From assembly GCA_017934595.1 (NCBI GenBank), contig JAGBJG010000008.1, positions 723 to 64,722 on the forward strand: DNA of 64,000 nt, written 5' to 3'. The DNA comes from Bacilli bacterium (GTDB lineage: Bacteria > Bacillota_I > Bacilli_A > RF39 > UBA660). The position numbers and the translations under genes were made by a program. The notes below the pieces were generated by a model. The model worked only from the letters and a program-made list of their open reading frames with translations, was not told where the DNA came from and ran no database searches. How positions within the stretch are numbered: the stretch's first letter is position 1; every line of letters starts with the position of its first letter. Shown in pieces: positions 1 through 64,000 of this stretch.

Positions 1-1312
1 CATATACATCTCCAGCAGTAACAGTACCATGTCTTCTAACAACGCCATCATTGATAGCTAAGACATCACCATTTCCACATATAAATGTATTTTCTCTTGG
101 TATACCACATTCTACTGCTAAATCAGTATGTTCTTTTAGCATTCTATATTCACCATGAGCAGGCATTAAATATTTTGGTTTAATTAATCTTAACATTAAT
201 TTTAACTCTTCTTTATTACCATGACCTGATGCATGAATGTTAGATAAACTACTAGTAGTATATACTTTAACGCCTTGTAAACATAGTTTATTAATTGTTT
301 TAGATATAGCAAGTGCATTACCAGGAATAGCAGATGATGAGAATATTACTATATCAGATTGTTGTAATTTAATAGATTTATGTGTACCATTCGCGATTCT
401 AGATAAAGCACTTAAAGGTTCACCTTGTGTACCAGTACATAATAAACATACTTCACTAGGTTTTAATTTATTTGCTTCTTCTGGAGTTACTAATACATCT
501 TTACTAGTGATATATCCACCTTCAATAGAAATATCAATATTATTATCCATACTTCTACCAAATACAGCTACTTTTCTTCCATGCTTTTTACATGTTTCAA
601 GAATATGTTTAAGTCTATATATATTTGATGCGAATGTGGCAATAATAATTCTTGTATCACATGAATCAAATATTTCATTTAAGGCATTATCAACTAAAGA
701 TTCTGATTTTGATAATCCTTCGTTTAATACATTAGTACTATCACTAAGTAATAAAGTTACACCCTCATTACCTAATCTAGCCATTTCATATAAATTAGAC
801 ATAGGTCCAATTGGAGTTAAGTCAAATTTAAAGTCTCCAGTTGTAACTATAGTACCATTAGGTGTTTTAATAGCCATACCATGTGCATCTGGAATAGAGT
901 GAGTTACTAAAAAGAAACTAATCTCCATATTTTTAAATTTTATTACATCTTTTTCCGTATATACATGTAGGTTATCATACCTAATATTTCTATCTTCTAA
1001 TTTTCTTCTAATTAAGCCCATAGCTTGATTAGGTGCATAAATATCTGGAATATTAACCATTTGAAGTAGAAATGGAATACTTCCTATATGATCTTCATGA
1101 CCGTGTGTTATAAATAAACCTTTAATTTTACTTTCGTTTTCCTTTAAGTAAGTGAAATCTTGGATGACATAGTCAACACCTAATATTTCACCTTGAGGAA
1201 AAGTTATACCCGCATCAATTATTATTAATTCGTCACCGTGTTCAACACAGTACATATTTTTACCAACTTCACCAAGGCCACCCAAGGCAAAGACTAAGGT
1301 ATCAGTTTTCAT
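1..1312 (-). CDS. rnj: Ribonuclease J (metallo-beta-lactamase/beta-CASP RNase); N-terminal ~437 codons, C-terminus lies beyond the window start
   Basis: Reverse translation from ATG (1312..1310) gives MKTDTLVFALGGLGEVGKNMYCVEHGDELIIIDAGITFP...GLFITHGHEDHIGSIPFLL (HxHxDH motif). A GAAAGGAG RBS lies upstream. The gene is absent from the ORF track because it is open at the window edge; track ORF 237..902(+) is its antisense shadow. Confidence 0.85.
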   Translation of the reverse strand, partial: MKTDTLVFALGGLGEVGKNMYCVEHGDELIIIDAGITFPQGEILGVDYVIQDFTYLKENESKIKGLFITHGHEDHIGSIPFLLQMVNIPDIYAPNQAMGLIRRKLEDRNIRYDNLHVYTEKDVIKFKNMEISFFLVTHSIPDAHGMAIKTPNGTIVTTGDFKFDLTPIGPMSNLYEMARLGNEGVTLLLSDSTNVLNEGLSKSESLVDNALNEIFDSCDTRIIIATFASNIYRLKHILETCKKHGRKVAVFGRSMDNNIDISIEGGYITSKDVLVTPEEANKLKPSEVCLLCTGTQGEPLSALSRIANGTHKSIKLQQSDIVIFSSSAIPGNALAISKTINKLCLQGVKVYTTSSLSNIHASGHGNKEELKLMLRLIKPKYLMPAHGEYRMLKEHTDLAVECGIPRENTFICGNGDVLAINDGVVRRHGTVTAGDVY

Positions 1313-1399
1313 TTAAAAAATCTCCTTTCTTTTTAAATTTAATTCATTAATAAATTTGACTACATAATTATACCTTTTTTTTACTATTTTGTCTAGTTG

Positions 1400-1427
1400 T
1401 TGACAAAAATTCGGGGGGGGGTATAAT
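1400..1427 (+). promoter_or_regulatory. Sigma-A-type promoter TTGACA-N16-TATAAT with a G9 homopolymer in the spacer
   Basis: TTGACA is at 1400..1405 and TATAAT at 1422..1427. The spacer is aaaattc followed by nine G (1413..1421). An AGGAG RBS and ATG 1454 follow. Confidence 0.7.
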
Positions 1428-1453
1428 TATTTTATAAAATAGGAGTGTGTTTT

Positions 1454-2371
1454 ATGGAAGATAATCAAAATAATATTGAAGAAGTTAACCCGGTGGTAAT
1501 ACCAAAGGGCGAAAAGACTAAAAAAAGTAATACCTTAGTTATATTTTTAATAATTATAATTTTAGTTTTATTAGGAATATGTGGTTATTTTGTATACGAT
1601 AAATATTTTAGTAATAAACCAAGTGTTCCTAGTACAAATGAGCAAATTAATAATAGTGTAGACGACAGTAATGCAAATATCAACGATACAAATGATAATA
1701 ATCAGTTAAGCAATAATACGAATAATGATAGCTTAAACAATAATGGTGTAGTACTGACTGATGCTCAAATTAAGGAATTTGTAAAGGATTTAATAGATAA
1801 ATATTATGGAGCTTTTTATCATAATATGAATGTAGTATTCGGTAAATTTGATGATCGTATAAAGGTTGGAATGGCTATAAGTCACTTGGACCCTGGTAGT
1901 GTTCATATTCTTGAAGTTTCTTCTTTTAATGAATCTGATCATGATAAATTAAAGTCTCTTGTATGTTTTTATTCTGTTTCAAATTTTACAGCTTTCAAGG
2001 TAAAAGAGGTTGAATCAAAATATAAAGAATTATTTAATGAAGAAATGCCGAATGTTGAATCACCTTCTAGTGCAAGCCTAAACAAGTACTATCTTTTTGA
2101 AATGCAAGATGGTTGATATTATGTTTCGGGTTATCTATGTGGTGGTCCATATATCAATGATTATCCTAAATATGCTGTATCAAGTTATAATTTTGATGAT
2201 AATTTATTAGAAGTCTTTGTCAATACTATATATAATCCTGGTGATGGATTATCTATTAGTGGTGGCCCATCATGTTATCCAAGCAATGATAAAAAAACAA
2301 CATGTAGTTATAAACTTACATTTAAAAATGAAAATGGTAAATATATATTAGTTAATTCAGAAGAGGTATAA
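1454..2371 (+). pseudogene. Membrane-anchored N/D/S-rich surface protein gene interrupted by an in-frame TGA (2114..2116); the frame stays open for 84 more codons to TAA 2369..2371
   Basis: The ATG at 1454 follows an AGGAG RBS. There is an N-terminal TM helix (LVIFLIIIILVLLGICGYFVY) and an Asn/Asp-rich linker. After ...EMQDG-TGA the same frame reads YYVSGYLCGGPYINDYPKYAVSSYNFDD...KNENGKYILVNSEEV and ends directly at a hairpin terminator. Confidence 0.6.
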
Positions 2372-2388
2372 TTATACCTCTTTTATAT
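2362..2388 (+). terminator. Hairpin terminator after the extended ORF
   Basis: Stem agaggtat / atacctct (8 bp, loop aatt) followed by a T-rich stretch; it starts within the last codons of the 1454..2371 frame. Confidence 0.55.
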
Positions 2389-2434
2389 ACTTTAAAATCT
2401 TGACATGAACCATATTTTATAGTAATATTGTTCA

Positions 2435-2481
2435 TAGAGGAGATGGTCCTTGCCCGCTGGGGCTGGGGTCATCTCTTTTTG
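2435..2481 (+). ncRNA. Candidate ~45-nt transcript: promoter plus GC-rich hairpin plus T5, antisense to the 3' end of the 2469..3002 gene
   Basis: TTGACA (2400..2405), 17-nt spacer, TAATAT (2423..2428). Then GAGATGGTCC (2440..2449) pairs with GGTCATCTC (2467..2475), including G.U pairs that work only on the + strand, with an inner GCCC/GGGC stem, followed by TTTTT. Confidence 0.3.
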
Positions 2482-3002
2482 TATGCTTTAATCAAAATAT
2501 TATCTTTTTTAATTATGATTTTGTTTATCCATATACGTCGGCATACCCCATCTTTAAAAATATTCTCTGTTTGCTTAATAATGTAGTGTATTGGTATTTT
2601 GCAATCGGTTATGTCAATTATAAAATTATGTGATTGCTTTTCACAGTTTTTGATTGCGTTATCAATCGCGCGCATTAAACTTTTTGAATCTTTTAATTCC
2701 TTTAAATCCCAATATTCTCCATTCCACCAATAATCAGCCGTTTTAATATTGTTTGGTGAATTTACACGTGGCTTCATATAAATTTCCCCACCAAAAGTAT
2801 TTTCAATCCAATTGGCTACTTCTAGTTCTTTTAAAGAATAGTCTAAAACAACGTTTTTGCTGCCGTCTACAATGTATATTTTATCTTTTGAAATATAAAA
2901 GTAACTATCTAACACTTTGTGACTATTAGGTGTAGCTTTTTCTATCAATTCTTTTGTAATATCGATGTAATTAATATTTATATCTAAAGTTTCTAATGCC
3001 AT
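2469..3002 (-). CDS. Hypothetical protein with a possible PD-(D/E)xK (restriction-endonuclease-fold) motif
   Basis: 177-aa ORF. The segment ...IKTADYWWNGEYWDLKELKD... fits a D-x(n)-D/E-x-K pattern. No family was confidently recognised. Confidence 0.55.
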   Translation of the reverse strand: MALETLDININYIDITKELIEKATPNSHKVLDSYFYISKDKIYIVDGSKNVVLDYSLKELEVANWIENTFGGEIYMKPRVNSPNNIKTADYWWNGEYWDLKELKDSKSLMRAIDNAIKNCEKQSHNFIIDITDCKIPIHYIIKQTENIFKDGVCRRIWINKIIIKKDNILIKAYKKR

Positions 3003-3131
3003 AAATAAAATCCTTTCTATTATTTACAGCATACATCCTAACAATTATATAATATATTTTAATATTGAACAATCATAATTTGACAAAATAAAACATTTAG
3101 TATATTATAAACGCTTAACAGGGGGGATAAT

Positions 3132-3587
3132 ATGAATATTAAGAGTTATTATATAACTAAGAATGATATTGTAATTAAAGATTATGATAATAAGACTACA
3201 ATATTAGAGCTTAATCGTCAAAACCTAATGAATATGATTAATGACTTAGATACTCAAGTTAAGGAAAGTGCTGATGAAATTATAAGTAAGGAAGATCAAG
3301 CTTATAGAAAATTAATTAATGTATTATCTATCAATACTTTAGCTTCATTATTCTTAAGTTTTATCGTTTTCTTAGGATTTACACATGCTAGTTATATAGG
3401 TATGGTATTAGGTATTGTCTTATCTTTAGGTTTAGTTGTTTATTCTTTAATTATGACTTTCTTAGGCGCTAGAAAAATAAGAGGTTATAGAAAACAATAT
3501 AGAATCTATGAAGGTAGAGAAATATTAGTTAATATGTATAACAAATTATCAAAAGGCTTAGATGCAGAACTTGTGGATGTTTATTAA
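3132..3587 (+). CDS. Hypothetical membrane protein (two central TM helices)
   Basis: 151-aa ORF with a GGGGGG/ATAAT-ATG initiation region and hydrophobic segments LASLFLSFIVFLGF and GMVLGIVLSLGLVVYSLIMTFLG. Confidence 0.6.
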   Translation: MNIKSYYITKNDIVIKDYDNKTTILELNRQNLMNMINDLDTQVKESADEIISKEDQAYRKLINVLSINTLASLFLSFIVFLGFTHASYIGMVLGIVLSLGLVVYSLIMTFLGARKIRGYRKQYRIYEGREILVNMYNKLSKGLDAELVDVY

Positions 3588-3641
3588 TAAACATCTTTTT
3601 TTTGCATAAAAAATAATGTAAAATATATATAGGTGATATTA

Positions 3642-4610
3642 ATGGGCTTATTTGATAAATTTAAAAATCTATTTACTAAAGAGGAAAAAGCAGAAGTAGA
3701 AGTATATGAAAAAGGATTAGAAAAAACAAGAAATGAATTTGTTAATAAAATAAGTATCTTAAATAATAAATATAAAAAAGTATCTAATGAGTATTTTGAT
3801 GAATTAGAAGAAATATTTATTATGGCTGATATTGGTGTTAATACTGTGATGGATTTTATTGATAAGTTAAAGAAAAGAGTTAAATCTGAAAATATAGAAA
3901 ATAGTGAAGATTTAATGAATATCATCGTAGATGAAATGTTTATTATCTACGTTAATAACGATATTATTGTTAATAAAATTAATTATAATAATGATGGACC
4001 AACTGTTGTATTAATGGTAGGTGTTAATGGAGTTGGTAAAACTACTACAATTGGTAAACTTGCTAATAGAGAAATCAAAAATGGTAAGAAAGTATTATTA
4101 GTAGCAGGTGATACTTTTAGAGCTGGTGCAGTAGAACAACTAGTTGAATGGGGTAAAAGAATTGGTGCAGATGTAGTATACAAAAATGAAGCTGATCCAT
4201 CAAGTGTTATTTATGATGGTATTGATAAAGCAGTTAAAGAATCATATGATGTTGTATTTATAGATACAGCTGGAAGATTACAAAATAAAACTAATTTAAT
4301 GAATGAATTAGATAAAATCAATAGGGTTATAGGAAAACTTTTACCAGGGGCACCACATGAAACATTATTAGTTATAGATGGTACAACAGGTCAAAATGGT
4401 ATAAGTCAAGCTAAAAACTTTAAAGAAATTACTAATATTACTGGTATTGTATTAACTAAATTAGATGGTACTGCTAAAGGTGGTATAGTTTTAGCTATCA
4501 AAGAAAATGTAGGTATACCAGTTAAATTTATTGGTTTAGGTGAAAAGGCTGAAGACTTAAAAGTATTTGATATAGAAAAATATATCTATGGATTATTTAG
4601 GAGTGAATAG
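3642..4610 (+). CDS. ftsY: Signal recognition particle receptor FtsY
   Basis: SRP-GTPase motifs GVNGVGKTTTIGKLA, DTAGRL and TKLDGTAKGG. The start was moved to ATG 3642 (MGLFDKFK) behind an AGGTGAT RBS. Confidence 0.92.
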   Translation: MGLFDKFKNLFTKEEKAEVEVYEKGLEKTRNEFVNKISILNNKYKKVSNEYFDELEEIFIMADIGVNTVMDFIDKLKKRVKSENIENSEDLMNIIVDEMFIIYVNNDIIVNKINYNNDGPTVVLMVGVNGVGKTTTIGKLANREIKNGKKVLLVAGDTFRAGAVEQLVEWGKRIGADVVYKNEADPSSVIYDGIDKAVKESYDVVFIDTAGRLQNKTNLMNELDKINRVIGKLLPGAPHETLLVIDGTTGQNGISQAKNFKEITNITGIVLTKLDGTAKGGIVLAIKENVGIPVKFIGLGEKAEDLKVFDIEKYIYGLFRSE

Positions 4611-4611
4611 T

Positions 4612-4902
4612 ATGAAAGAAAGATTATATTTGATTACTCTATATGATTTATATGGTAATTTATTAACAGATAAACAACAAACATATTTTGAAGAATATTA
4701 TTTCAATAATTTATCTTTATCAGAAATGAGTGAATTATATGAAGTATCTAGAAGTGCAATAGGTAAATCCCTAAAAGAGATTGAATCTAAATTAAATAAT
4801 TATGAAGATAAATTAAAAATATATAATAAACTTAATAAGGTAAATAGACTTATTAAAGATGATTCATTAAAAACTAAGATAGAAGATATATTTAAAGATT
4901 AA
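4612..4902 (+). CDS. ylxM: YlxM/UPF0122 small HTH protein
   Basis: MKERLYLITLYDLYGNLLTDKQQTYFEEYYFNNLSLSEMSE..., in the typical position downstream of ftsY. ATG 4612 lies behind an AGGAG RBS. Confidence 0.8.
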   Translation: MKERLYLITLYDLYGNLLTDKQQTYFEEYYFNNLSLSEMSELYEVSRSAIGKSLKEIESKLNNYEDKLKIYNKLNKVNRLIKDDSLKTKIEDIFKD

Positions 4903-4924
4903 ATAAATATTATATAATGCATAT

Positions 4925-5032
4925 AGATGCATTAACTTGCATAAAATAAAAAGGAACACTTAATACGCTATGTTGAGTGTTGCCTGTAATTGGCAATCGC
5001 CTGTCTAAGCTTTAGTCAAGCGATGTTTTCTT
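4925..5032 (+). ncRNA. Candidate ~105-nt sRNA or leader, paralogous in its 5' ~45 nt to the sRNA candidate at 33575
   Basis: TATAAT at 4913..4918. The 5' module atatagatgcattaacttgcataaaataaaaagga closely matches 33571..33607. A hairpin AACACT/AGTGTT is present, and a 3' hairpin ATCGC (4996..5000)/GCGAT (5020..5024) is followed by GTTTTC. Confidence 0.3.
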
Positions 5033-5053
5033 ATATAATTGCTATAAATAACA

Positions 5054-5078
5054 AAGATATTAAATATATCTTTTTTTG
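5054..5078 (+). terminator. AT-rich hairpin plus T-run between the sRNA-like element and clpC
   Basis: aagatat-taaat-atatctt followed by TTTTT. Confidence 0.45.
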
Positions 5079-5142
5079 TTACCTGACATTAACCGACTTA
5101 TTATTTTTTGTATTTGGAATAGAATAATTATAGGTGATCAAA

Positions 5143-7449
5143 ATGTTTGGTAATTTTAATGAAGAAGCAAGAAAAGTATTAGTAGTAGCTAAAAAAGAAA
5201 TGAAGGAATTAAAACATCCTTATATAGGTAGTGAACATTTGATGTTAGCTATTTTAAAAGGTAATAATAGTATATCTAAAAAACTAAAATCCTACGATTT
5301 AACTTATGAAGTATTTAAAAAAGAACTATCTAATATAGTTGGTATAGGTAGTAGTGATACAAATGCTTTTTTGTATACTCCATTATTAAAAAGAGTAATT
5401 GAAAATGCTATTTTAGATAGTAAAGAAAATAATAATAGTGTTGTTACTATTGAACATTTATTTTCAGCTTTGTTAGAAGAAGGTGAAGGGGTCGCCATTA
5501 GGATAATGCTTGGAATGGGTATTGATCTAGAAAAATTATATGATGATTTTTCATATAAAATAGTTAATCATAATAAGAAAAACAAAAAGTTACTTGTTGA
5601 TGAGATGGGTGTAGATTTGACTTTGAAAGCAAGCAAAGGTGAATTAGATCCAGTTATCGGTAGAGATAAAGAAATACAAAGAGTAATAGAAATACTTTCT
5701 AGAAGAAGTAAAAATAATCCACTTTTAGTTGGAGATGCCGGAGTAGGTAAGACAGCTATAGTAGAAGGTTTATCATATATGATTACTAATTCAATGGTGC
5801 CTATTAATTTACAAAATAAAAGAATAATTAGTCTTGATATGGCTTCTTTAGTGGCAGGTACTAAATATAGAGGTGAATTTGAAGAAAGAATAAGAAATAT
5901 AATAGATGAAGTAGAAAATGAACCTGATATTATATTATTTATAGATGAGATTCATACTATAGTAGGTGCTGGTGGAGCAGAAGGGGCAATTGATGCATCT
6001 AATATATTTAAACCGGCTTTAGCTAGAGGTAGTATTAGAGTAATAGGCGCGACTACAATGGAAGAATATAAAAAATTCATTGAAGAAGATAAAGCTTTAT
6101 CTAGAAGATTCCAAAATATATTTATTAAGACGCCTGATAAGAAAACTGCTAAGAATATATTGATTGGGTTAAAACCTATATATGAAGATTATCATAATGT
6201 AATAATATCTGAAGATATAATTGATTTGATTATTAATTTATCAGATAAATATATTCACAATAGATATGAACCAGATAAATCTATAGATATTTTAGACGAA
6301 GTATGTGCTTATGTAAGTTTAAAAGAAACTAAAGAATCAAAAGAATATAATAAGATTAATATTAAATTAAAAGAAGTAACATCTATTAAAAATGAATATA
6401 TTTTAAAAAATGATTTTAAAGATGCTTTAACTTATAGAAAAGATGAAGAAGCATTACTTAGTAAATTAAACAATTTAGAATTAGATATATTAAAAAATAA
6501 AAATAGGAAAAAAGTTACTAAGAAAGATATTGCCTATATCTTTAATATGAAAACTAATATTCCTATATATGAAATAATGGATGATAATTTAAAAGTAATA
6601 AATAAAATAGAAAAAGATTTAAAAACTAATATTATAGGTGAAGATACTGCTGTTTTAGCTTGTATAGATGTTATTAAAAGAATTAAATTAGGATTTAAAG
6701 ATGATAATATGTGTTATTCAATGATGTTTGCTGGCCCAAGTGGAGTAGGCAAAACTAAATTAGCAACATTATTTTCTAAAGCTTTAGTAGGTGATAATTT
6801 AATTAGGCTTGATATGAGTGAATATAGTGATGCATCCAGTATAACTAAGATTATAGGTACATCGCCAGGATATGTTGGATATAAAGATTCGCATAATATT
6901 TTAGATGAAGTTAAAAATAAACCATTTTCAGTTATCTTATTAGATGAAGTTGAAAAAGCTCATTCAGATGTACTTAATTTATTTTTTCAAATATTAGAAG
7001 ATGGTAAAATCAAAAACTCATATGGTGAATATATATACTTTAATAATACAGTTATTATAATGACATCTAATATTGGATATAATGAATCCAATATAGGATT
7101 TAATAATAACTTTAATACAGATAGCAAGTTAAAAGATAATTTTTCTATTCCATTTATAAATAGAATTGATACTATAATATATTTTAATAAATTGAATGAA
7201 GATCATATTAGAAAAATAATAAATAATAGATTAAATATATTAAAAAAGAAATATAAGGATAAAAATATTCATTTAAAGATAGATAATAATGTAATAGAAG
7301 ATATTATAAATAAATCAGATTATATTAATTATGGAGCAAGAAAAATAGATAAGATAATCAAAGACGATATTGAAAATATTATTATAAATAGTGTTTTAAA
7401 TAGTGAATATAATATAGTTATTACTACAATTAATAAAGCATTAGCTTAA
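5143..7449 (+). CDS. clpC: ClpC-like class III stress AAA+ ATPase (two Clp_N repeats, two AAA modules)
   Basis: N-terminal Clp_N repeat (HPYIGSEHLMLAIL), Walker A GDAGVGKT and GPSGVGKT, and an IGF tripeptide in the second module. ATG 5143 lies behind an AGGTGAT RBS. Confidence 0.85.
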   Translation: MFGNFNEEARKVLVVAKKEMKELKHPYIGSEHLMLAILKGNNSISKKLKSYDLTYEVFKKELSNIVGIGSSDTNAFLYTPLLKRVIENAILDSKENNNSVVTIEHLFSALLEEGEGVAIRIMLGMGIDLEKLYDDFSYKIVNHNKKNKKLLVDEMGVDLTLKASKGELDPVIGRDKEIQRVIEILSRRSKNNPLLVGDAGVGKTAIVEGLSYMITNSMVPINLQNKRIISLDMASLVAGTKYRGEFEERIRNIIDEVENEPDIILFIDEIHTIVGAGGAEGAIDASNIFKPALARGSIRVIGATTMEEYKKFIEEDKALSRRFQNIFIKTPDKKTAKNILIGLKPIYEDYHNVIISEDIIDLIINLSDKYIHNRYEPDKSIDILDEVCAYVSLKETKESKEYNKINIKLKEVTSIKNEYILKNDFKDALTYRKDEEALLSKLNNLELDILKNKNRKKVTKKDIAYIFNMKTNIPIYEIMDDNLKVINKIEKDLKTNIIGEDTAVLACIDVIKRIKLGFKDDNMCYSMMFAGPSGVGKTKLATLFSKALVGDNLIRLDMSEYSDASSITKIIGTSPGYVGYKDSHNILDEVKNKPFSVILLDEVEKAHSDVLNLFFQILEDGKIKNSYGEYIYFNNTVIIMTSNIGYNESNIGFNNNFNTDSKLKDNFSIPFINRIDTIIYFNKLNEDHIRKIINNRLNILKKKYKDKNIHLKIDNNVIEDIINKSDYINYGARKIDKIIKDDIENIIINSVLNSEYNIVITTINKALA

Positions 7450-7584
7450 TTTTATGATTTTTAATAAATTAGTATATTTTTAGCGCGTATCAAAATTATA
7501 AAAATGGTAATATTTTAGCGAAAAATTATTAAAAAATATTGTCAAAAATATGCATTTATGCTATTATGTATATAGGGTGATATT

Positions 7585-8130
7585 ATGGATATAATGGACA
7601 TGGTAAAACAATCCTTAAACGCTAATAGTAGCATATCAGATGGTCTTAGACAAAACATCTATGAACTTGTTTTGATACTCCATACTAAATTCCCTGATGT
7701 AGACTTAACTAATTTATGCAACCGTTTAAGAAGTTTACAAGTTAAAAAATTAAATAAGTTTATAAATAATAATGTTTCTATGTATAGTAATGTAGAAAAT
7801 ATATTATATTTGAATAATGAAAAACTTAGTGGTGACTTTGATGCTAAACATGTATTAATGTATGAAATACTTAATATTGCTAGTTCAACTGAAACTACAA
7901 GAGGATTTATTCAAGATGGTAGATTTGAAGCATTGAATGTAGGTTACACTGAAATTATGGCTAACTTTTTAGTTGGTAATGAAAGTGATAAAGCTATGTA
8001 TCCTAATCAAGCAGCTGAGACAAATTTAATATCAATAATCATTGGTAATGATATCCTTAAAAAAGCATATTTTACAAATGATACAGAATTATTAATTAAG
8101 GGGTTCAATGATGCGGGGGTGCAAGTATAA
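7585..8130 (+). CDS. Hypothetical protein
   Basis: 181-aa ORF behind a GGGTGAT RBS and a TTGTCA-17-TATTAT promoter. It is translationally coupled (TAATG) to the next ORF. Confidence 0.6.
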   Translation: MDIMDMVKQSLNANSSISDGLRQNIYELVLILHTKFPDVDLTNLCNRLRSLQVKKLNKFINNNVSMYSNVENILYLNNEKLSGDFDAKHVLMYEILNIASSTETTRGFIQDGRFEALNVGYTEIMANFLVGNESDKAMYPNQAAETNLISIIIGNDILKKAYFTNDTELLIKGFNDAGVQV

Positions 8131-8567
8131 TGACAGTAACTGAAATAGAAGAAAAAATGGCTCAAACATTATATTATGGTAATGCTAAAGAAAGAGCTAT
8201 TACAGAAGAAGAAAAAGCAAGATTTGCTGGGTTAGAAGCACAAGGACACGAAAAGGCAGTTAACATGATTGTTGAAATGTCTAAAACTCCTGAAGCACAA
8301 GCTAAGATGACTCCAGAAGAAAAAGAGAATTTTGATTTAACAGTTAGTAGCATGTTTGATAGAGTAACTACAAATGTACTTATGAAAGAAGCAGAACAAA
8401 AACTTGCTGAAGTAACTGCAACTCATGAACAAGTTGTTGATGATGTTATGAACTTAGCTGGTGATATGGTAATTGCTAGTGCAGAAGCTACTGGAAATGC
8501 TTTACCTACTGATGCAGATTTATATTCAGAAGCTGATCAATCAATAGAAGGAAGTAGAAGTAGATAA
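8130..8567 (+). CDS. Hypothetical acidic Ala/Glu-rich helical protein
   Basis: 145-aa ORF. Its start overlaps the upstream stop (TAATG), and a strong terminator follows. Confidence 0.6.
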   Translation: MTVTEIEEKMAQTLYYGNAKERAITEEEKARFAGLEAQGHEKAVNMIVEMSKTPEAQAKMTPEEKENFDLTVSSMFDRVTTNVLMKEAEQKLAEVTATHEQVVDDVMNLAGDMVIASAEATGNALPTDADLYSEADQSIEGSRSR

Positions 8568-8582
8568 TATCTACTTTTTTTG
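8559..8582 (+). terminator. Rho-independent terminator
   Basis: agtagat-aat-atctact followed by T7. Confidence 0.75.
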
Positions 8583-8631
8583 TGTCATAAAATATATATT
8601 TTTAAATATACTTAAATGAAAGGGGAATACT

Positions 8632-9276
8632 ATGAAAAAGTTGATTCCATTTAAAAAAGAAATAGATTTAGGTAATTTATATGAAGTAACTAGTATATCT
8701 TTAGAACATAATTTATCTAAAAAAGATAATGTAGTGTCTGGTAATTTTATAGTTAGTGGTGAATATCTTACGACAGAAACTAGTAAAGATACAATACCAT
8801 TTAATTATGATATACCTTTTACTATTGATATTGATAATATGTATGATATTAGTAATGCCAGTATTGATATAGATGATTTTTATTATGAGATTATTAATAA
8901 TAAAATATTATCTATTAATATTGAAGTAAAACTTGATAAAGTAGAAGAATTACTATTAGAAAGAGAGGCTATTATGGATAATGTAGATTTATTAAGTGAT
9001 AATACTATAGATTTAGATGTAACTGATAATAATATAGAAATAAATAATTATAATGATGTAGTTATAGAAGATAAAGATATTAAAAAATCACTATTTTCTA
9101 ATTTGGATAATACAGACAATTATGTTAATTATAGAGTCTATATAGTAAGAGAAAATGATAGTATAGAATCTATAATGAAAAAATATAATGTTACTAAAAA
9201 TATATTAGAAGATTATAATGATTTAAATAATATGAAAATAGGGGATAAAATAATTATTCCATATGTTAAAGATTAA
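8632..9276 (+). CDS. SpoVID-like spore morphogenetic protein with a C-terminal LysM domain
   Basis: The C-terminus YRVYIVRENDSIESIMKKYNVTKNILEDYNDLNNMKIGDKIIIPY is a LysM motif. The gene is followed by a ysxE-like gene and lies near valS, as in the Bacillus spoVID-ysxE arrangement. Confidence 0.55.
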   Translation: MKKLIPFKKEIDLGNLYEVTSISLEHNLSKKDNVVSGNFIVSGEYLTTETSKDTIPFNYDIPFTIDIDNMYDISNASIDIDDFYYEIINNKILSINIEVKLDKVEELLLEREAIMDNVDLLSDNTIDLDVTDNNIEINNYNDVVIEDKDIKKSLFSNLDNTDNYVNYRVYIVRENDSIESIMKKYNVTKNILEDYNDLNNMKIGDKIIIPYVKD

Positions 9277-10153
9277 AGATGAATTAAGAAAATATAATTT
9301 AATTCCATATAGATATCAAAATGTAGGTAATGTAAGTATTGTAGATACTTCTAAAGGTAAATATGTTTTTAAAAAGAATATAGATAATAATATTTTTGAA
9401 TATTTAAATTCTAGGAACTTTAATTATTATCCTATAGTTATAAGTGAACCTTCATCTGATTATTTAATAACTAAATATATTAAAGGTATAGATATATCTT
9501 CTGAACAAAAGATTGATGATATGATAGATTTAGTATCATTATTACATAATAAAACTACCCACTATAAAGAAGTGGATAGTGATTCATATAATGAAATATA
9601 TGAGGATATATCTAATAATATAGAATATTTATATAATTATTATAATGATTTAATGACTATTATAGAAAGTAAAGTATTCATGAGTCCATCTGAATATATG
9701 TTATCTTTAAATATATCTAAAGTATATGAAAGATTAAGTTATGCATATAACGAGTTAAATAGATGGTATAAAAAAGTTAAGGATAAGAAGAAAAAAAGAA
9801 TGGTTTTGATACATAATAATTTAAGATTAGACCACTTTATTTTAGATGATAAACCATACTTAATAAGTTGGGATAAATCTAAATTAGATATGCCTATATT
9901 TGATCTATACAAATTATATAAAAATAATGAATCTTTTGATTTCAGTGAAGCATTAAAAAGATATGAACATGAGTATAAATTATTAGATTATGAAAAAGAA
10001 TTACTTTTTATATTAATATCATTACCAGATAAGATAGAATTTAATGATTCTAATATAAATATGTGTATGAAGATATCTAATATGATAAATATATTAGATA
10101 GAGCTAGAGAACTTACCTTACCAAATAATTTTGAAAAAACAAAAAATAATTAA
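9263..10153 (+). CDS. YsxE/CotS-family spore coat kinase-like protein
   Basis: 296-aa ORF with an N-terminal nucleotide-binding-like stretch (IVDTSKGKYVFKK) and IHNNLRLDHFIL (a catalytic-loop-like H-x-D/N). The start overlaps the spoVID-like gene. Confidence 0.55.
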   Translation: MLKIKDELRKYNLIPYRYQNVGNVSIVDTSKGKYVFKKNIDNNIFEYLNSRNFNYYPIVISEPSSDYLITKYIKGIDISSEQKIDDMIDLVSLLHNKTTHYKEVDSDSYNEIYEDISNNIEYLYNYYNDLMTIIESKVFMSPSEYMLSLNISKVYERLSYAYNELNRWYKKVKDKKKKRMVLIHNNLRLDHFILDDKPYLISWDKSKLDMPIFDLYKLYKNNESFDFSEALKRYEHEYKLLDYEKELLFILISLPDKIEFNDSNINMCMKISNMINILDRARELTLPNNFEKTKNN

Positions 10154-10294
10154 AAACCAAAATACAAAAACGAGGAATAAACTAAATCTTGTAACAACAA
10201 AGAACGCGATTAGAATTTGATATAGGAATAGTATTATAGCCGCGAATAAAAGTAAAAACCATATTCCTCTTTTGTTAAACCAACATCTATTCAC
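10118..10294 (-). CDS. Possible 58-aa two-TM hydrophobic small protein (not in track)
   Basis: GTG start preceded by AGGTGATATT, the same RBS spacing as gene 7585. Translation is MNRCWFNKRGIWFLLLFAAIILFLYQILIAFFVVTRFSLFLVFVFWFLIIFCFFKIIW. It could equally be a T-rich shadow frame. Confidence 0.25.
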   Translation of the reverse strand: MNRCWFNKRGIWFLLLFAAIILFLYQILIAFFVVTRFSLFLVFVFWFLIIFCFFKIIW

Positions 10295-10395
10295 AATATC
10301 ACCTGATATATAATATGAATTTATATATTAATGGTATAGGCTTTTAATTATTGTTTTTTTTATTCTTCTATTATATAATTATAATAGGTGATAGC

Positions 10396-11133
10396 ATGAA
10401 TAATAAAGGGTTTGCTATATCAAGTATTATGTATGGGATATTGATTATCTTTTTGATACTTGTTTTTTCAACATTATCTATTTTGGTTACAAGAGGTAAT
10501 TCTTTATCTAAGATTAAGAATAATGCTTTAAATACCATAATAGGTGGTAGTGATGATACTGCAGTAATGTCTAATATTGTAGCTGATTTTTCTTCGATGA
10601 ATATTACTTCTGATGCAGCTGATCATGTGACAATTAATTATAATATTAATGTATATTCTCCATATGGATATGTTATTGAAAGTAGTGTAAGTGGTAATAC
10701 AATTACATATACTGCTTCATCTTCTGGTGAAGTTATTGATACAGTAACTAAAACATTGGTGACAGATGCATCTCCATTAGTACATGATTATGAATATAAA
10801 AAAGGATATGAAAAAGTATTATTAAATCCAGGACTATATAAATTGGATGTTTGGGGAGCTAAAACAACAGCTAATGGTAATCATGCATCTGGATATTTAT
10901 ATTTAGAAGAAAAGAAAATTGTTTATATCTATGTAGGTGGTAAAGGAAGAACAGGCTATAATGCTGGCCATAGTCATATTTCATATAATGAAGGCTTATT
11001 ATCTACTTTAGGAGAAAATATTATTATATCTGATGGTTATATAGGTGGTGTAACTGAGGGTAATATAGAAAATGAAGTTAGGACTGGTAATGGAAAAGTT
11101 ACAATAACTAGTTTAATTTACTTTACAAAATAA
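10396..11133 (+). CDS. Pilin-leader (pseudopilin-like, lacks Glu+5) protein with a short version of the YK(I/L)(E/D)(L/V)WGA...GNGxxxIT domain
   Basis: ATG 10396 lies behind an AGGTGAT RBS. MNNKGFAISSIMYGILIIFLILVF is a class III signal-like leader. The C-terminal motifs YKLDVWGA, IVYIYVGGKG and GNGKVTITSL match those of the 41332 protein. Confidence 0.7.
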   Translation: MNNKGFAISSIMYGILIIFLILVFSTLSILVTRGNSLSKIKNNALNTIIGGSDDTAVMSNIVADFSSMNITSDAADHVTINYNINVYSPYGYVIESSVSGNTITYTASSSGEVIDTVTKTLVTDASPLVHDYEYKKGYEKVLLNPGLYKLDVWGAKTTANGNHASGYLYLEEKKIVYIYVGGKGRTGYNAGHSHISYNEGLLSTLGENIIISDGYIGGVTEGNIENEVRTGNGKVTITSLIYFTK

Positions 11134-11156
11134 ATAGATTAATATATAATACATGT

Positions 11157-11372
11157 AATGACTTTGATGAAGAGGAGTATAGTATCGTAGTATAAAGAGA
11201 GGAATCGGTTGGTGTAAGATTCTTATGAAAGTACTAGAAGGTAGCTTCGGAGTTTTTTATCTAAGTAAATAGGATATTACGGTCACGCGTTATAGTGTTA
11301 AGGTCTAGAAATAGATAAATTAAGGTGGTACCACGACTAGTTCGTCCTTTATGGATGGCTAGTTTTTTTATT
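11157..11372 (+). promoter_or_regulatory. T-box leader (valS)
   Basis: Promoter TTTACA (11122) -17- TATAAT (11145). AGAGA-type stem I elements are present, and a GTA codon sits in the candidate specifier region (aaaGTAc). The T-box core AAGGTGGTACCACG lies at about 11322..11335. Antiterminator: AAGG/CCTT plus ACGA/TCGT. Terminator: ACTAGTTCGTCC...GGATGGCTAGT followed by T7. Confidence 0.8.
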
Positions 11373-11387
11373 TGAAAGGGTGATTTT

Positions 11388-13913
11388 ATGTTAGATACTA
11401 AATATGATCATAATTCTGTTGAAGAAGGAAAATATGAAAAATGGTTAAATAATGGATACTTTAAATGTGATGAAAATTCAAGTAAACCTCCATTTTGTAT
11501 AGTTCTTCCACCTCCTAATGTTACAGGTGTATTACATTTAGGACATGCATGGGATGTTACATTACAAGATATCATTATTAGATATAAAAAGATGGAAGGA
11601 TATGATTCTTTCTGGTTACCAGGAATGGATCATGCTGCTATAGCTACAGAAGCTAAAGTTGTAAAAAGATTAAAAGATAAAGGTATCGATAAATATGAGT
11701 ATGGTAGAGAAAAATTCTTAGAAGCTTGTTGGGATTGGACACATGAACATGGTGATATCATTAGAAAACAATGGGCTAAAATGGGAATCGCATTAGACTA
11801 TACTAAAGAAAGATTTACTTTAGATGAAGGTTTATCTAAAGCTGTTAGAAAAGTATTTGTAGATTATTATAATGAGGGATTAATCTATCGTGGTGAAAAG
11901 ATAATTAACTGGGATCCAGCAGCTGAAACAGCTTTATCAAATGAAGAAGTTATTTATTCTGAAGAAAAATCAGCATTCTATCATTTAAAATATATGGTTG
12001 AAGGTACAGATGAATATTTAGATGTTGCTACTACAAGACCAGAAACATTATTTGGTGATACTGCAGTTGCCGTTAATGAAAATGATGCACGTTATCAAAA
12101 ATATATTGGTAAAAATGTAATTCTACCTATTATGAATAAACCAATCCCAGTTATTGCAGATGAACATGCTGATATGGAAAAAGGTACAGGTGTAGTTAAA
12201 ATTACTCCTGCACATGACCCTAACGACTTTGAGGTTGGTAATAGACATAATTTGGAAAGAATTTGTATCATGAATGATGACGCTACTATGAATGAAAATG
12301 TTCCTGAAAAATATAGAGGAATGACTAGAGAAGATTGTAGGGAAGCAGTTTTAAAAGATTTAGAAGAAGCAGGTTTATTATTAGAAGTAGAACCATTAGT
12401 ACATGAAGTAGGTCACTCTGAAAGAACAGGTGTTATGGTTGAACCAATGGTAAAAAAACAATGGTTTGTTAAGATGAGACCTTTAGCAGATCATGTATTA
12501 GAAACTCAAAAGAAAAAAGATGAAAAAGTTAACTTTGTACCTGCTAGATATGAAAAGACTATGAATCACTGGATGGAAATTACATATGATTGGTGTATTT
12601 CTAGACAATTATGGTGGGGTCATAGAATACCTGCTTGGTATAAAGGTGATGAAATATATGTAGGTATGGAAGCTCCATCTGAAGAAGGTTGGGTACAAGA
12701 TAATGATGTATTAGATACTTGGTTTTCTAGTGCTTTATGGCCATTCGCTACATTAGGTTGGCCAGATAATACTAAATTATTAGAAAAATATTATCCAAAT
12801 AGTGTGTTAGTTACAGGATATGATATTATTCCATTCTGGGTTAATAGAATGACTTTCCAAGGTGAAAAATTACTAGGTAAAAGACCATTTAAAGATTGTT
12901 TAATCCATGGTTTAATTAGAGATAAACAAGGTAGAAAATTCAGTAAATCATTAGGAAATGGTATTGATCCATTTGATATGGTTTCTTTATATGGCGCAGA
13001 TGCATTGAGATATTACTTAGCTACTGATGTTGCCCCTGGTACTGATATGAGATTTGATGAAGAAAAAATCAAATCTACATGGAATTACATTAACAAAATA
13101 TGGAATGCTTCTAGATTTACATTAATGAATATTGAAGGATTAAAAGAATATACATTTGATAATTTAACAAGTGAAGATAAATGGATTTTATCTGAATATG
13201 AAAAATGTATTCATGATACTAAGAAATTTATGGATAAATATGAATTCAATAATGCAGGTAATATTATCTATGAATTTACATGGGATAAGTTCTGTTCTAA
13301 TTATATTGAATTTGCTAAATTTAATAGTGATTCCTTAACTACAAAATCAGTATTATGTTATGTATTAACTGGTATATTAAAGATGTTACATCCATTTATG
13401 CCATATGTAACAGAAGAAATATATGGTATGTTACCAATTAAAGATGCAGAATCAATTATGATTTCAACATATCCAGAATATGATAAGAAATTCATTTTTA
13501 AAGATGATGCTAAATTAGTTGATGATAAGATTGAATTTATCAAAGCGTTTAGAAATGTTAAAACAGAAAATAATATTCCTAAAGACGCTAAAGTCATGAT
13601 TAATACAGATGATGAAATTATTATTAAGATGTTAAAATTACAAGATGTTATAATAACTAAACCTCTAGATATCAAATCATACAATGTTAAATATTCATCT
13701 TATGAAGCTACTATCTTCTATCAAAAAGAAGAAACTGAAGAAGATAAGATGCTATTAGAAAAACAAATTAGTGATTTAAAAGCATCTATTGAAAGAAGAG
13801 AAAAACTTCTATCTAATGAAAATTATGTTAATAAAGCCCCAGCTAATATAGTTGAAGCAGATAGGCAAAAATTAGAAGAAGAAAAAGCTAAATTAGAACT
13901 TCTATTAAAATAA
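11388..13913 (+). CDS. valS: Valyl-tRNA synthetase
   Basis: PPPNVTGVLHLGH (HIGH), KFSKSLGN (KMSKS) and a C-terminal coiled coil; 841 aa. Confidence 0.97.
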   Translation: MLDTKYDHNSVEEGKYEKWLNNGYFKCDENSSKPPFCIVLPPPNVTGVLHLGHAWDVTLQDIIIRYKKMEGYDSFWLPGMDHAAIATEAKVVKRLKDKGIDKYEYGREKFLEACWDWTHEHGDIIRKQWAKMGIALDYTKERFTLDEGLSKAVRKVFVDYYNEGLIYRGEKIINWDPAAETALSNEEVIYSEEKSAFYHLKYMVEGTDEYLDVATTRPETLFGDTAVAVNENDARYQKYIGKNVILPIMNKPIPVIADEHADMEKGTGVVKITPAHDPNDFEVGNRHNLERICIMNDDATMNENVPEKYRGMTREDCREAVLKDLEEAGLLLEVEPLVHEVGHSERTGVMVEPMVKKQWFVKMRPLADHVLETQKKKDEKVNFVPARYEKTMNHWMEITYDWCISRQLWWGHRIPAWYKGDEIYVGMEAPSEEGWVQDNDVLDTWFSSALWPFATLGWPDNTKLLEKYYPNSVLVTGYDIIPFWVNRMTFQGEKLLGKRPFKDCLIHGLIRDKQGRKFSKSLGNGIDPFDMVSLYGADALRYYLATDVAPGTDMRFDEEKIKSTWNYINKIWNASRFTLMNIEGLKEYTFDNLTSEDKWILSEYEKCIHDTKKFMDKYEFNNAGNIIYEFTWDKFCSNYIEFAKFNSDSLTTKSVLCYVLTGILKMLHPFMPYVTEEIYGMLPIKDAESIMISTYPEYDKKFIFKDDAKLVDDKIEFIKAFRNVKTENNIPKDAKVMINTDDEIIIKMLKLQDVIITKPLDIKSYNVKYSSYEATIFYQKEETEEDKMLLEKQISDLKASIERREKLLSNENYVNKAPANIVEADRQKLEEEKAKLELLLK

Positions 13914-13938
13914 GAGATTTTATATCTCTTTTCTTTTT
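13912..13938 (+). terminator. Rho-independent terminator after valS
   Basis: aagagat-tttat-atctctt followed by a T-rich run. Confidence 0.65.
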
Positions 13939-13985
13939 ATTATAAATAAAATATGGTATAATTAAATAGTATTAGAGGTGATGAT

Positions 13986-15140
13986 ATGAAGGTATGTATT
14001 ATACTTCCTAAGGGACTACCTGTGCCAGCTACAAAGGGTGGCGCAATAGAGACATTGATGAATGATATCGCGTTATGTAATGAAAAATATAACAAGTTAG
14101 ATATCACTATTGTATCAACTTATGAAGCAAAGGCTTTAGAAGAATCTAAGAAGTTTAAAAATACTAAATTTATTTATATTAACACTTCTAAATTATCATT
14201 TAAAATAAAAGCTTTAAAAGTTAGAATAGCTAATTTATTTGGTAAACATTTGAATACATATAATGAATGTGTTTTAGATGAAATAAAAAAAGATAAATAT
14301 GATTATGTCTTAGTAGAAGATGGCGCTTATCATTCTTTTGTTAGCTATTTAAAATATTTTAAAAAAGATCAAATGATATTACATTTCCATCATAATGGAA
14401 TGTCTGATGAATATGCAGATGCGACATTTGGTAGATTTATAGGTGTAAGTAAATTTGTTACAAATACATTTAAAAATTCATCATCTATAAAAAAATGTGA
14501 AGTTTTGAAAAATGGTATCAATATAGATAAATTTAAAAAGAATGTTACAGCTAAAGAAAAAGAAGAAATAAAAAGTGAATTAGGTTTTTCAAAAGATGAT
14601 TTTATTGTTATGTATTGTGGAAGACTAGCTCCTGAAAAGGGTGTTTTAGAACTTGTACGTGCTATTAACATGATAGATGATGATAAAGTTAAATTAATGC
14701 TAGTGGGATCAATTAATTTTGGTATGCAAGCTAAAAGTGAATATTTTGATATGTTAACAGAAGAAATTAATAAGACAGATAGAATTAAAGCAACAGGTTT
14801 TATTCCTAATAATGAAATATATAAATATTATAAAACTGCTGATATTGATGTAATACCATCAATATGTGAAGATGCTGCTCCTTTAGTTACAGTTGAAGTA
14901 ATGGCATCAGGAACACCATTGATAATAACTAAATCAGGTGGAGCTCCTGAATATGCATCTATTGATACAATTATTGTACCAAAAGATGATATGATATCAT
15001 CTCATTTAAAAGATGCCATTTTAAAACTATATAAAGATTCTAAATTAAGAGATAAGATGAGTAAGAGTGGCTTAGAAAAAGCAAAAGAATTTACCACTGA
15101 AAATTTCTATTTTGATTTTGTTAAATTATTTATAAAGTAG
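13986..15140 (+). CDS. GT4-family (GT-B) glycosyltransferase
   Basis: C-terminal EDAAPLVTVEVMASGTPLI (E-x7-E type motif); 384 aa. Confidence 0.8.
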   Translation: MKVCIILPKGLPVPATKGGAIETLMNDIALCNEKYNKLDITIVSTYEAKALEESKKFKNTKFIYINTSKLSFKIKALKVRIANLFGKHLNTYNECVLDEIKKDKYDYVLVEDGAYHSFVSYLKYFKKDQMILHFHHNGMSDEYADATFGRFIGVSKFVTNTFKNSSSIKKCEVLKNGINIDKFKKNVTAKEKEEIKSELGFSKDDFIVMYCGRLAPEKGVLELVRAINMIDDDKVKLMLVGSINFGMQAKSEYFDMLTEEINKTDRIKATGFIPNNEIYKYYKTADIDVIPSICEDAAPLVTVEVMASGTPLIITKSGGAPEYASIDTIIVPKDDMISSHLKDAILKLYKDSKLRDKMSKSGLEKAKEFTTENFYFDFVKLFIK

Positions 15141-15147
15141 GTGTATT

Positions 15148-16644
15148 ATGAGAACTAAAAAAGTTTTCTTAAATTTATTAAGTGAAGTACTTCCTCAACT
15201 AATAATCGCGGTTATTAGTTTTGTTCGTGTAAAAATATTTTTAACATATATTGGCGATGAAATATTAGGTGTATATCAATTATTCGGTCAAGTACTTGCA
15301 TACTTATCATTAGCTGAATTGGGTTTAACTGATGCGGCTATGTATTTCTTATATAAACCTTTATATGAAAAGAAAAATAAAGATATTTCTGCTTTAATAT
15401 CTGGTGTTAAGAAAAGTTTCAATTATGTAATGATGGCTATGTTAGTTATAGGATGTGCCTTATCATTTTTAGTACCACATTTAATAGCTGAAAATACACT
15501 ACCTAATCCTTTTATAATAACTTGTTTCATTTTAACTTTACTTGTAAATGTATTAGGATATTTTTCTACAACATATACAGTACTATTTAATGCTGATCAA
15601 AATAAATATAAATATTCTTTCTATACACAAGGATTACTTATATTAAGAAATATTGCTGATATAGTAGTAATTATATTCTTAAAGAATTTATATGCTGTAT
15701 TAGTAGTAGAAATATTATTTACATTATTACAAAATTTAGTAATGAAAGTATTATATAAGAAAAATTATCCTAATATATCAGTTAAAGAAAAACCAAATTA
15801 TGTATTTTGGTCAAAAACTAAATCTTTAATACCACATAAAATAGGTGGATTAATTGCTTATAATATTGATGTTATTTTAGTATCTAAAATATTAGGATTG
15901 GGTCATGTTGTTATATATAATGCTTATTATGCAATTACATCTGTTATATCAAATATAATTGGTAAGTTTAGTTCATCTACCTTAGCGTCTGTTGGTAACT
16001 TATTAGTTGCAGAGCCTAAAAAAGCTTATAATGTCTTTTTAGAATATAATGATATGTTATTCTTTATAGCTAATATTATATGTGTGCCTTTAGCTGTATT
16101 CTTAACACCATTTATAAGTTTATGGTATGGGGCTAATTATACTGTTGGTAATATTACAATGTATTTATTTATATTTAACTTATTATATGGAATTATAAGA
16201 ATAATTCTTAATGTATATTCTGGAGCAGCTGCCTTATATAAAGAAACTTTAATATGTACTTACTTAGAAGCTCTTATTAATTTAGTAGTTTCATTAGTAC
16301 TTATCTTAAACGGATTTGGTATAGCAGGATTACTAGCAGGTACAGCTTCGTCTATGTTAATATCTGAATTTATGATTAAACCGTCAATATTAAATAAACA
16401 TATCTTTAAATCATCAATATCTAAATATTATTTAGATTCATTAATATTATTTATTTTAATTATCGTTAATATAGTAATATTTAAATTTATTATGAATTAT
16501 TTTACTATATCAAATTTATTAATATGGTTTATATATGGTATAGTTATATTCATATTAAATTTTGGTTTAACATTTGTATGGTTTAAACTTTTAGGCAAAG
16601 ATGAATTCTTTAAAAGAATTACAGTTGTCTTTAAAAGGAGCTGA
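15148..16644 (+). CDS. wzx: Wzx-type (MOP superfamily) oligosaccharide flippase
   Basis: 498 aa, polytopic (12 or more hydrophobic helices), located inside a glycosyltransferase cluster. Confidence 0.7.
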   Translation: MRTKKVFLNLLSEVLPQLIIAVISFVRVKIFLTYIGDEILGVYQLFGQVLAYLSLAELGLTDAAMYFLYKPLYEKKNKDISALISGVKKSFNYVMMAMLVIGCALSFLVPHLIAENTLPNPFIITCFILTLLVNVLGYFSTTYTVLFNADQNKYKYSFYTQGLLILRNIADIVVIIFLKNLYAVLVVEILFTLLQNLVMKVLYKKNYPNISVKEKPNYVFWSKTKSLIPHKIGGLIAYNIDVILVSKILGLGHVVIYNAYYAITSVISNIIGKFSSSTLASVGNLLVAEPKKAYNVFLEYNDMLFFIANIICVPLAVFLTPFISLWYGANYTVGNITMYLFIFNLLYGIIRIILNVYSGAAALYKETLICTYLEALINLVVSLVLILNGFGIAGLLAGTASSMLISEFMIKPSILNKHIFKSSISKYYLDSLILFILIIVNIVIFKFIMNYFTISNLLIWFIYGIVIFILNFGLTFVWFKLLGKDEFFKRITVVFKRS

Positions 16645-16648
16645 TTAG

Positions 16649-17623
16649 ATGAAAGTTAGTATAATAGTTCCAGTATATAACATGGAAAAAAGATTAAATA
16701 AATGTTTAGATTCATTGACTAATCAAACATATAAAGATATCGAAATTATTATCGTTAATGATGGTAGTATGGATCGTAGCTTAGATATTATAAGAGATTA
16801 TCAAGCTAAAGACTCTAGAATAAATGTCATTAATCAAAGAAATATGGGTATCAGTGAAGCTAGAAATAATGGACTAGCTATAGCTACTGGCGACTATATT
16901 TGTTTCACGGATAGTGATGACTATATAGAACTTGATATGATAGAGGAATTAGTAAATAAGATAACTATGGATAAATCAGATATTGTAGTATGTGATTATT
17001 ATATGTTTGATGATCAAACTAGAAAAGTTATTGAAGTGGGTTACGATGAATTATTCGGTGGTAGTATTTATGATAATCCTAATATTATTAAAGATATTGA
17101 CTTCGCCCCATGGAATAAGATATATAAAAAAGAATTATTTGATTCTATCAAATTCCCTGTAAATACTAAGTATGAAGATTTTGAAGCTATTTTAAAAGTA
17201 TTTAGTAAAGCTTCTAAAATAACAAAATTAAATAAACCATTATATGATTATTATTTTAATATGTCTGGTGAAACAAGAAATCAAACAGTTAAAAATATGG
17301 ATATGTTAAAAATAGCCATTAATTTAGAAGAATATTTTGATTTTAATGGTAAGAGTGTAGTTTTAAGAGATGCTTATGTTTCAACAGTATCTGAAAAATT
17401 ATTACATTCTGCATCAACATTATTTAAAATAACTACTTTAAAAGTATGTTTAAAATATATAAATGATGTATATAAATATTTAAATAAATATCCTCATTGG
17501 AAAAAATTATATAGAAAAAATAAATTAGATAGTAATTATATAAAGTTTATAAGAGGACATAAATTTATGTTAAAGTTATATGCAATTTTAAGAATTACTT
17601 TATATAAGATAATAGGTAGGTGA
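16649..17623 (+). CDS. GT2-family glycosyltransferase
   Basis: MKVSIIVPVYNMEKRLNKCLDSLTNQTYKDIEIIIVNDGS...DSDD. Confidence 0.85.
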   Translation: MKVSIIVPVYNMEKRLNKCLDSLTNQTYKDIEIIIVNDGSMDRSLDIIRDYQAKDSRINVINQRNMGISEARNNGLAIATGDYICFTDSDDYIELDMIEELVNKITMDKSDIVVCDYYMFDDQTRKVIEVGYDELFGGSIYDNPNIIKDIDFAPWNKIYKKELFDSIKFPVNTKYEDFEAILKVFSKASKITKLNKPLYDYYFNMSGETRNQTVKNMDMLKIAINLEEYFDFNGKSVVLRDAYVSTVSEKLLHSASTLFKITTLKVCLKYINDVYKYLNKYPHWKKLYRKNKLDSNYIKFIRGHKFMLKLYAILRITLYKIIGR

Positions 17624-17627
17624 TAAT

Positions 17628-18524
17628 ATGGATAAAATAACTATTGTAACAGCGTTTTTTGATATAGGAAGAAAAGATTTTAAGGAAATACCTAGAAGTA
17701 ATGATAAGTATTTAGAATACTTTAAATTTTGGGCAAGAATTAAAAATGATTTAGTTATCTATACTGATAGTGTGATGGGACCAAAAGCCATGAAAGTAAG
17801 AGAAGAATTTGGTCTTAAAGATAAAACTAAACTAGTTATTATTGATGATATATCTACTATTGATAAAGAATTATTAGAAAGAATGCAAACAATTGATGGT
17901 AGTAAATCATTTTTAAATTTTAGATATAATCCAAACGCTACAGAAAATAATGGTCTTTATAATTATGTTATGTTGCTTAAAGCATGGTGTATAAAAGATG
18001 CTTCAGATAATGGTGTAAAGGGCCAAATAGCATGGTTAGATTTTGGTTATAATCATGGTGGGAAAAGATTTACTGATCCACTAGATTTTGATTTCGAGTG
18101 GAAATATGACTTTGGAAATAAGGTAACCTTATTTGCGTTAAAAGAAGATGATGGAGAACCTATATTTAAGAAAGTTCAATCTTTAGATCCTATTATTATG
18201 GGGGCGCCTTTTATAGTTCCAAGTAAATATGCTAATACTTTATGGGAATTAGAAAAAGAGTGTATGAATGAATTAATTGATGTAGGCTTTACTGATGATG
18301 ATCAGTTAATTATGCTTATGGCTTATAGAAAAAAGAAAGATATGTTTGATGTAAAAATCAGTGATTGGTTTATGCCAATTAGAGATTTTGGTGGAACTCA
18401 TTTAAAATATAAAGAATTATTCCAAGCTAAGAAAAATTTATTATATAGATATCGTGTAATAAAAAGAAATAATAGATATTTAAAAAGATTTAAAAAAGAG
18501 TTTTTAAAAGATTATTTAGATTAG
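17628..18524 (+). CDS. HtrL/YibB (WlaTC)-like putative glycosyltransferase
   Basis: The N-terminus ITIVTAFFDIGRKDFKEIPRSNDKYLEYFKFWARIKN resembles the HtrL_YibB family signature as I recall it. Confidence 0.5.
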   Translation: MDKITIVTAFFDIGRKDFKEIPRSNDKYLEYFKFWARIKNDLVIYTDSVMGPKAMKVREEFGLKDKTKLVIIDDISTIDKELLERMQTIDGSKSFLNFRYNPNATENNGLYNYVMLLKAWCIKDASDNGVKGQIAWLDFGYNHGGKRFTDPLDFDFEWKYDFGNKVTLFALKEDDGEPIFKKVQSLDPIIMGAPFIVPSKYANTLWELEKECMNELIDVGFTDDDQLIMLMAYRKKKDMFDVKISDWFMPIRDFGGTHLKYKELFQAKKNLLYRYRVIKRNNRYLKRFKKEFLKDYLD

Positions 18525-18533
18525 AGGTGTCAT

Positions 18534-19466
18534 ATGAAATTTAGTATAGTCATACCTGTTTATAATGTGGAAAAGTATATAGCTAAATGTTTAGATAGTA
18601 TTAAGAGTCAAACTTATGCTAATTATGAAGTTATCATTGTTAATGATGGTACTAAAGATAATTCTGTTGATGTGATAAATAAATATTTATCTGATCCAAG
18701 ATTTGCATTATATAACAAAAAAAATGGTGGATTATCTGACGCTAGAAATTATGGTATTAAATATGTAACTGGTGACTACATTATCTTTATTGACAGTGAT
18801 GACTATATTGAACCTGATTTGCTTAATAATTTAAATAATATTTTAAAGGAAAATGAATATGATATTATTAAGTATAAAATTAATATGGTAGATGATAAAG
18901 GTGCTTTAATTAGAAAAGAGGTATCTGATTTAGTAGAAGGTAAAATCGATTTAAAAGAAATTTTATCATTCGAATATTCAGAACCTGCATGGGCTTATGC
19001 ATATAATAAAGATTTCTTTATTAAAAATAAATTTATGTATCCCAAAGGACGTATACATGAAGATTTTGGATTAACTCCATATATATTAGTAAAAGCAAAT
19101 AGTATATATTATATGGATTACTATGGATATAATTATGTCCAAAGGGAAAATAGTATCGTTAATGGGTCTGAAAAAGCACGAAGAAGATGTGAAGATATGT
19201 TATATCATTTCGATAGCTTATATATATTGATATCAAATGATAATACTATATCAGAAGAAAATAAAAAATTAATATATAGTTATTTAGCTAATGGTGTAAT
19301 ATTAAAAGGTAATATCTTGGATAAGACTAATTTAAAATGGTATATTAAAGAAATCAAAAGTAGAGATATTACTAAATATTTAGCTTCTGATACATTAATA
19401 AGAAAGATGAAGAAACTATTTATAAAATTAAATATTTCTGCATACATTAAATCAACAACTAGATAG
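18534..19466 (+). CDS. GT2-family glycosyltransferase
   Basis: MKFSIVIPVYNVEKYIAKCLDSIKSQTYANYEVIIVNDGT...DSDD. Confidence 0.85.
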   Translation: MKFSIVIPVYNVEKYIAKCLDSIKSQTYANYEVIIVNDGTKDNSVDVINKYLSDPRFALYNKKNGGLSDARNYGIKYVTGDYIIFIDSDDYIEPDLLNNLNNILKENEYDIIKYKINMVDDKGALIRKEVSDLVEGKIDLKEILSFEYSEPAWAYAYNKDFFIKNKFMYPKGRIHEDFGLTPYILVKANSIYYMDYYGYNYVQRENSIVNGSEKARRRCEDMLYHFDSLYILISNDNTISEENKKLIYSYLANGVILKGNILDKTNLKWYIKEIKSRDITKYLASDTLIRKMKKLFIKLNISAYIKSTTR

Positions 19467-19476
19467 GAGAGATATT

Positions 19477-20799
19477 ATGAATATATCAAAAAGAAGTTTG
19501 AACATAATAGTGATATCTATTTATGTAATAACATTATTATGTGGTGCAGGGGCATTAATTTCAAATGATACAATTGAATTTGTAAGAAAAATATTAATGT
19601 TTACTTTACCTACACTAATGAATGCTTCTATGTTAATAGATCAAAAAGGAAATTTTAGTAAAATAAAAGATTATAAAGGTTATTTAATATTAATTATATT
19701 AAATCTTACATGGTATATTGTAACTATTATATTTGGTATTAATATTGGTGGTCAATCATTAACAGGATTTATTAATTTTACTAATATAATTTTATTAGTA
19801 TTCTTTATAACTCATGTTAATATTGATGAAGAAAATAAGAAAAAAATTATTAATGCATTTATATATTCAGCATTAATATGTTCTGTATATGGTATCTTAC
19901 AATATATATTTAAGTTTGATTTGAATACATTTTCGAATGATAAATATCCTGGTATAAATGGTAGAGTACCATCTACATTTTTCTTACCAACTTTATATGA
20001 TAAATATGCATGTATAATGTTCGCATTAGTATCATATTTAACATTAAAAGAAGATAAGTTATTATATAAAATATTATATGTAATAATAGGTATTAATATT
20101 GTGTTGACATTCTCAAGAGGTGGATTCATCGCGTTAATAATTGTTGTTTTAGTACATATTATTAGAACCATAATGTTAAAGAAATGGACTAATTTAATAT
20201 TACCATTATTATTAGTTATAATATCATTCTTAATACCTGGATTTGCATATTTATTCCAAAATACAGCTAATTATGTGTATGAAAAATTACATATTCCAAC
20301 TAATTTAAGGATGAGTCTTGTAGAGGAAGTGTCTGATGATTCAGTATCTACTGATCCAGAAGATGATATGTCTATAAGTTTTAGAAATTATTATAAAGGA
20401 ATTGGAAAACAAATTATTAAAGAATATCCAGTTTTAGGTATAGGATTAAATAACTATTCTTATATTTATAATAATCAAAATGTAACTTTATATATTGAAG
20501 ATACATCTGTTCTTGAAGAAAATCTTCCTTATATGTATCCACATAGTGGTTTTGTACAAATGGGTGCGGAGACAGGATATGTAGGATTAGTATTAATACT
20601 AGTATATCTGATATATGTATGTTATGATTATATTAGATATAGTGATAATAAATTTAAGTATTTTCCACTATTAATATTAGTATTATTCTTCTTAGGTAAC
20701 TATACAGAAAGCTTAATACAAAATAAACAATATATGTATATATTTATAATATTCTATGGTTTATTTAGTAATAGATATGAATTAAAGAAAAAGAAGTGA
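19477..20799 (+). CDS. wzy: Wzy_C-domain protein (O-antigen polymerase/ligase family), probable repeat-unit polymerase
   Basis: 440 aa, polytopic. Motifs TFSRGGFIAL, GIGLNNYSYIY and PHSGFVQMGAETGYVGL. Confidence 0.7.
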   Translation: MNISKRSLNIIVISIYVITLLCGAGALISNDTIEFVRKILMFTLPTLMNASMLIDQKGNFSKIKDYKGYLILIILNLTWYIVTIIFGINIGGQSLTGFINFTNIILLVFFITHVNIDEENKKKIINAFIYSALICSVYGILQYIFKFDLNTFSNDKYPGINGRVPSTFFLPTLYDKYACIMFALVSYLTLKEDKLLYKILYVIIGINIVLTFSRGGFIALIIVVLVHIIRTIMLKKWTNLILPLLLVIISFLIPGFAYLFQNTANYVYEKLHIPTNLRMSLVEEVSDDSVSTDPEDDMSISFRNYYKGIGKQIIKEYPVLGIGLNNYSYIYNNQNVTLYIEDTSVLEENLPYMYPHSGFVQMGAETGYVGLVLILVYLIYVCYDYIRYSDNKFKYFPLLILVLFFLGNYTESLIQNKQYMYIFIIFYGLFSNRYELKKKK

Positions 20800-20803
20800 T
20801 TAT

Positions 20804-21766
20804 ATGAAAGTTAGTATTATTGTACCAGTATACAATGTAGAAAAATATATTGATAAATGTTTATCTAGTTTAGTTAATCAGACTTTAAAAGATATCGAAA
20901 TTATTGTCGTAGATGACGATAGTCCTGATAACTCAAAAACTATAATAGATAAATATGTAAAAAAATATCCTAAAAAGGTTAGATATTTCCATAAAGAAAA
21001 TGGTGGACAAGGATCTGCTAGGAATTTAGGATTATCTAAAGCTAAAGGTGACTACATTGCCTATGTTGATAGTGATGATTATATTGAACCTAATATGATG
21101 GAAAAGATGTATAACAAAGCTATTCAAGATAATAGTGATATCGTTATATGTGGTAATAGGGAAGTAGATGAATCAGGTAAAGAGTTAAATATCAACTTAT
21201 CCACAGTATATAATAATCCTATTATTGATAGTATTTATGGCAATATGGCTGTATGGAATAAAATATATAAAAAAGATATTTTAAAAGATATGCTTTTTAG
21301 AGAAAAACTATGGTATGAAGATATTGACTTTACAACTAAACTTATTTTATCTACTGATAAAATATCGTTTATAAATGAACCATTATATAACTATTTAGTT
21401 AGATCTGGTTCTACTATGAATAATAAAAACTATAAAAGAAATTTAGAGTTGTTACCAGCTTTTGATGAAATAATTAAATATTTTAAAGCTAAGAAAACAT
21501 ATAAGAAAAATTACGATGAATTAGAATTTATTGCTTTCTATCATATATATGTAATGGGTATTGGTAGAATAATAAGTATCGATGCTCCAATGAAAGATAA
21601 AAAAGAAATTATCAATGCTTATAAAAAATATATGAAAGATAATTTTAAGACATTTAGAAAAAATAAGTATATTAAATATATGAGTAGAAATAGAAAGATA
21701 GTGTATAGACTTATTGATTTAAATTTATATAATACTATTAAGTTTATATTAGAGGTGAAAGCATGA
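20804..21766 (+). CDS. GT2-family glycosyltransferase
   Basis: MKVSIIVPVYNVEKYIDKCLSSLVNQTLKDIEIIVVDDDS...DSDD. Confidence 0.85.
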   Translation: MKVSIIVPVYNVEKYIDKCLSSLVNQTLKDIEIIVVDDDSPDNSKTIIDKYVKKYPKKVRYFHKENGGQGSARNLGLSKAKGDYIAYVDSDDYIEPNMMEKMYNKAIQDNSDIVICGNREVDESGKELNINLSTVYNNPIIDSIYGNMAVWNKIYKKDILKDMLFREKLWYEDIDFTTKLILSTDKISFINEPLYNYLVRSGSTMNNKNYKRNLELLPAFDEIIKYFKAKKTYKKNYDELEFIAFYHIYVMGIGRIISIDAPMKDKKEIINAYKKYMKDNFKTFRKNKYIKYMSRNRKIVYRLIDLNLYNTIKFILEVKA

Positions 21767-22941
21767 AAAAACTTACTATTTTAGCTTTACATCTTGGATA
21801 TGGTGGAATAGAAAACGCGGTTAGTTCATTAGCTAATAACTTATGTAATACATATGATATTGAAATTGTATCAGTTTATAAATTATATGATAAACCAGCA
21901 TATAAATTAAACAATAAAATTAATATAACTTATCTAATTAATAGTGATATAGCTATTAGAGTAGATGAATATAAAAAAATACTTAAAAAAGGTAAAATAA
22001 TAAAATTATTTAAAGTTTTATTTAGAGATTATAAACTTAATATATTTAAATTAATAGGTGATACATTTATTAGTATCAAAACTCTTAATGATAAGAAAAA
22101 TCTTTTAATAGAGTATATTAAAAATATGAAAACTGATATAGTCATATCTACAAGAAGTGAACATAATATACTTGTAAGTAAATATGCCAAAGATTGTAAA
22201 AAGATAGCATGGGAACATAATCATGGGGATATAAATTATATTAATGATGTTATAGATAGTTGCTACAACATAGATAGTTTAGTATTAGTATCAAAAGAAT
22301 TATATAATTTATATAAAGAGAATAATAAAAATAATAAATTGAATTTATTTTATGTACCAAATGTAATAGATAGTGTACCAAGTAAAACATCAAAATTAGA
22401 TAATAAAAAATTAGTATCAGTTGGTAGATTAGTTGAAGTAAAAGGCTTTGATGATATGATTGATGTAATGAAATTAGTTCATCAAAAAGATAAAGATGTT
22501 ACTCTTGAAATAATAGGTGATGGGGATCTATATGGCCATTTAAATCAAAAAATAAAAGATAATAATTTAGATGAAGTAATAACATTAGCAGGTTTTAAAG
22601 ATAAAAAATATATCAACGATTCATTAGCTAACTCATCATTATTTATATTAACATCACATTCAGAATCTTTTGGTATAGTTGTTATTGAAGCTATGGCTGC
22701 AGGTGTACCAACAGTCGCATTCTCATCTGCTGAAGGATTAAGAGAATTAATAAATAAAGATAATGGTATATTAATAGATAATAGAAATATTAATGATATG
22801 GCTTCCAAAATTATTGAATTACTTAATGATAGAAAACAACTTAAGGCTATGGGTAAATGCTCATATAAAAATTCATTAAATTATACACCTAATAAGGTTT
22901 ATAAATTGTGGTTAGATGTTATGAATGGTAAAAATGAATAA
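21763..22941 (+). CDS. GT4-family glycosyltransferase
   Basis: SHSESFGIVVIEAMAAGVPTVAF motif; the start overlaps the upstream gene (ATGA). Confidence 0.8.
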   Translation: MKKLTILALHLGYGGIENAVSSLANNLCNTYDIEIVSVYKLYDKPAYKLNNKINITYLINSDIAIRVDEYKKILKKGKIIKLFKVLFRDYKLNIFKLIGDTFISIKTLNDKKNLLIEYIKNMKTDIVISTRSEHNILVSKYAKDCKKIAWEHNHGDINYINDVIDSCYNIDSLVLVSKELYNLYKENNKNNKLNLFYVPNVIDSVPSKTSKLDNKKLVSVGRLVEVKGFDDMIDVMKLVHQKDKDVTLEIIGDGDLYGHLNQKIKDNNLDEVITLAGFKDKKYINDSLANSSLFILTSHSESFGIVVIEAMAAGVPTVAFSSAEGLRELINKDNGILIDNRNINDMASKIIELLNDRKQLKAMGKCSYKNSLNYTPNKVYKLWLDVMNGKNE

Positions 22942-23013
22942 TAAAATATAAAATGGGTATAATACTAATGTATTATTCCTTTTTTGTATATAAATAAAAA
23001 TGGAATAATGGGG

Positions 23014-23042
23014 TTGACTTTTTTCGTTATTATTGATATTAT
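23014..23042 (+). promoter_or_regulatory. Sigma-A-type promoter of the pilin gene
   Basis: TTGACT (23014..23019) -17- TATTAT (23037..23042), downstream of a hairpin terminator at about 22957..22990. Confidence 0.6.
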
Positions 23043-23072
23043 TATATTGTAGTAAGATAAGGTGGTGAGAAT

Positions 23073-23477
23073 ATGAATAAGAAAGGATTTACATTAATCG
23101 AATTATTAGCTGTAATCGTTATTTTAGCTATCATCGCATTAATCGTTACTCCAGTTGTTTCTAACATTATTTCTTCTGCTAAGAAAGCTGCAAATGCTCG
23201 TTCAGTAGAAGGTCATGTTAAAAATATCGAATATGCAATTATCCAAAAAGCATTCGAAGAAGGTACTGGTGACTTAGGTATATACAATGTAGCAGCTCCA
23301 GGTGGTGCTTTATCAGCTTCAGTTGATGCATTATTACCAGATGGTGATAAAATTACTTGTGAAAAATATACTATAGTAAATGGTACAGTTACAAAAGCTG
23401 AAACTTGTACTGCAGAAGGTTGGGGTACTGGTAACACATTTAATTATGCTGAAGGTTCAGGTGCTACTGCTCAATAG
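23073..23477 (+). CDS. Type IV pilin / pseudopilin (prepilin-type N-terminal cleavage/methylation domain)
   Basis: MNKKGFTLIELLAVIVILAIIALIVTPVV is a canonical G|FTLIE class III signal with Glu+5. It is 134 aa, and its GCT/GGT/ACT-rich codon usage suggests high expression. Confidence 0.9.
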   Translation: MNKKGFTLIELLAVIVILAIIALIVTPVVSNIISSAKKAANARSVEGHVKNIEYAIIQKAFEEGTGDLGIYNVAAPGGALSASVDALLPDGDKITCEKYTIVNGTVTKAETCTAEGWGTGNTFNYAEGSGATAQ

Positions 23478-23479
23478 CA

Positions 23480-23508
23480 AAAAAATAAGTGCTTAGGCAC
23501 TTTTTTTG
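23480..23508 (+). terminator. Rho-independent terminator after the pilin gene
   Basis: A-run, then aagtgc-ttag-gcactt, then T7. Confidence 0.8.
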
Positions 23509-23544
23509 ATGTCTTTTTTTTGCTATAATTATACTGGTGGTATT

Positions 23545-24951
23545 ATGAAAAAGATAGAGGATACTATTGGTGACATTTTAAAATTAAATATGAGTAAGGA
23601 ATCCGTAGACAAATTTAATATATATTTAATTATTTTTGGCTTAATTACTATGATGATTCCTAAAGCTTTATATAATTTTAAAATTGTAGAAATTCCAGAT
23701 TTGTATAATTATTTTTTGTTTTTATTAATACCAATGGTATATATTTTTATATACAACATCAAAAAAAAATATCACAAAAATTCTATTGATTTTATATTCT
23801 TAACAATATTCATGGTAATTGTTTTTGTATCTAGTTTACATGCGTTTAATCCATGGATAGCATTCTTCGGTGATGCAAGTAGAAAAACTGGATTTTTAAC
23901 ATATATTATCTATTATTTTATTTATATTAATTCAAAAAATATAAATAATAAAGAAGATGTATTTAAAATACTTAATATAATGTTTATTATAGGAATTATA
24001 AATACTATATTTGCATTATTACAATCATATTTACCATATAATAATATCTTTAATAAGCTATATGTAAATATGGCATATGGACTTATTGGTAATCCTAACT
24101 TTTTGGCAACTTTTGCCTTATTGCTGCTATCATTAAGTTTGTATATATCATTATTTATAAATAATAATAAATTTTACAAAATTGTATCTTATATAATGTT
24201 TGTATGTTTAGTATTATCTTCATCTACTGGACCTTTTCTAACATTTATATTATTACTATGTAGTTTATTTATATATATACTTATTAAAAAAAGAGATAAA
24301 CTAAAGAAATTAATAATATATACAGTAGTATTTATATTATTATTTATTGGTATAGAGGGATCAAGTATATATATAAATCAAAAAATATATAAGTATGAGG
24401 TAAAGAAAACAGGATTAATCAGTAAAGATATTACAAATATAATTAATATAATTGGGAATAAATTTTCATATAAAGATACGGTTAGTGATAATGTGGAATT
24501 GGATTATGAATATGATAAAGTTGATGCTGTCAATGCAGTATCATCTGGTAGATTATCTTTATATAAAATAGTTGCTAGATATATTAGTCAAGGTAATTAT
24601 ATTTGGTTAGGAACAGGCCCTGATAATATGAATATATATCATATAGATTGGGTTGATTCAAATAATCGTACGACGATGACAAATTATGATAAAGCTCATA
24701 ATGTTTATTTAAATGTACTAGCTGAAACAGGTATATTTAGTTTAATAGTTTATATAGCTTGGATAGTAAGTTATCATTTAAAAACAAAAAAATGCAAAAA
24801 TGAGTTAATGTATCTTTTATTATTTGGATTAATAAGTTATAATATACAAGGATTATTTAATATTGATGTATTTATGGTTATGCCGTATTATTTTATAATA
24901 GCAGGTATGCTTATGGGAATAGGTGATAAACTTGAAACAAGAAAACATTAG
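23545..24951 (+). CDS. Second Wzy_C / O-antigen-ligase-family polytopic membrane protein (candidate O-oligosaccharyltransferase)
   Basis: Start moved to ATG 23545 (MKKIEDT). Motifs [35 protein letters not shown] and [20 protein letters not shown] are typical of the WaaL/PglL/TfpO-type family. Confidence 0.7.
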
Positions 24952-26728
24952 AAACTTTTCTATAATCGCACATATAGATCATGGTAAATCAACATTAGCT
25001 GATAGAATCTTAGAAATTACAAATGCTGTAACAGAAAGAGAAGCTAAAGAACAATTACTTGATAATATGGATATAGAAAGGGAAAGAGGCATTACAATTA
25101 AATTAAATGCCGTACAATTACACTATAATTATAAAAATGAAGATTATATACTTCATTTAATAGATACTCCAGGTCATGTTGATTTTACATATGAAGTATC
25201 TAGAAGCTTAGCTGCTTGTGAAGGAGCTATCTTAGTTGTAGATGCTGCTCAAGGTATTGAAGCTCAGACATTAGCTACTTTATATCAAGCTTTAGATAAT
25301 AATTTAAGAATTATTCCGGTAATTAATAAAATAGATTTACCTAATGCGGATCCTGATAAAGTAAAAAAAGAATTAGTTGAAATTGGTTTCGATGAAGATG
25401 AGATACTTTTATGTTCAGCTAAAACAGGTGTAGGAATTAAAGAATTAGTTGAAGCTATTATTGATAGAGTTCCATCACCTAAAGGAGATATAAATAAACC
25501 ATTACAAGCATTAATATTTGATAGTTACTATGATTCTTATAGAGGAGTAGTTGCGTTAGCTAGAATAGTTAATGGTAGAATTAAATTGGGTGACAAGATG
25601 CATCTGATGGCTTCAAATGCTAATTATGATGTAGTAGAATTAGGTATTACTAATCCTAATAAAGTTGATAAAAAAGAATTAGTAGCAGGTGAAGTTGGAT
25701 TTATCTGTGGAAGTATTAAAGATATTAGAACTGTTAAAGTAGGAGATACTATAACACTAGAAGAAAATCCTTCTAAAGAACCTTTAAAAGGGTATAAGGC
25801 AATGAAGCCAATGGTATTCTCTGGATTATACCCACTTGAATCTTCTAAGTTTCCATTACTTAGAGATGCATTAGATAAATTAAAATTAAATGATGCATCA
25901 TTAGAATTTGAACCTGAAACATCTGAGGCATTAGGTTTTGGATTTAGATGTGGATTCTTAGGTCTATTACATATGGATATTATAGAAGAGAGAATTGAAA
26001 GAGAGTTTAATATAGAAATTATCGCGACTGCTCCTTCAGTTATTTATGAAGTAGATATGACAGATGGATCTACTATTATGGTAGATAATCCAGCTAATAT
26101 GCCTACTAGAGAAAAAATCAAATCAATTAAAGAACCTTATATTAAAACGAATATATTTGTTCCAAGTGAATATATAGGCGCGGTTATGAAACTATGTCAA
26201 GATAAAAGAGGTATTTATGTATCAATGGAATATGTAACTCCTACAAGAGTAAATATTCACTATGAGATACCTTTATCAGAAATAGTATATGATTTCTTTG
26301 ATAAATTAAAATCATCAACTAAAGGATATGCTTCATTCGATTATGAGATAATTGGATATAAACCAAGTGACTTAGTTAAGATGGATATCTTACTTAATGG
26401 TGATACAGTTGACGCTTTATCAATGATTGTACATAAAGATTTCGCGTATAATAGAGGTAAAGCTATTGTAAATAACTTAGCTAAATTGATTCCAAGACAA
26501 CAATTCCAAGTACCAGTACAAGCATCAATTGGTAATAAAGCCATTGCTCGTGCGGATATAAAAGCTGTTAGAAAAGATGTTTTGGCTAAGTGTTATGGTG
26601 GAGACGTATCACGTAAAAGAAAATTGCTAGAAAAACAAAAAGAAGGTAAGAAAAGAATGAAACAAGTTGGTAGTGTAGAAGTACCACAAGAAGCATTCTT
26701 ATCAATCTTATCTATGGATGATGAATAA
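24932..26728 (+). CDS. lepA: Elongation factor 4 (LepA)
   Basis: [32 protein letters not shown]. The probable start is TTG 24932, 5 nt after AGGTGA, overlapping the upstream gene. Confidence 0.95.
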
Positions 26729-26752
26729 CATTACTTAGGTAATGTTTTTTTC
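26727..26752 (+). terminator. Rho-independent terminator after lepA
   Basis: aacattac-ttag-gtaatgtt followed by T6. Confidence 0.8.
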
Positions 26753-26781
26753 ATTTTCACATATAATTTATTGGTGGTTAT

Positions 26782-27018
26782 ATGAAATTGTCAGATGTTA
26801 GAAATTATATACTTGAAAAAGGATTTGAAATTCGTTTAACTTCTAAGTATATAGATATTGTAAACTATACTGATATTGGACACTTTGATACTAGTAATAT
26901 AACTATTTATTATAAAGATGGCAGTGTATTAATAAAGGGTAGTAATATGACTATAAATAAACTTTTAAATAATGAAGTATTTATAGTAGGTAATATAAAC
27001 ACTATAGAACTGAGATGA
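26782..27018 (+). CDS. yqfC: Sporulation protein YqfC
   Basis: 78 aa, C-terminus ...NEVFIVGNINTIELR, immediately upstream of yqfD as in Bacillus. Confidence 0.7.
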   Translation: MKLSDVRNYILEKGFEIRLTSKYIDIVNYTDIGHFDTSNITIYYKDGSVLIKGSNMTINKLLNNEVFIVGNINTIELR

Positions 27019-27022
27019 TTAA

Positions 27023-28162
27023 ATGAATACAGTTTTAATTAATGTTAAAGGTAGAAATATTAATAATTTTATATATAAACTCCATAATAGCAAAATAAAT
27101 ATACTTAAAATAAAATATCTAAATAGTAAAGAAATAGATATAGAAGTATATTATAAAGATATAGATTTAATAAATGATATAAAAGGTATATATGAAATTA
27201 GTATAAAGAAATATAAAGGTATAAAAAGAATTAAAAATATGATTAATTATCATAAATTTTTTATTATATCTATATTTATAGGTATTTTAATTTTATATAT
27301 CTTAACTAATATTATTTATGATGTAGATATAATCTATAGTGGATCTAAATTAAAAGAAGATTTAACATATGAATTAAGAAAATATGGGATAACTAAATAT
27401 AGTTTTTCTAAAGATTATGATGCCTTAGAGAATATAAAAAATAAAATACTTATAGATATGAAAGATGAATTAGAATGGTTAACTATAGAAAAGAATGGTA
27501 CTAAATATATAGTTACTTTAGAACCTAGGAAAATAAATGGTAATGATAAAGATGATACTATTTATAATATAATAGCTAAAAAAGATGGAATTATTAAAAG
27601 AATGGATGTATCATCTGGTGATATAGTTAAAAATATTAATGATTATGTTAAAAAAGGTGATGTCATCGTAAGTAGTAATATTATGTTAAATGATAATTTA
27701 AAAACTAAAGTAAGAGCTTTAGGGGAAATATATGGTGAAGTTTGGTATAAAGTTCATATTGAATATCCACTTAATTATTATGAAGAAAAAGAAACAGGTA
27801 AGAAAAAGACAATTTATAATATTAAATTCATGGATAGATATATAGGAATAAATGGATTTAAAAATAAAAAGATAGAAGATATTTCTATCATAAAAAATGA
27901 CATTTTACCTATATCTATAAATAAACAAATACAAAGGGAAATAGAAATAATTGATTATAAATTAGGATACGAAGAAGCTTTATTAAAAGCACATCAATCT
28001 GCTAGAAAAAAGATAATGGATAGATTAGATGAAAATGAGTATATAATCGATGAAAAAGATTTGAAATATGAACCTAAAGATAGTAAAATAGTATTAGATA
28101 TCTTTTATACAGTGTATGAAAGTATAGGCGAGAGTGTAGGTGATATAGATGTTGTTCAGTGA
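27023..28162 (+). CDS. yqfD: Sporulation protein YqfD (stage IV sporulation)
   Basis: 379 aa with a single central TM (FFIISIFIGILILYILTNIIY). Size and position match yqfD. Confidence 0.7.
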   Translation: MNTVLINVKGRNINNFIYKLHNSKINILKIKYLNSKEIDIEVYYKDIDLINDIKGIYEISIKKYKGIKRIKNMINYHKFFIISIFIGILILYILTNIIYDVDIIYSGSKLKEDLTYELRKYGITKYSFSKDYDALENIKNKILIDMKDELEWLTIEKNGTKYIVTLEPRKINGNDKDDTIYNIIAKKDGIIKRMDVSSGDIVKNINDYVKKGDVIVSSNIMLNDNLKTKVRALGEIYGEVWYKVHIEYPLNYYEEKETGKKKTIYNIKFMDRYIGINGFKNKKIEDISIIKNDILPISINKQIQREIEIIDYKLGYEEALLKAHQSARKKIMDRLDENEYIIDEKDLKYEPKDSKIVLDIFYTVYESIGESVGDIDVVQ

Positions 28163-28757
28163 TAATATAAAAGCAATTCTAATAGATATGTGGCCAACTA
28201 TCCTTTTAATAACAGTAGTGGCATTATCAATGAGATTAACTTATGTATTAAAAAATAAAGAAAAATTTGTTTTATACAAAGATTTAATGTTTTATTTCTT
28301 TATAACATATATACTATGTTTATTCTATGTTGTAACATTCCAAGATGTGTCTTGGTCAACATCTAATTTCATACCATTTAAAGAAATATTAAGATATAGT
28401 ATAGGTTCAAGCCTATTTTATAAAAATGTACTTGGTAACATGGTTATGTTTGTACCATTTGGATTCTTTGTATCATATTTCTTGAAACTAGAAAAAGTTT
28501 ATGGTATAACTTTAATTACATTATTAACATCTATAACTATTGAGGTAACTCAATTACTTATAGGTAGAGTATTTGATGTTGATGATTTATTACTTAATTT
28601 AGTAGGTGGTGTATTTGGATATTTACTATATGAGGTAATACATAAAGTAAGAATTAAATTACCTAATTTCTTGAAAAAAGATTATATCTATAATATAATA
28701 ATGATACTTTTAATAATTGTATTTGGATTTTATGTAGTAAAGGTGGTTTTTGCATGA
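28149..28757 (+). CDS. VanZ-like family membrane protein
   Basis: Four TM helices; EVTQLLIGRVFDVDDLLLNLVGGVFGYLLY is a VanZ-type C-terminal motif. Confidence 0.7.
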   Translation: MLFSDNIKAILIDMWPTILLITVVALSMRLTYVLKNKEKFVLYKDLMFYFFITYILCLFYVVTFQDVSWSTSNFIPFKEILRYSIGSSLFYKNVLGNMVMFVPFGFFVSYFLKLEKVYGITLITLLTSITIEVTQLLIGRVFDVDDLLLNLVGGVFGYLLYEVIHKVRIKLPNFLKKDYIYNIIMILLIIVFGFYVVKVVFA

Positions 28758-29212
28758 ATAAAATAGAAATATTTAATACATTAGATAAGGAAATAAAAGA
28801 ATTAACTGAAATAGAAAAATTAATGAATTATGCATGTGATTATATGAAGTTAGATAATGTAACTTTTAATATAATCATAGTAGATAACGAGAAGATTCAT
28901 GAAATAAATAGAGAATATCGTGGTATAGATAGACCTACAGATGTTATATCTTTTGCTTTAGAAGATGAAAAGGACATGCTACTAGATAGTGAAGCAGGTA
29001 GAATACTAGGTGATATTTATATTTCATTAGATAAGTGCATTGAACAAGCTAAAGAGTATGGACATAGTTTTTTAAGGGAATTAGCCTTTTTATCAGTACA
29101 TGGTTTTCTTCATCTACAAGGATATGATCATATGAAAAAAGAAGATGAAGAAGTTATGTTTAAACTACAAGATGAAATATTAGATAGTTATGGAATAAGG
29201 AGAGACGTATGA
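28754..29212 (+). CDS. ybeY: rRNA maturation endoribonuclease YbeY
   Basis: SVHGFLHLQGYDH (the H-x-x-x-H-x-x-x-x-x-H zinc motif). Confidence 0.92.
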   Translation: MNKIEIFNTLDKEIKELTEIEKLMNYACDYMKLDNVTFNIIIVDNEKIHEINREYRGIDRPTDVISFALEDEKDMLLDSEAGRILGDIYISLDKCIEQAKEYGHSFLRELAFLSVHGFLHLQGYDHMKKEDEEVMFKLQDEILDSYGIRRDV

Positions 29213-30096
29213 AGTCAGGTTTAATTGGACTAGTTGGTAGACCTAATGTAGGTAAATCAACATTAGTTAATAGTATTGTTGGTAGAAAAGTAGCTATTGT
29301 ATCTAACAAACCACAAACTACCAGAAATTTAATACAAGGTATTTATAATGATGAAGACTCTCAAATTGTATTAATGGATACTCCTGGTATACATAAACCA
29401 AATCATAAATTAGGTGATTATTTAAATAAGGAAGCTTATTATACTATTGATGATGTTGACGCCGTTATGTTTCTAGTTCCTGCTAATGAAGAGATTGGTG
29501 GGGGAGATAAATTTATTATTGATAAATTAAAAGAAGCAAATAAGCCAGTTATCTTAGTAATAAATAAAATTGATACTATTAAAAAAGAAGATTTATTAAA
29601 TAAGATAGATAGTTATAAAGATCTATATCCATTTAGTGATATAGTACCAGTTTCTGCGTTAAAAAAAGATAATGTAAAAACATTAATTAAAGTACTTAAA
29701 AATTATTTGACTGATAATGTTAAATATTATGATGATGATTATTATACAAATAAAAGTACTAATTTTATGATAGCTGAGATAGTAAGAGAAAAGATAATGA
29801 ATCTTACTCATGAAGAAGTACCACATTCAGTTACTTGTATAGTAGAGAGTGTAGAAAAACATAATAATGCATTTGAAATATCAGTATGCATTATTGTTGA
29901 TAGAGATTCACTTAAGAGAATTATTATAGGTAAAGGTGGATCTATGTTAAAAGAAGTTGGTACTAAAGCTAGAGTAGATATAGAAGAATTATTAGGTACA
30001 AAAGTATTTTTAAATCTATATGTTAAGACGATGAATAAATGGCGTGATAAAATGAATTACTTAAAAGAATTAGGTTTTTATGATATAGATGAATAA
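29209..30096 (+). CDS. era: GTPase Era
   Basis: GRPNVGKSTL, DTPG, NKID and a C-terminal KH domain (IIGKGGSMLKEVG). Confidence 0.95.
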   Translation: MKSGLIGLVGRPNVGKSTLVNSIVGRKVAIVSNKPQTTRNLIQGIYNDEDSQIVLMDTPGIHKPNHKLGDYLNKEAYYTIDDVDAVMFLVPANEEIGGGDKFIIDKLKEANKPVILVINKIDTIKKEDLLNKIDSYKDLYPFSDIVPVSALKKDNVKTLIKVLKNYLTDNVKYYDDDYYTNKSTNFMIAEIVREKIMNLTHEEVPHSVTCIVESVEKHNNAFEISVCIIVDRDSLKRIIIGKGGSMLKEVGTKARVDIEELLGTKVFLNLYVKTMNKWRDKMNYLKELGFYDIDE

Positions 30097-30134
30097 AATA
30101 GATAAAATAATATCATTATATATTAGGTGATATT

Positions 30135-30224
30135 ATGAAAGATTTATTATGGGATTTATTTAAATCTACAGGTAAAATAGAATATTACATGAAATATAAA
30201 GAATTAGAAAAGAAAGGAAAGTAG
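30135..30224 (+). CDS. yqzL: YqzL-like small protein (29 aa; not in ORF track)
   Basis: AGGTGATATT-ATG, translation MKDLLWDLFKSTGKIEYYMKYKELEKKGK. It sits in the era-recO gap, where Bacillus has yqzL. Confidence 0.65.
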   Translation: MKDLLWDLFKSTGKIEYYMKYKELEKKGK

Positions 30225-30225
30225 T

Positions 30226-30951
30226 ATGGTTGAAGCAGTAGAAGGTATAACAGTGTTTGAAAAAGACTATGGTGAGACTAGTAAGATATTAACTATTATT
30301 ACTAAAGAACATGGTACAATTAGTGTTATATCAAAAGGATGCAAAACTACTAAAAGTCCTTTAAGAAGTGTAAGTTCGAAATTAATTCATGGAGTATTTC
30401 ATGTATATTATAAAGAAGGTAAATTATCAACTTTAAAATCAGTAGATGTTATAGATAGATATAAAAATATCTATGCTGATTTAAAAATGATTAGTTATGC
30501 AAGTTTGCTTTTAGAATTATCATCACAAGTAATAAAACAAAATGATGATAGTAATATTTATGATATACTTAATGCAGCTTTAAAAAAAATAGATGAAGGA
30601 TATGATCCTATGATTGTATCTGATATAGTTAGTTTAAAATATTTAGAATACTTAGGTGTTATGCCATCATTGGATGCATGTAGTATATGTGGTTCTAATA
30701 AAAGTATTGCCACATTATCTAGTGATGCAGGTGGATATGTATGTAATAACTGTAGAACAAATGAACCAATTGTATCAGAAAAAGCAATTAAATTAGTTAG
30801 AATGTTTTACTATGTCGATATAGCTAAAATATCTAAATTAGATATATCTGATAATGTTAAATTAGAAATACATAATTTTATAGATAGATATTATGATAGA
30901 TATACAGGAATATATTTTAAAACAAAGAAGTTATTGAAAGTAAGTGAGTAG
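30226..30951 (+). CDS. recO: DNA repair protein RecO
   Basis: 241 aa with an OB-fold N-terminus and the Cys cluster CSICGS...CNNC. Confidence 0.88.
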   Translation: MVEAVEGITVFEKDYGETSKILTIITKEHGTISVISKGCKTTKSPLRSVSSKLIHGVFHVYYKEGKLSTLKSVDVIDRYKNIYADLKMISYASLLLELSSQVIKQNDDSNIYDILNAALKKIDEGYDPMIVSDIVSLKYLEYLGVMPSLDACSICGSNKSIATLSSDAGGYVCNNCRTNEPIVSEKAIKLVRMFYYVDIAKISKLDISDNVKLEIHNFIDRYYDRYTGIYFKTKKLLKVSE

Positions 30952-30952
30952 T

Positions 30953-31387
30953 ATGAATGATTATAAATTTATAATAGTACCAATTTTTACATTAGCATTA
31001 TGTCAAATAATAAAGTTTATTGTTGAATCAATTAAGACTAATAAATTAGATTTTAAAAGATTATTTTCAGGTTCAGGTGGAATGCCAAGTAGTCATACAT
31101 CAATGACTACATCTTTAGCTACTATGATACTATTAAATGGAGATCCTAAAAGTATTGAATTCGCGATTAGTTTAGTTTTACTTTTAATTGTAGCTTATGA
31201 TGGTATGAACGTAAGATTAGAAACAGGTAAACAAGCTAAAACATTAAATAAATTAGTTGATTCAATATTTAAGAAAAATAAATATGATAAATTAAAAGAA
31301 GAAATGGGTCATAAACCTAAAGAAGTATTATTTGGAATAATTTTAGGTATTTTAGTAGCACTATTTTATACATATGTTGTATTATAA
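30953..31387 (+). CDS. Divergent PAP2 / DUF212 (YuiD-like) membrane protein
   Basis: GSGGMPSSHTS motif, four TM helices. Confidence 0.7.
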   Translation: MNDYKFIIVPIFTLALCQIIKFIVESIKTNKLDFKRLFSGSGGMPSSHTSMTTSLATMILLNGDPKSIEFAISLVLLLIVAYDGMNVRLETGKQAKTLNKLVDSIFKKNKYDKLKEEMGHKPKEVLFGIILGILVALFYTYVVL

Positions 31388-31389
31388 TA

Positions 31390-31541
31390 TTGACTTAATA
31401 AATAAAATGAATTAAACTATTGTTATACATGTGATGACGGTGTGGAAAGCCCGAGCAATATACGAATGAGTGTTCTTATAGAATAAGTAAGGTGGGACAG
31501 TCCTTTGGGGCCCTTACAACTATAGGAACATTTTATTTTTT
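31390..31541 (+). promoter_or_regulatory. Promoter plus structured GC-enriched leader with a three-tier terminator hairpin; contains a T-box-antiterminator-like bulged helix (class uncertain)
   Basis: TTGACT (31390) -17- TAAACT (31413). P1 is GTTCTTATAG (31472..31481) paired with CTATAGGAAC (31520..31529). P2 is GTAAGG/CCTTAC. A 7-nt bulge reads TGGGACA. P3 is GTCC-ttt-GGGGC. The run ATTTTATTTTTT follows. AAGGTGGGACAGTCC resembles the T-box core. Confidence 0.5.
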
Positions 31542-31551
31542 GGAGGTTTTT

Positions 31552-32193
31552 ATGGAATATTTGGTAGATAAGGAGAAATCTATCGTAGTAAAAGATACTA
31601 ATAATGAAATTATATTTACTGATATAGATGCTTTAAAGAGTTTTCTACACAAGCTAATTTTGTCAAAACGTATTATTTCAGCCTCAGCTAATTCATATGA
31701 TGATAGTAAAAAAGGAATTAAGCATACAATATATGAGTATTCTACAGAAGATAGCAAGGTTAGATTTACTGAGAATATGAAAAATGCATATCCAGATTTA
31801 TTCATAGAAATAAATACAAAGAAAGTTCAGGATATGTATGCTGCAACTAAGATGGAAATTATGAATGGCAAAAGAGATGTATTTATTGATGTTGCTAAAT
31901 ATAGTGAGAGAAAAAATGTATGTAAAATAGTTGAAGATGATGTATTTAAATATATGTTGTTTACTGATAAATCTGGTAAATTAACAGAACAAGAAATGGC
32001 AAAATTAGATAAATTAGTAGAAACATATATAGATATAAGTGGTATAAATCCTAAATATAGATATCTTACTGATTTAGGAATTATAAAAAGTGAAGGAAGA
32101 AATTTTATTGGTAAAGGTGAGCCAATAGAATATATAGTAAATAGGAAGGTGTTAATGTATGAAAGAAAAAGTAACAATGGAAGAATTAGTTAA
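31552..32193 (+). CDS. Hypothetical soluble protein (213 aa) co-transcribed with and overlapping glyQS
   Basis: ATG 31552 lies behind GGAGGTTTTT. The ORF stays open for 213 codons in an AT-rich genome, and its end overlaps the glyQS start by 35 nt. Confidence 0.6.
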   Translation: MEYLVDKEKSIVVKDTNNEIIFTDIDALKSFLHKLILSKRIISASANSYDDSKKGIKHTIYEYSTEDSKVRFTENMKNAYPDLFIEINTKKVQDMYAATKMEIMNGKRDVFIDVAKYSERKNVCKIVEDDVFKYMLFTDKSGKLTEQEMAKLDKLVETYIDISGINPKYRYLTDLGIIKSEGRNFIGKGEPIEYIVNRKVLMYERKSNNGRIS

Positions 32194-33538
32194 CTACTGT
32201 AAACAATATGGCTTTATATTCCAAGGTAGTGAAATTTATGGAGGACTAGCTAATAGTTGGGATTACGGTCCTTTAGGAAGAGAACTTAAAAATAATATTA
32301 AAAATGCTTGGTGGAAGAAATTTATTGAAGAAGAAATTCATAACTATGGATTAGATTCTGCAATACTTATGAATCCAGAAGTATGGGTTGCGTCAGGTCA
32401 CGTTGCTTCATTCGCAGATCCATTAATCGACTGTAAGAAATGTAAATCAAGAGAAAGAGCAGATAAATTAATTGAAGAATTTACTGGTGGCGCTGAAACT
32501 GGTGATGGATGGGATAATGAAAAATTAGAAAGATTCATTGCAGATAATAAAGTACCATGTCCAAAATGTGGTGCATGTGATTTTACACCAATTAGAAAAT
32601 TCAATTTATTATTTGAAACTCATCAAGGTGTAACTGAAGATAATAAAAGTAAAGTATATCTAAGAGGTGAAACAGCTCAAGGTATATTTGTTAACTTTAA
32701 TAATGTACAAAGAGCCATGAGAGCTAAAGTACCATTTGGTATTGGTCAAATTGGTAAATCATTTAGAAATGAAATTACTCCAGGTAACTTTATCTTTAGA
32801 ACAAGAGAATTTGAACAAATGGAATTAGAATTCTTCTGTAAACCTGATACTGATTTAGAATGGTTTGCTTATTGGAAAAAGTATTGTCTAGATTTCTTAG
32901 AAACAATAGGTTTAACTAAAGAAAACTTAAGATATAGAGATCATTCTAAAGAAGAATTATCATTCTATAGTAAAGCTACTACAGATATTGAATATTTATT
33001 CCCAATGGGTTGGGGTGAATTATGGGGTATAGCAGATCGTACAGATTATGACTTATCAGTTCACATGAATCACTCAACTAAAGATTTAAGATATTTAGAT
33101 CCTGAAACTAATGAAAAATATTTACCATTTGTAATTGAACCATCTGTAGGTGTAGATAGACTTTTCTTAGCTACATTAACAGAGGCTTATACAAAAGAAA
33201 AATTAGAAAATGATGAAAGAGAAGTATTAAAAGTAAAACCTTTCTTGGCGCCTTATAAGGTTGCAGTATTACCATTACTTAAAAAAGTACATGGTGAAAA
33301 AGCTATGGAAGTATATAATATGTTAGCTAAACATTTTATGACAGCTTATGATGAAACTGCATCAATTGGTAAGAGATATAGAAGAGAAGATGCAATTGGT
33401 ACACCTTTCTGTGTTACTATAGATGATGAAACATTAAATAATAATATGGTAACTATAAGAGATAGAGATACTATGGAACAAGTTAATATTAAATTAGATG
33501 ATTTAGTATCTTATATTGAAGAAAGAATTAGTTTATAA
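32159..33538 (+). CDS. glyQS: Glycyl-tRNA synthetase (alpha2 single-chain type)
   Basis: GSEIYGGLANSWDYGPLG, FRNEITPGNFIFRTREFEQMELEFF, GVDRL. Confidence 0.96.
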   Translation: MKEKVTMEELVNYCKQYGFIFQGSEIYGGLANSWDYGPLGRELKNNIKNAWWKKFIEEEIHNYGLDSAILMNPEVWVASGHVASFADPLIDCKKCKSRERADKLIEEFTGGAETGDGWDNEKLERFIADNKVPCPKCGACDFTPIRKFNLLFETHQGVTEDNKSKVYLRGETAQGIFVNFNNVQRAMRAKVPFGIGQIGKSFRNEITPGNFIFRTREFEQMELEFFCKPDTDLEWFAYWKKYCLDFLETIGLTKENLRYRDHSKEELSFYSKATTDIEYLFPMGWGELWGIADRTDYDLSVHMNHSTKDLRYLDPETNEKYLPFVIEPSVGVDRLFLATLTEAYTKEKLENDEREVLKVKPFLAPYKVAVLPLLKKVHGEKAMEVYNMLAKHFMTAYDETASIGKRYRREDAIGTPFCVTIDDETLNNNMVTIRDRDTMEQVNIKLDDLVSYIEERISL

Positions 33539-33539
33539 G

Positions 33540-33568
33540 TTGACTTTAAAATTAAAAACATCTATAAT
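33540..33568 (+). promoter_or_regulatory. Near-consensus sigma-A promoter TTGACT-N17-TATAAT
   Basis: TTGACT at 33540..33545 and TATAAT at 33563..33568, starting 2 nt after the glyQS stop. Confidence 0.65.
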
Positions 33569-33574
33569 GTATAT

Positions 33575-33690
33575 AGATGCAAGAAATGCATAAAATTAAA
33601 AAGAGGAGTATTTGATTGCTACGTCAGATGCTTTACTCGATATAAGTCAAGAAAACACCAGAGCTAGTTGATTCTGGTGTTTTCGTTTGA
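33575..33690 (+). ncRNA. Candidate ~110-nt sRNA (type I antitoxin-like), convergent with the small toxin-like ORF
   Basis: It is driven by the promoter at 33540. It has a 5' hairpin ATGCA/TGCAT and ends at the 12-bp hairpin 33651..33684 followed by a T-rich tail. No convincing ORF is present. Confidence 0.45.
33651..33684. terminator. Bidirectional terminator hairpin shared by the convergent sRNA and the small ORF
   Basis: GAAAACACCAGA-gctagttgat-TCTGGTGTTTTC, a perfect 12-bp stem with U-rich ends in both orientations. Confidence 0.7.
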
Positions 33691-33691
33691 G

Positions 33692-33799
33692 TCACTTACT
33701 ACGATTATTCGTTATAAGTGCGAGTGTATAAAACACTATTACTAGTCCGAAGACTACTAATTCCACGTGGGACCCCCTTCTACGATAATTTCTTATCAT
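33692..33799 (-). CDS. 35-aa hydrophobic peptide, type I toxin-like (not in ORF track)
   Basis: GGAGG, a 9-nt spacer, then ATG (33799). Translation is MIRNYRRRGSHVELVVFGLVIVFYTLALITNNRSK: a basic N-terminus, one TM helix and a polar charged tail. The stop lies 8 nt before the shared terminator. Confidence 0.5.
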   Translation of the reverse strand: MIRNYRRRGSHVELVVFGLVIVFYTLALITNNRSK

Positions 33800-33924
33800 A
33801 AAAGATCACCTCCTAACAAATTAAGAAATATTTCGAAATTGGTTAAGAGTAAAACACCTGAACTATCAAATATCCTCTAGATAATTATATAACATTTGTT
33901 CGTATAAGTAAATGTTTTCAAGCA

Positions 33925-34491
33925 TTATTTTAGTATTTTATCTACAAGGCCATATCCTAAAGCTTCTTCTGCTGATAGATAGTGGTCTCTTTCTGTATCT
34001 AGTTCTATATCTTTAATATCTTTACCAGTATTATTACTTAATATATGATTTAATTTATCTTTTAATTTAAGAATATGGTTAGCTACAATATTAATATCTG
34101 TTGCTTGACCTTCTGCTCCTCCTAGGGGTTGATGTATCATGACTTCACCATTAGGTAAGATATATCTTTTACCTTTAGTACCACTAGATAATAATACTGC
34201 AGCCATAGAAGCAGCCATTCCAATACATATAGTTGATACATCACTTTTGATAAAGTTCATTGTGTCATATATAGCCATACCAGAAGTAATAACTCCACCT
34301 GGAGAATTAATATAAATACTAATATCATCATGATTAAGTGAATCTAAATATAAAAGCATCGCGACAACATTATTAGCTAATGTATCATCAATTTCACCAC
34401 TTAAAATAATAATTCTATCTTTTAATAACCTTGAATATATATCATAAATACGTTCACCATTACTACTTCTTTCAATAATAGTTGGAATCAT
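33925..34491 (-). CDS. clpP: ATP-dependent Clp protease proteolytic subunit
   Basis: [11 protein letters not shown] (active-site Ser), HQPLGG (His); 188 aa. Confidence 0.96.
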
Positions 34492-34601
34492 ATTTGCCTC
34501 CTAATATATATAATATCGATTATTATAAATAATATGCATTAAAAAGTGTGACAAAATACCATATTTTTGGTAAAATAATTATAAGAGAATAGAGGGATAT
34601 T

Positions 34602-36266
34602 ATGACTCGTATGTTTAAAGTAAATTATAAAGATGAAACATTTGAAGTAGAAGAAGGTACAACTTTAATTGAAATAGCTAAGAAATGTCAAAAATATTAT
34701 AATTATCCTATTATGGTTGCTAAAGTAGATAATGACATCGTTGGCTTAAATTATGAAATTTCTAAAAAATGTGAAGTAGAATTTTTCGATAGATCAAGTT
34801 CATTAGGTAATGATGTATATTCAAATTCTGCATATATGATGATGGTACTTGCTATTAAAAAAGTATTTGGTGATGAAGTTGATGTAGAAATCAATAATTC
34901 AATAGATAATGGTGTATGCTGCGAATTACTTAATCATAAATTAACTAAAGAATTATTATCTGACATTAAAAGTGCGATGGATGAAATTAGAAAAGAAGAT
35001 TTAATTTATACATCTATGAATGTTAGAAGAACTGATGCCATGAAATATTTTAAAAAGATTAAAAAAATGGATAAAGTTAATGTACTTAAGTATATATCTA
35101 ATAGTTATGTCACATTATATAGATTAGATGATCATTATGATTATTTCTTCAGTAAGTTAGCGTATTCTACTAAGGATATAACTGATTATAAATTGTCATA
35201 TATCAATGATACATTATTTATTATTTCAACACCTAGTTTAGAACATCCTGATGAAATATTACCTTATAAAAATGTTCCAAAGATAGTTGAAAAATTTCAA
35301 GAATCTAATGAATTTGGTAAAAAAATAGGTATCAATAATGCAGCTGATTTAAACTATACAGTTTCAATTGGTGAAGTAAAACACGCGATTAGAATGTCTG
35401 AATTACATTATGAAAAAAATCTTATGGATTTAGCTGAAGATATATATTTAAGAAAAGATAGTGTTAAAATAGTTTTACTAGCTGGACCATCTAGTAGTGG
35501 TAAAACAACATCAGCTAAGAAATTGTCATTATATTTAGAAACAAAAGGATTTAATGTAATTACATTATCTACAGATGATTATTTCCTAGATAGAGATGAA
35601 ACACCAAAAGATGCCGATGGCGAATACGATTTCGAAAGTATTCACGCGATAGATTTAAAACTATTTAATAGTCATCTAACTAAGTTACTTAAAGGTGAAA
35701 AAGTTAATATACCTAGATATAACTTTGTAGAAGGTACTAAAGAATTTGAAAAAAATTATATTAAAATGAATGAAAAAGATATTTTAGTTATAGAAGGATT
35801 ACATGCCTTAAATGAAGAATTAACATCTTCTGTACCTAGAAAAAATAAATATAAGATTTTTATCGCGCCATTCACACAATTAAATATTGATAATCATAAT
35901 AGAATACATACTTCTGATACAAGAAGATTAAGAAGAATTATAAGAGATAATAGAACTAGAGGAAGAGGCGCTGCTGATACACTTCGCATGTGGGGTAAAA
36001 TAAGAAGTGGTGAATTCAAATGGATTTATCCATTCCAAAATGATGCTGATGGTATTATTAATTCAGCCCTACCTTATGAATTAGGTGTCTTAAAAACTTA
36101 TGTTGAACCACTTTTATATTCTGTAGATGAAGATGATGAAATGTATCCAGAAGCAATAAGATTAATTAACATATTAAGAAACTTATTACCTATACCTAGT
36201 GATTATATTCCAAGTGACTCTGTTATAAGAGAATTTATAGGTGGTAGTGGTTTCTATGATATATAG
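34602..36266 (+). CDS. TGS-domain plus uridine-kinase/PRK-like P-loop nucleoside kinase family protein
   Basis: The N-terminal TGS-like beta-grasp (VNYKDETFEVEEGTTLIEIA) resembles the ThrRS N-terminus. Also present are LLAGPSSSGKTT (Walker A) and STDDYF. Confidence 0.7.
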   Translation: MTRMFKVNYKDETFEVEEGTTLIEIAKKCQKYYNYPIMVAKVDNDIVGLNYEISKKCEVEFFDRSSSLGNDVYSNSAYMMMVLAIKKVFGDEVDVEINNSIDNGVCCELLNHKLTKELLSDIKSAMDEIRKEDLIYTSMNVRRTDAMKYFKKIKKMDKVNVLKYISNSYVTLYRLDDHYDYFFSKLAYSTKDITDYKLSYINDTLFIISTPSLEHPDEILPYKNVPKIVEKFQESNEFGKKIGINNAADLNYTVSIGEVKHAIRMSELHYEKNLMDLAEDIYLRKDSVKIVLLAGPSSSGKTTSAKKLSLYLETKGFNVITLSTDDYFLDRDETPKDADGEYDFESIHAIDLKLFNSHLTKLLKGEKVNIPRYNFVEGTKEFEKNYIKMNEKDILVIEGLHALNEELTSSVPRKNKYKIFIAPFTQLNIDNHNRIHTSDTRRLRRIIRDNRTRGRGAADTLRMWGKIRSGEFKWIYPFQNDADGIINSALPYELGVLKTYVEPLLYSVDEDDEMYPEAIRLINILRNLLPIPSDYIPSDSVIREFIGGSGFYDI

Positions 36267-36275
36267 GAGGTTTAT

Positions 36276-37280
36276 ATGATAAGAGTAGCAATAAATGGGT
36301 TTGGTAGAATTGGTAGACTAGTATTTAGAATAATGGAAGAAAATCCTAATTTAGAAGTAGTAGCTATAAATGATTTAACTAATGCTGAAGATTTAGCTTA
36401 TTTACTTAAATATGATACTGCTCATAGAAACTATAGAGTAGATGATATTACTAGTGAAGAGGGTTATTTAATCGTAGGTGGTAGAAGAATTAAAGTATAC
36501 GCTGAGACTAATCCAGCTAATCTACCATGGAGAGAATTAGAAATAGATGAAGTATTTGAATGTACAGGAAGATTTACTAATAAAGAAGATGCAATGGCAC
36601 ATATTATGGCAGGAGCTAAAAAAGTAATTATATCTGCTCCAGCTAAAGGTGATGTCAAAACAATAGTAGCTAATGTAAATGATGATATCTTAGATGGTAG
36701 TGAACAAATTATATCAGCTGCGTCTTGTACAACTAACTGTTTAGCTCCAGTACTAAATGTCTTAGAAAAAAACTTTGGTATTAAAAAAGGTTATATGACA
36801 ACTATCCATGCTTATACTAATGATCAATCATTATTAGATTTAAATCATAAAAAAGGATATGCATCAAGAAGGGGACGTGCAGCTGCTGCTAATATCGTTC
36901 CAACTTCTACTGGTGCTGCTGAAGCTATAGGTAAAGTAATACCTAGTTTAAATGGTAAATTCAAAGGTAATGCTATGCGTGTTCCAACTATAACTGGATC
37001 AATGATAGATTTAACATTAGAACTAGTTAAGCCTGCAACTAAAGAAGAAATTAATGCATGTTTTAAAGCTAATCAAAATGAAACAATTAAAGTTACTAAT
37101 GATCCTATTGTATCAAGTGATATTATAGGTTCAGATGTAGGAGCTTTAGTAGACTTACTTTTAACTGATACATTAGAAGATGGTAGTTTAGTTAAAGTAA
37201 TAGCTTGGTATGATAATGAGATGGGCTATAGTCATCAAATGGTTAGAACAGCTTTAAAATTAGGTGAATTTATAAAGTAG
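36276..37280 (+). CDS. gap: Glyceraldehyde-3-phosphate dehydrogenase, type I
   Basis: INGFGRIGR, SCTTNCLAP, WYDNEMGYS. Confidence 0.96.
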   Translation: MIRVAINGFGRIGRLVFRIMEENPNLEVVAINDLTNAEDLAYLLKYDTAHRNYRVDDITSEEGYLIVGGRRIKVYAETNPANLPWRELEIDEVFECTGRFTNKEDAMAHIMAGAKKVIISAPAKGDVKTIVANVNDDILDGSEQIISAASCTTNCLAPVLNVLEKNFGIKKGYMTTIHAYTNDQSLLDLNHKKGYASRRGRAAAANIVPTSTGAAEAIGKVIPSLNGKFKGNAMRVPTITGSMIDLTLELVKPATKEEINACFKANQNETIKVTNDPIVSSDIIGSDVGALVDLLLTDTLEDGSLVKVIAWYDNEMGYSHQMVRTALKLGEFIK

Positions 37281-37355
37281 ATTTTATCTACTTTTTTTCA
37301 TTTATCTATTTATTTCGTATTATTAAAATGCTATAATTTAAGTAGGGTGGTTTTT

Positions 37356-39404
37356 ATGGATAAAAATAGTAGTATAATTTTAGATTATCTAACTGATAGA
37401 GGCAAACCTATAAGTGCTGAAGGTATTGCTAATTATTTAAAGTTGGATAATTTTTTAGTTGAAAAGATATTATCTGAATTAAAATTAGAAAATAAAGTAG
37501 AAAAAAAAGGTAATAAGTATCGTGCTACTAATTATGTAACAGGTTTTGTAAAAATATCTAATAACGGTAAAATGTATATTAATCATGATAATAAAAAAAT
37601 ATTGTGTAATAATATTAGTGGATCTGAAATTACAGAGGGAGATTCTGTTTTATTTAAAATAACAAAAAAAGAAAAGAATTTTTGGTATGGTGAAATAGTT
37701 GGAATTGTTGATAAACGTATTAGAAATAATGTTGGTACTGTTATAAGTAGAGAAGGCGAACTTGTTATAAAAGGTAAAGATAAAAAATCCAATATATACA
37801 TTTATCCTAATTCTAAAGTTGTATCTGGTGATATAGTTAAATATAAACTAGGTGATAGAATAAGAGATTCTTTTTACGAAGGTGAAGTATTAGATGTAGT
37901 TGGCCGTGTAGATGAACCTAAAAGTGATATGACATCTATATTAGTAACTAATAATTTCCATGTTAAATTTCCAGAGGAAGTAATGGAAGAAGTTAAGAAA
38001 ATCGATGAAACAATTAGTCTAGAAAATAGACGCGATTTAAGAAATAATTTGATATTTACAATCGATGGTGATGATACTAAAGATATAGATGATGCAATCG
38101 AACTTGATAAACGTGATGATGGTACATATAAATTAGGTGTACATATAGCTGATGTTTCAAATTATGTTAAAATAGGTTCTGCATTAGATAATGAGGCATT
38201 CTTCCGTGGGACATCAGTATATCCACCATCTTCAGTAATACCAATGTTACCACATGAATTATCTTCTGGTGTATGTTCATTATTTGAAAATACAGATAGA
38301 TATGCACTTTCATGTGTAATGGAATTTTCATCAAGTGGAGACTTTATGGACTGTGAATTTTTTCCATCAGTTATTAATTCGAAAAAGAAAATGGCTTATT
38401 CAAAAGTAAATAGATTATTGGATACAGATACTCCATTTGGTTATGAAAAATTTGCGTCTGAATTAAAATTAATGAATGAATTTAAAAGTGTATTAAGAAA
38501 AAAAAGATTTGAAAATCAATCAATTAATTTTGATATTCCTAAATTAGGTGTTAAATTAAATGACTTAGGTACTCCTATATCCATTTATCAAGAGATACGT
38601 GGTGAAGCAGAAAAGTTAATTGAAGAATTTATGTTAATCACTAATATATGTACTGGTATGGTGGAAGATCGATATGGTTATGGCGCTTTCCGTACGCATG
38701 ATGTACCTGATATAGATAAACTTTATAAAGCAACATCAATTTTAGAAAAATTAGGCATTAAAATTCCTAAATATAATGATATAACAAAACACAAATTTAT
38801 TATTGAATTATCAAATAATATTAAAAATGGTTCATATAAAGATTTAGGTGAAGAATTATTATTGAAATGTATGTCTAGAGCTCAATATTCAAGAGTTAAT
38901 ACTGGACATTATGGTCTTAATTTTAAAAGATATGCACAGTTTACTTCTCCAATAAGAAGATATCCTGACTTAACTAATCATAGAGTAATAAAAGATATAT
39001 ATGGAATTGCAAATCCAAATTTTCCAACAGATAGAAAAGCATATTTAAATAATGTTTGTTCACACGCATCTATGCAAGAAAGAAATGCGGATGCTGCAGA
39101 AGCTATAATTAAGAAAATGAAAATGGCAGAGTTTATACAAGATGAAGTTGGTAAGGATTATGAAGGTCAAGTAGTAGATGTATATGCTAATTCTATAGAA
39201 GTTAAATTATCTAATGGTATTACTGGTACTATAGATCTAGGAGAAGGTAAAGATTTCAATAATTTTTCAGTACGAGCAAATGGTAAGACATATAGATATG
39301 GTCAAATGTTAAATGTTGCTATTGAAGATGTTTCGATAAATCCTGCAGTAATATCATTAGTAGATACAGATGTAAAAAGATTATCAAAAAAATATAAACA
39401 CTAA
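37356..39404 (+). CDS. rnr: Ribonuclease R
   Basis: RNB motifs TIDGDDTKDIDDA and FTSPIRRYPDL, with a C-terminal S1 domain. ATG 37356 lies behind GGGTGG. Confidence 0.9.
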   Translation: MDKNSSIILDYLTDRGKPISAEGIANYLKLDNFLVEKILSELKLENKVEKKGNKYRATNYVTGFVKISNNGKMYINHDNKKILCNNISGSEITEGDSVLFKITKKEKNFWYGEIVGIVDKRIRNNVGTVISREGELVIKGKDKKSNIYIYPNSKVVSGDIVKYKLGDRIRDSFYEGEVLDVVGRVDEPKSDMTSILVTNNFHVKFPEEVMEEVKKIDETISLENRRDLRNNLIFTIDGDDTKDIDDAIELDKRDDGTYKLGVHIADVSNYVKIGSALDNEAFFRGTSVYPPSSVIPMLPHELSSGVCSLFENTDRYALSCVMEFSSSGDFMDCEFFPSVINSKKKMAYSKVNRLLDTDTPFGYEKFASELKLMNEFKSVLRKKRFENQSINFDIPKLGVKLNDLGTPISIYQEIRGEAEKLIEEFMLITNICTGMVEDRYGYGAFRTHDVPDIDKLYKATSILEKLGIKIPKYNDITKHKFIIELSNNIKNGSYKDLGEELLLKCMSRAQYSRVNTGHYGLNFKRYAQFTSPIRRYPDLTNHRVIKDIYGIANPNFPTDRKAYLNNVCSHASMQERNADAAEAIIKKMKMAEFIQDEVGKDYEGQVVDVYANSIEVKLSNGITGTIDLGEGKDFNNFSVRANGKTYRYGQMLNVAIEDVSINPAVISLVDTDVKRLSKKYKH

Positions 39405-39429
39405 AAGCCACACATTGTGTGACTTTTTA
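39403..39429. terminator. Bidirectional terminator between rnr and DUF1016 copy 1
   Basis: aaaag-cCACAC-att-GTGTGa-cttttt. Confidence 0.6.
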
Positions 39430-40311
39430 ATTTACAATATACTCTCTTGATAATATTCTTTTATCAGAAGTATATTCTATAATAAATTCATTATTTTTTC
39501 TACATAGTATAATTCCAATAGTTTTATTATGATTTATCTTTTTTAAATTAATATCAATATAATTCATATATACTTGGACTTGTCCTATATCTTGTTTTCT
39601 TAGTTCATTTAATTTTAGTTCTATAACTATATAACAATTATATTCAATATTAAATAGTAATAAATCAATATAATTATATCTATCGCCCAGTTTAATAGGA
39701 TATTCATTTTTTATAAAAGTAAATCCAGTACCTAATTGTTCTAAGAATGAAGGTATATCTTCCATAATTAACATTTGTAATGCTTTTTCTTTTACTATAT
39801 CGACATTATTAGGATTATTTATAATAATAGGATTAGGAATATTATCAGGTAGAGTAGTAGTTTCATTATTAGATAGTTTTAATTTAGTATCTTTAGGTAA
39901 TCTTTCATATTCATTTGACTTAATTCTTTCTCTTAATTTATCACGACTAAGATTCAATGATATAGTTTTTTCAATATAATAATTAATTTCGTTAATATTT
40001 TTTATAGAAATAAGTTCTATCCAATGGCTCCATGTCAATTGGTGCGCGAATTGCGCACCTTTTTGAATTGACATATAAAATTGTCTCGTTCGTTTTAGTG
40101 ATGTGACATCATATCCTTTACCTAATTCTATTGTTAACTTAATGGAATATTGCTTTATAATACCTTCACCATAATGTTTGCCTGCATCATATAGTAATTT
40201 ACCAACATTGTATCTAGTTTCCAAGTTATGTTTGTTCTTAGAATAATCTTTAACTTTACTGTATACCTCGTTATTTATTAATTCATTTTTGATTAGTTCG
40301 TAATAATTCAT
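39427..40311 (-). CDS. yhcG: DUF1016/YhcG-family PD-(D/E)xK nuclease, copy 1
   Basis: LTWSHWIEL (N-domain motif). The C-terminal nuclease core is YIDLLLFNIEYNCYIVIELK (D...E-x-K) followed by QVQVYMNY. The start overlaps the end of copy 2. Confidence 0.8.
   Translation of the reverse strand: MNYYELIKNELINNEVYSKVKDYSKNKHNLETRYNVGKLLYDAGKHYGEGIIKQYSIKLTIELGKGYDVTSLKRTRQFYMSIQKGAQFAHQLTWSHWIELISIKNINEINYYIEKTISLNLSRDKLRERIKSNEYERLPKDTKLKLSNNETTTLPDNIPNPIIINNPNNVDIVKEKALQMLIMEDIPSFLEQLGTGFTFIKNEYPIKLGDRYNYIDLLLFNIEYNCYIVIELKLNELRKQDIGQVQVYMNYIDINLKKINHNKTIGIILCRKNNEFIIEYTSDKRILSREYIVN
39691..39939. repeat. About 249-bp near-identical block shared by copies 1 and 2 (partner 40584..40832)
   Basis: By eye about 10 mismatches in 249 nt at a constant offset of 893 nt, while the flanking gene parts are far more diverged. 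This is a mosaic, gene-conversion-like pattern. Confidence 0.8.
40032..40074. repeat. Intragenic GC-rich hairpin, copy 1
   Basis: + strand: ATGTCAATT GGTGCGC gaatt GCGCACC tttttg AATTGACAT. Inner stem 7 bp, outer stem 9 bp. Confidence 0.85.
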
Positions 40312-41219
40312 AAATTACCTCCTGTTAATTCATATTCCCTTACTGATATTCTTTCGTCAGATGAATATTCAATGACATATCTATTTTCTTTTTTACATAT
40401 AATAAGACCTATAGTTTTATTTTGATTTGATTCTTTTACATTTTTATCTATATAGTTAATATACATTTGAACTTGTCCTATATCCTGCTTTTTTAATTCA
40501 GTTACTTTTAATTCTATAACAACAAAACAATTGTATTTATAATTAAATAATAGTAAATCAACATAATTATATCTATTACCTAATTTAATAGGATACTCAT
40601 TTTTTATAAAAGTAAATCCAGTACCTAATTGTTCTAAGAATGAAGGTATATCTTCCATAATTAACATTTGTAATGCTTTTTCTTTTACTATATCAACATT
40701 ATTAGGATTCTTAATAATAATTGGGTTAGGAATATTATCAGGTAGAGTAGTAGTTTCATTATTAGATAGTTTTAATTTAGTATCTTCTGGTAATCTTTCA
40801 TATTCATTTGACTTGATTCTTTCTCTTAATTTTCTAACTGACAAATTTTGCGTTTCAACTAATCTAATGTAATAATTTATAATATTGATATTGTTAAGTG
40901 GGATAAGTTCGACATAATGAGACCAAGTTAATTTTCGCGACAATGTCGCGACATTTGAAAATAATAAATAAAACTGTCTGATTCTTAATAATGTTTTGTA
41001 ATCATACTTTTTATTAACTTCTTTAACTAATTTAATAGCATATTCCTTTATTAAATTTTCACCATATTTAGCCCTAGTTTCTCCTCCTTGGGCCTCAATA
41101 AGTAATTTACCTACATTATATCTAGTCTCTAAGTCATGCTTATTTTTAGAATAATCTTTAACTTTACTGTATACTTCGTTATTTATTAATTCAGTTTTTA
41201 TTAGTTCATAATAATTCAT
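40308..41219 (-). CDS. yhcG: DUF1016/YhcG-family PD-(D/E)xK nuclease, copy 2
   Basis: LTWSHYVEL; YVDLLLFNYKYNCFVVIELK; QVQMYINY. Confidence 0.8.
   Translation of the reverse strand: MNYYELIKTELINNEVYSKVKDYSKNKHDLETRYNVGKLLIEAQGGETRAKYGENLIKEYAIKLVKEVNKKYDYKTLLRIRQFYLLFSNVATLSRKLTWSHYVELIPLNNINIINYYIRLVETQNLSVRKLRERIKSNEYERLPEDTKLKLSNNETTTLPDNIPNPIIIKNPNNVDIVKEKALQMLIMEDIPSFLEQLGTGFTFIKNEYPIKLGNRYNYVDLLLFNYKYNCFVVIELKVTELKKQDIGQVQMYINYIDKNVKESNQNKTIGLIICKKENRYVIEYSSDERISVREYELTGGNL
40584..40832. repeat. Partner of the 249-bp block
   Basis: See 39691..39939. Confidence 0.8.
40935..40951. repeat. Intragenic GC-rich hairpin, copy 2 (homologous position)
   Basis: TCGCGAC aat GTCGCGA. Confidence 0.85.
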
Positions 41220-41225
41220 AATATA

Positions 41226-41264
41226 CCTCCTATAAACTTAATATGCCAAAACTTTTTTATATCC
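41226..41264. repeat. Left arm of the perfect 39-bp inverted repeat
   Basis: cctcctataaacttaatatgccaaaacttttttatatcc is the exact reverse complement of 43923..43961. It covers the SD and 5' region of DUF1016 copy 2. Confidence 0.9.
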
Positions 41265-41331
41265 TTTTTTATATAGTAAAAAACTTGTTTAATTTTAATA
41301 TTTAGTTTATAATTAATAATAGGGTGAGAAT

Positions 41332-43884
41332 ATGAATAAGAAGGGTTTTACATTAACTGAATTAATCGCGATATTAGTAATAATTTCAATTGTAGCTTTA
41401 ATAGCAGTACCAGCTGTAGTTAATTCAATTAAAAATAATAATCATGATTCATATAACGGTGTAGTAAATGATATTATATTGGCTTCAGAAACATATGCAG
41501 CTAATATGGGTGCTTCTATAGTTCAAGTATCAGTAGAAACTTTAAAACAAGCAGGATATTTATCACCTGATTTAAAAAATCCAATTGATAATTCTGATTT
41601 CAATGGTTGTGTATATATAGTTAATGGTGACCCTATATATAAAGAAGAAACTTGTAGTACAATTATAAAAAATGTAGACGGTGTAAGATTATATAAAGAT
41701 AGCATATTAAATGGATTAGATCCTGTATTAGATAAAGGATTAATTCCTGTTACAATCGGTGATGATGGAACAGTAACAAAAGCATCAATCGCGACTGAAT
41801 GGTATAATTATGGTGAAAAAAGATGGGCAAATGCCGTAATACTTAAGGGTAGTGATAATTATATTGAAGGTCAAACTATCCCTGAAAATAATATAGATGC
41901 ATATTTTGTATGGATACCTAAATTTAAATATAAATTATTTGATATGGGTAATTATACAACTTATTCTGGTACATCTAAACCAGATACTAGTAATGCGAAA
42001 ACATTAGATATAGTATTTGATCCAGTGAATACTACTGATTCAGATACTAGTTGTATGACTCCTCTAACTAGTGGGGCAAGTGGTAACTGTGCAGTAGGCA
42101 AGTATATGACTCATCCATCATTTATTACATTAGGAGTAAATGGATATTGGGTTGGTAAATATGAAACAAGTGGTACAACATCTGATTTAGATGTTAAACC
42201 TAATGTCTCATCTTTAAGAAGTACTACTGTAGGTGATTTCTTTACTTCAATGTATAACTATAATAGAGATTTAGACTCTCATATGATGAAAAATACAGAA
42301 TGGGGAGCAGTTGCATATTTATCCTTATCAAATTATGGCATAAATGGTGAAGTAAGAATTAATAATAGTTCGACTTATACAACTGGATGTGCGGCCACTG
42401 TAGCTAATACTACTAATGTTGGAGTTAGTCAATCAGATCATTCTGAAGGATATTATAATGGGTGTGAAAACGCGTATAATACAGCTACAGGATATTTAGC
42501 TTCAACTACTGGTAATATAACGGGTGTTTATGATATGTCTGGTGGTGCAAGGGAGTATTTAGCAGGATATATTAGTGGTGCAGGTGGTGGATTTACACCA
42601 TCAAGTTACAATGGCAAATATTATGATGTTTATGATTCTAATAGTTCAGTTAATTCTTATAATTACAGAATTTTAGGTGATGCGACTGGTGAAATGGGAC
42701 CATTTTATAAATATTCAGACAGTGATAATAATCAAAGAATTCATAGCAACTGGTTTGCTGATGGTTCTGATTTTATTGAATCTTCTGATTCATGGTTTGC
42801 ACGAGGCAACAATCATTATTATGGCGTGGTAGCAGGGCAAGCAGAATTTCATAAAGGTGCTGGCACAGATAGTAGTACTTTTAGTTCTCGTCTAGTTTTA
42901 GCTCCTGGTAGTACGGCTCGTGAGACTGCTTTAGGAACAACATGGACTTTTGATTATACAGGAAATGCACAAACATTTACTGTACCTGAAGATGGTAATT
43001 ATAAAATTGAACTTTGGGGAGCCCAAGGTGGAGCTTTATTTGATGAAGCTAATTATGGCGGTTATACTAGTGGAATATTGCCATTGAGAAATGAAAAATT
43101 ATATATTTATGTTGGCGCACAAGGTAATCAAGTTAGAAATGTAACTTTCAATGGTGGTGGATATGGTGGTGTCACGAATGGTATTAATAATAGTGGATCT
43201 GGCGCAGCTGGTGGTGGAGCCACTGATATCCGATTAGAAAATGGTGAATGGAATAATTTTAGCAGTTTAAAATCTAGAATTATGGTTGCTGCCGGAGGTG
43301 GTGGTTCAGCCTCAACTGCTTTATATTCGACAGCAGGACAGCATTCCTCAGCTGGTGGTCTTATTGGTTATAGTGGTGGTTATTATTCCGGCCATAGCTA
43401 TGTAATGCAGGAAGGTCAGGGTGCTTCACAAATAACAGGAGGCGCAGCAGGCGTTAATCATTATTCGTCGACTGGAACTAATTATGCTGGTACATTTGGT
43501 ATTGGTGGTAATAGTAATAGTACATCGGATAATAATGGTGCAGGTGGCGGCGGTGGCGGTTACTATGGTGGCGGCGCTGGTGGTGGTACTGCTGGCGGTG
43601 GCGGTGGCCAAGGTGGCGGCGGCGGTTCATCATTTATATCTGGATATTTTGGATGTAATGCTATCGCTGAATCTTCAACAGCATCTAATATAACACATAC
43701 AAATCAATCTAATCATTATAGTGGCAAAGTATTTACAAATGGTATAATGATAGATGGTGCAGGATGTAATTGGTCTACTGGTAGTGCTACTAACTGTGGC
43801 ACCAATCAACCACAACCTGATGGTACTATGGCAGTTGGTCATTCTGGTAATGGTTATGCTAAAATAACATTGATGTCATATTAA
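41332..43884 (+). CDS. Large pilin-leader protein: prepilin-type N-terminus, FGE-sulfatase (SUMF1)-like domain, and a glycine-rich (polyglycine) C-terminal domain
   Basis: MNKKGFTLTELIAILVIISIVALIA (G|FTLTE). NTEWGAVAYL, GVYDMSGGAREYLAGY and WFARGN resemble FGE-sulfatase motifs. YKIELWGAQGG, LYIYVGAQG, GGGATDIRL, GAGGGGGGYYGGGAGGGTAGGGGGQGGGGGSSF and GNGYAKITL mark the Gly-rich domain. Confidence 0.85.
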   Translation: MNKKGFTLTELIAILVIISIVALIAVPAVVNSIKNNNHDSYNGVVNDIILASETYAANMGASIVQVSVETLKQAGYLSPDLKNPIDNSDFNGCVYIVNGDPIYKEETCSTIIKNVDGVRLYKDSILNGLDPVLDKGLIPVTIGDDGTVTKASIATEWYNYGEKRWANAVILKGSDNYIEGQTIPENNIDAYFVWIPKFKYKLFDMGNYTTYSGTSKPDTSNAKTLDIVFDPVNTTDSDTSCMTPLTSGASGNCAVGKYMTHPSFITLGVNGYWVGKYETSGTTSDLDVKPNVSSLRSTTVGDFFTSMYNYNRDLDSHMMKNTEWGAVAYLSLSNYGINGEVRINNSSTYTTGCAATVANTTNVGVSQSDHSEGYYNGCENAYNTATGYLASTTGNITGVYDMSGGAREYLAGYISGAGGGFTPSSYNGKYYDVYDSNSSVNSYNYRILGDATGEMGPFYKYSDSDNNQRIHSNWFADGSDFIESSDSWFARGNNHYYGVVAGQAEFHKGAGTDSSTFSSRLVLAPGSTARETALGTTWTFDYTGNAQTFTVPEDGNYKIELWGAQGGALFDEANYGGYTSGILPLRNEKLYIYVGAQGNQVRNVTFNGGGYGGVTNGINNSGSGAAGGGATDIRLENGEWNNFSSLKSRIMVAAGGGGSASTALYSTAGQHSSAGGLIGYSGGYYSGHSYVMQEGQGASQITGGAAGVNHYSSTGTNYAGTFGIGGNSNSTSDNNGAGGGGGGYYGGGAGGGTAGGGGGQGGGGGSSFISGYFGCNAIAESSTASNITHTNQSNHYSGKVFTNGIMIDGAGCNWSTGSATNCGTNQPQPDGTMAVGHSGNGYAKITLMSY

Positions 43885-43912
43885 GATATAAGGAAACTTA
43901 TATCTTTTTTTT
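43883..43912 (+). terminator. Strong rho-independent terminator
   Basis: aagatataag-gaaa-cttatatctt followed by T8. Confidence 0.85.
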
Positions 43913-43922
43913 GGAAAAAAGA

Positions 43923-43961
43923 GGATATAAAAAAGTTTTGGCATATTAAGTTTATAGGAGG
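43923..43961. repeat. Right arm of the perfect 39-bp inverted repeat
   Basis: ggatataaaaaagttttggcatattaagtttataggagg; covers the SD and 5' region of DUF1016 copy 3. Confidence 0.9.
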
Positions 43962-43967
43962 TGAATT

Positions 43968-44861
43968 ATGAATTATTATGATGAGATAAAAGAAAGATTA
44001 ATTAAAAGCGAAATATATGATAAAGCAAAAGACTATGCGAAAGATAGAAATAAAGTTAATGTATACTATGAAATAGGTAAGTTATTAAGCGAAGCAGGTA
44101 AGGAGTATGGCAAAAATATAATTAAACAATATTCAGAAAAATTAATGATTGAAGTGGGTAAAAAATATAATGAAAGAAATTTGAGATATATGAGGCAATT
44201 TTATGAAGTGTTTTCAGGCACAAAATGGAACGCATTGCGTTCCAAATTGAGTTGGAGCCACTATAGAATTGTTTTATCACTTAAAAATACTGATGAAATA
44301 ATATATTATTTAACAGAATGCGAAAATAGGAATTTAACGTACAGACAATTGGACGAATTAGTTAGATGTGGTTATTATAATAGGTTAAGTGATAATACTA
44401 AAAGTAAATTAGCAATAGAAGATAAATTGGGAATAAATGATTTAATACCCAATCCTATAATTATAAAAAATGATTTGTTAACTGAAAATATATCTGAATA
44501 TGCACTTAAACAGATGATATTAAATAATTTGGATGATTTTTTAAAACAACTAGGATATGGATATTCTTATGTTGGTAATGAATATAGAATTAAGATAGGT
44601 GATAGATATAATTATATTGATTTACTACTATATAATATAGAATTTAATTGTTATGTTGTAGTTGAGCTTAAGATAACTGAATTTAAAAAAGAACATATCG
44701 GACAAGTTTTAGTATATATGAATTATATAGATGAACATCTAAAGAAGATTAATCAAGATAAGACAATAGGTATAATCATATGTAAAGAAGATAATGAGTA
44801 TGTTATTAAGTATTGTTTTGATGATAGAATTATAGTAAGAAAATATGAATTGATAGGATGA
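43968..44861 (+). CDS. yhcG: DUF1016/YhcG-family PD-(D/E)xK nuclease, copy 3 (more diverged)
   Basis: LSWSHYRIVL; YIDLLLYNIEFNCYVVVELK; QVLVYMNY. Confidence 0.8.
   Translation: MNYYDEIKERLIKSEIYDKAKDYAKDRNKVNVYYEIGKLLSEAGKEYGKNIIKQYSEKLMIEVGKKYNERNLRYMRQFYEVFSGTKWNALRSKLSWSHYRIVLSLKNTDEIIYYLTECENRNLTYRQLDELVRCGYYNRLSDNTKSKLAIEDKLGINDLIPNPIIIKNDLLTENISEYALKQMILNNLDDFLKQLGYGYSYVGNEYRIKIGDRYNYIDLLLYNIEFNCYVVVELKITEFKKEHIGQVLVYMNYIDEHLKKINQDKTIGIIICKEDNEYVIKYCFDDRIIVRKYELIG
44227..44243. repeat. Intragenic GC-rich hairpin, copy 3 (homologous position)
   Basis: GGAACGC att GCGTTCC. Confidence 0.85.
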
Positions 44862-44863
44862 GT

Positions 44864-44944
44864 TTTTATGAATTGTTTTCGATTGTAAAATTGTACCCAC
44901 TGGGTGTAAATTTGAGTTGGAGTTATTATAGAGAATTATTATAA
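44864..44944 (+). pseudogene. 26-codon fragment of a fourth DUF1016 gene (hairpin-containing segment only)
   Basis: FYELFSIVKLYPLGVNLSWSYYRELL* is colinear with copy 3 FYEVFSGTKWNALRSKLSWSHYRIVL. The nucleotide anchors ttttatgaa, tgttttc and ttgagttggag are shared. Confidence 0.65.
44892..44908. repeat. Hairpin in the DUF1016 fragment (homologous position)
   Basis: TGTACCC act GGGTGTA: 7 pairs if two G.U pairs are allowed, which holds only for sense-strand RNA. Confidence 0.6.
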
Positions 44945-44960
44945 TAAAAAAATGATGTTA

Positions 44961-45233
44961 TTACATCATTTGATAAGTAGAATTATTATAGTTAGTATTA
45001 GATATCATAGCTTCTAAATTACTAACTCTTTTTTCTAATGCATTAATTTGATTATATAAACTGTTATTATCTACACCTGTATAACTAGATGTTGTTTGCA
45101 TAATAGTATTCATAGGTTGATTACTCATATCCATATTCATTGGCATATTATAAGCCATAGGCATCATAGGCATTACTGGTCCCATATAAGGCATTCCCAT
45201 AGGCATTGAATTGCAATCTCTATCTTTATTCAT
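44961..45233 (-). CDS. Met/Pro-rich small protein with a C-terminal coiled-coil-like segment
   Basis: 90 aa. The N-terminal half is SMPMGMPYMGPVMPMMPMAYNMPMNMDM. A hairpin terminator (aaatgatgt-aat-aacatcatt) lies downstream on the minus strand. Confidence 0.6.
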   Translation of the reverse strand: MNKDRDCNSMPMGMPYMGPVMPMMPMAYNMPMNMDMSNQPMNTIMQTTSSYTGVDNNSLYNQINALEKRVSNLEAMISNTNYNNSTYQMM

Positions 45234-45333
45234 AAATATTCCTCTTTTCTAATTTAATATATGTTATTATTTTAAATTGGTTCATAATTTACTATTGTGG
45301 TTAATTTTGGTATAATTTATATAGGTGATTTAT

Positions 45334-45960
45334 ATGCGTCTTAGACATATTAAAAATGCAGATCAAGATATTAAAAAATCAAAGTATTATGTAGATGATC
45401 CAGAAAGTTATAAAGGATCTTTTAATAAACTATTTAATAATAAGAAACCAATTCATTTAGAAATAGGTATGGGTAAAGGTAATTTCATAATTGAAATGGC
45501 TAAAAGATTTCCTGATATCAATTTTATTGGATTAGAAAAATTTGATAGTGTATTAGTTAAAGCTGTGGAGAAGTTGGAATCTATAGAATTAGATAATTTA
45601 AAACTTATATGGTATGATGCAGCTACTATAGATAATCTTTTTGACAAAGAAATAGATACATTATATTTAAACTTTTCAGATCCATGGCCTAAAAAAAGAC
45701 ATGCAAAAAGAAGATTAACACATGAATCTTTCTTAGAAAAGTATGATAAAATATTTAAAAATACAAATAATATTATTATGAAGACTGATAATAGAAAGTT
45801 ATTTGAATATTCAGTTAAGTCATTCACTGATTATGGATATAAGATAGAGGATATATCATTAGACTTACATAGTGATGAAGTTGATATAGTTGAAACAGAA
45901 TATGAGAAAAAGTTTACTAAGAAGGGTAATGTTATATATAAAGTAAATGTAAATAAATAG
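45334..45960 (+). CDS. trmB: tRNA (guanine46-N7)-methyltransferase
   Basis: HLEIGMGKGNF (SAM-binding), NFSDPWPKKRHAKRR. ATG 45334 lies behind AGGTGAT. Confidence 0.9.
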   Translation: MRLRHIKNADQDIKKSKYYVDDPESYKGSFNKLFNNKKPIHLEIGMGKGNFIIEMAKRFPDINFIGLEKFDSVLVKAVEKLESIELDNLKLIWYDAATIDNLFDKEIDTLYLNFSDPWPKKRHAKRRLTHESFLEKYDKIFKNTNNIIMKTDNRKLFEYSVKSFTDYGYKIEDISLDLHSDEVDIVETEYEKKFTKKGNVIYKVNVNK

Positions 45961-46026
45961 TAAAAAATAATAAAAAAGTAAGAAAAAGTATTGAAAAGAT
46001 GTTATAATTTAGATGGTAGGTGAATC

Positions 46027-46641
46027 ATGAAAAAAATATTATTACTTATGATTACCTGTTTATTAATTACAGGATGTACTGTAGTTAGGATAGATACAGA
46101 TAGTATTAACAATATAACAGGTGTTATATTAGAAAAAGATAATACTCTATATAATCATGTTGGTAAAGGTTATAAATACTATATCCCAAGAGGAATTACA
46201 TATATCGACACAGTCGGACTAAATGATGTGTTATATTCAAATGGTAATTATTATTACTTATATATAGACGCTCCGGGATATATAAAGAATATAGAATATG
46301 ATTATAAAGAAGATAAGAATTTATATTATTCTAAAAAAATAGATATTAATGATAAAAAAGGTTATTTAGAAATAAGTGAAGATGATAAAAAGTATTCAAT
46401 TAAGTTCGTATATAATTATGGAACTTTTGAAGCTATTGTAGATGAAAATAGTATTAATGAAGTAGTTACTGAAGCCTCATATATATTATCATCTATAAAA
46501 TATAACGATAAAGTTATATCATTATCACTTAATGATGATTACTTTATTAATAGAGAGGAACAATATAAAGAATTTATTTCAAAAGGAACAACTGGTAATT
46601 TCTTAAAAGCGCCGGATGAAGTTCCTGAGGATGCAGAATAG
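46027..46641 (+). CDS. Lipoprotein of unknown function
   Basis: Signal peptide with lipobox MKKILLLMITCLLITG|C. Confidence 0.7.
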   Translation: MKKILLLMITCLLITGCTVVRIDTDSINNITGVILEKDNTLYNHVGKGYKYYIPRGITYIDTVGLNDVLYSNGNYYYLYIDAPGYIKNIEYDYKEDKNLYYSKKIDINDKKGYLEISEDDKKYSIKFVYNYGTFEAIVDENSINEVVTEASYILSSIKYNDKVISLSLNDDYFINREEQYKEFISKGTTGNFLKAPDEVPEDAE

Positions 46642-46652
46642 GAGAGGATTGA

Positions 46653-47435
46653 ATGAAAGTATTTGATAAGATTAAAGACTTATTTGCAGATGAAGATGAA
46701 GAAGAAGTAGTTGATACTGTTAAAAAAGAAGTTATACAAGTAGAAATACCTGCCCCAAAAAATCCTGTTATTGAAAAGAAAGAGGAAGTCATACCTACAG
46801 TTACTAAGGAAGAAGATGCTTCACCATTCTTTGATGATACAGATTTTGACGAAATCAAAAGAAGTAATCCAACATTAGAGGAAATGTATGCTAAAGAAGA
46901 AAAGAAAGAAGTATACAAAGGTAGAAAAGAAGAAGGTAAAAAACATTTTGAGCCAACTCCAATTATATCTCCAGTATATGGTGTTTTAGATAAAAACTAT
47001 AAGAAAGATGATATAGTTAATAAAGCTGAGCCGCCTAAAGAAAATAGAAATATAACTTTGGATGAAGTAAGAAATAAAGCTTATGGCACATTGGAAGATG
47101 AATTAGAAAATACTTTATTTGGTAGAACTTCTATAATGTTCCAAGATAATGACAAAAAAGCTGAATTAAAAGAAATTGAAAAAGATTTAAAAGAAACTGC
47201 AGCTGCTATTGAAATGCTAAATGATGAAGATGAAGGTACTGTAGTTATTACTGAAAAACCAAAACATGAAAAAAAGGAAATCGAAGATAATACTGAAGAT
47301 TTAGAAGACACTATGATAGCAACAGCATTAGAAGTAGCAGAAGAAGAAAAGAAAGAAGAAAAAGAAGACGATACAAAATTATCAGAAAATGATTTATTTG
47401 ATTTAATTGATGATATGTATGGAAAAGGGGAATAA
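46653..47435 (+). CDS. Hypothetical acidic Glu/Lys-rich protein
   Basis: 260-aa ORF with a GGAGAGGA RBS. It is low-complexity E/K/D-rich, and track ORFs 46574..46918(-) and 47081..47311(-) are its shadows. Confidence 0.6.
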   Translation: MKVFDKIKDLFADEDEEEVVDTVKKEVIQVEIPAPKNPVIEKKEEVIPTVTKEEDASPFFDDTDFDEIKRSNPTLEEMYAKEEKKEVYKGRKEEGKKHFEPTPIISPVYGVLDKNYKKDDIVNKAEPPKENRNITLDEVRNKAYGTLEDELENTLFGRTSIMFQDNDKKAELKEIEKDLKETAAAIEMLNDEDEGTVVITEKPKHEKKEIEDNTEDLEDTMIATALEVAEEEKKEEKEDDTKLSENDLFDLIDDMYGKGE

Positions 47436-47438
47436 TTT

Positions 47439-47717
47439 ATGATTGATATTGAACTATTCTTAAAAGTAATATTCTATATAAGTTTGATTATACTAGTAGT
47501 AGCAGGAGTAGTACTTGTCATAAAATTAATATTTACACTAAAGAAAGTTGATGGTATTTTAGATAATGTAGATCATAAAGCAAATCAACTTAATGGTGCT
47601 TTTGATATTGTTGATAATGTTACAGGCGCGATTAATGGTGTATCTGGTAAGATAGCTACTGCTATATATGATACAGTTAATAAATTTACTGATAGAAAGA
47701 AGGATAAAAATGAGTAA
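47439..47717 (+). CDS. DUF948-like small membrane protein
   Basis: N-terminal TM (VIFYISLIILVVAGVVLVIKLIF) followed by a helical tail. Confidence 0.5.
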   Translation: MIDIELFLKVIFYISLIILVVAGVVLVIKLIFTLKKVDGILDNVDHKANQLNGAFDIVDNVTGAINGVSGKIATAIYDTVNKFTDRKKDKNE

Positions 47718-48129
47718 AAGAGGTATGGGTAAATTTTTAGTAGGAGCTGGAATAGGAGCTGCTATAACAGCTTTGTTCACAACTGAAAAAGGAAAAGAAT
47801 ATCAAGCTAAAATTTCTTCTATGTGTGAAGAAATGATTAAAAAAGTAAGAGAATTAGATTCTAATGAAGTTAAAGAAAATATCGAAAACAAAATTGCAGA
47901 TATTAAAAATGAATTAGCTGATTTAGATAAAGAAAAAGTAAAAGAAAAAGCAAAAAAATTAGCTAAAGATATTGAAGTTAAAACTAAAGAATTAGCTAAA
48001 TACGCTAAAGAAAAAGGTACTCCAGTAATGGAAGAAATGGCTGAAAATTTAAGAGTTGAAGCTGTTAAAGCTACAAAAGCTGTACTAAATAAATTAGAAA
48101 AATCTAAAAAAACTAAAAAAGAAGCTTAG
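47710..48129 (+). CDS. YtxH-like general-stress-type protein
   Basis: MSKRGMGKFLVGAGIGAAITALFT (YtxH-type N-terminus) followed by K/E-rich helices. ATG 47710 overlaps the upstream gene end. Confidence 0.55.
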   Translation: MSKRGMGKFLVGAGIGAAITALFTTEKGKEYQAKISSMCEEMIKKVRELDSNEVKENIENKIADIKNELADLDKEKVKEKAKKLAKDIEVKTKELAKYAKEKGTPVMEEMAENLRVEAVKATKAVLNKLEKSKKTKKEA

Positions 48130-48235
48130 GCTTCTTTTTACATTGCCTTAACATCTAATATATACTAAGTATTTATTTTATAATAAATATTATGTTATAA
48201 TATTTGCGGAGTAGTTTGAAAGGACAGTTGATATA

Positions 48236-49414
48236 GTGAAAAAATGTATTACAGACTATGATTTGAATAATAAAAAAGTAATTATCAGAGTTGATTTTAA
48301 TGTGCCTATTACTGATGGACATATTACTGATGATAATAGAATTAAAGAGTCTTTGAAAACTATAAAATATGCTATAGATAATAAGGCTAAAGTAATTTTA
48401 TTATCACATTTAGGTAGAATTAAAGATGTTTCTGATTTAGAAAAAAATGATTTAAGTATTGTTGCTATTAGACTTAGTGAATTACTATTTAAACCAGTTA
48501 AATTTGTTAATGCCACTAGAGGTATTGATGTAGAAAATACTATTAATAGTATGGAACCTGGTGATGTCGTATTACTTCAAAATACTAGATATGAAGATTT
48601 AGAAGGAAATAAGGAATCAGGTAATGATATAGAACTAGGTAAATACTGGGCTAGTTTAGGTGATATATTCATTAATGATGCATTTGGAACATCTCATAGG
48701 GCTCATGCATCTAATGTTGGTATAGCTTCTAACTTACCTAATGGAATAGGATTTTTAGTACAAAAGGAATTAGATTCTATGTTACCGGTAATGGAAAATC
48801 CAGAAAAACCATTCACGTTAATTTTAGGTGGAGCTAAAGTAAAAGATAAAATAGGATTAATAGATAATATGATAGATAAAGTAGATTATATCTTAATAGG
48901 TGGAGGAATGGCTTATACATTTTTAAAAGCTAAAGGATATAATGTAGGATCTTCAATTATAGATGATGAATCTATAGATTATGTAAGTAATTTAATGAAT
49001 AAATATAGTAATAAAATAATATTACCAATTGATACATTAGTGTCAATTGATTTAGAGGGTAAGACATGTGATACTAAAGATATCAATAATATTTCATCTA
49101 ATGAAATAGGATTAGATATCGGACCTAAAACAATAGATTTATTTAAAGAATATATACATCAAAGTAACACTATTATAATGAATGGACCAATGGGTATGTT
49201 TGAAAAAGATATTTATAGTAATGGTACTAAAGAAGTATTATCAGCTATGATGTCAGTTAAAACTGTAATTATAGGTGGAGGAGATACTGCATCAGCTGCT
49301 ATTAATATGGGATATAAAAATTCATTTACTCACATATCCACAGGTGGTGGAGCATCATTAGAGTTACTTGCTGGTAAAAAACTACCTGGAATCGAGGTTA
49401 TCCATGAAAAATAG
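48236..49414 (+). CDS. pgk: Phosphoglycerate kinase
   Basis: VIIRVDFNVP, NTRYEDLEG, FGTSHRAHAS, GGGDTA, STGGGASLE. Confidence 0.95.
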   Translation: MKKCITDYDLNNKKVIIRVDFNVPITDGHITDDNRIKESLKTIKYAIDNKAKVILLSHLGRIKDVSDLEKNDLSIVAIRLSELLFKPVKFVNATRGIDVENTINSMEPGDVVLLQNTRYEDLEGNKESGNDIELGKYWASLGDIFINDAFGTSHRAHASNVGIASNLPNGIGFLVQKELDSMLPVMENPEKPFTLILGGAKVKDKIGLIDNMIDKVDYILIGGGMAYTFLKAKGYNVGSSIIDDESIDYVSNLMNKYSNKIILPIDTLVSIDLEGKTCDTKDINNISSNEIGLDIGPKTIDLFKEYIHQSNTIIMNGPMGMFEKDIYSNGTKEVLSAMMSVKTVIIGGGDTASAAINMGYKNSFTHISTGGGASLELLAGKKLPGIEVIHEK

Positions 49415-50402
49415 AAAATTAAATTTTTTAATACTTTTATTATTTACATCATTAGTATTATATTTCACTTTAAAAGATAATTTTGGTGAAGTAATGGGTT
49501 ATATTCTAACTATGAAACCTATATGGTTTGTATATTCAATATTACTTATGATGGCTTATTGGTTTTTTAAAGCTTTAATCACAACTAAGTATGTTAGATA
49601 TTATAATGATGATTATCCTTTTAGAAAAGCATATAGATTACAACTTGAGACAATGTTTTTCAATGGTGTAACACCATTTTCATCGGGTGGAGGTCCATTC
49701 CAAGTATTGTCACTTAAAAAAGATGGCGTTAGAATTCTTAATAGCGCGAATATAATGGTTATATCATCATTCTTACATCAATTATCATTATTCTTTTTTA
49801 TGACAGTATCAGTAATAGCCAATAGATTTTTAAAGTTATATGCTGAATCTATAACTATAAGAAATTTATGTATATTTGGGTATATTATATGTATTATATT
49901 TATGGCATTTTTACTTCTTATTATGTTTAATGAGAAATTTAATAAAGCTATTGTAAAAATAGTTATCAAAATTCTTAATAAAGCACACATAGTTAAGAAT
50001 AAGGATGAAGTAAAAAAGAAATGGTTAGATTATGTAGATAGCTTAAATGAAGGATCAAAAATTATTAGAAGTAACAGGCGTGATTTTATTATCTGTGCTT
50101 TCTATAATATAGTAGCTATGTTAGCTTATATCTTAGTTGCTTATACAGTCGCGATAGGTATGGGTATTAATATAGAAGTATATAAAGTTATAATAACTAC
50201 ATCATATGTATTAATGATTGGTATGTTTGTTCCAATTCCAGGTGGTACTGGAGGACTTGAATATTCATTTGCTAATATGTATGCTAACTTCATAAATGGT
50301 GGAATATTAGGTTCATTTATGTTAGTATGGAGATTTATAACTTATTATGTAGGTATCGTTTTAGGTGGTATAGTTCTTAATTTTAAGAAGAGTAGTAAGT
50401 AG
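49404..50402 (+). CDS. UPF0104 / lysyl-PG-synthase-TM-region-like (flippase-like) integral membrane protein
   Basis: The start MKNRKLNFLILLLFTSLVLYFTLKD overlaps the pgk end. It has about 8 TM helices and a PIPGGTGGLE motif. Confidence 0.55.
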   Translation: MKNRKLNFLILLLFTSLVLYFTLKDNFGEVMGYILTMKPIWFVYSILLMMAYWFFKALITTKYVRYYNDDYPFRKAYRLQLETMFFNGVTPFSSGGGPFQVLSLKKDGVRILNSANIMVISSFLHQLSLFFFMTVSVIANRFLKLYAESITIRNLCIFGYIICIIFMAFLLLIMFNEKFNKAIVKIVIKILNKAHIVKNKDEVKKKWLDYVDSLNEGSKIIRSNRRDFIICAFYNIVAMLAYILVAYTVAIGMGINIEVYKVIITTSYVLMIGMFVPIPGGTGGLEYSFANMYANFINGGILGSFMLVWRFITYYVGIVLGGIVLNFKKSSK

Positions 50403-50440
50403 TTAGTTTTGAGAAGTTTTTTATTAAGCTTCTTTTGTTT

Positions 50441-50455
50441 TGTCAAAATTCGACA
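50441..50455. promoter_or_regulatory. Palindromic pair of Spo0A-box-like heptamers upstream of spo0A
   Basis: TGTCAAA (50441..50447) and TTCGACA (50449..50455, the reverse complement of the consensus 0A box TGTCGAA). Confidence 0.45.
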
Positions 50456-50545
50456 AAATAGTACTTATTAAGACAAAACTAGATAATATTCATTCTAGAT
50501 TTTAAAAAGAAGCAAGACTATAATTATAATATAAGGAGATACAAT

Positions 50546-51316
50546 ATGGAAAAAGTTAAAATGTTAGTAGTAGATGATAATGTTTTATTGTTGGATGCTT
50601 TAAAAGAATATTTTAATGGAAGTAATTGTATTGATATAAAATATACAGCTTGTGATGGTGAAGAGGCTATTAATATATTAGAAAAGAATAATGATATTGA
50701 TATGGTATTATTAGATATTATTATGCCTAAAAAAGATGGTATATATGTTTTAGAAGAAATGAGAAAAAGAGGCATTAATAAAAAAGTTATAGTTGAAACT
50801 AGTTATGATACAGAAGATATCATTCATATGGTTGGTAGAATGGGAGCTAGCTATTTTATATCAAAACCATATGATATGAAAGATTTAGAAAATAGAATTA
50901 TATCATTAAGTGATTTATCTGATCCTGATATAGGAAAGATAGTATCATTTGTAGATGGTGATTTACAAGTAACGATTACAAAGATGTTACACGAATTAGG
51001 AATTCCTTCACATATTAAAGGATATTCATATATAAGAGAGGGAATAACACTTTTATATGATGATCCTAAAATGATAGGTAATATTACTAAAAAGTTATAT
51101 CCAGAATTAGCTAGAAGATATAATACAACAACATCTAGAGTGGAAAGAGCTATGAGGCATGCAATAGAAGTAGGTTGGACAAGATCTGATTGGAAATTCA
51201 CTGAAGATTTATTTGGTCAAAGTGTTGATTTTGATAAAGCTAAACCAACTAATTCAGAGTTTTTAGTTACCTTAGCTGATAAACTTAGATTAGATAATAA
51301 TAGGGTTAATGTGTAG
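50546..51316 (+). CDS. spo0A: Sporulation master regulator Spo0A
   Basis: Receiver domain (VVDDN...LLDIIMPKKDG...ISKP) and the Spo0A-specific C-terminal domain (HELGIPSHIKGYSYIREGI...TTTSRVERAMRHAIEVGW). Confidence 0.95.
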   Translation: MEKVKMLVVDDNVLLLDALKEYFNGSNCIDIKYTACDGEEAINILEKNNDIDMVLLDIIMPKKDGIYVLEEMRKRGINKKVIVETSYDTEDIIHMVGRMGASYFISKPYDMKDLENRIISLSDLSDPDIGKIVSFVDGDLQVTITKMLHELGIPSHIKGYSYIREGITLLYDDPKMIGNITKKLYPELARRYNTTTSRVERAMRHAIEVGWTRSDWKFTEDLFGQSVDFDKAKPTNSEFLVTLADKLRLDNNRVNV

Positions 51317-51321
51317 ATATT

Positions 51322-51351
51322 AAAAAGGAATAAAAAATATTCCTTTTTTTC
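51322..51351 (+). terminator. Rho-independent terminator after spo0A
   Basis: aggaata-aaaaa-tattcct followed by T6. Confidence 0.8.
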
Positions 51352-51417
51352 ATGTTTTTTACTTTATTTTAATAGTTTAAGTATGCTATAATGTAACTAG
51401 AAATAAGGTGATATAAG

Positions 51418-52680
51418 ATGAATATAGTAATGCCCGCAGATACGTTTTTAGTTATTAACCGCACTGTTATGCGTGATGATGATCGTCTTATACTTACCAT
51501 GTTATATGAACCAATAATAGGGTCTATGGCAGTAGGCCTTTATTTTACTTTATGGAATTATTTAGATAGAAAAGATATTATATCATCTAGTTTAACTCAT
51601 CATTATTTAATGAAAAGTACTCATTTAAGTATGGAAAAGATTATGGAAGCTAAAGAAGTATTAGAAGCTATTGGTCTTATTAAAACATACGTTAAAGAAA
51701 CTGATGATATTAATGATTATGTATATGAACTTTATTCACCATTAGAAGCATACGATTTCTTTAAAGATCCAATTATGGCTACATTACTTCGTGATGCTTT
51801 AGGAATTAATGAGTACAAAAGAATTGTTGAATATTTTAAATTACCTACTATTGATTTAAAAGGTTATAAAAATATATCAAATAGTTTTAATAATGTATTT
51901 AAAACTGTTAGTGTCATGGATTTAGCTGATGTAAATAATATTAAAAGAGAAAATAGACTTGGTATTGCTTATGAACCAACTATTGATTTAGATAATATTA
52001 TAAGTTTAATTCCATCACAAATGTTAAATATAAGAAGTGTTAATAGTAAAGTAAAAGATTTAATTTATAAACTTGCTTTAGTATATAATTATGATGATTC
52101 TAAAATGAAAGATATTATTATGAGTTCTATAGATGACGCTCATAAGATAGATATAAATTTACTTAAAGAAAACGCAAGAAAATTATATAGATTTGAAACT
52201 AATAATAGTAAAATTAGTCTTATATATAAAAATCAACCAGAATATTTAAAAACTAATCTTACAAGAGTATCATCTAAGAATAAAATGATATATAGATTTG
52301 AAACAGAATCTCCATATGATTATTTAGCTTCTAAAAACGGATGTGAATTATCAAGAGAGGAAACTGATATTCTAAAGATGTTACTTATTGATATTGGTTT
52401 AAATCCAGGAGTAACTAATGTATTACTTGATTATGTTTTAAGTACAAGTGAGAATAAATTAGTTAAATCATTTATAGAAAATAAAGCATTAGAATGGAAA
52501 CGTAGTAATATTAATACCGTTCCAGATGCAATGGAAAAGGCTAAAGAAGAAAGAAAGAAGAAGGCTAAAATAACTAAAACTACTACTAAAGAACCATCTT
52601 GGTTTGATAAAGATATTGAAACAGATGAACTTACAGAAGAAGAGGAAAAAGCATTTAGAGAAAGATTAAAGGCGATGTAA
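51418..52680 (+). CDS. dnaB: Replication initiation/membrane attachment protein, DnaB(Bsu)/DnaD-domain family
   Basis: 420 aa, located upstream of and adjacent to dnaI. It has DnaD-like repeats and a K/E-rich C-terminus. Confidence 0.7.
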   Translation: MNIVMPADTFLVINRTVMRDDDRLILTMLYEPIIGSMAVGLYFTLWNYLDRKDIISSSLTHHYLMKSTHLSMEKIMEAKEVLEAIGLIKTYVKETDDINDYVYELYSPLEAYDFFKDPIMATLLRDALGINEYKRIVEYFKLPTIDLKGYKNISNSFNNVFKTVSVMDLADVNNIKRENRLGIAYEPTIDLDNIISLIPSQMLNIRSVNSKVKDLIYKLALVYNYDDSKMKDIIMSSIDDAHKIDINLLKENARKLYRFETNNSKISLIYKNQPEYLKTNLTRVSSKNKMIYRFETESPYDYLASKNGCELSREETDILKMLLIDIGLNPGVTNVLLDYVLSTSENKLVKSFIENKALEWKRSNINTVPDAMEKAKEERKKKAKITKTTTKEPSWFDKDIETDELTEEEEKAFRERLKAM

Positions 52681-52681
52681 T

Positions 52682-53605
52682 ATGAAGAAAGTATTAGATG
52701 AATTAGAAGAAAATGGCTTTAAGGCTAAGTTAAATTATGATTTAGAAAAAGCTTATGATGAAGCTTTAAAAGATGAAGATTTTAAGGCTTTAGTTACTAA
52801 ACTTGGTATACAAAGAAAATTCTTAATTAAATATACATCTTTATTAGAGCAATCTGCTAAAGAATACGCCAATTGCGTGAAATGTAAGGATAAGTTTGAA
52901 TGCGGAAATAAAGTATTAGGTTATTGTTATTTACCTAGAGTAGTAGAAGATAATAAATTAGTTTTTGAATATCAAATATGTAAAAATTATAAAGACTATT
53001 TAGAAACAATTAAATATCGTGATAATGTATATTTCAATCATATCCCAGAAGACATTAAAAACGCTAGTTGGGATAATGTATTTATGAATGATAAAAAAAG
53101 ATTAGAAGTAATTGAATACTTAAATAATTTTATAAAAGCATATAAAAAGAATAACCATATTAAAGGGGCTTACTTAAATGGAAGCTTTGGCGCTGGTAAG
53201 ACATATTTAGTTAGTGCTGCATTTAATGAATTAGCTAAAGATGGTTTTAAATCAGCTATTGTTTTTTGGCCAGAGTTTCTACTAGAACTAAGAAGTTCTT
53301 TTGAAACAGATTTTAAAGCTAAATATGATAATGTGAAAACAGTTCCAATATTACTTATAGATGATATAGGGGCTGAATCAGTTACAGAATGGAGTAGGGA
53401 TGATATATTATGCCCATTACTTCAATATCGTATGGAAAATCATTTAACCACATTCTTTACATCAAATTTAACTATTGATGAATTGGATGAACATTTTTCA
53501 AATACAAAGAATAAAGTGGATAAGGTTAAAGCAAGAAGAATTATAGAAAGAGTTAAGCAACTTACTGATGATTTAGTTATGGTTAGTAAGAATCTTAGAA
53601 AATAG
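52682..53605 (+). CDS. dnaI: Primosomal helicase loader DnaI
   Basis: N-terminal Cys cluster (CVKCKDKFECG), Walker A GSFGAGKTYL, Walker B LLIDDIG. Confidence 0.88.
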   Translation: MKKVLDELEENGFKAKLNYDLEKAYDEALKDEDFKALVTKLGIQRKFLIKYTSLLEQSAKEYANCVKCKDKFECGNKVLGYCYLPRVVEDNKLVFEYQICKNYKDYLETIKYRDNVYFNHIPEDIKNASWDNVFMNDKKRLEVIEYLNNFIKAYKKNNHIKGAYLNGSFGAGKTYLVSAAFNELAKDGFKSAIVFWPEFLLELRSSFETDFKAKYDNVKTVPILLIDDIGAESVTEWSRDDILCPLLQYRMENHLTTFFTSNLTIDELDEHFSNTKNKVDKVKARRIIERVKQLTDDLVMVSKNLRK

Positions 53606-53615
53606 AGGTTTTTAT

Positions 53616-55514
53616 ATGAAGAAGGATGTAGAAGATATAAAGTCAAAAAGTAAATTATTATTTAACAATGAAGTAGAAGCTACTGATTTGAAAATTCTTT
53701 TTGATTATAGTACTAACTACAACCTTCTTTTTGATATAGTAGATGATATAATAAACGCGGTATCTCATATAAAAGCAACTTCACGTCCTGGTAATTATCA
53801 ATATTTGCTCCGCTTGGTACCGTGTATTGCCAAACTTATATATTTTGAAGATATAATGGAGACTTCACCAATATATCATAAAATAGAAGAAGCAATAAAT
53901 ATAATATCTATTGAATTAACTAAGATACATAGTAAAAAATTAAATCAACTACTCGCTAAAATTCAAAGTTCCTTAATAAAAATTGTAGATATACTTGACA
54001 GTGAAGAATATATAAATAGGCATATAGTTGAAGCGGAAGAAAAAGAAAAACTTCGTATAAGACGTGAGCAAGCTAAACAAATAATTAGATATATCTTATT
54101 TGAAGTAAAAGATATTAAATTATTAATTAACATCAAAAATGAATATATAAAAGAAGCGATTAAGTTAGATATAGATTACATTATAAGAAAAGTATGTGAT
54201 GAATATTTATATGGTGTATATGCTTTTGATGAATATTATGTAAAACTATTCTTATTTCTATCTGCAGAACCTAATTTTGAGGTATCTGCATATGCCGATA
54301 ATATGCAATATATCATTAATACATTTAAAGAATTCATGACTGCAGAAGAAAATAGTGAAGTAGTAGAGTTACATAAAGATAGAATGATGTATATTTTAGA
54401 AAAAATTACTACACGTGATTGTAAAAGAAAATATGATATTCCTACACCTATTAAATCCACTGATTTTAATTGTGATTTTAATATTAATGTAGGTAATAAT
54501 ATAATTGATTTGAGGAATAAGAAATATATATTTACAATAGATCCAAATGATGCGACATGCTTGGATGATGCTTTATCTTATGAGGTGTTACCGAATGGAA
54601 ATGTTTTAATTGGTATATATATTGCGGATATAACTGATATAGTATTGGCAGGTTCAAACTTAGATGAATATGCATATAATATAGCTGAAACAATTTACTA
54701 TAGTAAAGAAATACCAATGTTACCTAAAGCTATATCGAGTGATTTTGGATCATTAAGAGTAGGAGCAGATAAATTGGTTCAAGCATTTACTTTTGAAGTG
54801 GATCCGGAATATACAATAGTCGATGCAAGAGTTGATAGGGCACTTATAAGAGTAAATGATAATTATACTTATGGAAAAATTGATGAATTAATTTTAAATG
54901 GTGGTAATCTACCATTTGCTAATGATTTAAGAAATCTATATGATTATTCAAAATATTTACTTGGTAAAAATGTTAGGAGACAAATATATATGCATTCCAA
55001 GGAAGCATTGGATCCAACACGTAAAGCAAATGATAGATTTGGTAATAATCCGAGTAATAGAATTATTAGTGAATTAAAAGTATTAACTAATTCTCATTGG
55101 GCTTTAAAGGCATGTGAATTTGATATACCTTTTATATTTCGTAATAATTTAAAAAATCAGAAGACAGGTAATCCCAACTTTACTAGTATAATTACAGATC
55201 CAGAATTTGTATCAATTAAATGTGCATTAGCTGCTTCTTATGGTACATCCTATTATTCAGCTTTGAATGAAGGACATTTTGGACTTGATGTAGATGCATA
55301 TGCCCATATTGCAATACCACTAAGAAATTATTGTGCTGAATTTAATCAAAGAATGATTGGCAATTACTTTTTAGATCAAGATATATATAATGTTGATGCT
55401 GATGTTCTTAGAGAAACAGCCTCATCTTTAGCTGATTATTTGAACGAAAGAATTCTTTTAAATAAAATGTATATAGATGAATGCTATAACAAGAAAAAAA
55501 TGTTGACAAAATAA
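53616..55514 (+). CDS. RNB-domain (RNase II/R family) paralog with an unknown helical N-terminal half and altered catalytic motifs
   Basis: FTIDPNDATCLDDALSY compares with the canonical IDGDDTKDIDDA of the rnr gene in this window. GHFGLDVDAYAHIAIPLRNY compares with GHYGLNFKRYAQFTSPIRRY. Confidence 0.65.
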   Translation: MKKDVEDIKSKSKLLFNNEVEATDLKILFDYSTNYNLLFDIVDDIINAVSHIKATSRPGNYQYLLRLVPCIAKLIYFEDIMETSPIYHKIEEAINIISIELTKIHSKKLNQLLAKIQSSLIKIVDILDSEEYINRHIVEAEEKEKLRIRREQAKQIIRYILFEVKDIKLLINIKNEYIKEAIKLDIDYIIRKVCDEYLYGVYAFDEYYVKLFLFLSAEPNFEVSAYADNMQYIINTFKEFMTAEENSEVVELHKDRMMYILEKITTRDCKRKYDIPTPIKSTDFNCDFNINVGNNIIDLRNKKYIFTIDPNDATCLDDALSYEVLPNGNVLIGIYIADITDIVLAGSNLDEYAYNIAETIYYSKEIPMLPKAISSDFGSLRVGADKLVQAFTFEVDPEYTIVDARVDRALIRVNDNYTYGKIDELILNGGNLPFANDLRNLYDYSKYLLGKNVRRQIYMHSKEALDPTRKANDRFGNNPSNRIISELKVLTNSHWALKACEFDIPFIFRNNLKNQKTGNPNFTSIITDPEFVSIKCALAASYGTSYYSALNEGHFGLDVDAYAHIAIPLRNYCAEFNQRMIGNYFLDQDIYNVDADVLRETASSLADYLNERILLNKMYIDECYNKKKMLTK

Positions 55515-55536
55515 ATATAAGTGATAAAATTAATGT

Positions 55537-55733
55537 ATAAATCAATGAAAAAGGACACGATTATTTAGTAGAGTTTATAGAAAGTCAGTGGTTGATGGAA
55601 ACTGATAACAAAGCTTAATAATTACTACCTTTGAGTGGCTATTAAAAGTTAGCCCGGCAATGCCGTTATCAAATTAAGTAAATAAAAGGATGGTACCGTC
55701 ATTATGACTCCTTATGCCATCCTTTTTATTTTG
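55537..55733 (+). promoter_or_regulatory. T-box leader, threonine specifier
   Basis: Promoter TTGACA (55503) -16- TAAAAT (55525). Stem I elements are AGAAAGTCAGTGG. ACT at 55624..55626 is followed by A (ACC is also adjacent). The T-box core is AAGGATGGTACCGTC. Antiterminator: AAGGA-TGGTACC-GTCAttaTGAC-TCCTT. Terminator: AAAGGATGG/CCATCCTTT followed by a T-run. Confidence 0.8.
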
Positions 55734-55748
55734 TTTTAGGAGGTTTTT

Positions 55749-56408
55749 ATGAGTGATGAAATGAGAATTAACCTGCGTGGTATGGATGAATGGAATGCTA
55801 TTTGTTATTTCAGTGATGATGAACAAGAGGTTATTGATCAATATTTAGATGAGGTAAAGGAAGATACTGATTATTATAATGTTGTCTTAGATTTTAGTGA
55901 TTGTGATAAATTGCAAAATATAATTCACACTATTCCAGATAATAATATGAAGAAAGCTGTTTTATATAATGTTTATGAACAATATTTATATTACAAAATA
56001 ATAAAAGCAGCTAATTTGGAAAATGAAATTCCAATAGAAGAAACGGGTGAAGTTTTATTTTCAGATACAATTAGATCTTTATATGAAACTGGATTTTTGT
56101 ATTGGGAGGATATAGCAGATGCGCTTAAAAAGAAGGCTAAAGATAATTCAAATAGGGGTATCGCTAGAATCCACTTACCATTAGATAGTGTCGCAAATAT
56201 AGAATTTCAACAAGCTATTAATTTTTTATTTATATGGCGTGGTAAAATTTCTATGGTTGGTTATACAACAAAAAAACTATTAAATTATTATACAAATAAT
56301 GGTACATTGGTACAGTCTAATGGTGATTATATATCATTAAAATCTGATAAGAAACAAGAAGAAGATACCATTGAACTGGAAAATAAAAGAAAAAAATTTA
56401 TGATATAA
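55749..56408 (+). CDS. Hypothetical soluble acidic protein (219 aa) encoded between the Thr T-box and thrS
   Basis: ATG lies behind AGGAGGTTTTT immediately after the T-box terminator. The 219-codon ORF ends 13 nt before the thrS RBS/ATG. Confidence 0.6.
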   Translation: MSDEMRINLRGMDEWNAICYFSDDEQEVIDQYLDEVKEDTDYYNVVLDFSDCDKLQNIIHTIPDNNMKKAVLYNVYEQYLYYKIIKAANLENEIPIEETGEVLFSDTIRSLYETGFLYWEDIADALKKKAKDNSNRGIARIHLPLDSVANIEFQQAINFLFIWRGKISMVGYTTKKLLNYYTNNGTLVQSNGDYISLKSDKKQEEDTIELENKRKKFMI

Positions 56409-56421
56409 GGGAGGAAAATTT

Positions 56422-58188
56422 ATGATAAACATATTAGAGGATGAAAGATTAAAAAAATTAAATCATAGTTGTGCTCACTTAATGGCACAAGCAATTAGAC
56501 ATTTATATCCAGAAGTAAAATTTTGGGTAGGTCCAGCAATAGAAGAAGGATTTTACTATGATATGGATCTAGGTAATAATACTATTACAGAAGATGATTT
56601 TGAAAAAATCGAAAGAGAAATGAAAAAATGCTCTAAAGATAACAAAAGAATCGTTAGAAGAGAATTAACTAAAGAAGAAGCTTTAGAAATGTTTAAAGAT
56701 GATCCATATAAATTAGATTTACTTTCTAGAATGGATGAAAATGAACAAGTAATTTCATGCTATTCACAAGGTGATTTCACTGATTTATGTCGTGGTGGTC
56801 ATGTTGATACAACTAAAGAAGTAAAATATTTTAAATTATTAAAAGTATCAGGTGCGTATTGGAAGGGTGATGCGAAAAATAAAATGTTAACTCGTGTCTA
56901 CGGAATATGCTTTGATACAGAAGAAGATTTAAATAATCATTTACAAGAACTTGCTGAAGCAAAAGAAAGAGATCATAGAAAAATTGGTAAAGATTTAGGT
57001 ATTTATATGATGTCTGATTTAGTAGGTAGAGGTCTACCAATGTATTTACCAAATGGTTTCACATTATGGAATACATTAGAAAATTATATTAGAGATAAAG
57101 AAATCGCAAGAGGATATGTCCATGTTCAAACTCCACCTTTAGGTAATGTTGAATTATATAAAACATCTGGACACTTAGAACATTATAAAGATTCAATGTT
57201 CCCAATCATGGAAGTAGAAGATGAAGAATATGTACTTCGTCCAATGAATTGTCCACATCATATGGTTATGTATTCAAATGATCTACATTCATATAGAGAA
57301 CTTCCAATTAGAATAGCAGAAATCGCAAGAGACTGTAGATATGAAGCATCTGGTTCATTAAAGGGAATTGAAAGAGTTAGAACATTCTGTCAAAATGACT
57401 GTCATATTTTCTGTACACCAGAACAAATTGAATCTGAATTCAAAGGTGTAGTTGATTTAATTTTAGAAGTATATAAGGAATTAGGAATAAAAGAATATAA
57501 ATTTGAATTATCATTAAGAGATCCAGAAGATAAAGTTAAATATCATCATGATGATGAAATGTGGGATTTAGCTGAAAATAAACTAAGAGAAGTTTTAAAA
57601 GATTTAAAAGTTGACTACGTAGAAAAAATAGGTGAAGCTGCATTCTATGGACCTAAATTAGATGTTCAAATTAAACCAGCAGTAGGTAATGAAGTAACAT
57701 TATCAACTTGCCAATTAGATTTCTGCTTACCAGCAAAATTTGATTTAAAATATGTTGATAGTGATGGTTCTAAGAAAACTCCAGTAGTTATCCATAGAGC
57801 TATATTAGGTACATTAGATAGATTTATTGCATTATATCTAGAAATGACAAAAGGAGCATTACCAACTTGGTTAGCCCCTGTTCAAGTATCAGTTATACCA
57901 GTATCAAATGAATATCATTTAGAATACGCAAAAAAGGTAGTTGATAAATTAAAAGCTGCAGGTATCAGAGTTAACTTAAATGATAAAGAAGAAAAACTAG
58001 GTTATCGTATGAGAGAAGCTCAAACTAAAAAAATTCCTTATACTTTAGTATTAGGCGATAAAGAATTAGAAGCAAATACAGTTAACTATAGAGTATTTGG
58101 TTCACAAGAACAAACTTCAATCGATTTAGATGAATTTGTTTCTATGATTAAAAAAGTTATAGATGATAAAGAATTACTTAAAAAGTAA
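56422..58188 (+). CDS. thrS: Threonyl-tRNA synthetase (lacks the N-terminal TGS domain)
   Basis: It begins at the editing domain (HSCAHLMAQA). Class II core includes RPMNCPHH, RVRTFCQNDCHIF and the anticodon-binding domain; 588 aa. Confidence 0.95.
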   Translation: MINILEDERLKKLNHSCAHLMAQAIRHLYPEVKFWVGPAIEEGFYYDMDLGNNTITEDDFEKIEREMKKCSKDNKRIVRRELTKEEALEMFKDDPYKLDLLSRMDENEQVISCYSQGDFTDLCRGGHVDTTKEVKYFKLLKVSGAYWKGDAKNKMLTRVYGICFDTEEDLNNHLQELAEAKERDHRKIGKDLGIYMMSDLVGRGLPMYLPNGFTLWNTLENYIRDKEIARGYVHVQTPPLGNVELYKTSGHLEHYKDSMFPIMEVEDEEYVLRPMNCPHHMVMYSNDLHSYRELPIRIAEIARDCRYEASGSLKGIERVRTFCQNDCHIFCTPEQIESEFKGVVDLILEVYKELGIKEYKFELSLRDPEDKVKYHHDDEMWDLAENKLREVLKDLKVDYVEKIGEAAFYGPKLDVQIKPAVGNEVTLSTCQLDFCLPAKFDLKYVDSDGSKKTPVVIHRAILGTLDRFIALYLEMTKGALPTWLAPVQVSVIPVSNEYHLEYAKKVVDKLKAAGIRVNLNDKEEKLGYRMREAQTKKIPYTLVLGDKELEANTVNYRVFGSQEQTSIDLDEFVSMIKKVIDDKELLKK

Positions 58189-58219
58189 TTCTTTTTAATT
58201 TTTTTAAAAAAATTTTAAA

Positions 58220-58254
58220 ATTGTAACTTTATTGTAACTTTCAATTGTTATACT
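58220..58254 (+). promoter_or_regulatory. Tandem 11-bp direct repeats (ATTGTAACTTT x2) abutting a TATACT -10 box: probable OmpR-family regulator site for the ABC operon
   Basis: Repeat 1 is 58220..58230 and repeat 2 is 58231..58241. A partial third copy (caATTGTta) follows, then TATACT at 58249..58254. The repeats occupy the -35 region. Confidence 0.5.
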
Positions 58255-58275
58255 GAATATGAAAGAGGTGAAAAT

Positions 58276-58947
58276 ATGGAAATTTTAAAAGTTGAAAATT
58301 TATCCAAAGTATATGGTAAAGGAGACAATAAAGTCATTGCTTTGGATAATGTAAGTTTTAGTGTAGAGAAAGGGGAATTCGTTGCCATAGTAGGTGCATC
58401 AGGATCAGGTAAATCTACGTTACTACATTTATTAGGTGGAGTAGATAGACCAACATCAGGTAAAGTATTTGTAGATGGAATTGATATCTATAAAATGAGC
58501 GATGATAAACTTGCTATCTTTAGAAGAAGACAAGTAGGTTTAATATATCAATTCTATAATTTAATACCTATATTAAATGTAGAAGAAAATATATGCCTAC
58601 CAATGTCTTTAGATGGTAGAGAAGTAGATCCTGAAAAATTAAAAGAATTATTAAATTTATTAGGATTAAGTAATAGAAAAAAACATTTGCCTAATCAATT
58701 ATCAGGTGGTCAACAACAAAGAACAAGTATTGGTAGGGCATTAATAACTAATCCAACTATCATTTTAGCAGATGAACCAACAGGTAACTTAGATTCTAAA
58801 TCAAGTGATGAAATAGTCGCATTACTAAAAAAATCTAATAAAGAATATAAACAAACAATTATTATGATCACACATAATATGGAAATAGCTAAAGAAGCAG
58901 ATAGAATTATTAAAATTGAAGATGGACACATAGTTAGTGAGGTATAA
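58276..58947 (+). CDS. ABC transporter ATP-binding protein (MacB/BceA-type)
   Basis: GASGSGKST (Walker A), LSGGQQQR (signature), ILADEPTGNLD (Walker B). Confidence 0.92.
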   Translation: MEILKVENLSKVYGKGDNKVIALDNVSFSVEKGEFVAIVGASGSGKSTLLHLLGGVDRPTSGKVFVDGIDIYKMSDDKLAIFRRRQVGLIYQFYNLIPILNVEENICLPMSLDGREVDPEKLKELLNLLGLSNRKKHLPNQLSGGQQQRTSIGRALITNPTIILADEPTGNLDSKSSDEIVALLKKSNKEYKQTIIMITHNMEIAKEADRIIKIEDGHIVSEV

Positions 58948-58949
58948 TT

Positions 58950-61538
58950 ATGGATTTACTAAATAAGTTAACAATAAAGAATTTAAAATTAAATAAGAAA
59001 AGAACTATTGTTACTATTATTGGTATTATGTTATCAGTTGCTTTGATAACTGCAGTCGCATCAGTGTATACAAGTGGTACTAAATCACTTATTAAATATG
59101 AAGCAGATATGATAGGAGATTTTCATGTTGCATACTTTGATGTAGATAAAAAAGATTTATCAGTAATAAGTAATAATAAGGCAATTAAAGATTTTTACTT
59201 AGTTAAAAATGTAGGATACTCTAAGATAGATTCTAAAAATGATTATAAACCTTATGCTTATATAAAATCATTTAATAAAAAAGCATTAGAAAGTTTATCT
59301 GTCAATTTAGTGGAAGGTAGAATGCCTGAAAATAGTAATGAAATATTAGTTCCATTACATTTAAAGACTAATGGTAGATTAGAAATTAAAGTAGGTGAAG
59401 AATTAACTTTAGAAGTTGGTAATCGTGAATTAGATGGTACTACATTAAATCAATTTAATCCTTATCAAGATGGTGAGCAATTAGTTGATACAACATCACA
59501 TAAATATAAAGTAGTAGGTATTACTGAAAGACCTGCAAATAATATTGAAGGTTATGAAGCACCTGGATATACATTTATAACTTATGGTGAAGATATAGAC
59601 GATGGATTATATGATGTTTATACAAAATATAATAAACAAGGTTTAAAAAAATTATATGAAGTAACAGGTAATATTTTGGGTGTAGATGGTATAAAATTTG
59701 ATAAATGTATGAATGAATTTGAAAACATGTCAAAAGAAGAATTAGATGCATGTGATGAATTAACATCAAATATTAAATATAATACTACTGCAAATGAATA
59801 TTTAATTGCTTTAGAAACAAATCCATTAAAAAGTGATATGGTAACTGGATTAGAAACATTTGTAATAATAATAGTTATTATTATAATAGTTACATCAGTT
59901 TTCTGTATTAAAAATAGTTTTGATATATCTATAACAGAAAAAATAAAACAATATGGTATGTTAAAAAGTATTGGTTCAACTCAAAAACAAATTAAGAAGA
60001 ATGTTTATTATGAAGCTACAATATTAGGATTATTTGGTATTCCATTAGGTGTATTATTAGGTTTTCTTGCTTCATTTATATTAATGATTATAAGTAACTT
60101 ATTTGTTAAAGATTTAATACAAGTAGATTTATCATTCTCATTCTCGTGGTTAGCTACATTAGCTGCTATAGTATTAGGTGTAGTAACAGTATATTTATCT
60201 GCATTATCATCAGCTAGAAAAGCATCAAAAGTTTCTCCTATAGAATCAATAAGAAACTCTGGTAGTATTAAAATTAATCCAAAAAAAATAAAATCTCCAA
60301 AATTTATTAATAAGATATTTGGAGTGGGCGGGGTAATTTCTTATAAGAATTTAAAGAGAAATAAAAAGAAATATAGAACTACAGTTATATCTATAATTGT
60401 ATCAGTGTTTACATTTGTTGCATTATCATCATTCATGGATATTATCTTTAGAAGTATTAAAGAAGATTTCCAAACAACTGAATTTAATTTATCTGTATTT
60501 ATACAAGATCCTGACAGTAAAACTAAAAATATAGTTAATAATCTATTAGATGATACAGTTATTGAATCGTCTTATACAATGAATGATGCATTATTTATGA
60601 GCAACATTAAAACTTCAAGAGAATATAAGGAACTTGATCCAAATGATACTGCTACAGAATATTATACTAATATCATTGGTCTAGGAGATAAAGAATATAG
60701 GGAATATTTAAAAAAGATTAACGTCAAATATGATGATGTTAAAGATAAAGTTATTTTAGTAGATAGTATTAAAATAATTAAATATGATGATTCAAATAAA
60801 AGACATGATTATTCAGTTCGTAGATTTGATTACAAAAAAGGCGATATTATAGATGGTGTAGTTAATAAAAACATTAATGATAAAAATATCAGTGTTACAA
60901 TTGGATATGTAACTAGTGAAAGACCATTTGGATATGAACTAAATAATAGACAACCTCATATTGTTATGCATGAAGAATTATTTAATAAATATATTGAGTC
61001 ATATACATCTGATACATATATTAAATGTACTGATCCTAATAAGTTACAAGATAGTTTTGATAATGCATTAAAGGATTATACATATGAAATATATAATGTT
61101 AACCAAAACTACAAGATGATGAATAATTTATATACGTTAGTTTCAATATTTATGTATGGATTTATTATTGTTATTTCATTAATTGGAATTACTAATATTT
61201 TTAATACAATAACTACTAACATGGAATTAAGAAAAAGAGAATTCGCAATGTTAAAATCAGTAGGTATGACTAAGAAAGAATTTAATCGTATGATTAGATT
61301 AGAAAGTATGTTTATGGGATTTAAGTCATTATCATTTGGTATTGTATTTGGTGTTGCTATATCATATGCAGCATTTAAAGCTATTGATCAAGATATATTA
61401 ACATATCAATTCCCGATAAAAGGAATAATTATTTCTATAGTTGTTGTATTACTATTAATATCATTAATAATGAAATATTCAATCAGTAAAATAAATAAAC
61501 AAAATACAATTGAAACTATTAGAAATGAAAACATTTAA
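58950..61538 (+). CDS. ABC transporter permease with two FtsX-type modules and large extracytoplasmic domains
   Basis: 862 aa with TM clusters near residues 20, 300-420, 480 and 740-850; KSIGSTQKQI and LKSVGMTKKEF are FtsX-type cytoplasmic loops. Confidence 0.85.
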   Translation: MDLLNKLTIKNLKLNKKRTIVTIIGIMLSVALITAVASVYTSGTKSLIKYEADMIGDFHVAYFDVDKKDLSVISNNKAIKDFYLVKNVGYSKIDSKNDYKPYAYIKSFNKKALESLSVNLVEGRMPENSNEILVPLHLKTNGRLEIKVGEELTLEVGNRELDGTTLNQFNPYQDGEQLVDTTSHKYKVVGITERPANNIEGYEAPGYTFITYGEDIDDGLYDVYTKYNKQGLKKLYEVTGNILGVDGIKFDKCMNEFENMSKEELDACDELTSNIKYNTTANEYLIALETNPLKSDMVTGLETFVIIIVIIIIVTSVFCIKNSFDISITEKIKQYGMLKSIGSTQKQIKKNVYYEATILGLFGIPLGVLLGFLASFILMIISNLFVKDLIQVDLSFSFSWLATLAAIVLGVVTVYLSALSSARKASKVSPIESIRNSGSIKINPKKIKSPKFINKIFGVGGVISYKNLKRNKKKYRTTVISIIVSVFTFVALSSFMDIIFRSIKEDFQTTEFNLSVFIQDPDSKTKNIVNNLLDDTVIESSYTMNDALFMSNIKTSREYKELDPNDTATEYYTNIIGLGDKEYREYLKKINVKYDDVKDKVILVDSIKIIKYDDSNKRHDYSVRRFDYKKGDIIDGVVNKNINDKNISVTIGYVTSERPFGYELNNRQPHIVMHEELFNKYIESYTSDTYIKCTDPNKLQDSFDNALKDYTYEIYNVNQNYKMMNNLYTLVSIFMYGFIIVISLIGITNIFNTITTNMELRKREFAMLKSVGMTKKEFNRMIRLESMFMGFKSLSFGIVFGVAISYAAFKAIDQDILTYQFPIKGIIISIVVVLLLISLIMKYSISKINKQNTIETIRNENI

Positions 61539-61560
61539 GAGAGTATTAACTCTCTTTTAT
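61537..61560 (+). terminator. Hairpin after the permease gene
   Basis: aagagagt-atta-actctctt followed by ttat. Confidence 0.55.
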
Positions 61561-61583
61561 GTTATAATTATATTGGTGATATT

Positions 61584-62234
61584 ATGATTTTACTTGTAGA
61601 TGACAATAAAGAAATATTAGATGGTTTATCATTTTCATTAAAAGAAGCTGGATATAGCGTAGAAGAAGCATTTAATATTAATGAAGCTAAAGAAAAATAT
61701 ATGGATGCATCTATTGTTATACTTGATATAACACTTCCTGATGGAAATGGTTTTGATTTCTATAAAAATTATTTATGTGATAGAAATATACCAACTATAT
61801 TTTTAACCGCGAATGATAGTGAAGTCGATATAGTAAAAGGTCTAGAATTAGGTGCGGATGATTATATGACTAAACCATTTTCTACTAAAGAATTATTGGT
61901 TAGAATTAAAAAAATATTAATGCGTAAAGAAAATAATACAGTAATTAAGATTAAAGATATAGAATATGATATTGATAAAATGAAATTAACTAAAAATGGT
62001 GAAGATATTAAACTTACATCTATAGAACTTAATATATTAAATTTACTTTTTGTATCTAAAGGTGGCATTGTAAGACGTGATGCAATATTAGATAAGATAT
62101 GGGAACTTACAGGTAATGATGTCGATGATCATACATTAACTGTATATATTAAAAGATTAAAAGATAAAATAGGTTCTGATATTATTATTAATGTTAAAGG
62201 ATTGGGTTATAAGTTATATGAAGAAAATAAATAG
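61584..62234 (+). CDS. OmpR/PhoB-family response regulator
   Basis: Receiver domain (LLVDDN...ILDITLPDGNG...MTKPF) plus a winged-helix C-terminus (VYIKRLKDKI...GLGYKL). Confidence 0.92.
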   Translation: MILLVDDNKEILDGLSFSLKEAGYSVEEAFNINEAKEKYMDASIVILDITLPDGNGFDFYKNYLCDRNIPTIFLTANDSEVDIVKGLELGADDYMTKPFSTKELLVRIKKILMRKENNTVIKIKDIEYDIDKMKLTKNGEDIKLTSIELNILNLLFVSKGGIVRRDAILDKIWELTGNDVDDHTLTVYIKRLKDKIGSDIIINVKGLGYKLYEENK

Positions 62235-63414
62235 AATTATTATTATACTTATTATATTATTGATACCTATAGTATTATATAGTGTATATAAAATATCTGA
62301 ATATAAAGAATATAATAAAAATTATAACAATAAAATAAATTATATTATTGACTATGTTAAGACAAATACATCATTAAGTGATGATGATATTTTAAAAATG
62401 ATTAATAATAATGAACTCAATCATAATCTAATAGATAAATATGGATATAATATATCAAATATAGGTATTATAAATAATAATGTATCTTATACAAAATATT
62501 TTATAATTGAAATATCAATATTGTTGGGTACAATTATATTATTTATGGCTTTCTATTTATATGATAATTATAAGAAAAAGAAAGAACTAGATGATATTAT
62601 TAAACTAATTGATAATATAAATCATCATAATTATGACACTCAAATAGATTCAATGAGTGAAGATGAATTATCGATATTAAAAAGTGAAATATATAAAACA
62701 ACTATAATGTTAAGAAGTATCGCGGATAATTCAATTAAAGATAAAGAAAATTTAAAAAAGGGTTTAGAAGATATATCACATCAATTAAAGACACCTTTAA
62801 CTTCAATTATGATTAATTTAGATAATATCTTAGATAATCCAAATATGGATGATACAACTAGAAATAGCTTTGTTAAAAAAATAAAAAAAGAAACTTATAA
62901 TATTAAAAACTTAGTAACATCATTATTAAAATTATCGGAGTTTGATGTTAATACCATTGAATTTATAAGAAAAGATATTAAAGTAAAAGAATTAATTGAT
63001 GAGAGTATAGAAAAAGTATCTTCTTTAGCGGATTTAAAAAATATCAAAATTAATATAGACTGTAATAAAACTGATACTTTATATTGTGATAAGATGTGGG
63101 AAGTAGAAGCTATATCAAATATCATTAAAAATGCATTAGAACATTCTAATATAGATAGCGTAATAGATATAGAATATAGTGATAATAAAGTGTATAAAAA
63201 GATACTTATTAGAAACTATGGTTCAACCATTAGTGAAGAAGATCAAAAGCATCTATTTGAAAGATTTTATAAAGGAAGTAATTCAAATAGTGATAGTGTA
63301 GGTATAGGTCTATCATTATCTAGAAATATCATTAATATGGATAATGGTAATATTTATGTTGAATCAGGTAATAATAAAACAGAATTTATAATTAAGTATT
63401 TTAAAAAAATCTAG
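62218..63414 (+). CDS. Sensor histidine kinase (two N-terminal TMs, short loop; Bce/intramembrane-sensing-like)
   Basis: ATG 62218 overlaps the regulator gene end. H-box EDISHQLKTPLT, N-box NIIKNALEHS, G-boxes RFYKGS and VGIGLSLS. Confidence 0.9.
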   Translation: MKKINRIIIILIILLIPIVLYSVYKISEYKEYNKNYNNKINYIIDYVKTNTSLSDDDILKMINNNELNHNLIDKYGYNISNIGIINNNVSYTKYFIIEISILLGTIILFMAFYLYDNYKKKKELDDIIKLIDNINHHNYDTQIDSMSEDELSILKSEIYKTTIMLRSIADNSIKDKENLKKGLEDISHQLKTPLTSIMINLDNILDNPNMDDTTRNSFVKKIKKETYNIKNLVTSLLKLSEFDVNTIEFIRKDIKVKELIDESIEKVSSLADLKNIKINIDCNKTDTLYCDKMWEVEAISNIIKNALEHSNIDSVIDIEYSDNKVYKKILIRNYGSTISEEDQKHLFERFYKGSNSNSDSVGIGLSLSRNIINMDNGNIYVESGNNKTEFIIKYFKKI

Positions 63415-63456
63415 AATAAAATTTAATTTTACCTATATACTTTAATAGGTGAGATT

Positions 63457-63948
63457 ATGATTAATAAAAAGAATATATGGTTTTTAACTTTATTTAGTTT
63501 AGTTTTAGTATTAAGTGTATATTATATAACTATGCCTAATGATGTTTTATTAGAAACTAGTAAGTCCATTGATAGTATAGAAACATCTGTGGTAGAAGAA
63601 AGTGAAGCTGCATCTTTAGTTGCTTTAAGAGTAGAAAAAGAAGAAAAAGTATTAAATGAAATGGAAAACTTAAATAATATTTTAACTGATGTGGCTAAGA
63701 CAACTGAAGAAAAGAATAATGCATATGAGAAGATGAAAAGTTTAAATGATGTTAAAAGTGAAGAATCTAGTTTAGAGAAAAAAATAAAAGATGCATTTAA
63801 TATATCATCTGTTGTTACTTTAGATGGCGATAAGATAAATGTAGTAGCATCTAAAACTGATCATACGAAAGAGTTGGCTAACAATATTATGCGAACTGTT
63901 CAAGATAACTATGAAAATAAGATGTATGTAAGTGTTAAATTTGAATAA
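63457..63948 (+). CDS. spoIIIAH: Stage III sporulation protein AH (SpoIIIAH)-like
   Basis: The N-terminus KKNIWFLTLFSLVLVLSVYYI and C-terminus LDGDKINVVASKTDHTKELANNIMRTVQDNYENKMYVSVKFE parallel the B. subtilis SpoIIIAH termini as I recall them. Confidence 0.7.
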   Translation: MINKKNIWFLTLFSLVLVLSVYYITMPNDVLLETSKSIDSIETSVVEESEAASLVALRVEKEEKVLNEMENLNNILTDVAKTTEEKNNAYEKMKSLNDVKSEESSLEKKIKDAFNISSVVTLDGDKINVVASKTDHTKELANNIMRTVQDNYENKMYVSVKFE

Positions 63949-64000
63949 AATAGGTACTCATCTTCACAAAATAGATAATCCTTCATAAAATAATATGGAA

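What the first reader, a model, noticed from the sequence alone, without database searches (positions are those of the whole stretch)
40032..44908. Covarying GC-rich hairpin at the same codon position in all four DUF1016/YhcG copies
Just upstream of the conserved L(T/S)WSH codons, every copy carries a 7-bp GC-rich inverted repeat with a 3-5 nt loop, and each copy has a different stem sequence.
- Copy 1: GGTGCGC-gaatt-GCGCACC (40041..40059), extended by outer 9-bp arms over 40032..40074.
- Copy 2: TCGCGAC-aat-GTCGCGA (40935..40951).
- Copy 3: GGAACGC-att-GCGTTCC (44227..44243).
- Orphan fragment: TGTACCC-act-GGGTGTA (44892..44908). Two of its pairs are G.U and so pair only in sense-strand RNA.

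The encoded peptides differ (GAQFAH, VATLSR, WNALRS, LYPLGV) while the pairing is kept. That is compensatory covariation, which points to selection on nucleic-acid structure inside a coding region. Perfect GC-rich 7-mers of this kind are very unlikely by chance in a genome this AT-rich, and four at homologous positions even less so.

On the antisense strand each hairpin is followed by a T-tract (TTTTTG, CATTTG, ATTTTG, ATTTTA). An antisense-direction terminator or the 3' end of a cis-antisense RNA is therefore one reading. Other readings are a sense-mRNA regulatory element bound by the protein itself, or a DNA cruciform/recombination site. I know of no described function for such an element in DUF1016 genes.
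Basis: seen in the sequence. Interest (0 to 1): 0.8.

Follow-up and report, generated by a model that had tools for sequence, protein, structure and literature searches.

The report
Conserved DNA hairpin inside YhcG genes
Every copy of this predicted nuclease gene (DUF1016/YhcG), from the AT-rich gut bacterium in the window to E. coli K-12 and phage contigs, carries a perfect, strictly Watson-Crick inverted repeat at the same codon; its sequence keeps changing while the pairing is kept, no such element has been described, and its function is unknown.

Summary
All four hairpins sit at the stated coordinates. They are the only GC-rich perfect 7-bp hairpins in the 64-kb window (4 found, 0.19 expected).

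The element extends to every DUF1016/YhcG subfamily sampled:
- About 115 gene copies from related gut Bacilli: 8-bp stem.
- 65 distant metagenomic homologs: 11-13 bp.
- Two further subfamilies on viral contigs: 7-13 bp.
- E. coli K-12 yhcG: 15 bp.

The centre falls on codon position 1 in nearly every copy. All 8 core pairs covary (93% paired, covariation 0.60 against 0.16 shuffled).

Silent third positions are chosen to pair: 4.64 of 5 against 1.39 expected. Opposite G, C is used 104 times and T twice, where flanking third positions are 5% C. This looks like a DNA-type constraint, not a sense-mRNA constraint.

The antisense T-tract is confined to the AT-rich clade (77% against 8%), so the terminator reading is not general.

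Rfam and the literature show nothing. My best guess is a cis-acting DNA hairpin on which replication, recombination or the encoded NucS/Hjc-like nuclease acts. That mechanism is inferred, not shown.

The parts
39427..40311 (-). DUF1016/YhcG copy 1 (294 aa)
   Evidence: ORF. Pfam DUF1016_N 5e-22 and YhcG_C 7e-33.
40041..40059 (.). Copy 1 inner hairpin: 7-bp stem GGTGCGC/GCGCACC with a 5-nt loop. It encodes G-A-Q-F-A-H. Centre at 40050.
40032..40074 (.). Copy 1 extended structure. The outer 9-bp arms ATGTCAATT/AATTGACAT enclose the inner hairpin, with a 6-nt bulge (TTTTTG on the + strand).
   Evidence: strand folding as DNA gives -15.4/-15.5 kcal/mol, z -4.7/-5.1.
40308..41219 (-). DUF1016/YhcG copy 2 (303 aa), in tandem with copy 1.
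40935..40951 (.). Copy 2 hairpin TCGCGAC-AAT-GTCGCGA. It encodes V-A-T-L-S-R. Centre at 40943.
43968..44861 (+). DUF1016/YhcG copy 3 (297 aa), divergent from copy 2 across the pilin-like gene.
   Evidence: The identical protein P0001 is present in public data.
44226..44244 (.). Copy 3 hairpin: 8-bp stem TGGAACGC/GCGTTCCA with loop ATT. It encodes W-N-A-L-R-S. Centre at 44235.
44858..44944 (+). Orphan fragment of a DUF1016 N-domain (MSFYELFSIVKLYPLGVNLSWSYYRELL*). It covers about 14 codons on either side of the hairpin centre.
   Evidence: Similar partial copies are common in related arrays.
44891..44909 (.). Degenerate orphan hairpin TTGTACCC-ACT-GGGTGTAA, with two G:T positions. Centre at 44900.
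   Evidence: The DNA fold is not significant, z -0.7.

Best explanation
**What it is (shown).** The element is an ancient, selected inverted repeat embedded in the coding sequence of a permissive surface linker of the DUF1016_N domain. Its stem sequence drifts freely. Strict Watson-Crick complementarity, G+C richness and a 3-nt loop are maintained, and the encoded amino acids and silent codon positions are forced to follow.

**At what level it acts (inferred from pattern).** So the constraint is most likely on DNA. That would mean a hairpin in single-stranded DNA, or a small cruciform that needs both strands to fold, not a hairpin in the sense mRNA.

**What it does (inferred, not shown).** I commit to this reading. 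The hairpin is a cis-acting DNA structure tied to each gene copy, and a structure-specific activity works on it. That activity could be the replication or recombination machinery, or the encoded NucS/Hjc-like PD-(D/E)XK nuclease itself. The consequence would be to mark, start or stop strand exchange in the variable N-terminal module, or to throttle transcription of a potentially toxic nuclease.
For: **Reality and selection.**
- In 113 unique copies from the window clade, 84-97% of the pairs at d=2-9 are Watson-Crick. The mean is 7.39 of 8, against a median of 2.4 at other centres.
- On 81 diverse sequences the 8-bp helix is 93.4% paired and all 8 pairs show changes on both sides. The covariation score is 0.599 against 0.155 shuffled (0 of 500 shuffles reach it), and 0.05-0.11 for slid controls.
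- RNAalifold finds the same helix independently.
- Pairs that involve a third codon position are Watson-Crick in 4.64 of 5 against 1.39 after synonymous resampling, and in 7.35 of 9 against 2.77 in the distant clade.
- Stem GC is 63% against 21% in the flanks.

**Family-wide.**
- E. coli K-12 yhcG has perfect 15-bp arms, AAAGATTTGGCAGAC-GCT-GTCTGCCAAATCTTT.
- The distant FPI..ELSWTHY clade has 11-13 bp arms.
- In the IPWGH clade, an unbiased best-hairpin search lands on the homologous site at codon position 1.
- A fourth clade mostly shows 8 of 9 pairs or better.
- Of 82 representatives clustered at 50% identity, 74% can encode at least 7 of 8 pairs, against 5% for background peptides.

**DNA-type constraint.**
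- Opposite G, the silent position is C 104 times and T 2 times. Flanking third positions are 5% C and 44% T.
- Opposite C, it is G 307 times and A 10 times.
- The distant clade shows the same pattern: 120 C to 5 T, and 94 G to 3 A.
- The central 3 nt behave as a loop. In the IPWGH clade d=1 is often non-complementary, for example loop AGC.

**Linker.** In the AlphaFold2 model, residues 87-92 lie between helices 69-82 and 96-103 and have lower pLDDT. Insertions of 0-40 aa occur directly after the hairpin.

**Link to recombination.**
- Paralogs have 90-100% identical ends and a divergent centre. Identity is lowest in or next to the hairpin window in most pairs.
- Arrays contain partial copies drawn only from the N-terminal half, and nearly all of them include the hairpin.
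- A conspecific contig shows a fresh gene-conversion tract between copy 2 and copy 1.
- In about 860 E. coli genomes, yhcG is broken inside the 3' arm.

**Nuclease fold.** The closest structural match is EndoMS/NucS. The literature links the YhcG domain to archaeal Holliday-junction resolvases (PMC1189080).

**Precedent.** The small promoter hairpins of phage N4 (one with a 7-bp stem is described) are extruded in vivo by supercoiling, and one placed in a promoter abolished its activity (PMC4496689).
Against: - There is no direct evidence that the DNA folds in vivo or that any protein acts on it.
- The hairpin is equally conserved in single-copy genes in housekeeping neighbourhoods and in E. 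coli. No paralog is available for recombination there, so a recombination role cannot be the whole story.
- Selection for evolvability or for a recombination barrier is second-order and weak, whereas retention is near-universal.
- The GC-rich centre is unfavourable for cruciform extrusion from duplex DNA.
- N4-type extrusion depends on particular loop bases that are absent here.
- The dip in identity at the hairpin may only reflect weak protein constraint in a loop. Other segments of the protein are as variable.
- The E. coli breakpoint is probably a single historical event.
- The sequences are phylogenetically related, so shuffle statistics overstate independence. The slid controls do not suffer from this.
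Confidence: 0.45

Rival explanations
1. A sense-mRNA hairpin. Under this reading it slows or gates translation, sets mRNA decay, or is bound by the nascent or mature nuclease for autoregulation of a toxic protein.
For: - The element is always inside the ORF and in a fixed codon phase, and it is independent of genomic context.
- Predicted RNA hairpins are stable, -10 to -22 kcal/mol with z -2.6 to -4.6.
- First-order selection through control of toxicity would explain near-universal retention.
- The orphan still folds as sense RNA through G.U pairs.
Against: - G.U is almost never used. Silent-site bias favours T over C about 9 to 1, and A-U pairs make up roughly a third of the stem. Yet there are 2 T against 104 C opposite G.
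- Over all non-Watson-Crick cells, G:T (14 and 30) is no commoner than A:C (24 and 35) or other mismatches (38 and 88).
- Triloops are not favoured in RNA.
- There is no Rfam relative.
Confidence: 0.2
2. The hairpin is an intrinsic terminator on the antisense strand, or the 3' end of a cis-antisense RNA. A variant of this reading has both the sense and antisense transcripts folding, which would explain the strict Watson-Crick pairing.
For: - The consensus scan calls the copy 1 and copy 3 hairpins terminator-like on the antisense strand.
- In the window clade, 77% have at least 5 T in the 8 nt after the antisense stem, against 3% on the sense strand.
- A requirement for both transcripts to fold would forbid wobble on either strand.
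- In the window, antisense read-through from the RNase R-type gene (RNB domain; it ends at 39404) or from the 44961-45233 ORF would meet these hairpins.
Against: - The T-tract is the conserved Glu-Lys codon pair GAA AAA, and AAA is the default Lys codon at 26% GC.
- It is absent from the distant clade (8%, flanks TTTCCA and TGAGCT), from the IPWGH clade and from E. coli, where the hairpin is even longer.
- In copy 1, and in relatives of its type, the T-tract lies in a bulge enclosed by an outer helix.
- At most this is a lineage-specific secondary use.
Confidence: 0.08
3. A non-adaptive, self-maintaining palindrome. An ancestral inverted repeat in an unconstrained linker is kept perfect by intramolecular template switching during replication, with no function.
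For: - Template switching is known to correct imperfect repeats into perfect ones and to produce one-step compensatory changes (PMC8794818, PMC5941160).
- It predicts strict Watson-Crick pairing on both strands, indifference to stem sequence, and outward growth where the protein allows. The stem is 15 bp in E. coli, where the LSWSH motif is degenerate.
- The linker tolerates anything, including long insertions.
- Hairpins in truncated copies are still 80% at 7 of 8 pairs or better.
Against: - Under the strong AT pressure of this clade, a merely copied repeat should drift to AT. Instead stems are 63% GC against 21% in the flanks, and G/C-rich codons such as TCG, GCG, ACC and AAC are chosen.
- Loss would be an absorbing state, yet 92-95% of intact copies keep at least 7 of 8 pairs across subfamilies only about 30% identical in protein.
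- Truncated copies show more mismatches (7.06 against 7.50 pairs) and have also lost conserved codons (W kept in 30 of 33). My rough per-nucleotide estimate puts the two losses at about the same rate, which suggests no autonomous drive.
- No other conserved-position palindrome appears in these genes or in the window.
Confidence: 0.12
4. A double-stranded palindromic operator. A homodimer, possibly the DUF1016 N-domain itself, binds two identical half-sites around an uncontacted 3-bp centre, and protein specificity co-evolves with the site it is encoded around.
For: - Strict two-fold symmetry with no concept of wobble.
- An unconstrained centre.
- The site lies in the middle of the most variable module of the paralogs, which would keep site and reader linked.
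- A GC-rich site would be unique in an AT-rich genome.
Against: - There are 57 different 8-nt arms among 115 copies and 45 among 65.
- Close relatives differ by single compensated pairs. Each such step would require a matching change in protein specificity, which is implausibly demanding.
- Contiguous pairing right up to the loop and G+C enrichment are what hairpin stability predicts, not what operators need.
- No DNA-binding fold was recognised in the N-domain.
Confidence: 0.06

Closest known systems
[quoted passage not shown]
   Same: Perfect inverted repeats lie inside functional protein-coding sequence. Both arms encode protein, so protein and secondary structure are preserved together. 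The function is unknown.
   Different: Those are long (up to 284 bp), numerous, spread over many genes of one genome, and lineage-specific. Here there is one short repeat (7-15 bp arms) at one homologous codon of one bacterial and phage gene family, kept across phyla with extensive covariation.
DNA hairpin promoters of phage N4 virion RNA polymerase (PMC4496689)
   Same: A small GC-rich DNA hairpin (a 7-bp stem is described there; 5-7 bp and a 3-nt loop from my memory of the primary papers). Non-conserved stem bases are free as long as pairing is kept. It is extruded from supercoiled DNA in vivo and can block a promoter.
   Different: N4 hairpins carry conserved bases (-11 purine, -10G, -8G, specific loop ends) and lie upstream of phage early genes. 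The DUF1016 loop is A-N-T or A-G-C with any central base, sits inside an ORF, and occurs in hosts of many phyla.
Integron attC sites and other folded-DNA recombination sites (my own knowledge of the field; Bikard et al. 2010 review recalled, not read here)
   Same: Structure is conserved rather than sequence. Different sequences occur in successive units of an array. Recognition is at the DNA level.
   Different: attC sites are 57-141 bp and imperfect, with extrahelical bases. They lie between cassettes and need an IntI integrase. Here the stems are perfect and short and sit in the middle of an ORF, and no integrase is nearby.
Rho-independent terminators
   Same: A GC-rich stem, a short loop and a T-run. 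These features are seen on the antisense strand in the window clade.
   Different: There is no T-run in the other clades. The element lies inside a CDS, is fixed to a codon phase, and refuses wobble.
DNA structures that trigger gene conversion in antigenic-variation loci: the pilE G-quadruplex and the vls inverted repeat (recalled from memory)
   Same: A cis-acting non-B DNA structure lies at a locus made of expressed genes plus partial silent copies, with conserved flanks and a variable centre.
   Different: There the structure lies beside the expression site and only there. Here it is inside every copy, including single-copy genes, and no conversion across the hairpin has been demonstrated.
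Inverted repeats kept perfect by template switching (PMC5941160, PMC8794818)
   Same: Perfect arms, one-step compensatory change, and conservation of perfect repeats among orthologs.
   Different: Those studies concern non-coding repeats or RNA genes. They do not predict G+C enrichment against mutational bias or retention across a whole protein family.

Membership tests
DUF1016/YhcG PD-(D/E)XK nuclease family (host genes) | DUF1016_N (PF17761) and YhcG_C (PF06250) domains above Pfam gathering scores | tested here: met
   All three full copies score 79-92 bits and 114-124 bits against cut-offs of about 32.5. They also match PADLOC candidate PDC-S02.
DUF1016/YhcG PD-(D/E)XK nuclease family (host genes) | Catalytic D...E-x-K core of the restriction-endonuclease fold | tested here: met
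   D218, E233 and K235 are invariant in alignment A2. The nuclease domain superposes on EndoMS/NucS.
Intrinsic (Rho-independent) terminator, antisense strand | GC-rich stem-loop | tested here: met
Intrinsic (Rho-independent) terminator, antisense strand | U/T-run immediately 3' of the stem, conserved with the hairpin | tested here: not met
   Present in 77% of the window clade but only 8% of the distant clade. It is absent in E. coli and in the IPWGH clade.
Intrinsic (Rho-independent) terminator, antisense strand | RNA 3' ends mapping to the T-run | not testable with these tools
   No transcriptome data are available for this organism.
Any described structured RNA (Rfam 15) | Match to a covariance model | tested here: not met
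   No hit at E<=1 in window 38500-46000. The only hit in E. coli yhcG is a chance miRNA-precursor match, 21 bits against an 80-bit cut-off.
Functional RNA hairpin (generic) | Tolerance of G.U pairs alongside A-U pairs | tested here: not met
   T occurs 2 times out of 111 opposite G, despite 44% T and 5% C at silent sites in the flanks. G:T cells are no commoner than A:C cells.
Integron attC site | Imperfect 57-141 bp palindrome with extrahelical bases, at cassette boundaries, with an IntI integrase | tested here: not met
   The stems are perfect, the whole element spans 17-33 bp, and it lies mid-ORF. Called genes within +/-6 kb include no integrase.
N4 vRNAP-type DNA hairpin promoter | Short stem with a 3-nt loop | tested here: met
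   The 7-8 bp stem and 3-nt loop are the dominant geometry in the window clade.
N4 vRNAP-type DNA hairpin promoter | Conserved recognition and extrusion bases (purine at the loop centre, loop 5'-G..A-3', -10G, -8G) | tested here: not met
   The loop is A-N-T, and all four bases occur at the centre: A 33, C 32, T 32, G 18. The required bases are as listed in PMC4496689.
Template-switch-maintained neutral inverted repeat | Base composition and decay follow mutation pressure, with no selection on stability | tested here: inconclusive
   G+C enrichment and near-universal retention argue for selection. Truncated copies carry more mismatches and have also lost conserved codons. Template switching may still be how compensation happens.

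The most novel reading that the evidence does not exclude
The gene is self-referential. Its coding sequence carries, at a fixed codon, the DNA hairpin or cruciform that its own Holliday-junction/NucS-like nuclease binds or cuts. When two alleles with different palindromes form a heteroduplex, each strand would fold on itself, giving a ready-made four-way junction.

This would let the nuclease start, stop or police segmental gene conversion of its variable N-terminal module, or switch itself on when DNA topology changes during infection. That would be a new class of structure-coded cis element in a widespread candidate defence gene.
Probability: 0.2. Interest if true: 0.95.

Novelty: categorically new. 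Interest (0 to 1): 0.86.

Why it matters
DUF1016/YhcG is a very large family of uncharacterised nucleases. The search found 7,946 hits at E<=0.001 among representatives clustered at 50% identity. Members occur in defence islands, type I restriction operons, phages, conjugative elements and E. coli K-12.

Over the whole depth of the family sampled here, a nucleic-acid structure has overridden both amino-acid identity and codon bias at one site. This is rare for a bacterial protein-coding gene. It is a strong clue to how these genes are controlled, moved or diversified.

The strict Watson-Crick pattern points to DNA, not RNA. If that is confirmed, it would be an unusual case of a functional DNA hairpin fixed inside an ORF.

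The question is immediately testable, because E. coli K-12 yhcG carries a perfect 33-bp version.

There is also a caution for annotation and evolutionary analysis. The apparent co-evolution of residues -3..-1 with +1..+3 in this protein is imposed by base pairing, not by protein contacts.

Tried and rejected
- **Chance or composition.** Rejected by shuffles of the window and by the profile of all other centres in the genes.
- **Protein-level co-evolution of a loop.** Rejected because silent third positions follow the pairing.
- **Known RNA family.** No Rfam match.
- **Prior description.** Full-text searches for DUF1016, yhcG, COG4804/PF06250, PDC-S02 and coding palindromes found no mention of the element. 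PMC9881135 reports only that DUF1016 genes neighbour loci with programmed inversions.
- **Terminator as the general function.** Rejected by clade comparison.
- **Repeated element or target elsewhere in the genome.** The arm sequences do not recur meaningfully in the window. The E. coli palindrome maps to the yhcG locus only.
- **Recombination breakpoints exactly at the hairpin among paralogs.** Sliding identity shows a broad variable centre, not a sharp switch. This is suggestive only.
- **Spacer inversion signature.** I looked for enrichment of complementary changes at the central base. The counts were 10 complement, 7 transition and 9 other, which is uninformative.
- **Strain-to-strain cassette switching.** The only conspecific contigs are almost identical.
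- **E. coli allele comparison.** There are no SNPs in the palindrome, but fewer than one is expected, so this is uninformative.
- **Start codon presented in the loop.** Codon 0 is NTG in two clades but GTT, GCT or TTT in the IPWGH clade, so this is rejected.
- **-1 frameshift site.** There is no X XXY YYZ heptamer at a workable spacing (read from the sequence).
- **Structural clue from the N-domain.** Foldseek found no convincing N-domain match, and the sequence search of PDB found only a weak Cas4 hit.
- **First related-locus scan.** The first search for related loci attempt, with a 32-sequence alignment, failed for lack of a conserved stretch.

Full report
**1. Observation**

The region holds three full DUF1016/YhcG genes. 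Copy 1 is at 39427-40311 (-), copy 2 at 40308-41219 (-) and copy 3 at 43968-44861 (+). A 28-codon orphan fragment lies at 44858-44944.

All four are centred on the first base of the codon six codons upstream of the W of L(S/T)W(S)(H/Y).

The window is 26% G+C. The only perfect 7-bp stems with a 3-5 nt loop and at least 4 G/C in all 64 kb are these three sites. That is 4 hits against 0.19 +/- 0.43 in dinucleotide shuffles.

Folded as DNA or RNA, on either strand, the three intact hairpins give z-scores of -2.5 to -5.1. Copy 1 has an extra 9-bp outer helix. The orphan is not significant as DNA and pairs only through two G.U in sense RNA.

**2. The element extends through the family**

*Protein level.* Close protein homologs already show it. 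The peptides WNA(L/M)RS, WNP(L/V/M)GS, WNTMCS, WSTMWT, VAPLAQ and LPPVGA are exactly the sets that can be encoded by a perfect hairpin.

*Window clade.* A scan of one genome per species returned 80 loci from AT-rich gut Bacilli, many with tandem arrays of 2-5 paralogs.
- Nearly every copy has a perfect 7-8 bp stem with a 3-nt loop at the same codon.
- There are 57 different 8-nt arms among 115 copies.
- Pairs at distance 2-9 from the centre are Watson-Crick in 84-97% of 113 unique copies.
- The mean is 7.39 of 8, against a median of 2.4 for every other centre within +/-140 nt.

*Distant clade.* This clade has about 30% protein identity to the window copies. Its motif is FPI-xxx-L-xxx-ELSWTHY, and it comes from metagenomic contigs of 25-62% G+C. 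The arms are 11-13 bp, for example CAATTCGCGACGC-ACT-GCGTCGCGAATTG, again with many different stems.

*IPWGH clade.* On viral contigs, an unbiased search for the best hairpin in the first 700 nt lands on the homologous site. It falls at codon position 1, with 7-13 bp arms and a different closing pair, A:T.

*Fourth clade.* This clade has 0-40 aa inserted after the hairpin. It mostly keeps 8 of 9 pairs or better, and a few members look degraded.

*E. coli.* K-12 yhcG has perfect 15-bp arms, AAAGATTTGGCAGAC-GCT-GTCTGCCAAATCTTT, around the same Leu codon.

*Representatives.* Of 82 proteins clustered at 50% identity, 52% can encode 8 of 8 pairs and 74% at least 7 of 8 in the fixed register. For background heptapeptides the figures are 0% and 5%.

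**3. Covariation and selection**

- On 81 diverse sequences the inner helix is 93.4% paired and all eight pairs show double-sided changes.
- Covariation is 0.599, against 0.155 for shuffles (0 of 500 reach it) and 0.05-0.11 when partners are slid by 1-3 columns.
- RNAalifold predicts the same eight pairs.
- Five of the eight pairs join a third codon position to a second position. These are Watson-Crick in 4.64 of 5, against 1.39 when codons are redrawn synonymously from local usage. In the distant clade the figures are 7.35 of 9 against 2.77.
- Stems are 63% G+C where the flanks are 21%. Otherwise rare codons such as TCG, GCG, AAC and ACC are used to achieve this.

So the signal cannot be protein co-evolution. 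It also runs against mutational bias.

**4. Which molecule?**

In the AT-rich clade, silent positions in the flanks are 44% T and 5% C.
- Opposite a G in the stem, the silent base is C 104 times and T twice. T would give G.U in sense RNA.
- Opposite a C, it is G 307 times and A 10 times. A would give G.U in antisense RNA.
- The distant clade behaves the same way.
- Overall, G:T cells (14 and 30) are not commoner than A:C cells (24 and 35) or other mismatches (38 and 88).

A:T pairs, which in RNA are about as stable as G.U, make up roughly a third of the stem. Refusing wobble on both strands therefore fits a DNA hairpin or cruciform, or a need for both transcripts to fold, better than a sense-mRNA element.

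The three central bases behave as a true loop. All four bases occur at the centre, and d=1 is often non-complementary in the IPWGH clade. This argues for intrastrand pairing over a simple duplex operator.

This step is an inference from pattern, not a demonstration.

**5. The terminator idea**

The antisense T-run is the Glu-Lys codon pair GAA AAA.
- It is present in 77% of the window clade, where the scan does call copies 1 and 3 terminator-like.
- It is present in only 8% of the distant clade, and is absent in E. coli and the IPWGH clade.
- In copy 1 it sits in a bulge closed by an outer helix.

It may be a local secondary use. It is not what has conserved the hairpin.

**6. Protein and context**

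- In an AlphaFold2 model (mean pLDDT 81), residues 87-92 form a loop or short turn between helices 69-82 and 96-103, with reduced confidence. This linker also accepts long insertions.
- The nuclease domain matches EndoMS/NucS best. The literature links YhcG to archaeal Holliday-junction resolvases and NucS-like DUF91 (PMC1189080).
- The family is the PADLOC defence candidate PDC-S02, and is enriched beside loci with programmed inversions and inside type I RM operons (PMC9881135).
- Neighbours of the distant homologs range from RM genes to plain housekeeping genes. The hairpin therefore belongs to the gene, not to a context.

**7. Hints of a link with recombination**

- Paralogs have 90-100% identical ends and a divergent centre of about 240 nt. 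Identity is lowest in or next to the hairpin window in most pairs. Family-wide, however, other segments are as variable.
- Arrays contain many partial copies, all from the N-terminal half and nearly all including the hairpin.
- Truncated copies keep the hairpin slightly less well (7.06 against 7.50 pairs) and have also lost conserved codons such as W. My rough per-nucleotide estimate puts the two losses at about the same rate, which argues against an autonomous drive.
- A conspecific contig differs from the window only by a 5-SNP tract that converts copy 1 to the copy 2 sequence.
- In about 860 E. coli genomes, yhcG is broken inside the 3' arm of the palindrome.

None of this proves that the hairpin acts in recombination.

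**8. Explanation and rivals**

| Reading | Confidence |
|---|---|
| Selected cis-acting DNA hairpin on which a structure-specific activity works | 0.45 |
| Sense-mRNA hairpin | 0.20 |
| Neutral palindrome kept perfect by template switching (PMC8794818, PMC5941160) | 0.12 |
| Antisense terminator or paired sense and antisense RNAs | 0.08 |
| Co-evolving duplex operator | 0.06 |

*Best-supported reading.* The structure-specific activity could be the encoded nuclease. The role would be control of strand exchange in the variable module and/or of expression. The existence and selection of the element are shown. The DNA level is inferred from the pattern. The function is inferred only. Phage N4 promoters show that small promoter hairpins can be extruded in vivo (PMC4496689), but their special loop bases are absent here.

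*Neutral palindrome.* This is weakened by G+C enrichment, by near-universal retention, and by the extra mismatches in truncated copies.

*Duplex operator.* This is weakened by the sheer number of stems and by the single-pair compensations seen between close relatives.

**9. Novelty**

No Rfam family and no paper in the searched library describes the element. The nearest described phenomenon is coding palindromes in hairworm mitochondria (PMC6649704). That differs in scale, distribution and evolutionary pattern.

**Caveats**

- Many sequences are from metagenome bins and are phylogenetically related.
- The shuffle controls ignore relatedness. The slid and synonymous controls do not.
- All functional statements await experiment.

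Noticed in passing
window 41141-41282 and 43905-44046, flanking 41332-43884: A 142-nt inverted repeat (79% identity) is formed by the 5' ends and upstream regions of copy 2 and copy 3. It brackets an 850-aa gene with a type IV pilin-like N-terminal methylation motif and an ALK/LTK glycine-rich domain. This could be an invertible or co-regulated unit.
   Followed up: no
window 39802-39832 (copy 1) compared with 40695-40725 (copy 2); locus L186: A conspecific contig is identical to the window over 12.9 kb, except for 5 clustered SNPs that turn copy 1 into the copy 2 sequence. This is a fresh gene-conversion tract between tandem paralogs.
   Followed up: partly
L015, L016, L020, L021, L023 (arrays related to window 39427-44944): DUF1016 arrays mix full genes with partial copies that all come from the N-terminal half (query residues 1-96 to 1-208, 57-131, 65-141, 58-106). 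No C-terminal-only fragments were seen in the six sources mapped (five loci plus the window). 35 of 146 hairpin sites lie in truncated ORFs.
   Followed up: partly
proteins P0003, P0004, P0008, P0017, P0035, P0040 (homologs of window 43968-44861): These 402-404-aa homologs are in-frame fusions of an N-module (residues 1-107, with its own hairpin; in several of them the W of LSWSH is lost) to a complete second copy, joined at NIDEI|KEKL. This suggests recurrent recombination between the similar N-terminal (NYYDEIKE) and internal (NxDEIxYY) motifs.
   Followed up: partly
L185 3001-3140 (E. coli TKEC21-17) compared with L081 18196-18245 (K-12 yhcG): In about 860 of 3559 E. coli genomes, yhcG ends inside the 3' arm of the palindrome (...GTCTGCCAAAT|TGAGAGG). 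It is followed by a 101-aa ORF annotated as a transposase, with no Pfam hit. The locus between gltD and nanQ also differs in gene content between strains.
   Followed up: partly
window paralog pairs; L010, L021, L024, L029, L031: Paralogs share 90-100% identical 5' and 3' ends but have a divergent block of about 240 nt (-110 to +130 nt around the hairpin, residues about 52-132). This resembles a variable specificity cassette with homogenised flanks.
   Followed up: partly
window 39403-39427: An 11-bp stem hairpin, AAAAGTCACACAATGTGTGGCTTTT, lies between the end of the RNase R-type gene (RNB domain; 37347-39404, +) and the end of DUF1016 copy 1 (-). It has A/T runs on both sides and looks like a bidirectional terminator.
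   Followed up: no
window 44961-45233 (-): A 90-aa ORF very rich in Met and Pro (MPMGMPYMGPVMPMMPMAYNMPMNMDM...) converges on the orphan fragment. It is called as a gene in the conspecific contig and has no Pfam family on record.
   Followed up: no
L190-L192, L211 (viral contigs): In one subfamily the hairpin-encoding peptide (KSET-A-SRIF) is followed about 10 residues later by a second QTLSAQ-like stretch before LSWSHY. This may be a duplicated and degenerate second copy of the hairpin segment.
   Followed up: no

Follow-up and report, generated by a model that had tools for sequence, protein, structure and literature searches.

What kind of protein is encoded at 41332-43884 of the 64,000-nucleotide stretch of DNA analysed here (the window), and what does it do for its host, one of the uncultured, reduced-genome gut Bacilli? 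The first-pass annotation had described an 850-residue product with a type IV prepilin leader, an FGE-sulfatase-like domain and a polyglycine-rich domain, and had held that it represents no described pilin class. On translation the frame was intact, with three modules (Table 1), and every motif quoted for it was recovered: MNKKGFTLTELIAILVIISIVALIA at residues 1-25, NTEWGAVAYL at 321-330, GVYDMSGGAREYLAGY at 398-413 and WFARGN at 488-493, followed in the C-terminal part by YKIELWGAQGG at 557-567, LYIYVGAQG at 590-598 and GNGYAKITL at 839-847. The mature product would have a mass of about 88 kDa, and the nine cysteines are residues 93, 108, 241, 253, 353, 378, 775, 812 and 822.

Table 1. Features of the 850-residue protein and related genes, in window coordinates (aa, residues of the encoded protein; GRD, glycine-rich domain).
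Feature	Position	Strand	Details and evidence
Tri-modular pilin ORF	41332-43884	+	850 aa, no internal stops on translation
Shine-Dalgarno/initiation region GGTGAGAAT of the 850-aa gene	41323..41331	+	Same as at the 134-aa pilin gene (23073); exact 20-mer and alignment
Leader peptide MNKKG (class III signal); predicted PilD site behind Gly5	41332..41346	+	Pfam N_methyl aa 2-25, TIGR02532, sequence read
Mature aa F1-~107: pilin module with hydrophobic α1N (E5, P22) and small α/β head	41347..41667	+	Profile and AF2
Middle module, aa 113-530: N-terminal β subdomain and C-type-lectin/FGE-fold domain	41668..42921	+	AF2, Foldseek
Most variable stretch of the lectin module, aa 491-520, presumed ligand-binding face	42802..42891	+	Ortholog identity
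ALK/LTK-type GRD (predicted TNF-like and polyglycine), aa 553-847	42988..43872	+	PF12810, paralog profile
Stop codon of the 850-aa ORF	43882..43884	+	Translation
134-aa type IV pilin, candidate major pilin of the filament	23073..23477	+	N_methyl E 1.9e-8, TIGR02532
Second GRD gene in the window, for a 245-aa protein; partial GRD behind a pilin-like N-terminus (MNNKGFAISS) that lacks Glu5	10396..11133	+	PF12810 31.5 bits, aa 140-203

The pilin module and the pilus assembly machinery of the genome

The N-terminus reads MNKKG followed by FTLTELIAILVIISIVALIAVP: a basic leader of five residues with Gly last, then F+1, E+5 and a hydrophobic stretch, as in prepilins. It scored above the cut-offs of N_methyl (PF07963, 23.3 bits against 21.2) and TIGR02532 (19.2 bits against 16.3), and G-1, F+1, E+5 and P22 are all present in the signal and α1, so that the leader is the canonical one it had been taken for. 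Residues E5 and P22 of pilins are tied to filament assembly. A profile (A1) matched PilE1 of Streptococcus sanguinis (8pfb) over positions 7-93 with an E-value of 2.4e-7, and a ComGC-like match over residues 3-80 stayed under its cut-off. In the AF2 model the pilin head comprises a helix (8-59) and four strands (within 64-104), at moderate confidence (pLDDT 60-85).

The proposed nucleotide homology to the start of the 134-aa pilin gene was also borne out. The window contains exactly two copies of the 20-mer GGTGAGAATATGAATAAGAA, at 23064-23083 and at 41323, in front of the 134-aa and the 850-aa gene, respectively, with 0 matches expected from 100 shuffles, and the two genes remain similar over about 80 nt at the start of their coding sequences. 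A scan for promoters and terminators returned 19 sites, compared to 17 expected.

The 850-aa gene is located between RNase R and trmB and there is no pilus operon at this site, which counts against a pilus function. On the contig of the window (C16) we found no match to T2SSE, T2SSF or Peptidase_A24, in agreement with the earlier statement that pilB, pilC and pilD are missing from the window. A search of the source genome (~1 Mb, 86% complete) located both the prepilin peptidase and the ATPase, together with T2SSF, at 47-51 kb of another contig (C12), where PilD, PilB and PilC are encoded (PF01478 Peptidase_A24 58 bits, PF00437 419 bits, PF00482 111 bits; the PilD assignment is based on PF01478). 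The ATPase scored 479-486 bits with PilB/GspE models and 258 bits with ComGA. The genome has two T2SSF loci, and a Tad-like set lies on contig C14. It encodes about 20 prepilin-type proteins, at least eight of which, the 850-aa protein included, are fusions of N_methyl with a GRD, and one of these fusions, of 444 residues, adjoins pilB/pilD/pilC.

The middle lectin-fold module

The likeness of the middle module to FGE-sulfatases was supported only at the level of the fold. Profile searches gave no Pfam match above threshold in this region: hmmscan of the 850-aa protein returned no PF03781 at E≤1, and a sub-threshold PF03781 match of 14.1 bits, against a gathering score of 23.3, covered residues 346-433 only. 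Weak PF03781 matches were obtained for 28 of 41 family members, the best with an E-value of 9e-4. As in FGE/SUMF1, the three hallmark motifs (xTEWxxxA, G-x-Y-D-M-S-G-x-x-x-E-[YW] and RGG...FR-x-V) are kept in order. Comparing the family profile to a small alignment of genuine Mycoplasma-type FGE with hhalign yielded probabilities of 12-28% and recovered only these shared motifs, a suggestive agreement in order that is not significant alone. Unlike in FGE, the catalytic Cys pair is missing, and residues 379-774 are free of Cys altogether; the Mycoplasma proteins carry LCHDxFC at the corresponding position, near the C-terminal end of the domain. No DinB-type iron domain was found with the module.

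Support for the fold came from structure prediction. An earlier AlphaFold run on residues 1-552 with 41 close homologs had a pLDDT of 60.6, and Foldseek searches with it produced noise; with a deep alignment of 108 sequences, built from a search of representatives, the AF2 model of the middle module had a pLDDT of 93.6 and a pTM of 0.92. The best Foldseek matches of this model were variable proteins of diversity-generating retroelement (DGR) type, namely TaqVP (5VF4, E 2e-7), Mtd of Bordetella phage BPP-1 (1YU0-4; E 1e-4 for 1yu3) and TvpA (2Y3C, E 9e-3). TaqVP and Mtd, both non-enzymatic, were matched with a probability of 1.0, whereas EgtB (E 0.05), FGE (2q17, E 0.12, probability 0.2), ToxD, CarF and OvoA followed further down the list. 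TM-scores to the DGR variable proteins were modest (0.37-0.46). Further, 20 proteins of the phage tail-fibre type matched the fold at E≤1e-3. In sequence comparisons, profile A1 matched TaqVP with an E-value of 3.5e-5, but this match was lost with an untrimmed, messier profile (A4, E 0.64); since the link is this fragile, the claim is carried by the fold evidence. The module thus shares the fold superfamily of FGE but ranks closer to binding proteins than to the enzyme, and judging from its model it is a lectin-fold domain with a predicted binding function, not an FGE enzyme.

As in the DGR variable proteins, most of the module's variability falls at the C-terminal end of its fold. The stretch 491-520 is flanked by the conserved RG(G) on one side and by the terminal R-x-V-L on the other, and the order of the motifs suggests that it is the positional equivalent of the DGR variable region. 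Unlike these proteins, the module has an extra N-terminal β subdomain and insertions, and it comes with neither a reverse transcriptase nor a template repeat. We found no PF00078 reverse transcriptase in the 86%-complete genome, no template repeat, and no second copy of the 3' coding part of the lectin module; because the reverse transcriptase and the template repeat are missing, we rejected diversification of the module by a DGR.

The family of the middle module comprises 3315 clusters at 50% identity. In 78 of 107 representatives, some of them N-terminally truncated, there is no prepilin motif, and many of these have N-termini of a 'SYAxF' type, which to us look like SipW/TasA-type signals. 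The pilin handle might be merely one among several membrane anchors for this module.

The glycine-rich domain and the divergence of the modules

The resemblance of the C-terminal part to the Gly_rich family of ALK/LTK, which the first-pass annotation had pointed out, was strongly supported. PF12810 matched the 850-aa protein over nearly the full length of the profile (positions 6-242 of 243, E 2.9e-40, 139.2 bits against 24.5), and the domain consists of Gly to 25.5%, with a GGN run at 43537-43626. A single-sequence phmmer search of the GRD against PDB gave no match and a paralog profile was required: a profile of five GRDs from the same genome (A5) matched the ALK ectodomain structures 7mzw, 7nwz, 7lrz, 7n00 and 7lir over positions 2-209 with E-values of 0.002-0.008. 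Motifs in common with the ALK/LTK family (7LIR, 7MZW, 7NWZ) are vP..GtY.I..GA.GG, LYI.VG, AAGGGG, GGGGGGYxGG and SFIS. A TNF-like β-sandwich with a lattice of polyglycine-II helices is predicted from composition and motif pattern only. Unlike in ALK/LTK, the bacterial GRD is fused to a pilin, with no kinase, MAM or LDLa context.

Domains of this kind form receptor-binding fibre tips in phages, as in Pam3 gp24 and S16 gp38, and likewise the ligand site of ALK, a receptor in humans. In C. difficile phages we found GRD homologs in the receptor-binding slot, for instance gp21 of phiCDHM11, located after the tail fibre gp20 and before the holin. Pam3 gp24 has been reported to be similar to the ALK domain, and in animals and phages the GRD binds ligands or receptors (PMC9608196).

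Comparison of positional orthologs revealed a steep gradient along the protein. The pilin module is its most conserved part (85-96% identity; flanking housekeeping genes, 87-98%), followed by the core of the lectin module (68-78%), its C-terminal end at residues 471-530 (37-42%) and the GRD (30-31%). A conserved handle with diversifying heads suggests adhesin-like evolution. Paralogous GRDs of the same genome resemble this GRD more closely (42-45%, 186-219 bits) than those of the orthologs do (125-130 bits); it appears to have been exchanged with these paralogs or to have converged on them.

Proposed function and its alternatives

We read the three-module architecture and the fold assignments, together with the genome's assembly machinery, the expansion of paralogs and the gradient of conservation, as marks of a two-headed type IV pilus adhesin displayed at the tip, and consider this role probable. 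The prepilin peptidase of the genome would cleave off MNKKG, the class III signal, and the hydrophobic α1 with the small pilin head would anchor the protein in a type IV filament made by the PilB/PilC machinery on the other contig, most likely at the tip because of the bulk of the protein. Two ligand-binding heads in a row would thereby be exposed on the filament, a C-type-lectin/FGE-fold module akin to the receptor-binding TaqVP and Mtd and to phage tail-fibre tips, and an ALK/LTK-type TNF-like/polyglycine domain akin to phage fibre tips and to the ligand-binding site of ALK, so that the whole protein may act as an adhesin to a host, microbial or dietary surface ligand. A cargo of 88 kDa is at the upper end among known modular pilins, which counts against this reading.

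Contrary to the view that no such pilin class has been described, modular pilins have been defined by Raynaud et al. 2021 as proteins with an N-terminal IPR012902 motif and at least one extra domain that is not specific to type IV pili (PMC8179133). The 850-aa protein, with N_methyl, a lectin-fold module and PF12810, falls under this definition, and both pilin-FGE and pilin-PF12810 architectures are listed in their Dataset S1 (IPR012902-IPR005532 in 8 proteins, IPR012902-PF12810 in 2, IPR012902-PF12810x3 in 1; PMC8179133). The full architecture could not be catalogued, because no signature detects the lectin-fold head at threshold. In size, the 850 residues compare to an extreme of 860 in the catalogue (PMC8179133). 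The closest counterparts for comparison are PilB (pilin and vWA) and PilC (pilin and lectin) of S. sanguinis, adhesins whose modelled position is most probably the tip of the pilus (PMC8179133). Like these, the 850-aa protein joins a small pilin module with its class III signal to non-pilin modules, and its proposed role is also that of a tip-displayed adhesin; unlike these, it has two different heads in tandem, and its host is an uncultured gut bacterium with a reduced genome. It is most likely an unstudied example of an already described modular-pilin design.

The signal and α1 could also serve only for export and tethering, as a pilin-like membrane anchor that does not polymerise and exposes the heads at the cell surface instead of on a filament. 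That the gene is an orphan distant from the assembly genes, that relatives mount the middle module on other kinds of N-terminal anchors, and that a genome of 1 Mb with some 20 prepilin-type proteins looks as if it used this route for display in general all fit such an anchor. We nevertheless consider it rather unlikely, as pilin genes are commonly scattered far from their machinery, and the retention of E5 and P22 and the strongest conservation in the pilin module would be needless in a plain anchor. A role as minor pilin in a Com-type (competence) pilus or pseudopilus, with the bulky modules capturing DNA or substrate instead of mediating adhesion, is improbable: ComGC, ComGE and ComGF are the best NCBIfam matches of the N-terminus and the ATPase also matches ComGA, but every Com match is well under its cut-off (32 bits against 75), the ATPase fits PilB/GspE better, and neither head has any likeness to a DNA-binding fold, both matching receptor-binding proteins.

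We give hardly any credence to an exported FGE-type enzyme, in which the middle domain would oxidise or otherwise modify a substrate like FGE, EgtB or OvoA. Its case consists of the weak PF03781 matches, the FGE-type motifs in the right order and the enzymes in the lower part of the fold list; against it stand the missing catalytic Cys pair and iron domain, the non-enzymatic top folds, and the location of the would-be active site in the most variable part of the domain. Just as little credence goes to a phage-derived or mobile cassette, be it a captured tail-fibre gene or a segment inverted between repeats. Both heads have relatives in phage tail fibres, DUF1016 genes flank the gene, and a perfect 41-bp inverted repeat (41225-41265 and 43922-43962) brackets it in a segment of 2.7 kb. 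This repeat, however, is the common 5' region of two divergent DUF1016 paralogs, positional orthologs, accompanied by 0, 1 or 3 DUF1016 genes, keep both the chromosomal site and the orientation, there are no phage genes in the vicinity, and the N-terminus is of the pilin and not of the fibre type. We rejected an invertible segment or mobile cassette as the main reading because of the constant site and orientation and the origin of the repeat.

Returning to the pilus adhesin, a wider and more tentative proposal is that the prepilin/type IV filament route serves as general surface display in reduced-genome gut Bacilli, with heads of the phage receptor-binding type (lectin fold and ALK-type GRD) as diversifying cargo that may be traded, cassette by cassette, among paralogs and perhaps also with phages. 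The protein would then be a bispecific pilus-tip adhesin with two independently swappable modules, and the bacterial GRD might represent the ligand-binding form from which the ALK/LTK domain of animals arose.

Uncultured small-genome Bacilli are frequent in animal guts. The 850-aa protein and at least seven other pilin-GRD fusions suggest that these bacteria display proteins mainly on type IV filaments and that two phage-type receptor-binding folds make up their adhesive tool-kit. Since the principle of a pilin handle with grafted modules was already published, the gain is one of breadth and not of kind: a very large C-type-lectin/FGE-fold family below the Pfam threshold is now defined with a confident structural model, and the GRD of ALK/LTK, whose function outside animals has to our knowledge not been studied, gains a tractable bacterial context.

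The pilin module and the filament machinery

Translation of the window gives one open reading frame of 850 codons at 41332-43884 (+), the three-module pilin gene, in which all motifs quoted by the first-pass annotation were found (aa 1-25, 321-330, 398-413, 488-493, 557-567, 590-598 and 839-847). The protein starts with a basic five-residue leader ending in Gly (MNKKG), followed by FTLTELIAILVIISIVALIAVP, with Phe+1, Glu+5, Pro22 and a hydrophobic helix of ~21 residues. The suspected prepilin leader was borne out by Pfam N_methyl and TIGR02532, both scoring above the cut-off; models such as ComGC and GspG matched the N-terminus only and stayed under theirs. Among solved type IV pilins, the family profile matched PilE1 of S. 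sanguinis (8pfb, E 2.4e-7, positions 7-93), and a first AlphaFold model of moderate confidence comprises a long α1 helix (8-59) and a small β-sheet (64-104). The initiation region GGTGAGAATATGAATAAGAA was previously noticed as common to this gene and the gene of the 134-aa pilin at 23073; the window has two copies of it and no more, one in front of each gene, versus 0 expected by chance, and the nucleotide similarity of the two genes carries on through the signal and α1 codons.

As had been stated, the window contains no assembly genes; prepilin peptidase and ATPase genes are both present elsewhere in the host genome, an assembly of ~1.0 Mb (26.8% GC, estimated completeness 86%) whose relatives are uncultured gut 'Bacilli/Tenericutes' MAGs. 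Since a Tad/Flp-type locus exists besides this PilB/C/D set, the 1-Mb genome appears to hold two type IV filament systems. The Tad/Flp-type locus encodes two small TadE-like proteins (MNNKGQALIEF..., assigned by N-terminal sequence), a T2SSE-family ATPase (PF00437, 202 bits), two T2SSF-family proteins and what looks like a putative CpaE-type ATPase.

Features in the window and on other contigs (C12, C14) of the host genome
Feature	Location	Remarks
245-aa protein	window 10396-11133	pilin-like Glu5-less N-terminus MNNKGFAISSIMYGILIIFLIL; partial GRD (PF12810, 31.5 bits)
134-aa pilin gene, then 481-aa multi-pass membrane protein	window 23073-24951	Wzy_C/O-antigen-ligase domain in the membrane protein, E 1.4e-16; genes directly adjacent
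Three DUF1016/YhcG PD-(D/E)xK nuclease paralogs	window 39427-41265 and 43922-44861	bracket the three-module pilin gene
Prepilin peptidase	C12, 47-51 kb	PF01478, 58 bits
PilB/GspE-type ATPase	C12, 47-51 kb	PF00437, 419 bits; TIGR02538, 479 bits
PilC platform protein	C12, 47-51 kb	together with peptidase and ATPase genes
Tad/Flp-type locus	C14:7084-12075	besides the PilB/C/D set

Other loci also carry pilin-like genes. A run of ORFs reading like glycosyltransferases (candidates; 13986-22941) lies 5' of the 134-aa pilin gene, as does a second Wzy_C protein (19477-20799), a layout that recalls pilin O-glycosylation loci (pilA-tfpO/pglL). Three further pilin-like proteins (C12:43443-44756, C15:52135-53358, C17:124470-126641) have weak matches to thrombospondin type-1 repeats (TSP_1, TSP1_spondin; E 2e-5 to 5e-3, mostly under Pfam cut-offs), and one of them to prok_STING (E 0.0017); these may reflect chance or a Cys-rich module.

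The middle module and its family

The middle module (aa ~113-530) had no match at E<=1 in a Pfam scan of the protein. PF03781 (FGE-sulfatase) reached only aa 346-433, at 14.1 bits versus a cut-off of 23.3, the sole place it matched in the whole genome, and gave weak matches in 28 of 41 close relatives. In hhalign comparisons with genuine FGE proteins, three hallmark motifs aligned in order at a probability of only 12-28%. The family profile matched 5VF4 (E 3.5e-5), a match that weakened when a messier alignment was used; this structure is TaqVP, which has a C-type-lectin fold and is the variable protein of a DGR from Thermus aquaticus (10.1101/432187).

The decisive evidence is structural. An AlphaFold model computed from a 108-sequence alignment from the representative search (pLDDT 93.6, pTM 0.92) had TaqVP as its first Foldseek match in the PDB (probability 1.0, E 2e-7). 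Mtd of Bordetella phage (1e-4) and TvpA (9e-3) came next, and then EgtB, PorKN, FGE (0.12), ToxD, CarF and OvoA. Against viral models, 20 matches had E<=1e-3, mostly to annotated tail (collar) fibre proteins. On these matches, the module is assigned the C-type-lectin/FGE fold. The fold guessed from the motifs thus stands, but the nearest relatives are receptor-binding proteins, not enzymes. Mycoplasma FGE proteins have LCHDxFC in the corresponding region, whereas aa 379-774 contain zero cysteines, so that the catalytic Cys pair is missing. We rejected the module as a DGR target, because neither a reverse transcriptase nor a template repeat was found in the genome (86% complete).

The family is a very large one: at 50% identity clustering, it comprises 3315 clusters at E<=1e-3 and 522 at E<=1e-30. 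Most members end with the module and differ at their N-termini: 29 of 107 representatives have a prepilin motif, many have 'SYAxF'-type anchors, which look like candidate SipW/TasA-type signals, and some have Glu5-less 'NKGFAISG' helices. The latter N-terminus heads the family relatives P0139, P0140, P0145 and P0246 as well as the 245-aa window protein, and such proteins may form a distinct class of pilin-like carriers.

The glycine-rich domain and divergence at the locus

The proposed relationship of the C-terminal part (aa 553-847) to the ALK glycine-rich region was confirmed by PF12810 (ALK_LTK_GRD), essentially the entire model being covered at E 2.9e-40. A profile of five own-genome GRDs matched ALK ectodomain structures (7mzw, 7nwz, 7lrz, 7n00) and 7lir of C. 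elegans, with the common Gly-rich motifs lined up. The receptor-binding tip of phage fibres, e.g. Pam3 gp24 and S16 gp38, has this same TNF-like plus polyglycine architecture (PMC9608196). C. difficile phages carry sequence homologs of this GRD; one, phiCDHM11 gp21, lies directly 3' of the tail-fibre gene and 5' of the holin.

The host genome has 12 GRD copies, about 20 prepilin-type ORFs and at least 8 proteins combining N_methyl and GRD, one adjoining pilB/pilD/pilC. Copy number is patchy among relatives: GRDs occur in 11 of 31 related genomes, where they reach 21 copies, and in 0 of 14 control genomes. The same two modules are reused in giant repeat proteins: a single 7154-aa open frame of a same-genus genome (G151, C17:42255-55352) has at least nine tandem GRDs, and P0121 (3713 aa) and P0122 (4516 aa) from the representative search have 7-9 lectin-fold copies.

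The positional orthologs P0004 and P0002 occupy the same site in the same orientation, between RNase R and a Met-rich ORF/trmB, and have 0 or 1 DUF1016 genes versus 3 in the window. The two nearest of these are divergent, and a perfect 41-bp inverted repeat (41225-41265/43922-43962), the 5' region common to the paralogs, covers their ribosome-binding sites. Given the orthologous loci, the DUF1016 genes and the repeat are secondary.

Against the P0004 locus, identity is 86-98% for the ordinary neighbouring genes and 58% for the three-module pilin gene. Across the three positional orthologs, identity falls from 85-96% in the pilin module to 75-78% in the lectin N-part, 68-77% in its core, 37-42% in its C-end (aa 471-530) and 30-31% in the GRD. 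The GRD has its closer relatives among own-genome paralogs (42-45%, 186-219 bits); the GRDs of the orthologs score 125-130 bits and lack an insertion that it shares with the paralogs. This pattern suggests GRD cassette exchange. On the otherwise near-identical syntenic contig L098 (ClpP 91%, GAPDH 98%, PGK 95%), RNase R (37347-39404 vs L098:3867-5888) is 47% identical and the Met-rich ORF 68%; these two genes mark the ends of a divergent block that includes the pilin gene, as if it had been replaced as a whole. A run of GGN codons at 43537-43626, encoding GAGGGGGGYYGGGAGGGTAGGGGGQGGGGG, contains imperfect direct repeats of 9-21 nt, and since its length differs among orthologs, in-frame slippage is possible.

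A tri-modular pilin as a probable adhesin

The data are best explained by a tri-modular type IV pilin that would act as an adhesin. It would be a substrate of PilD, built into a type IV filament through its conserved handle and probably placed at the tip. The filament would expose two binding heads of the phage-receptor-binding type, from which we infer the ligand-binding, adhesive role. Architecture, folds, assembly machinery, paralog expansion and the gradient of conservation come from the data directly, while processing, polymerisation, location and ligand are predictions. The main rival reads the same handle as a membrane anchor only. An exported enzyme is unlikely, as the FGE likeness extends to the fold and not to the catalytic residues; also unlikely are a Com pilus for DNA uptake, with ComGC under its cut-off, and a mobile cassette, at a site occupied likewise in both orthologs.

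The first-pass observation is thus confirmed overall and its interpretation in part. Its statement that no such pilin class had been described falls, since PilB and PilC of S. sanguinis belong to an established class, the modular pilins, and the catalogue of 264 architectures already includes FGE-type and PF12810 ones (IPR012902-IPR005532, IPR012902-PF12810, IPR012902-PF12810x3), as well as a PilY1 with PF12810 (PMC8179133). What is new is the tandem, on one pilin, of a GRD and a lectin-fold head that current signatures miss, a lectin-fold family defined structurally, and the density of pilin-GRD paralogs within a 1-Mb genome.
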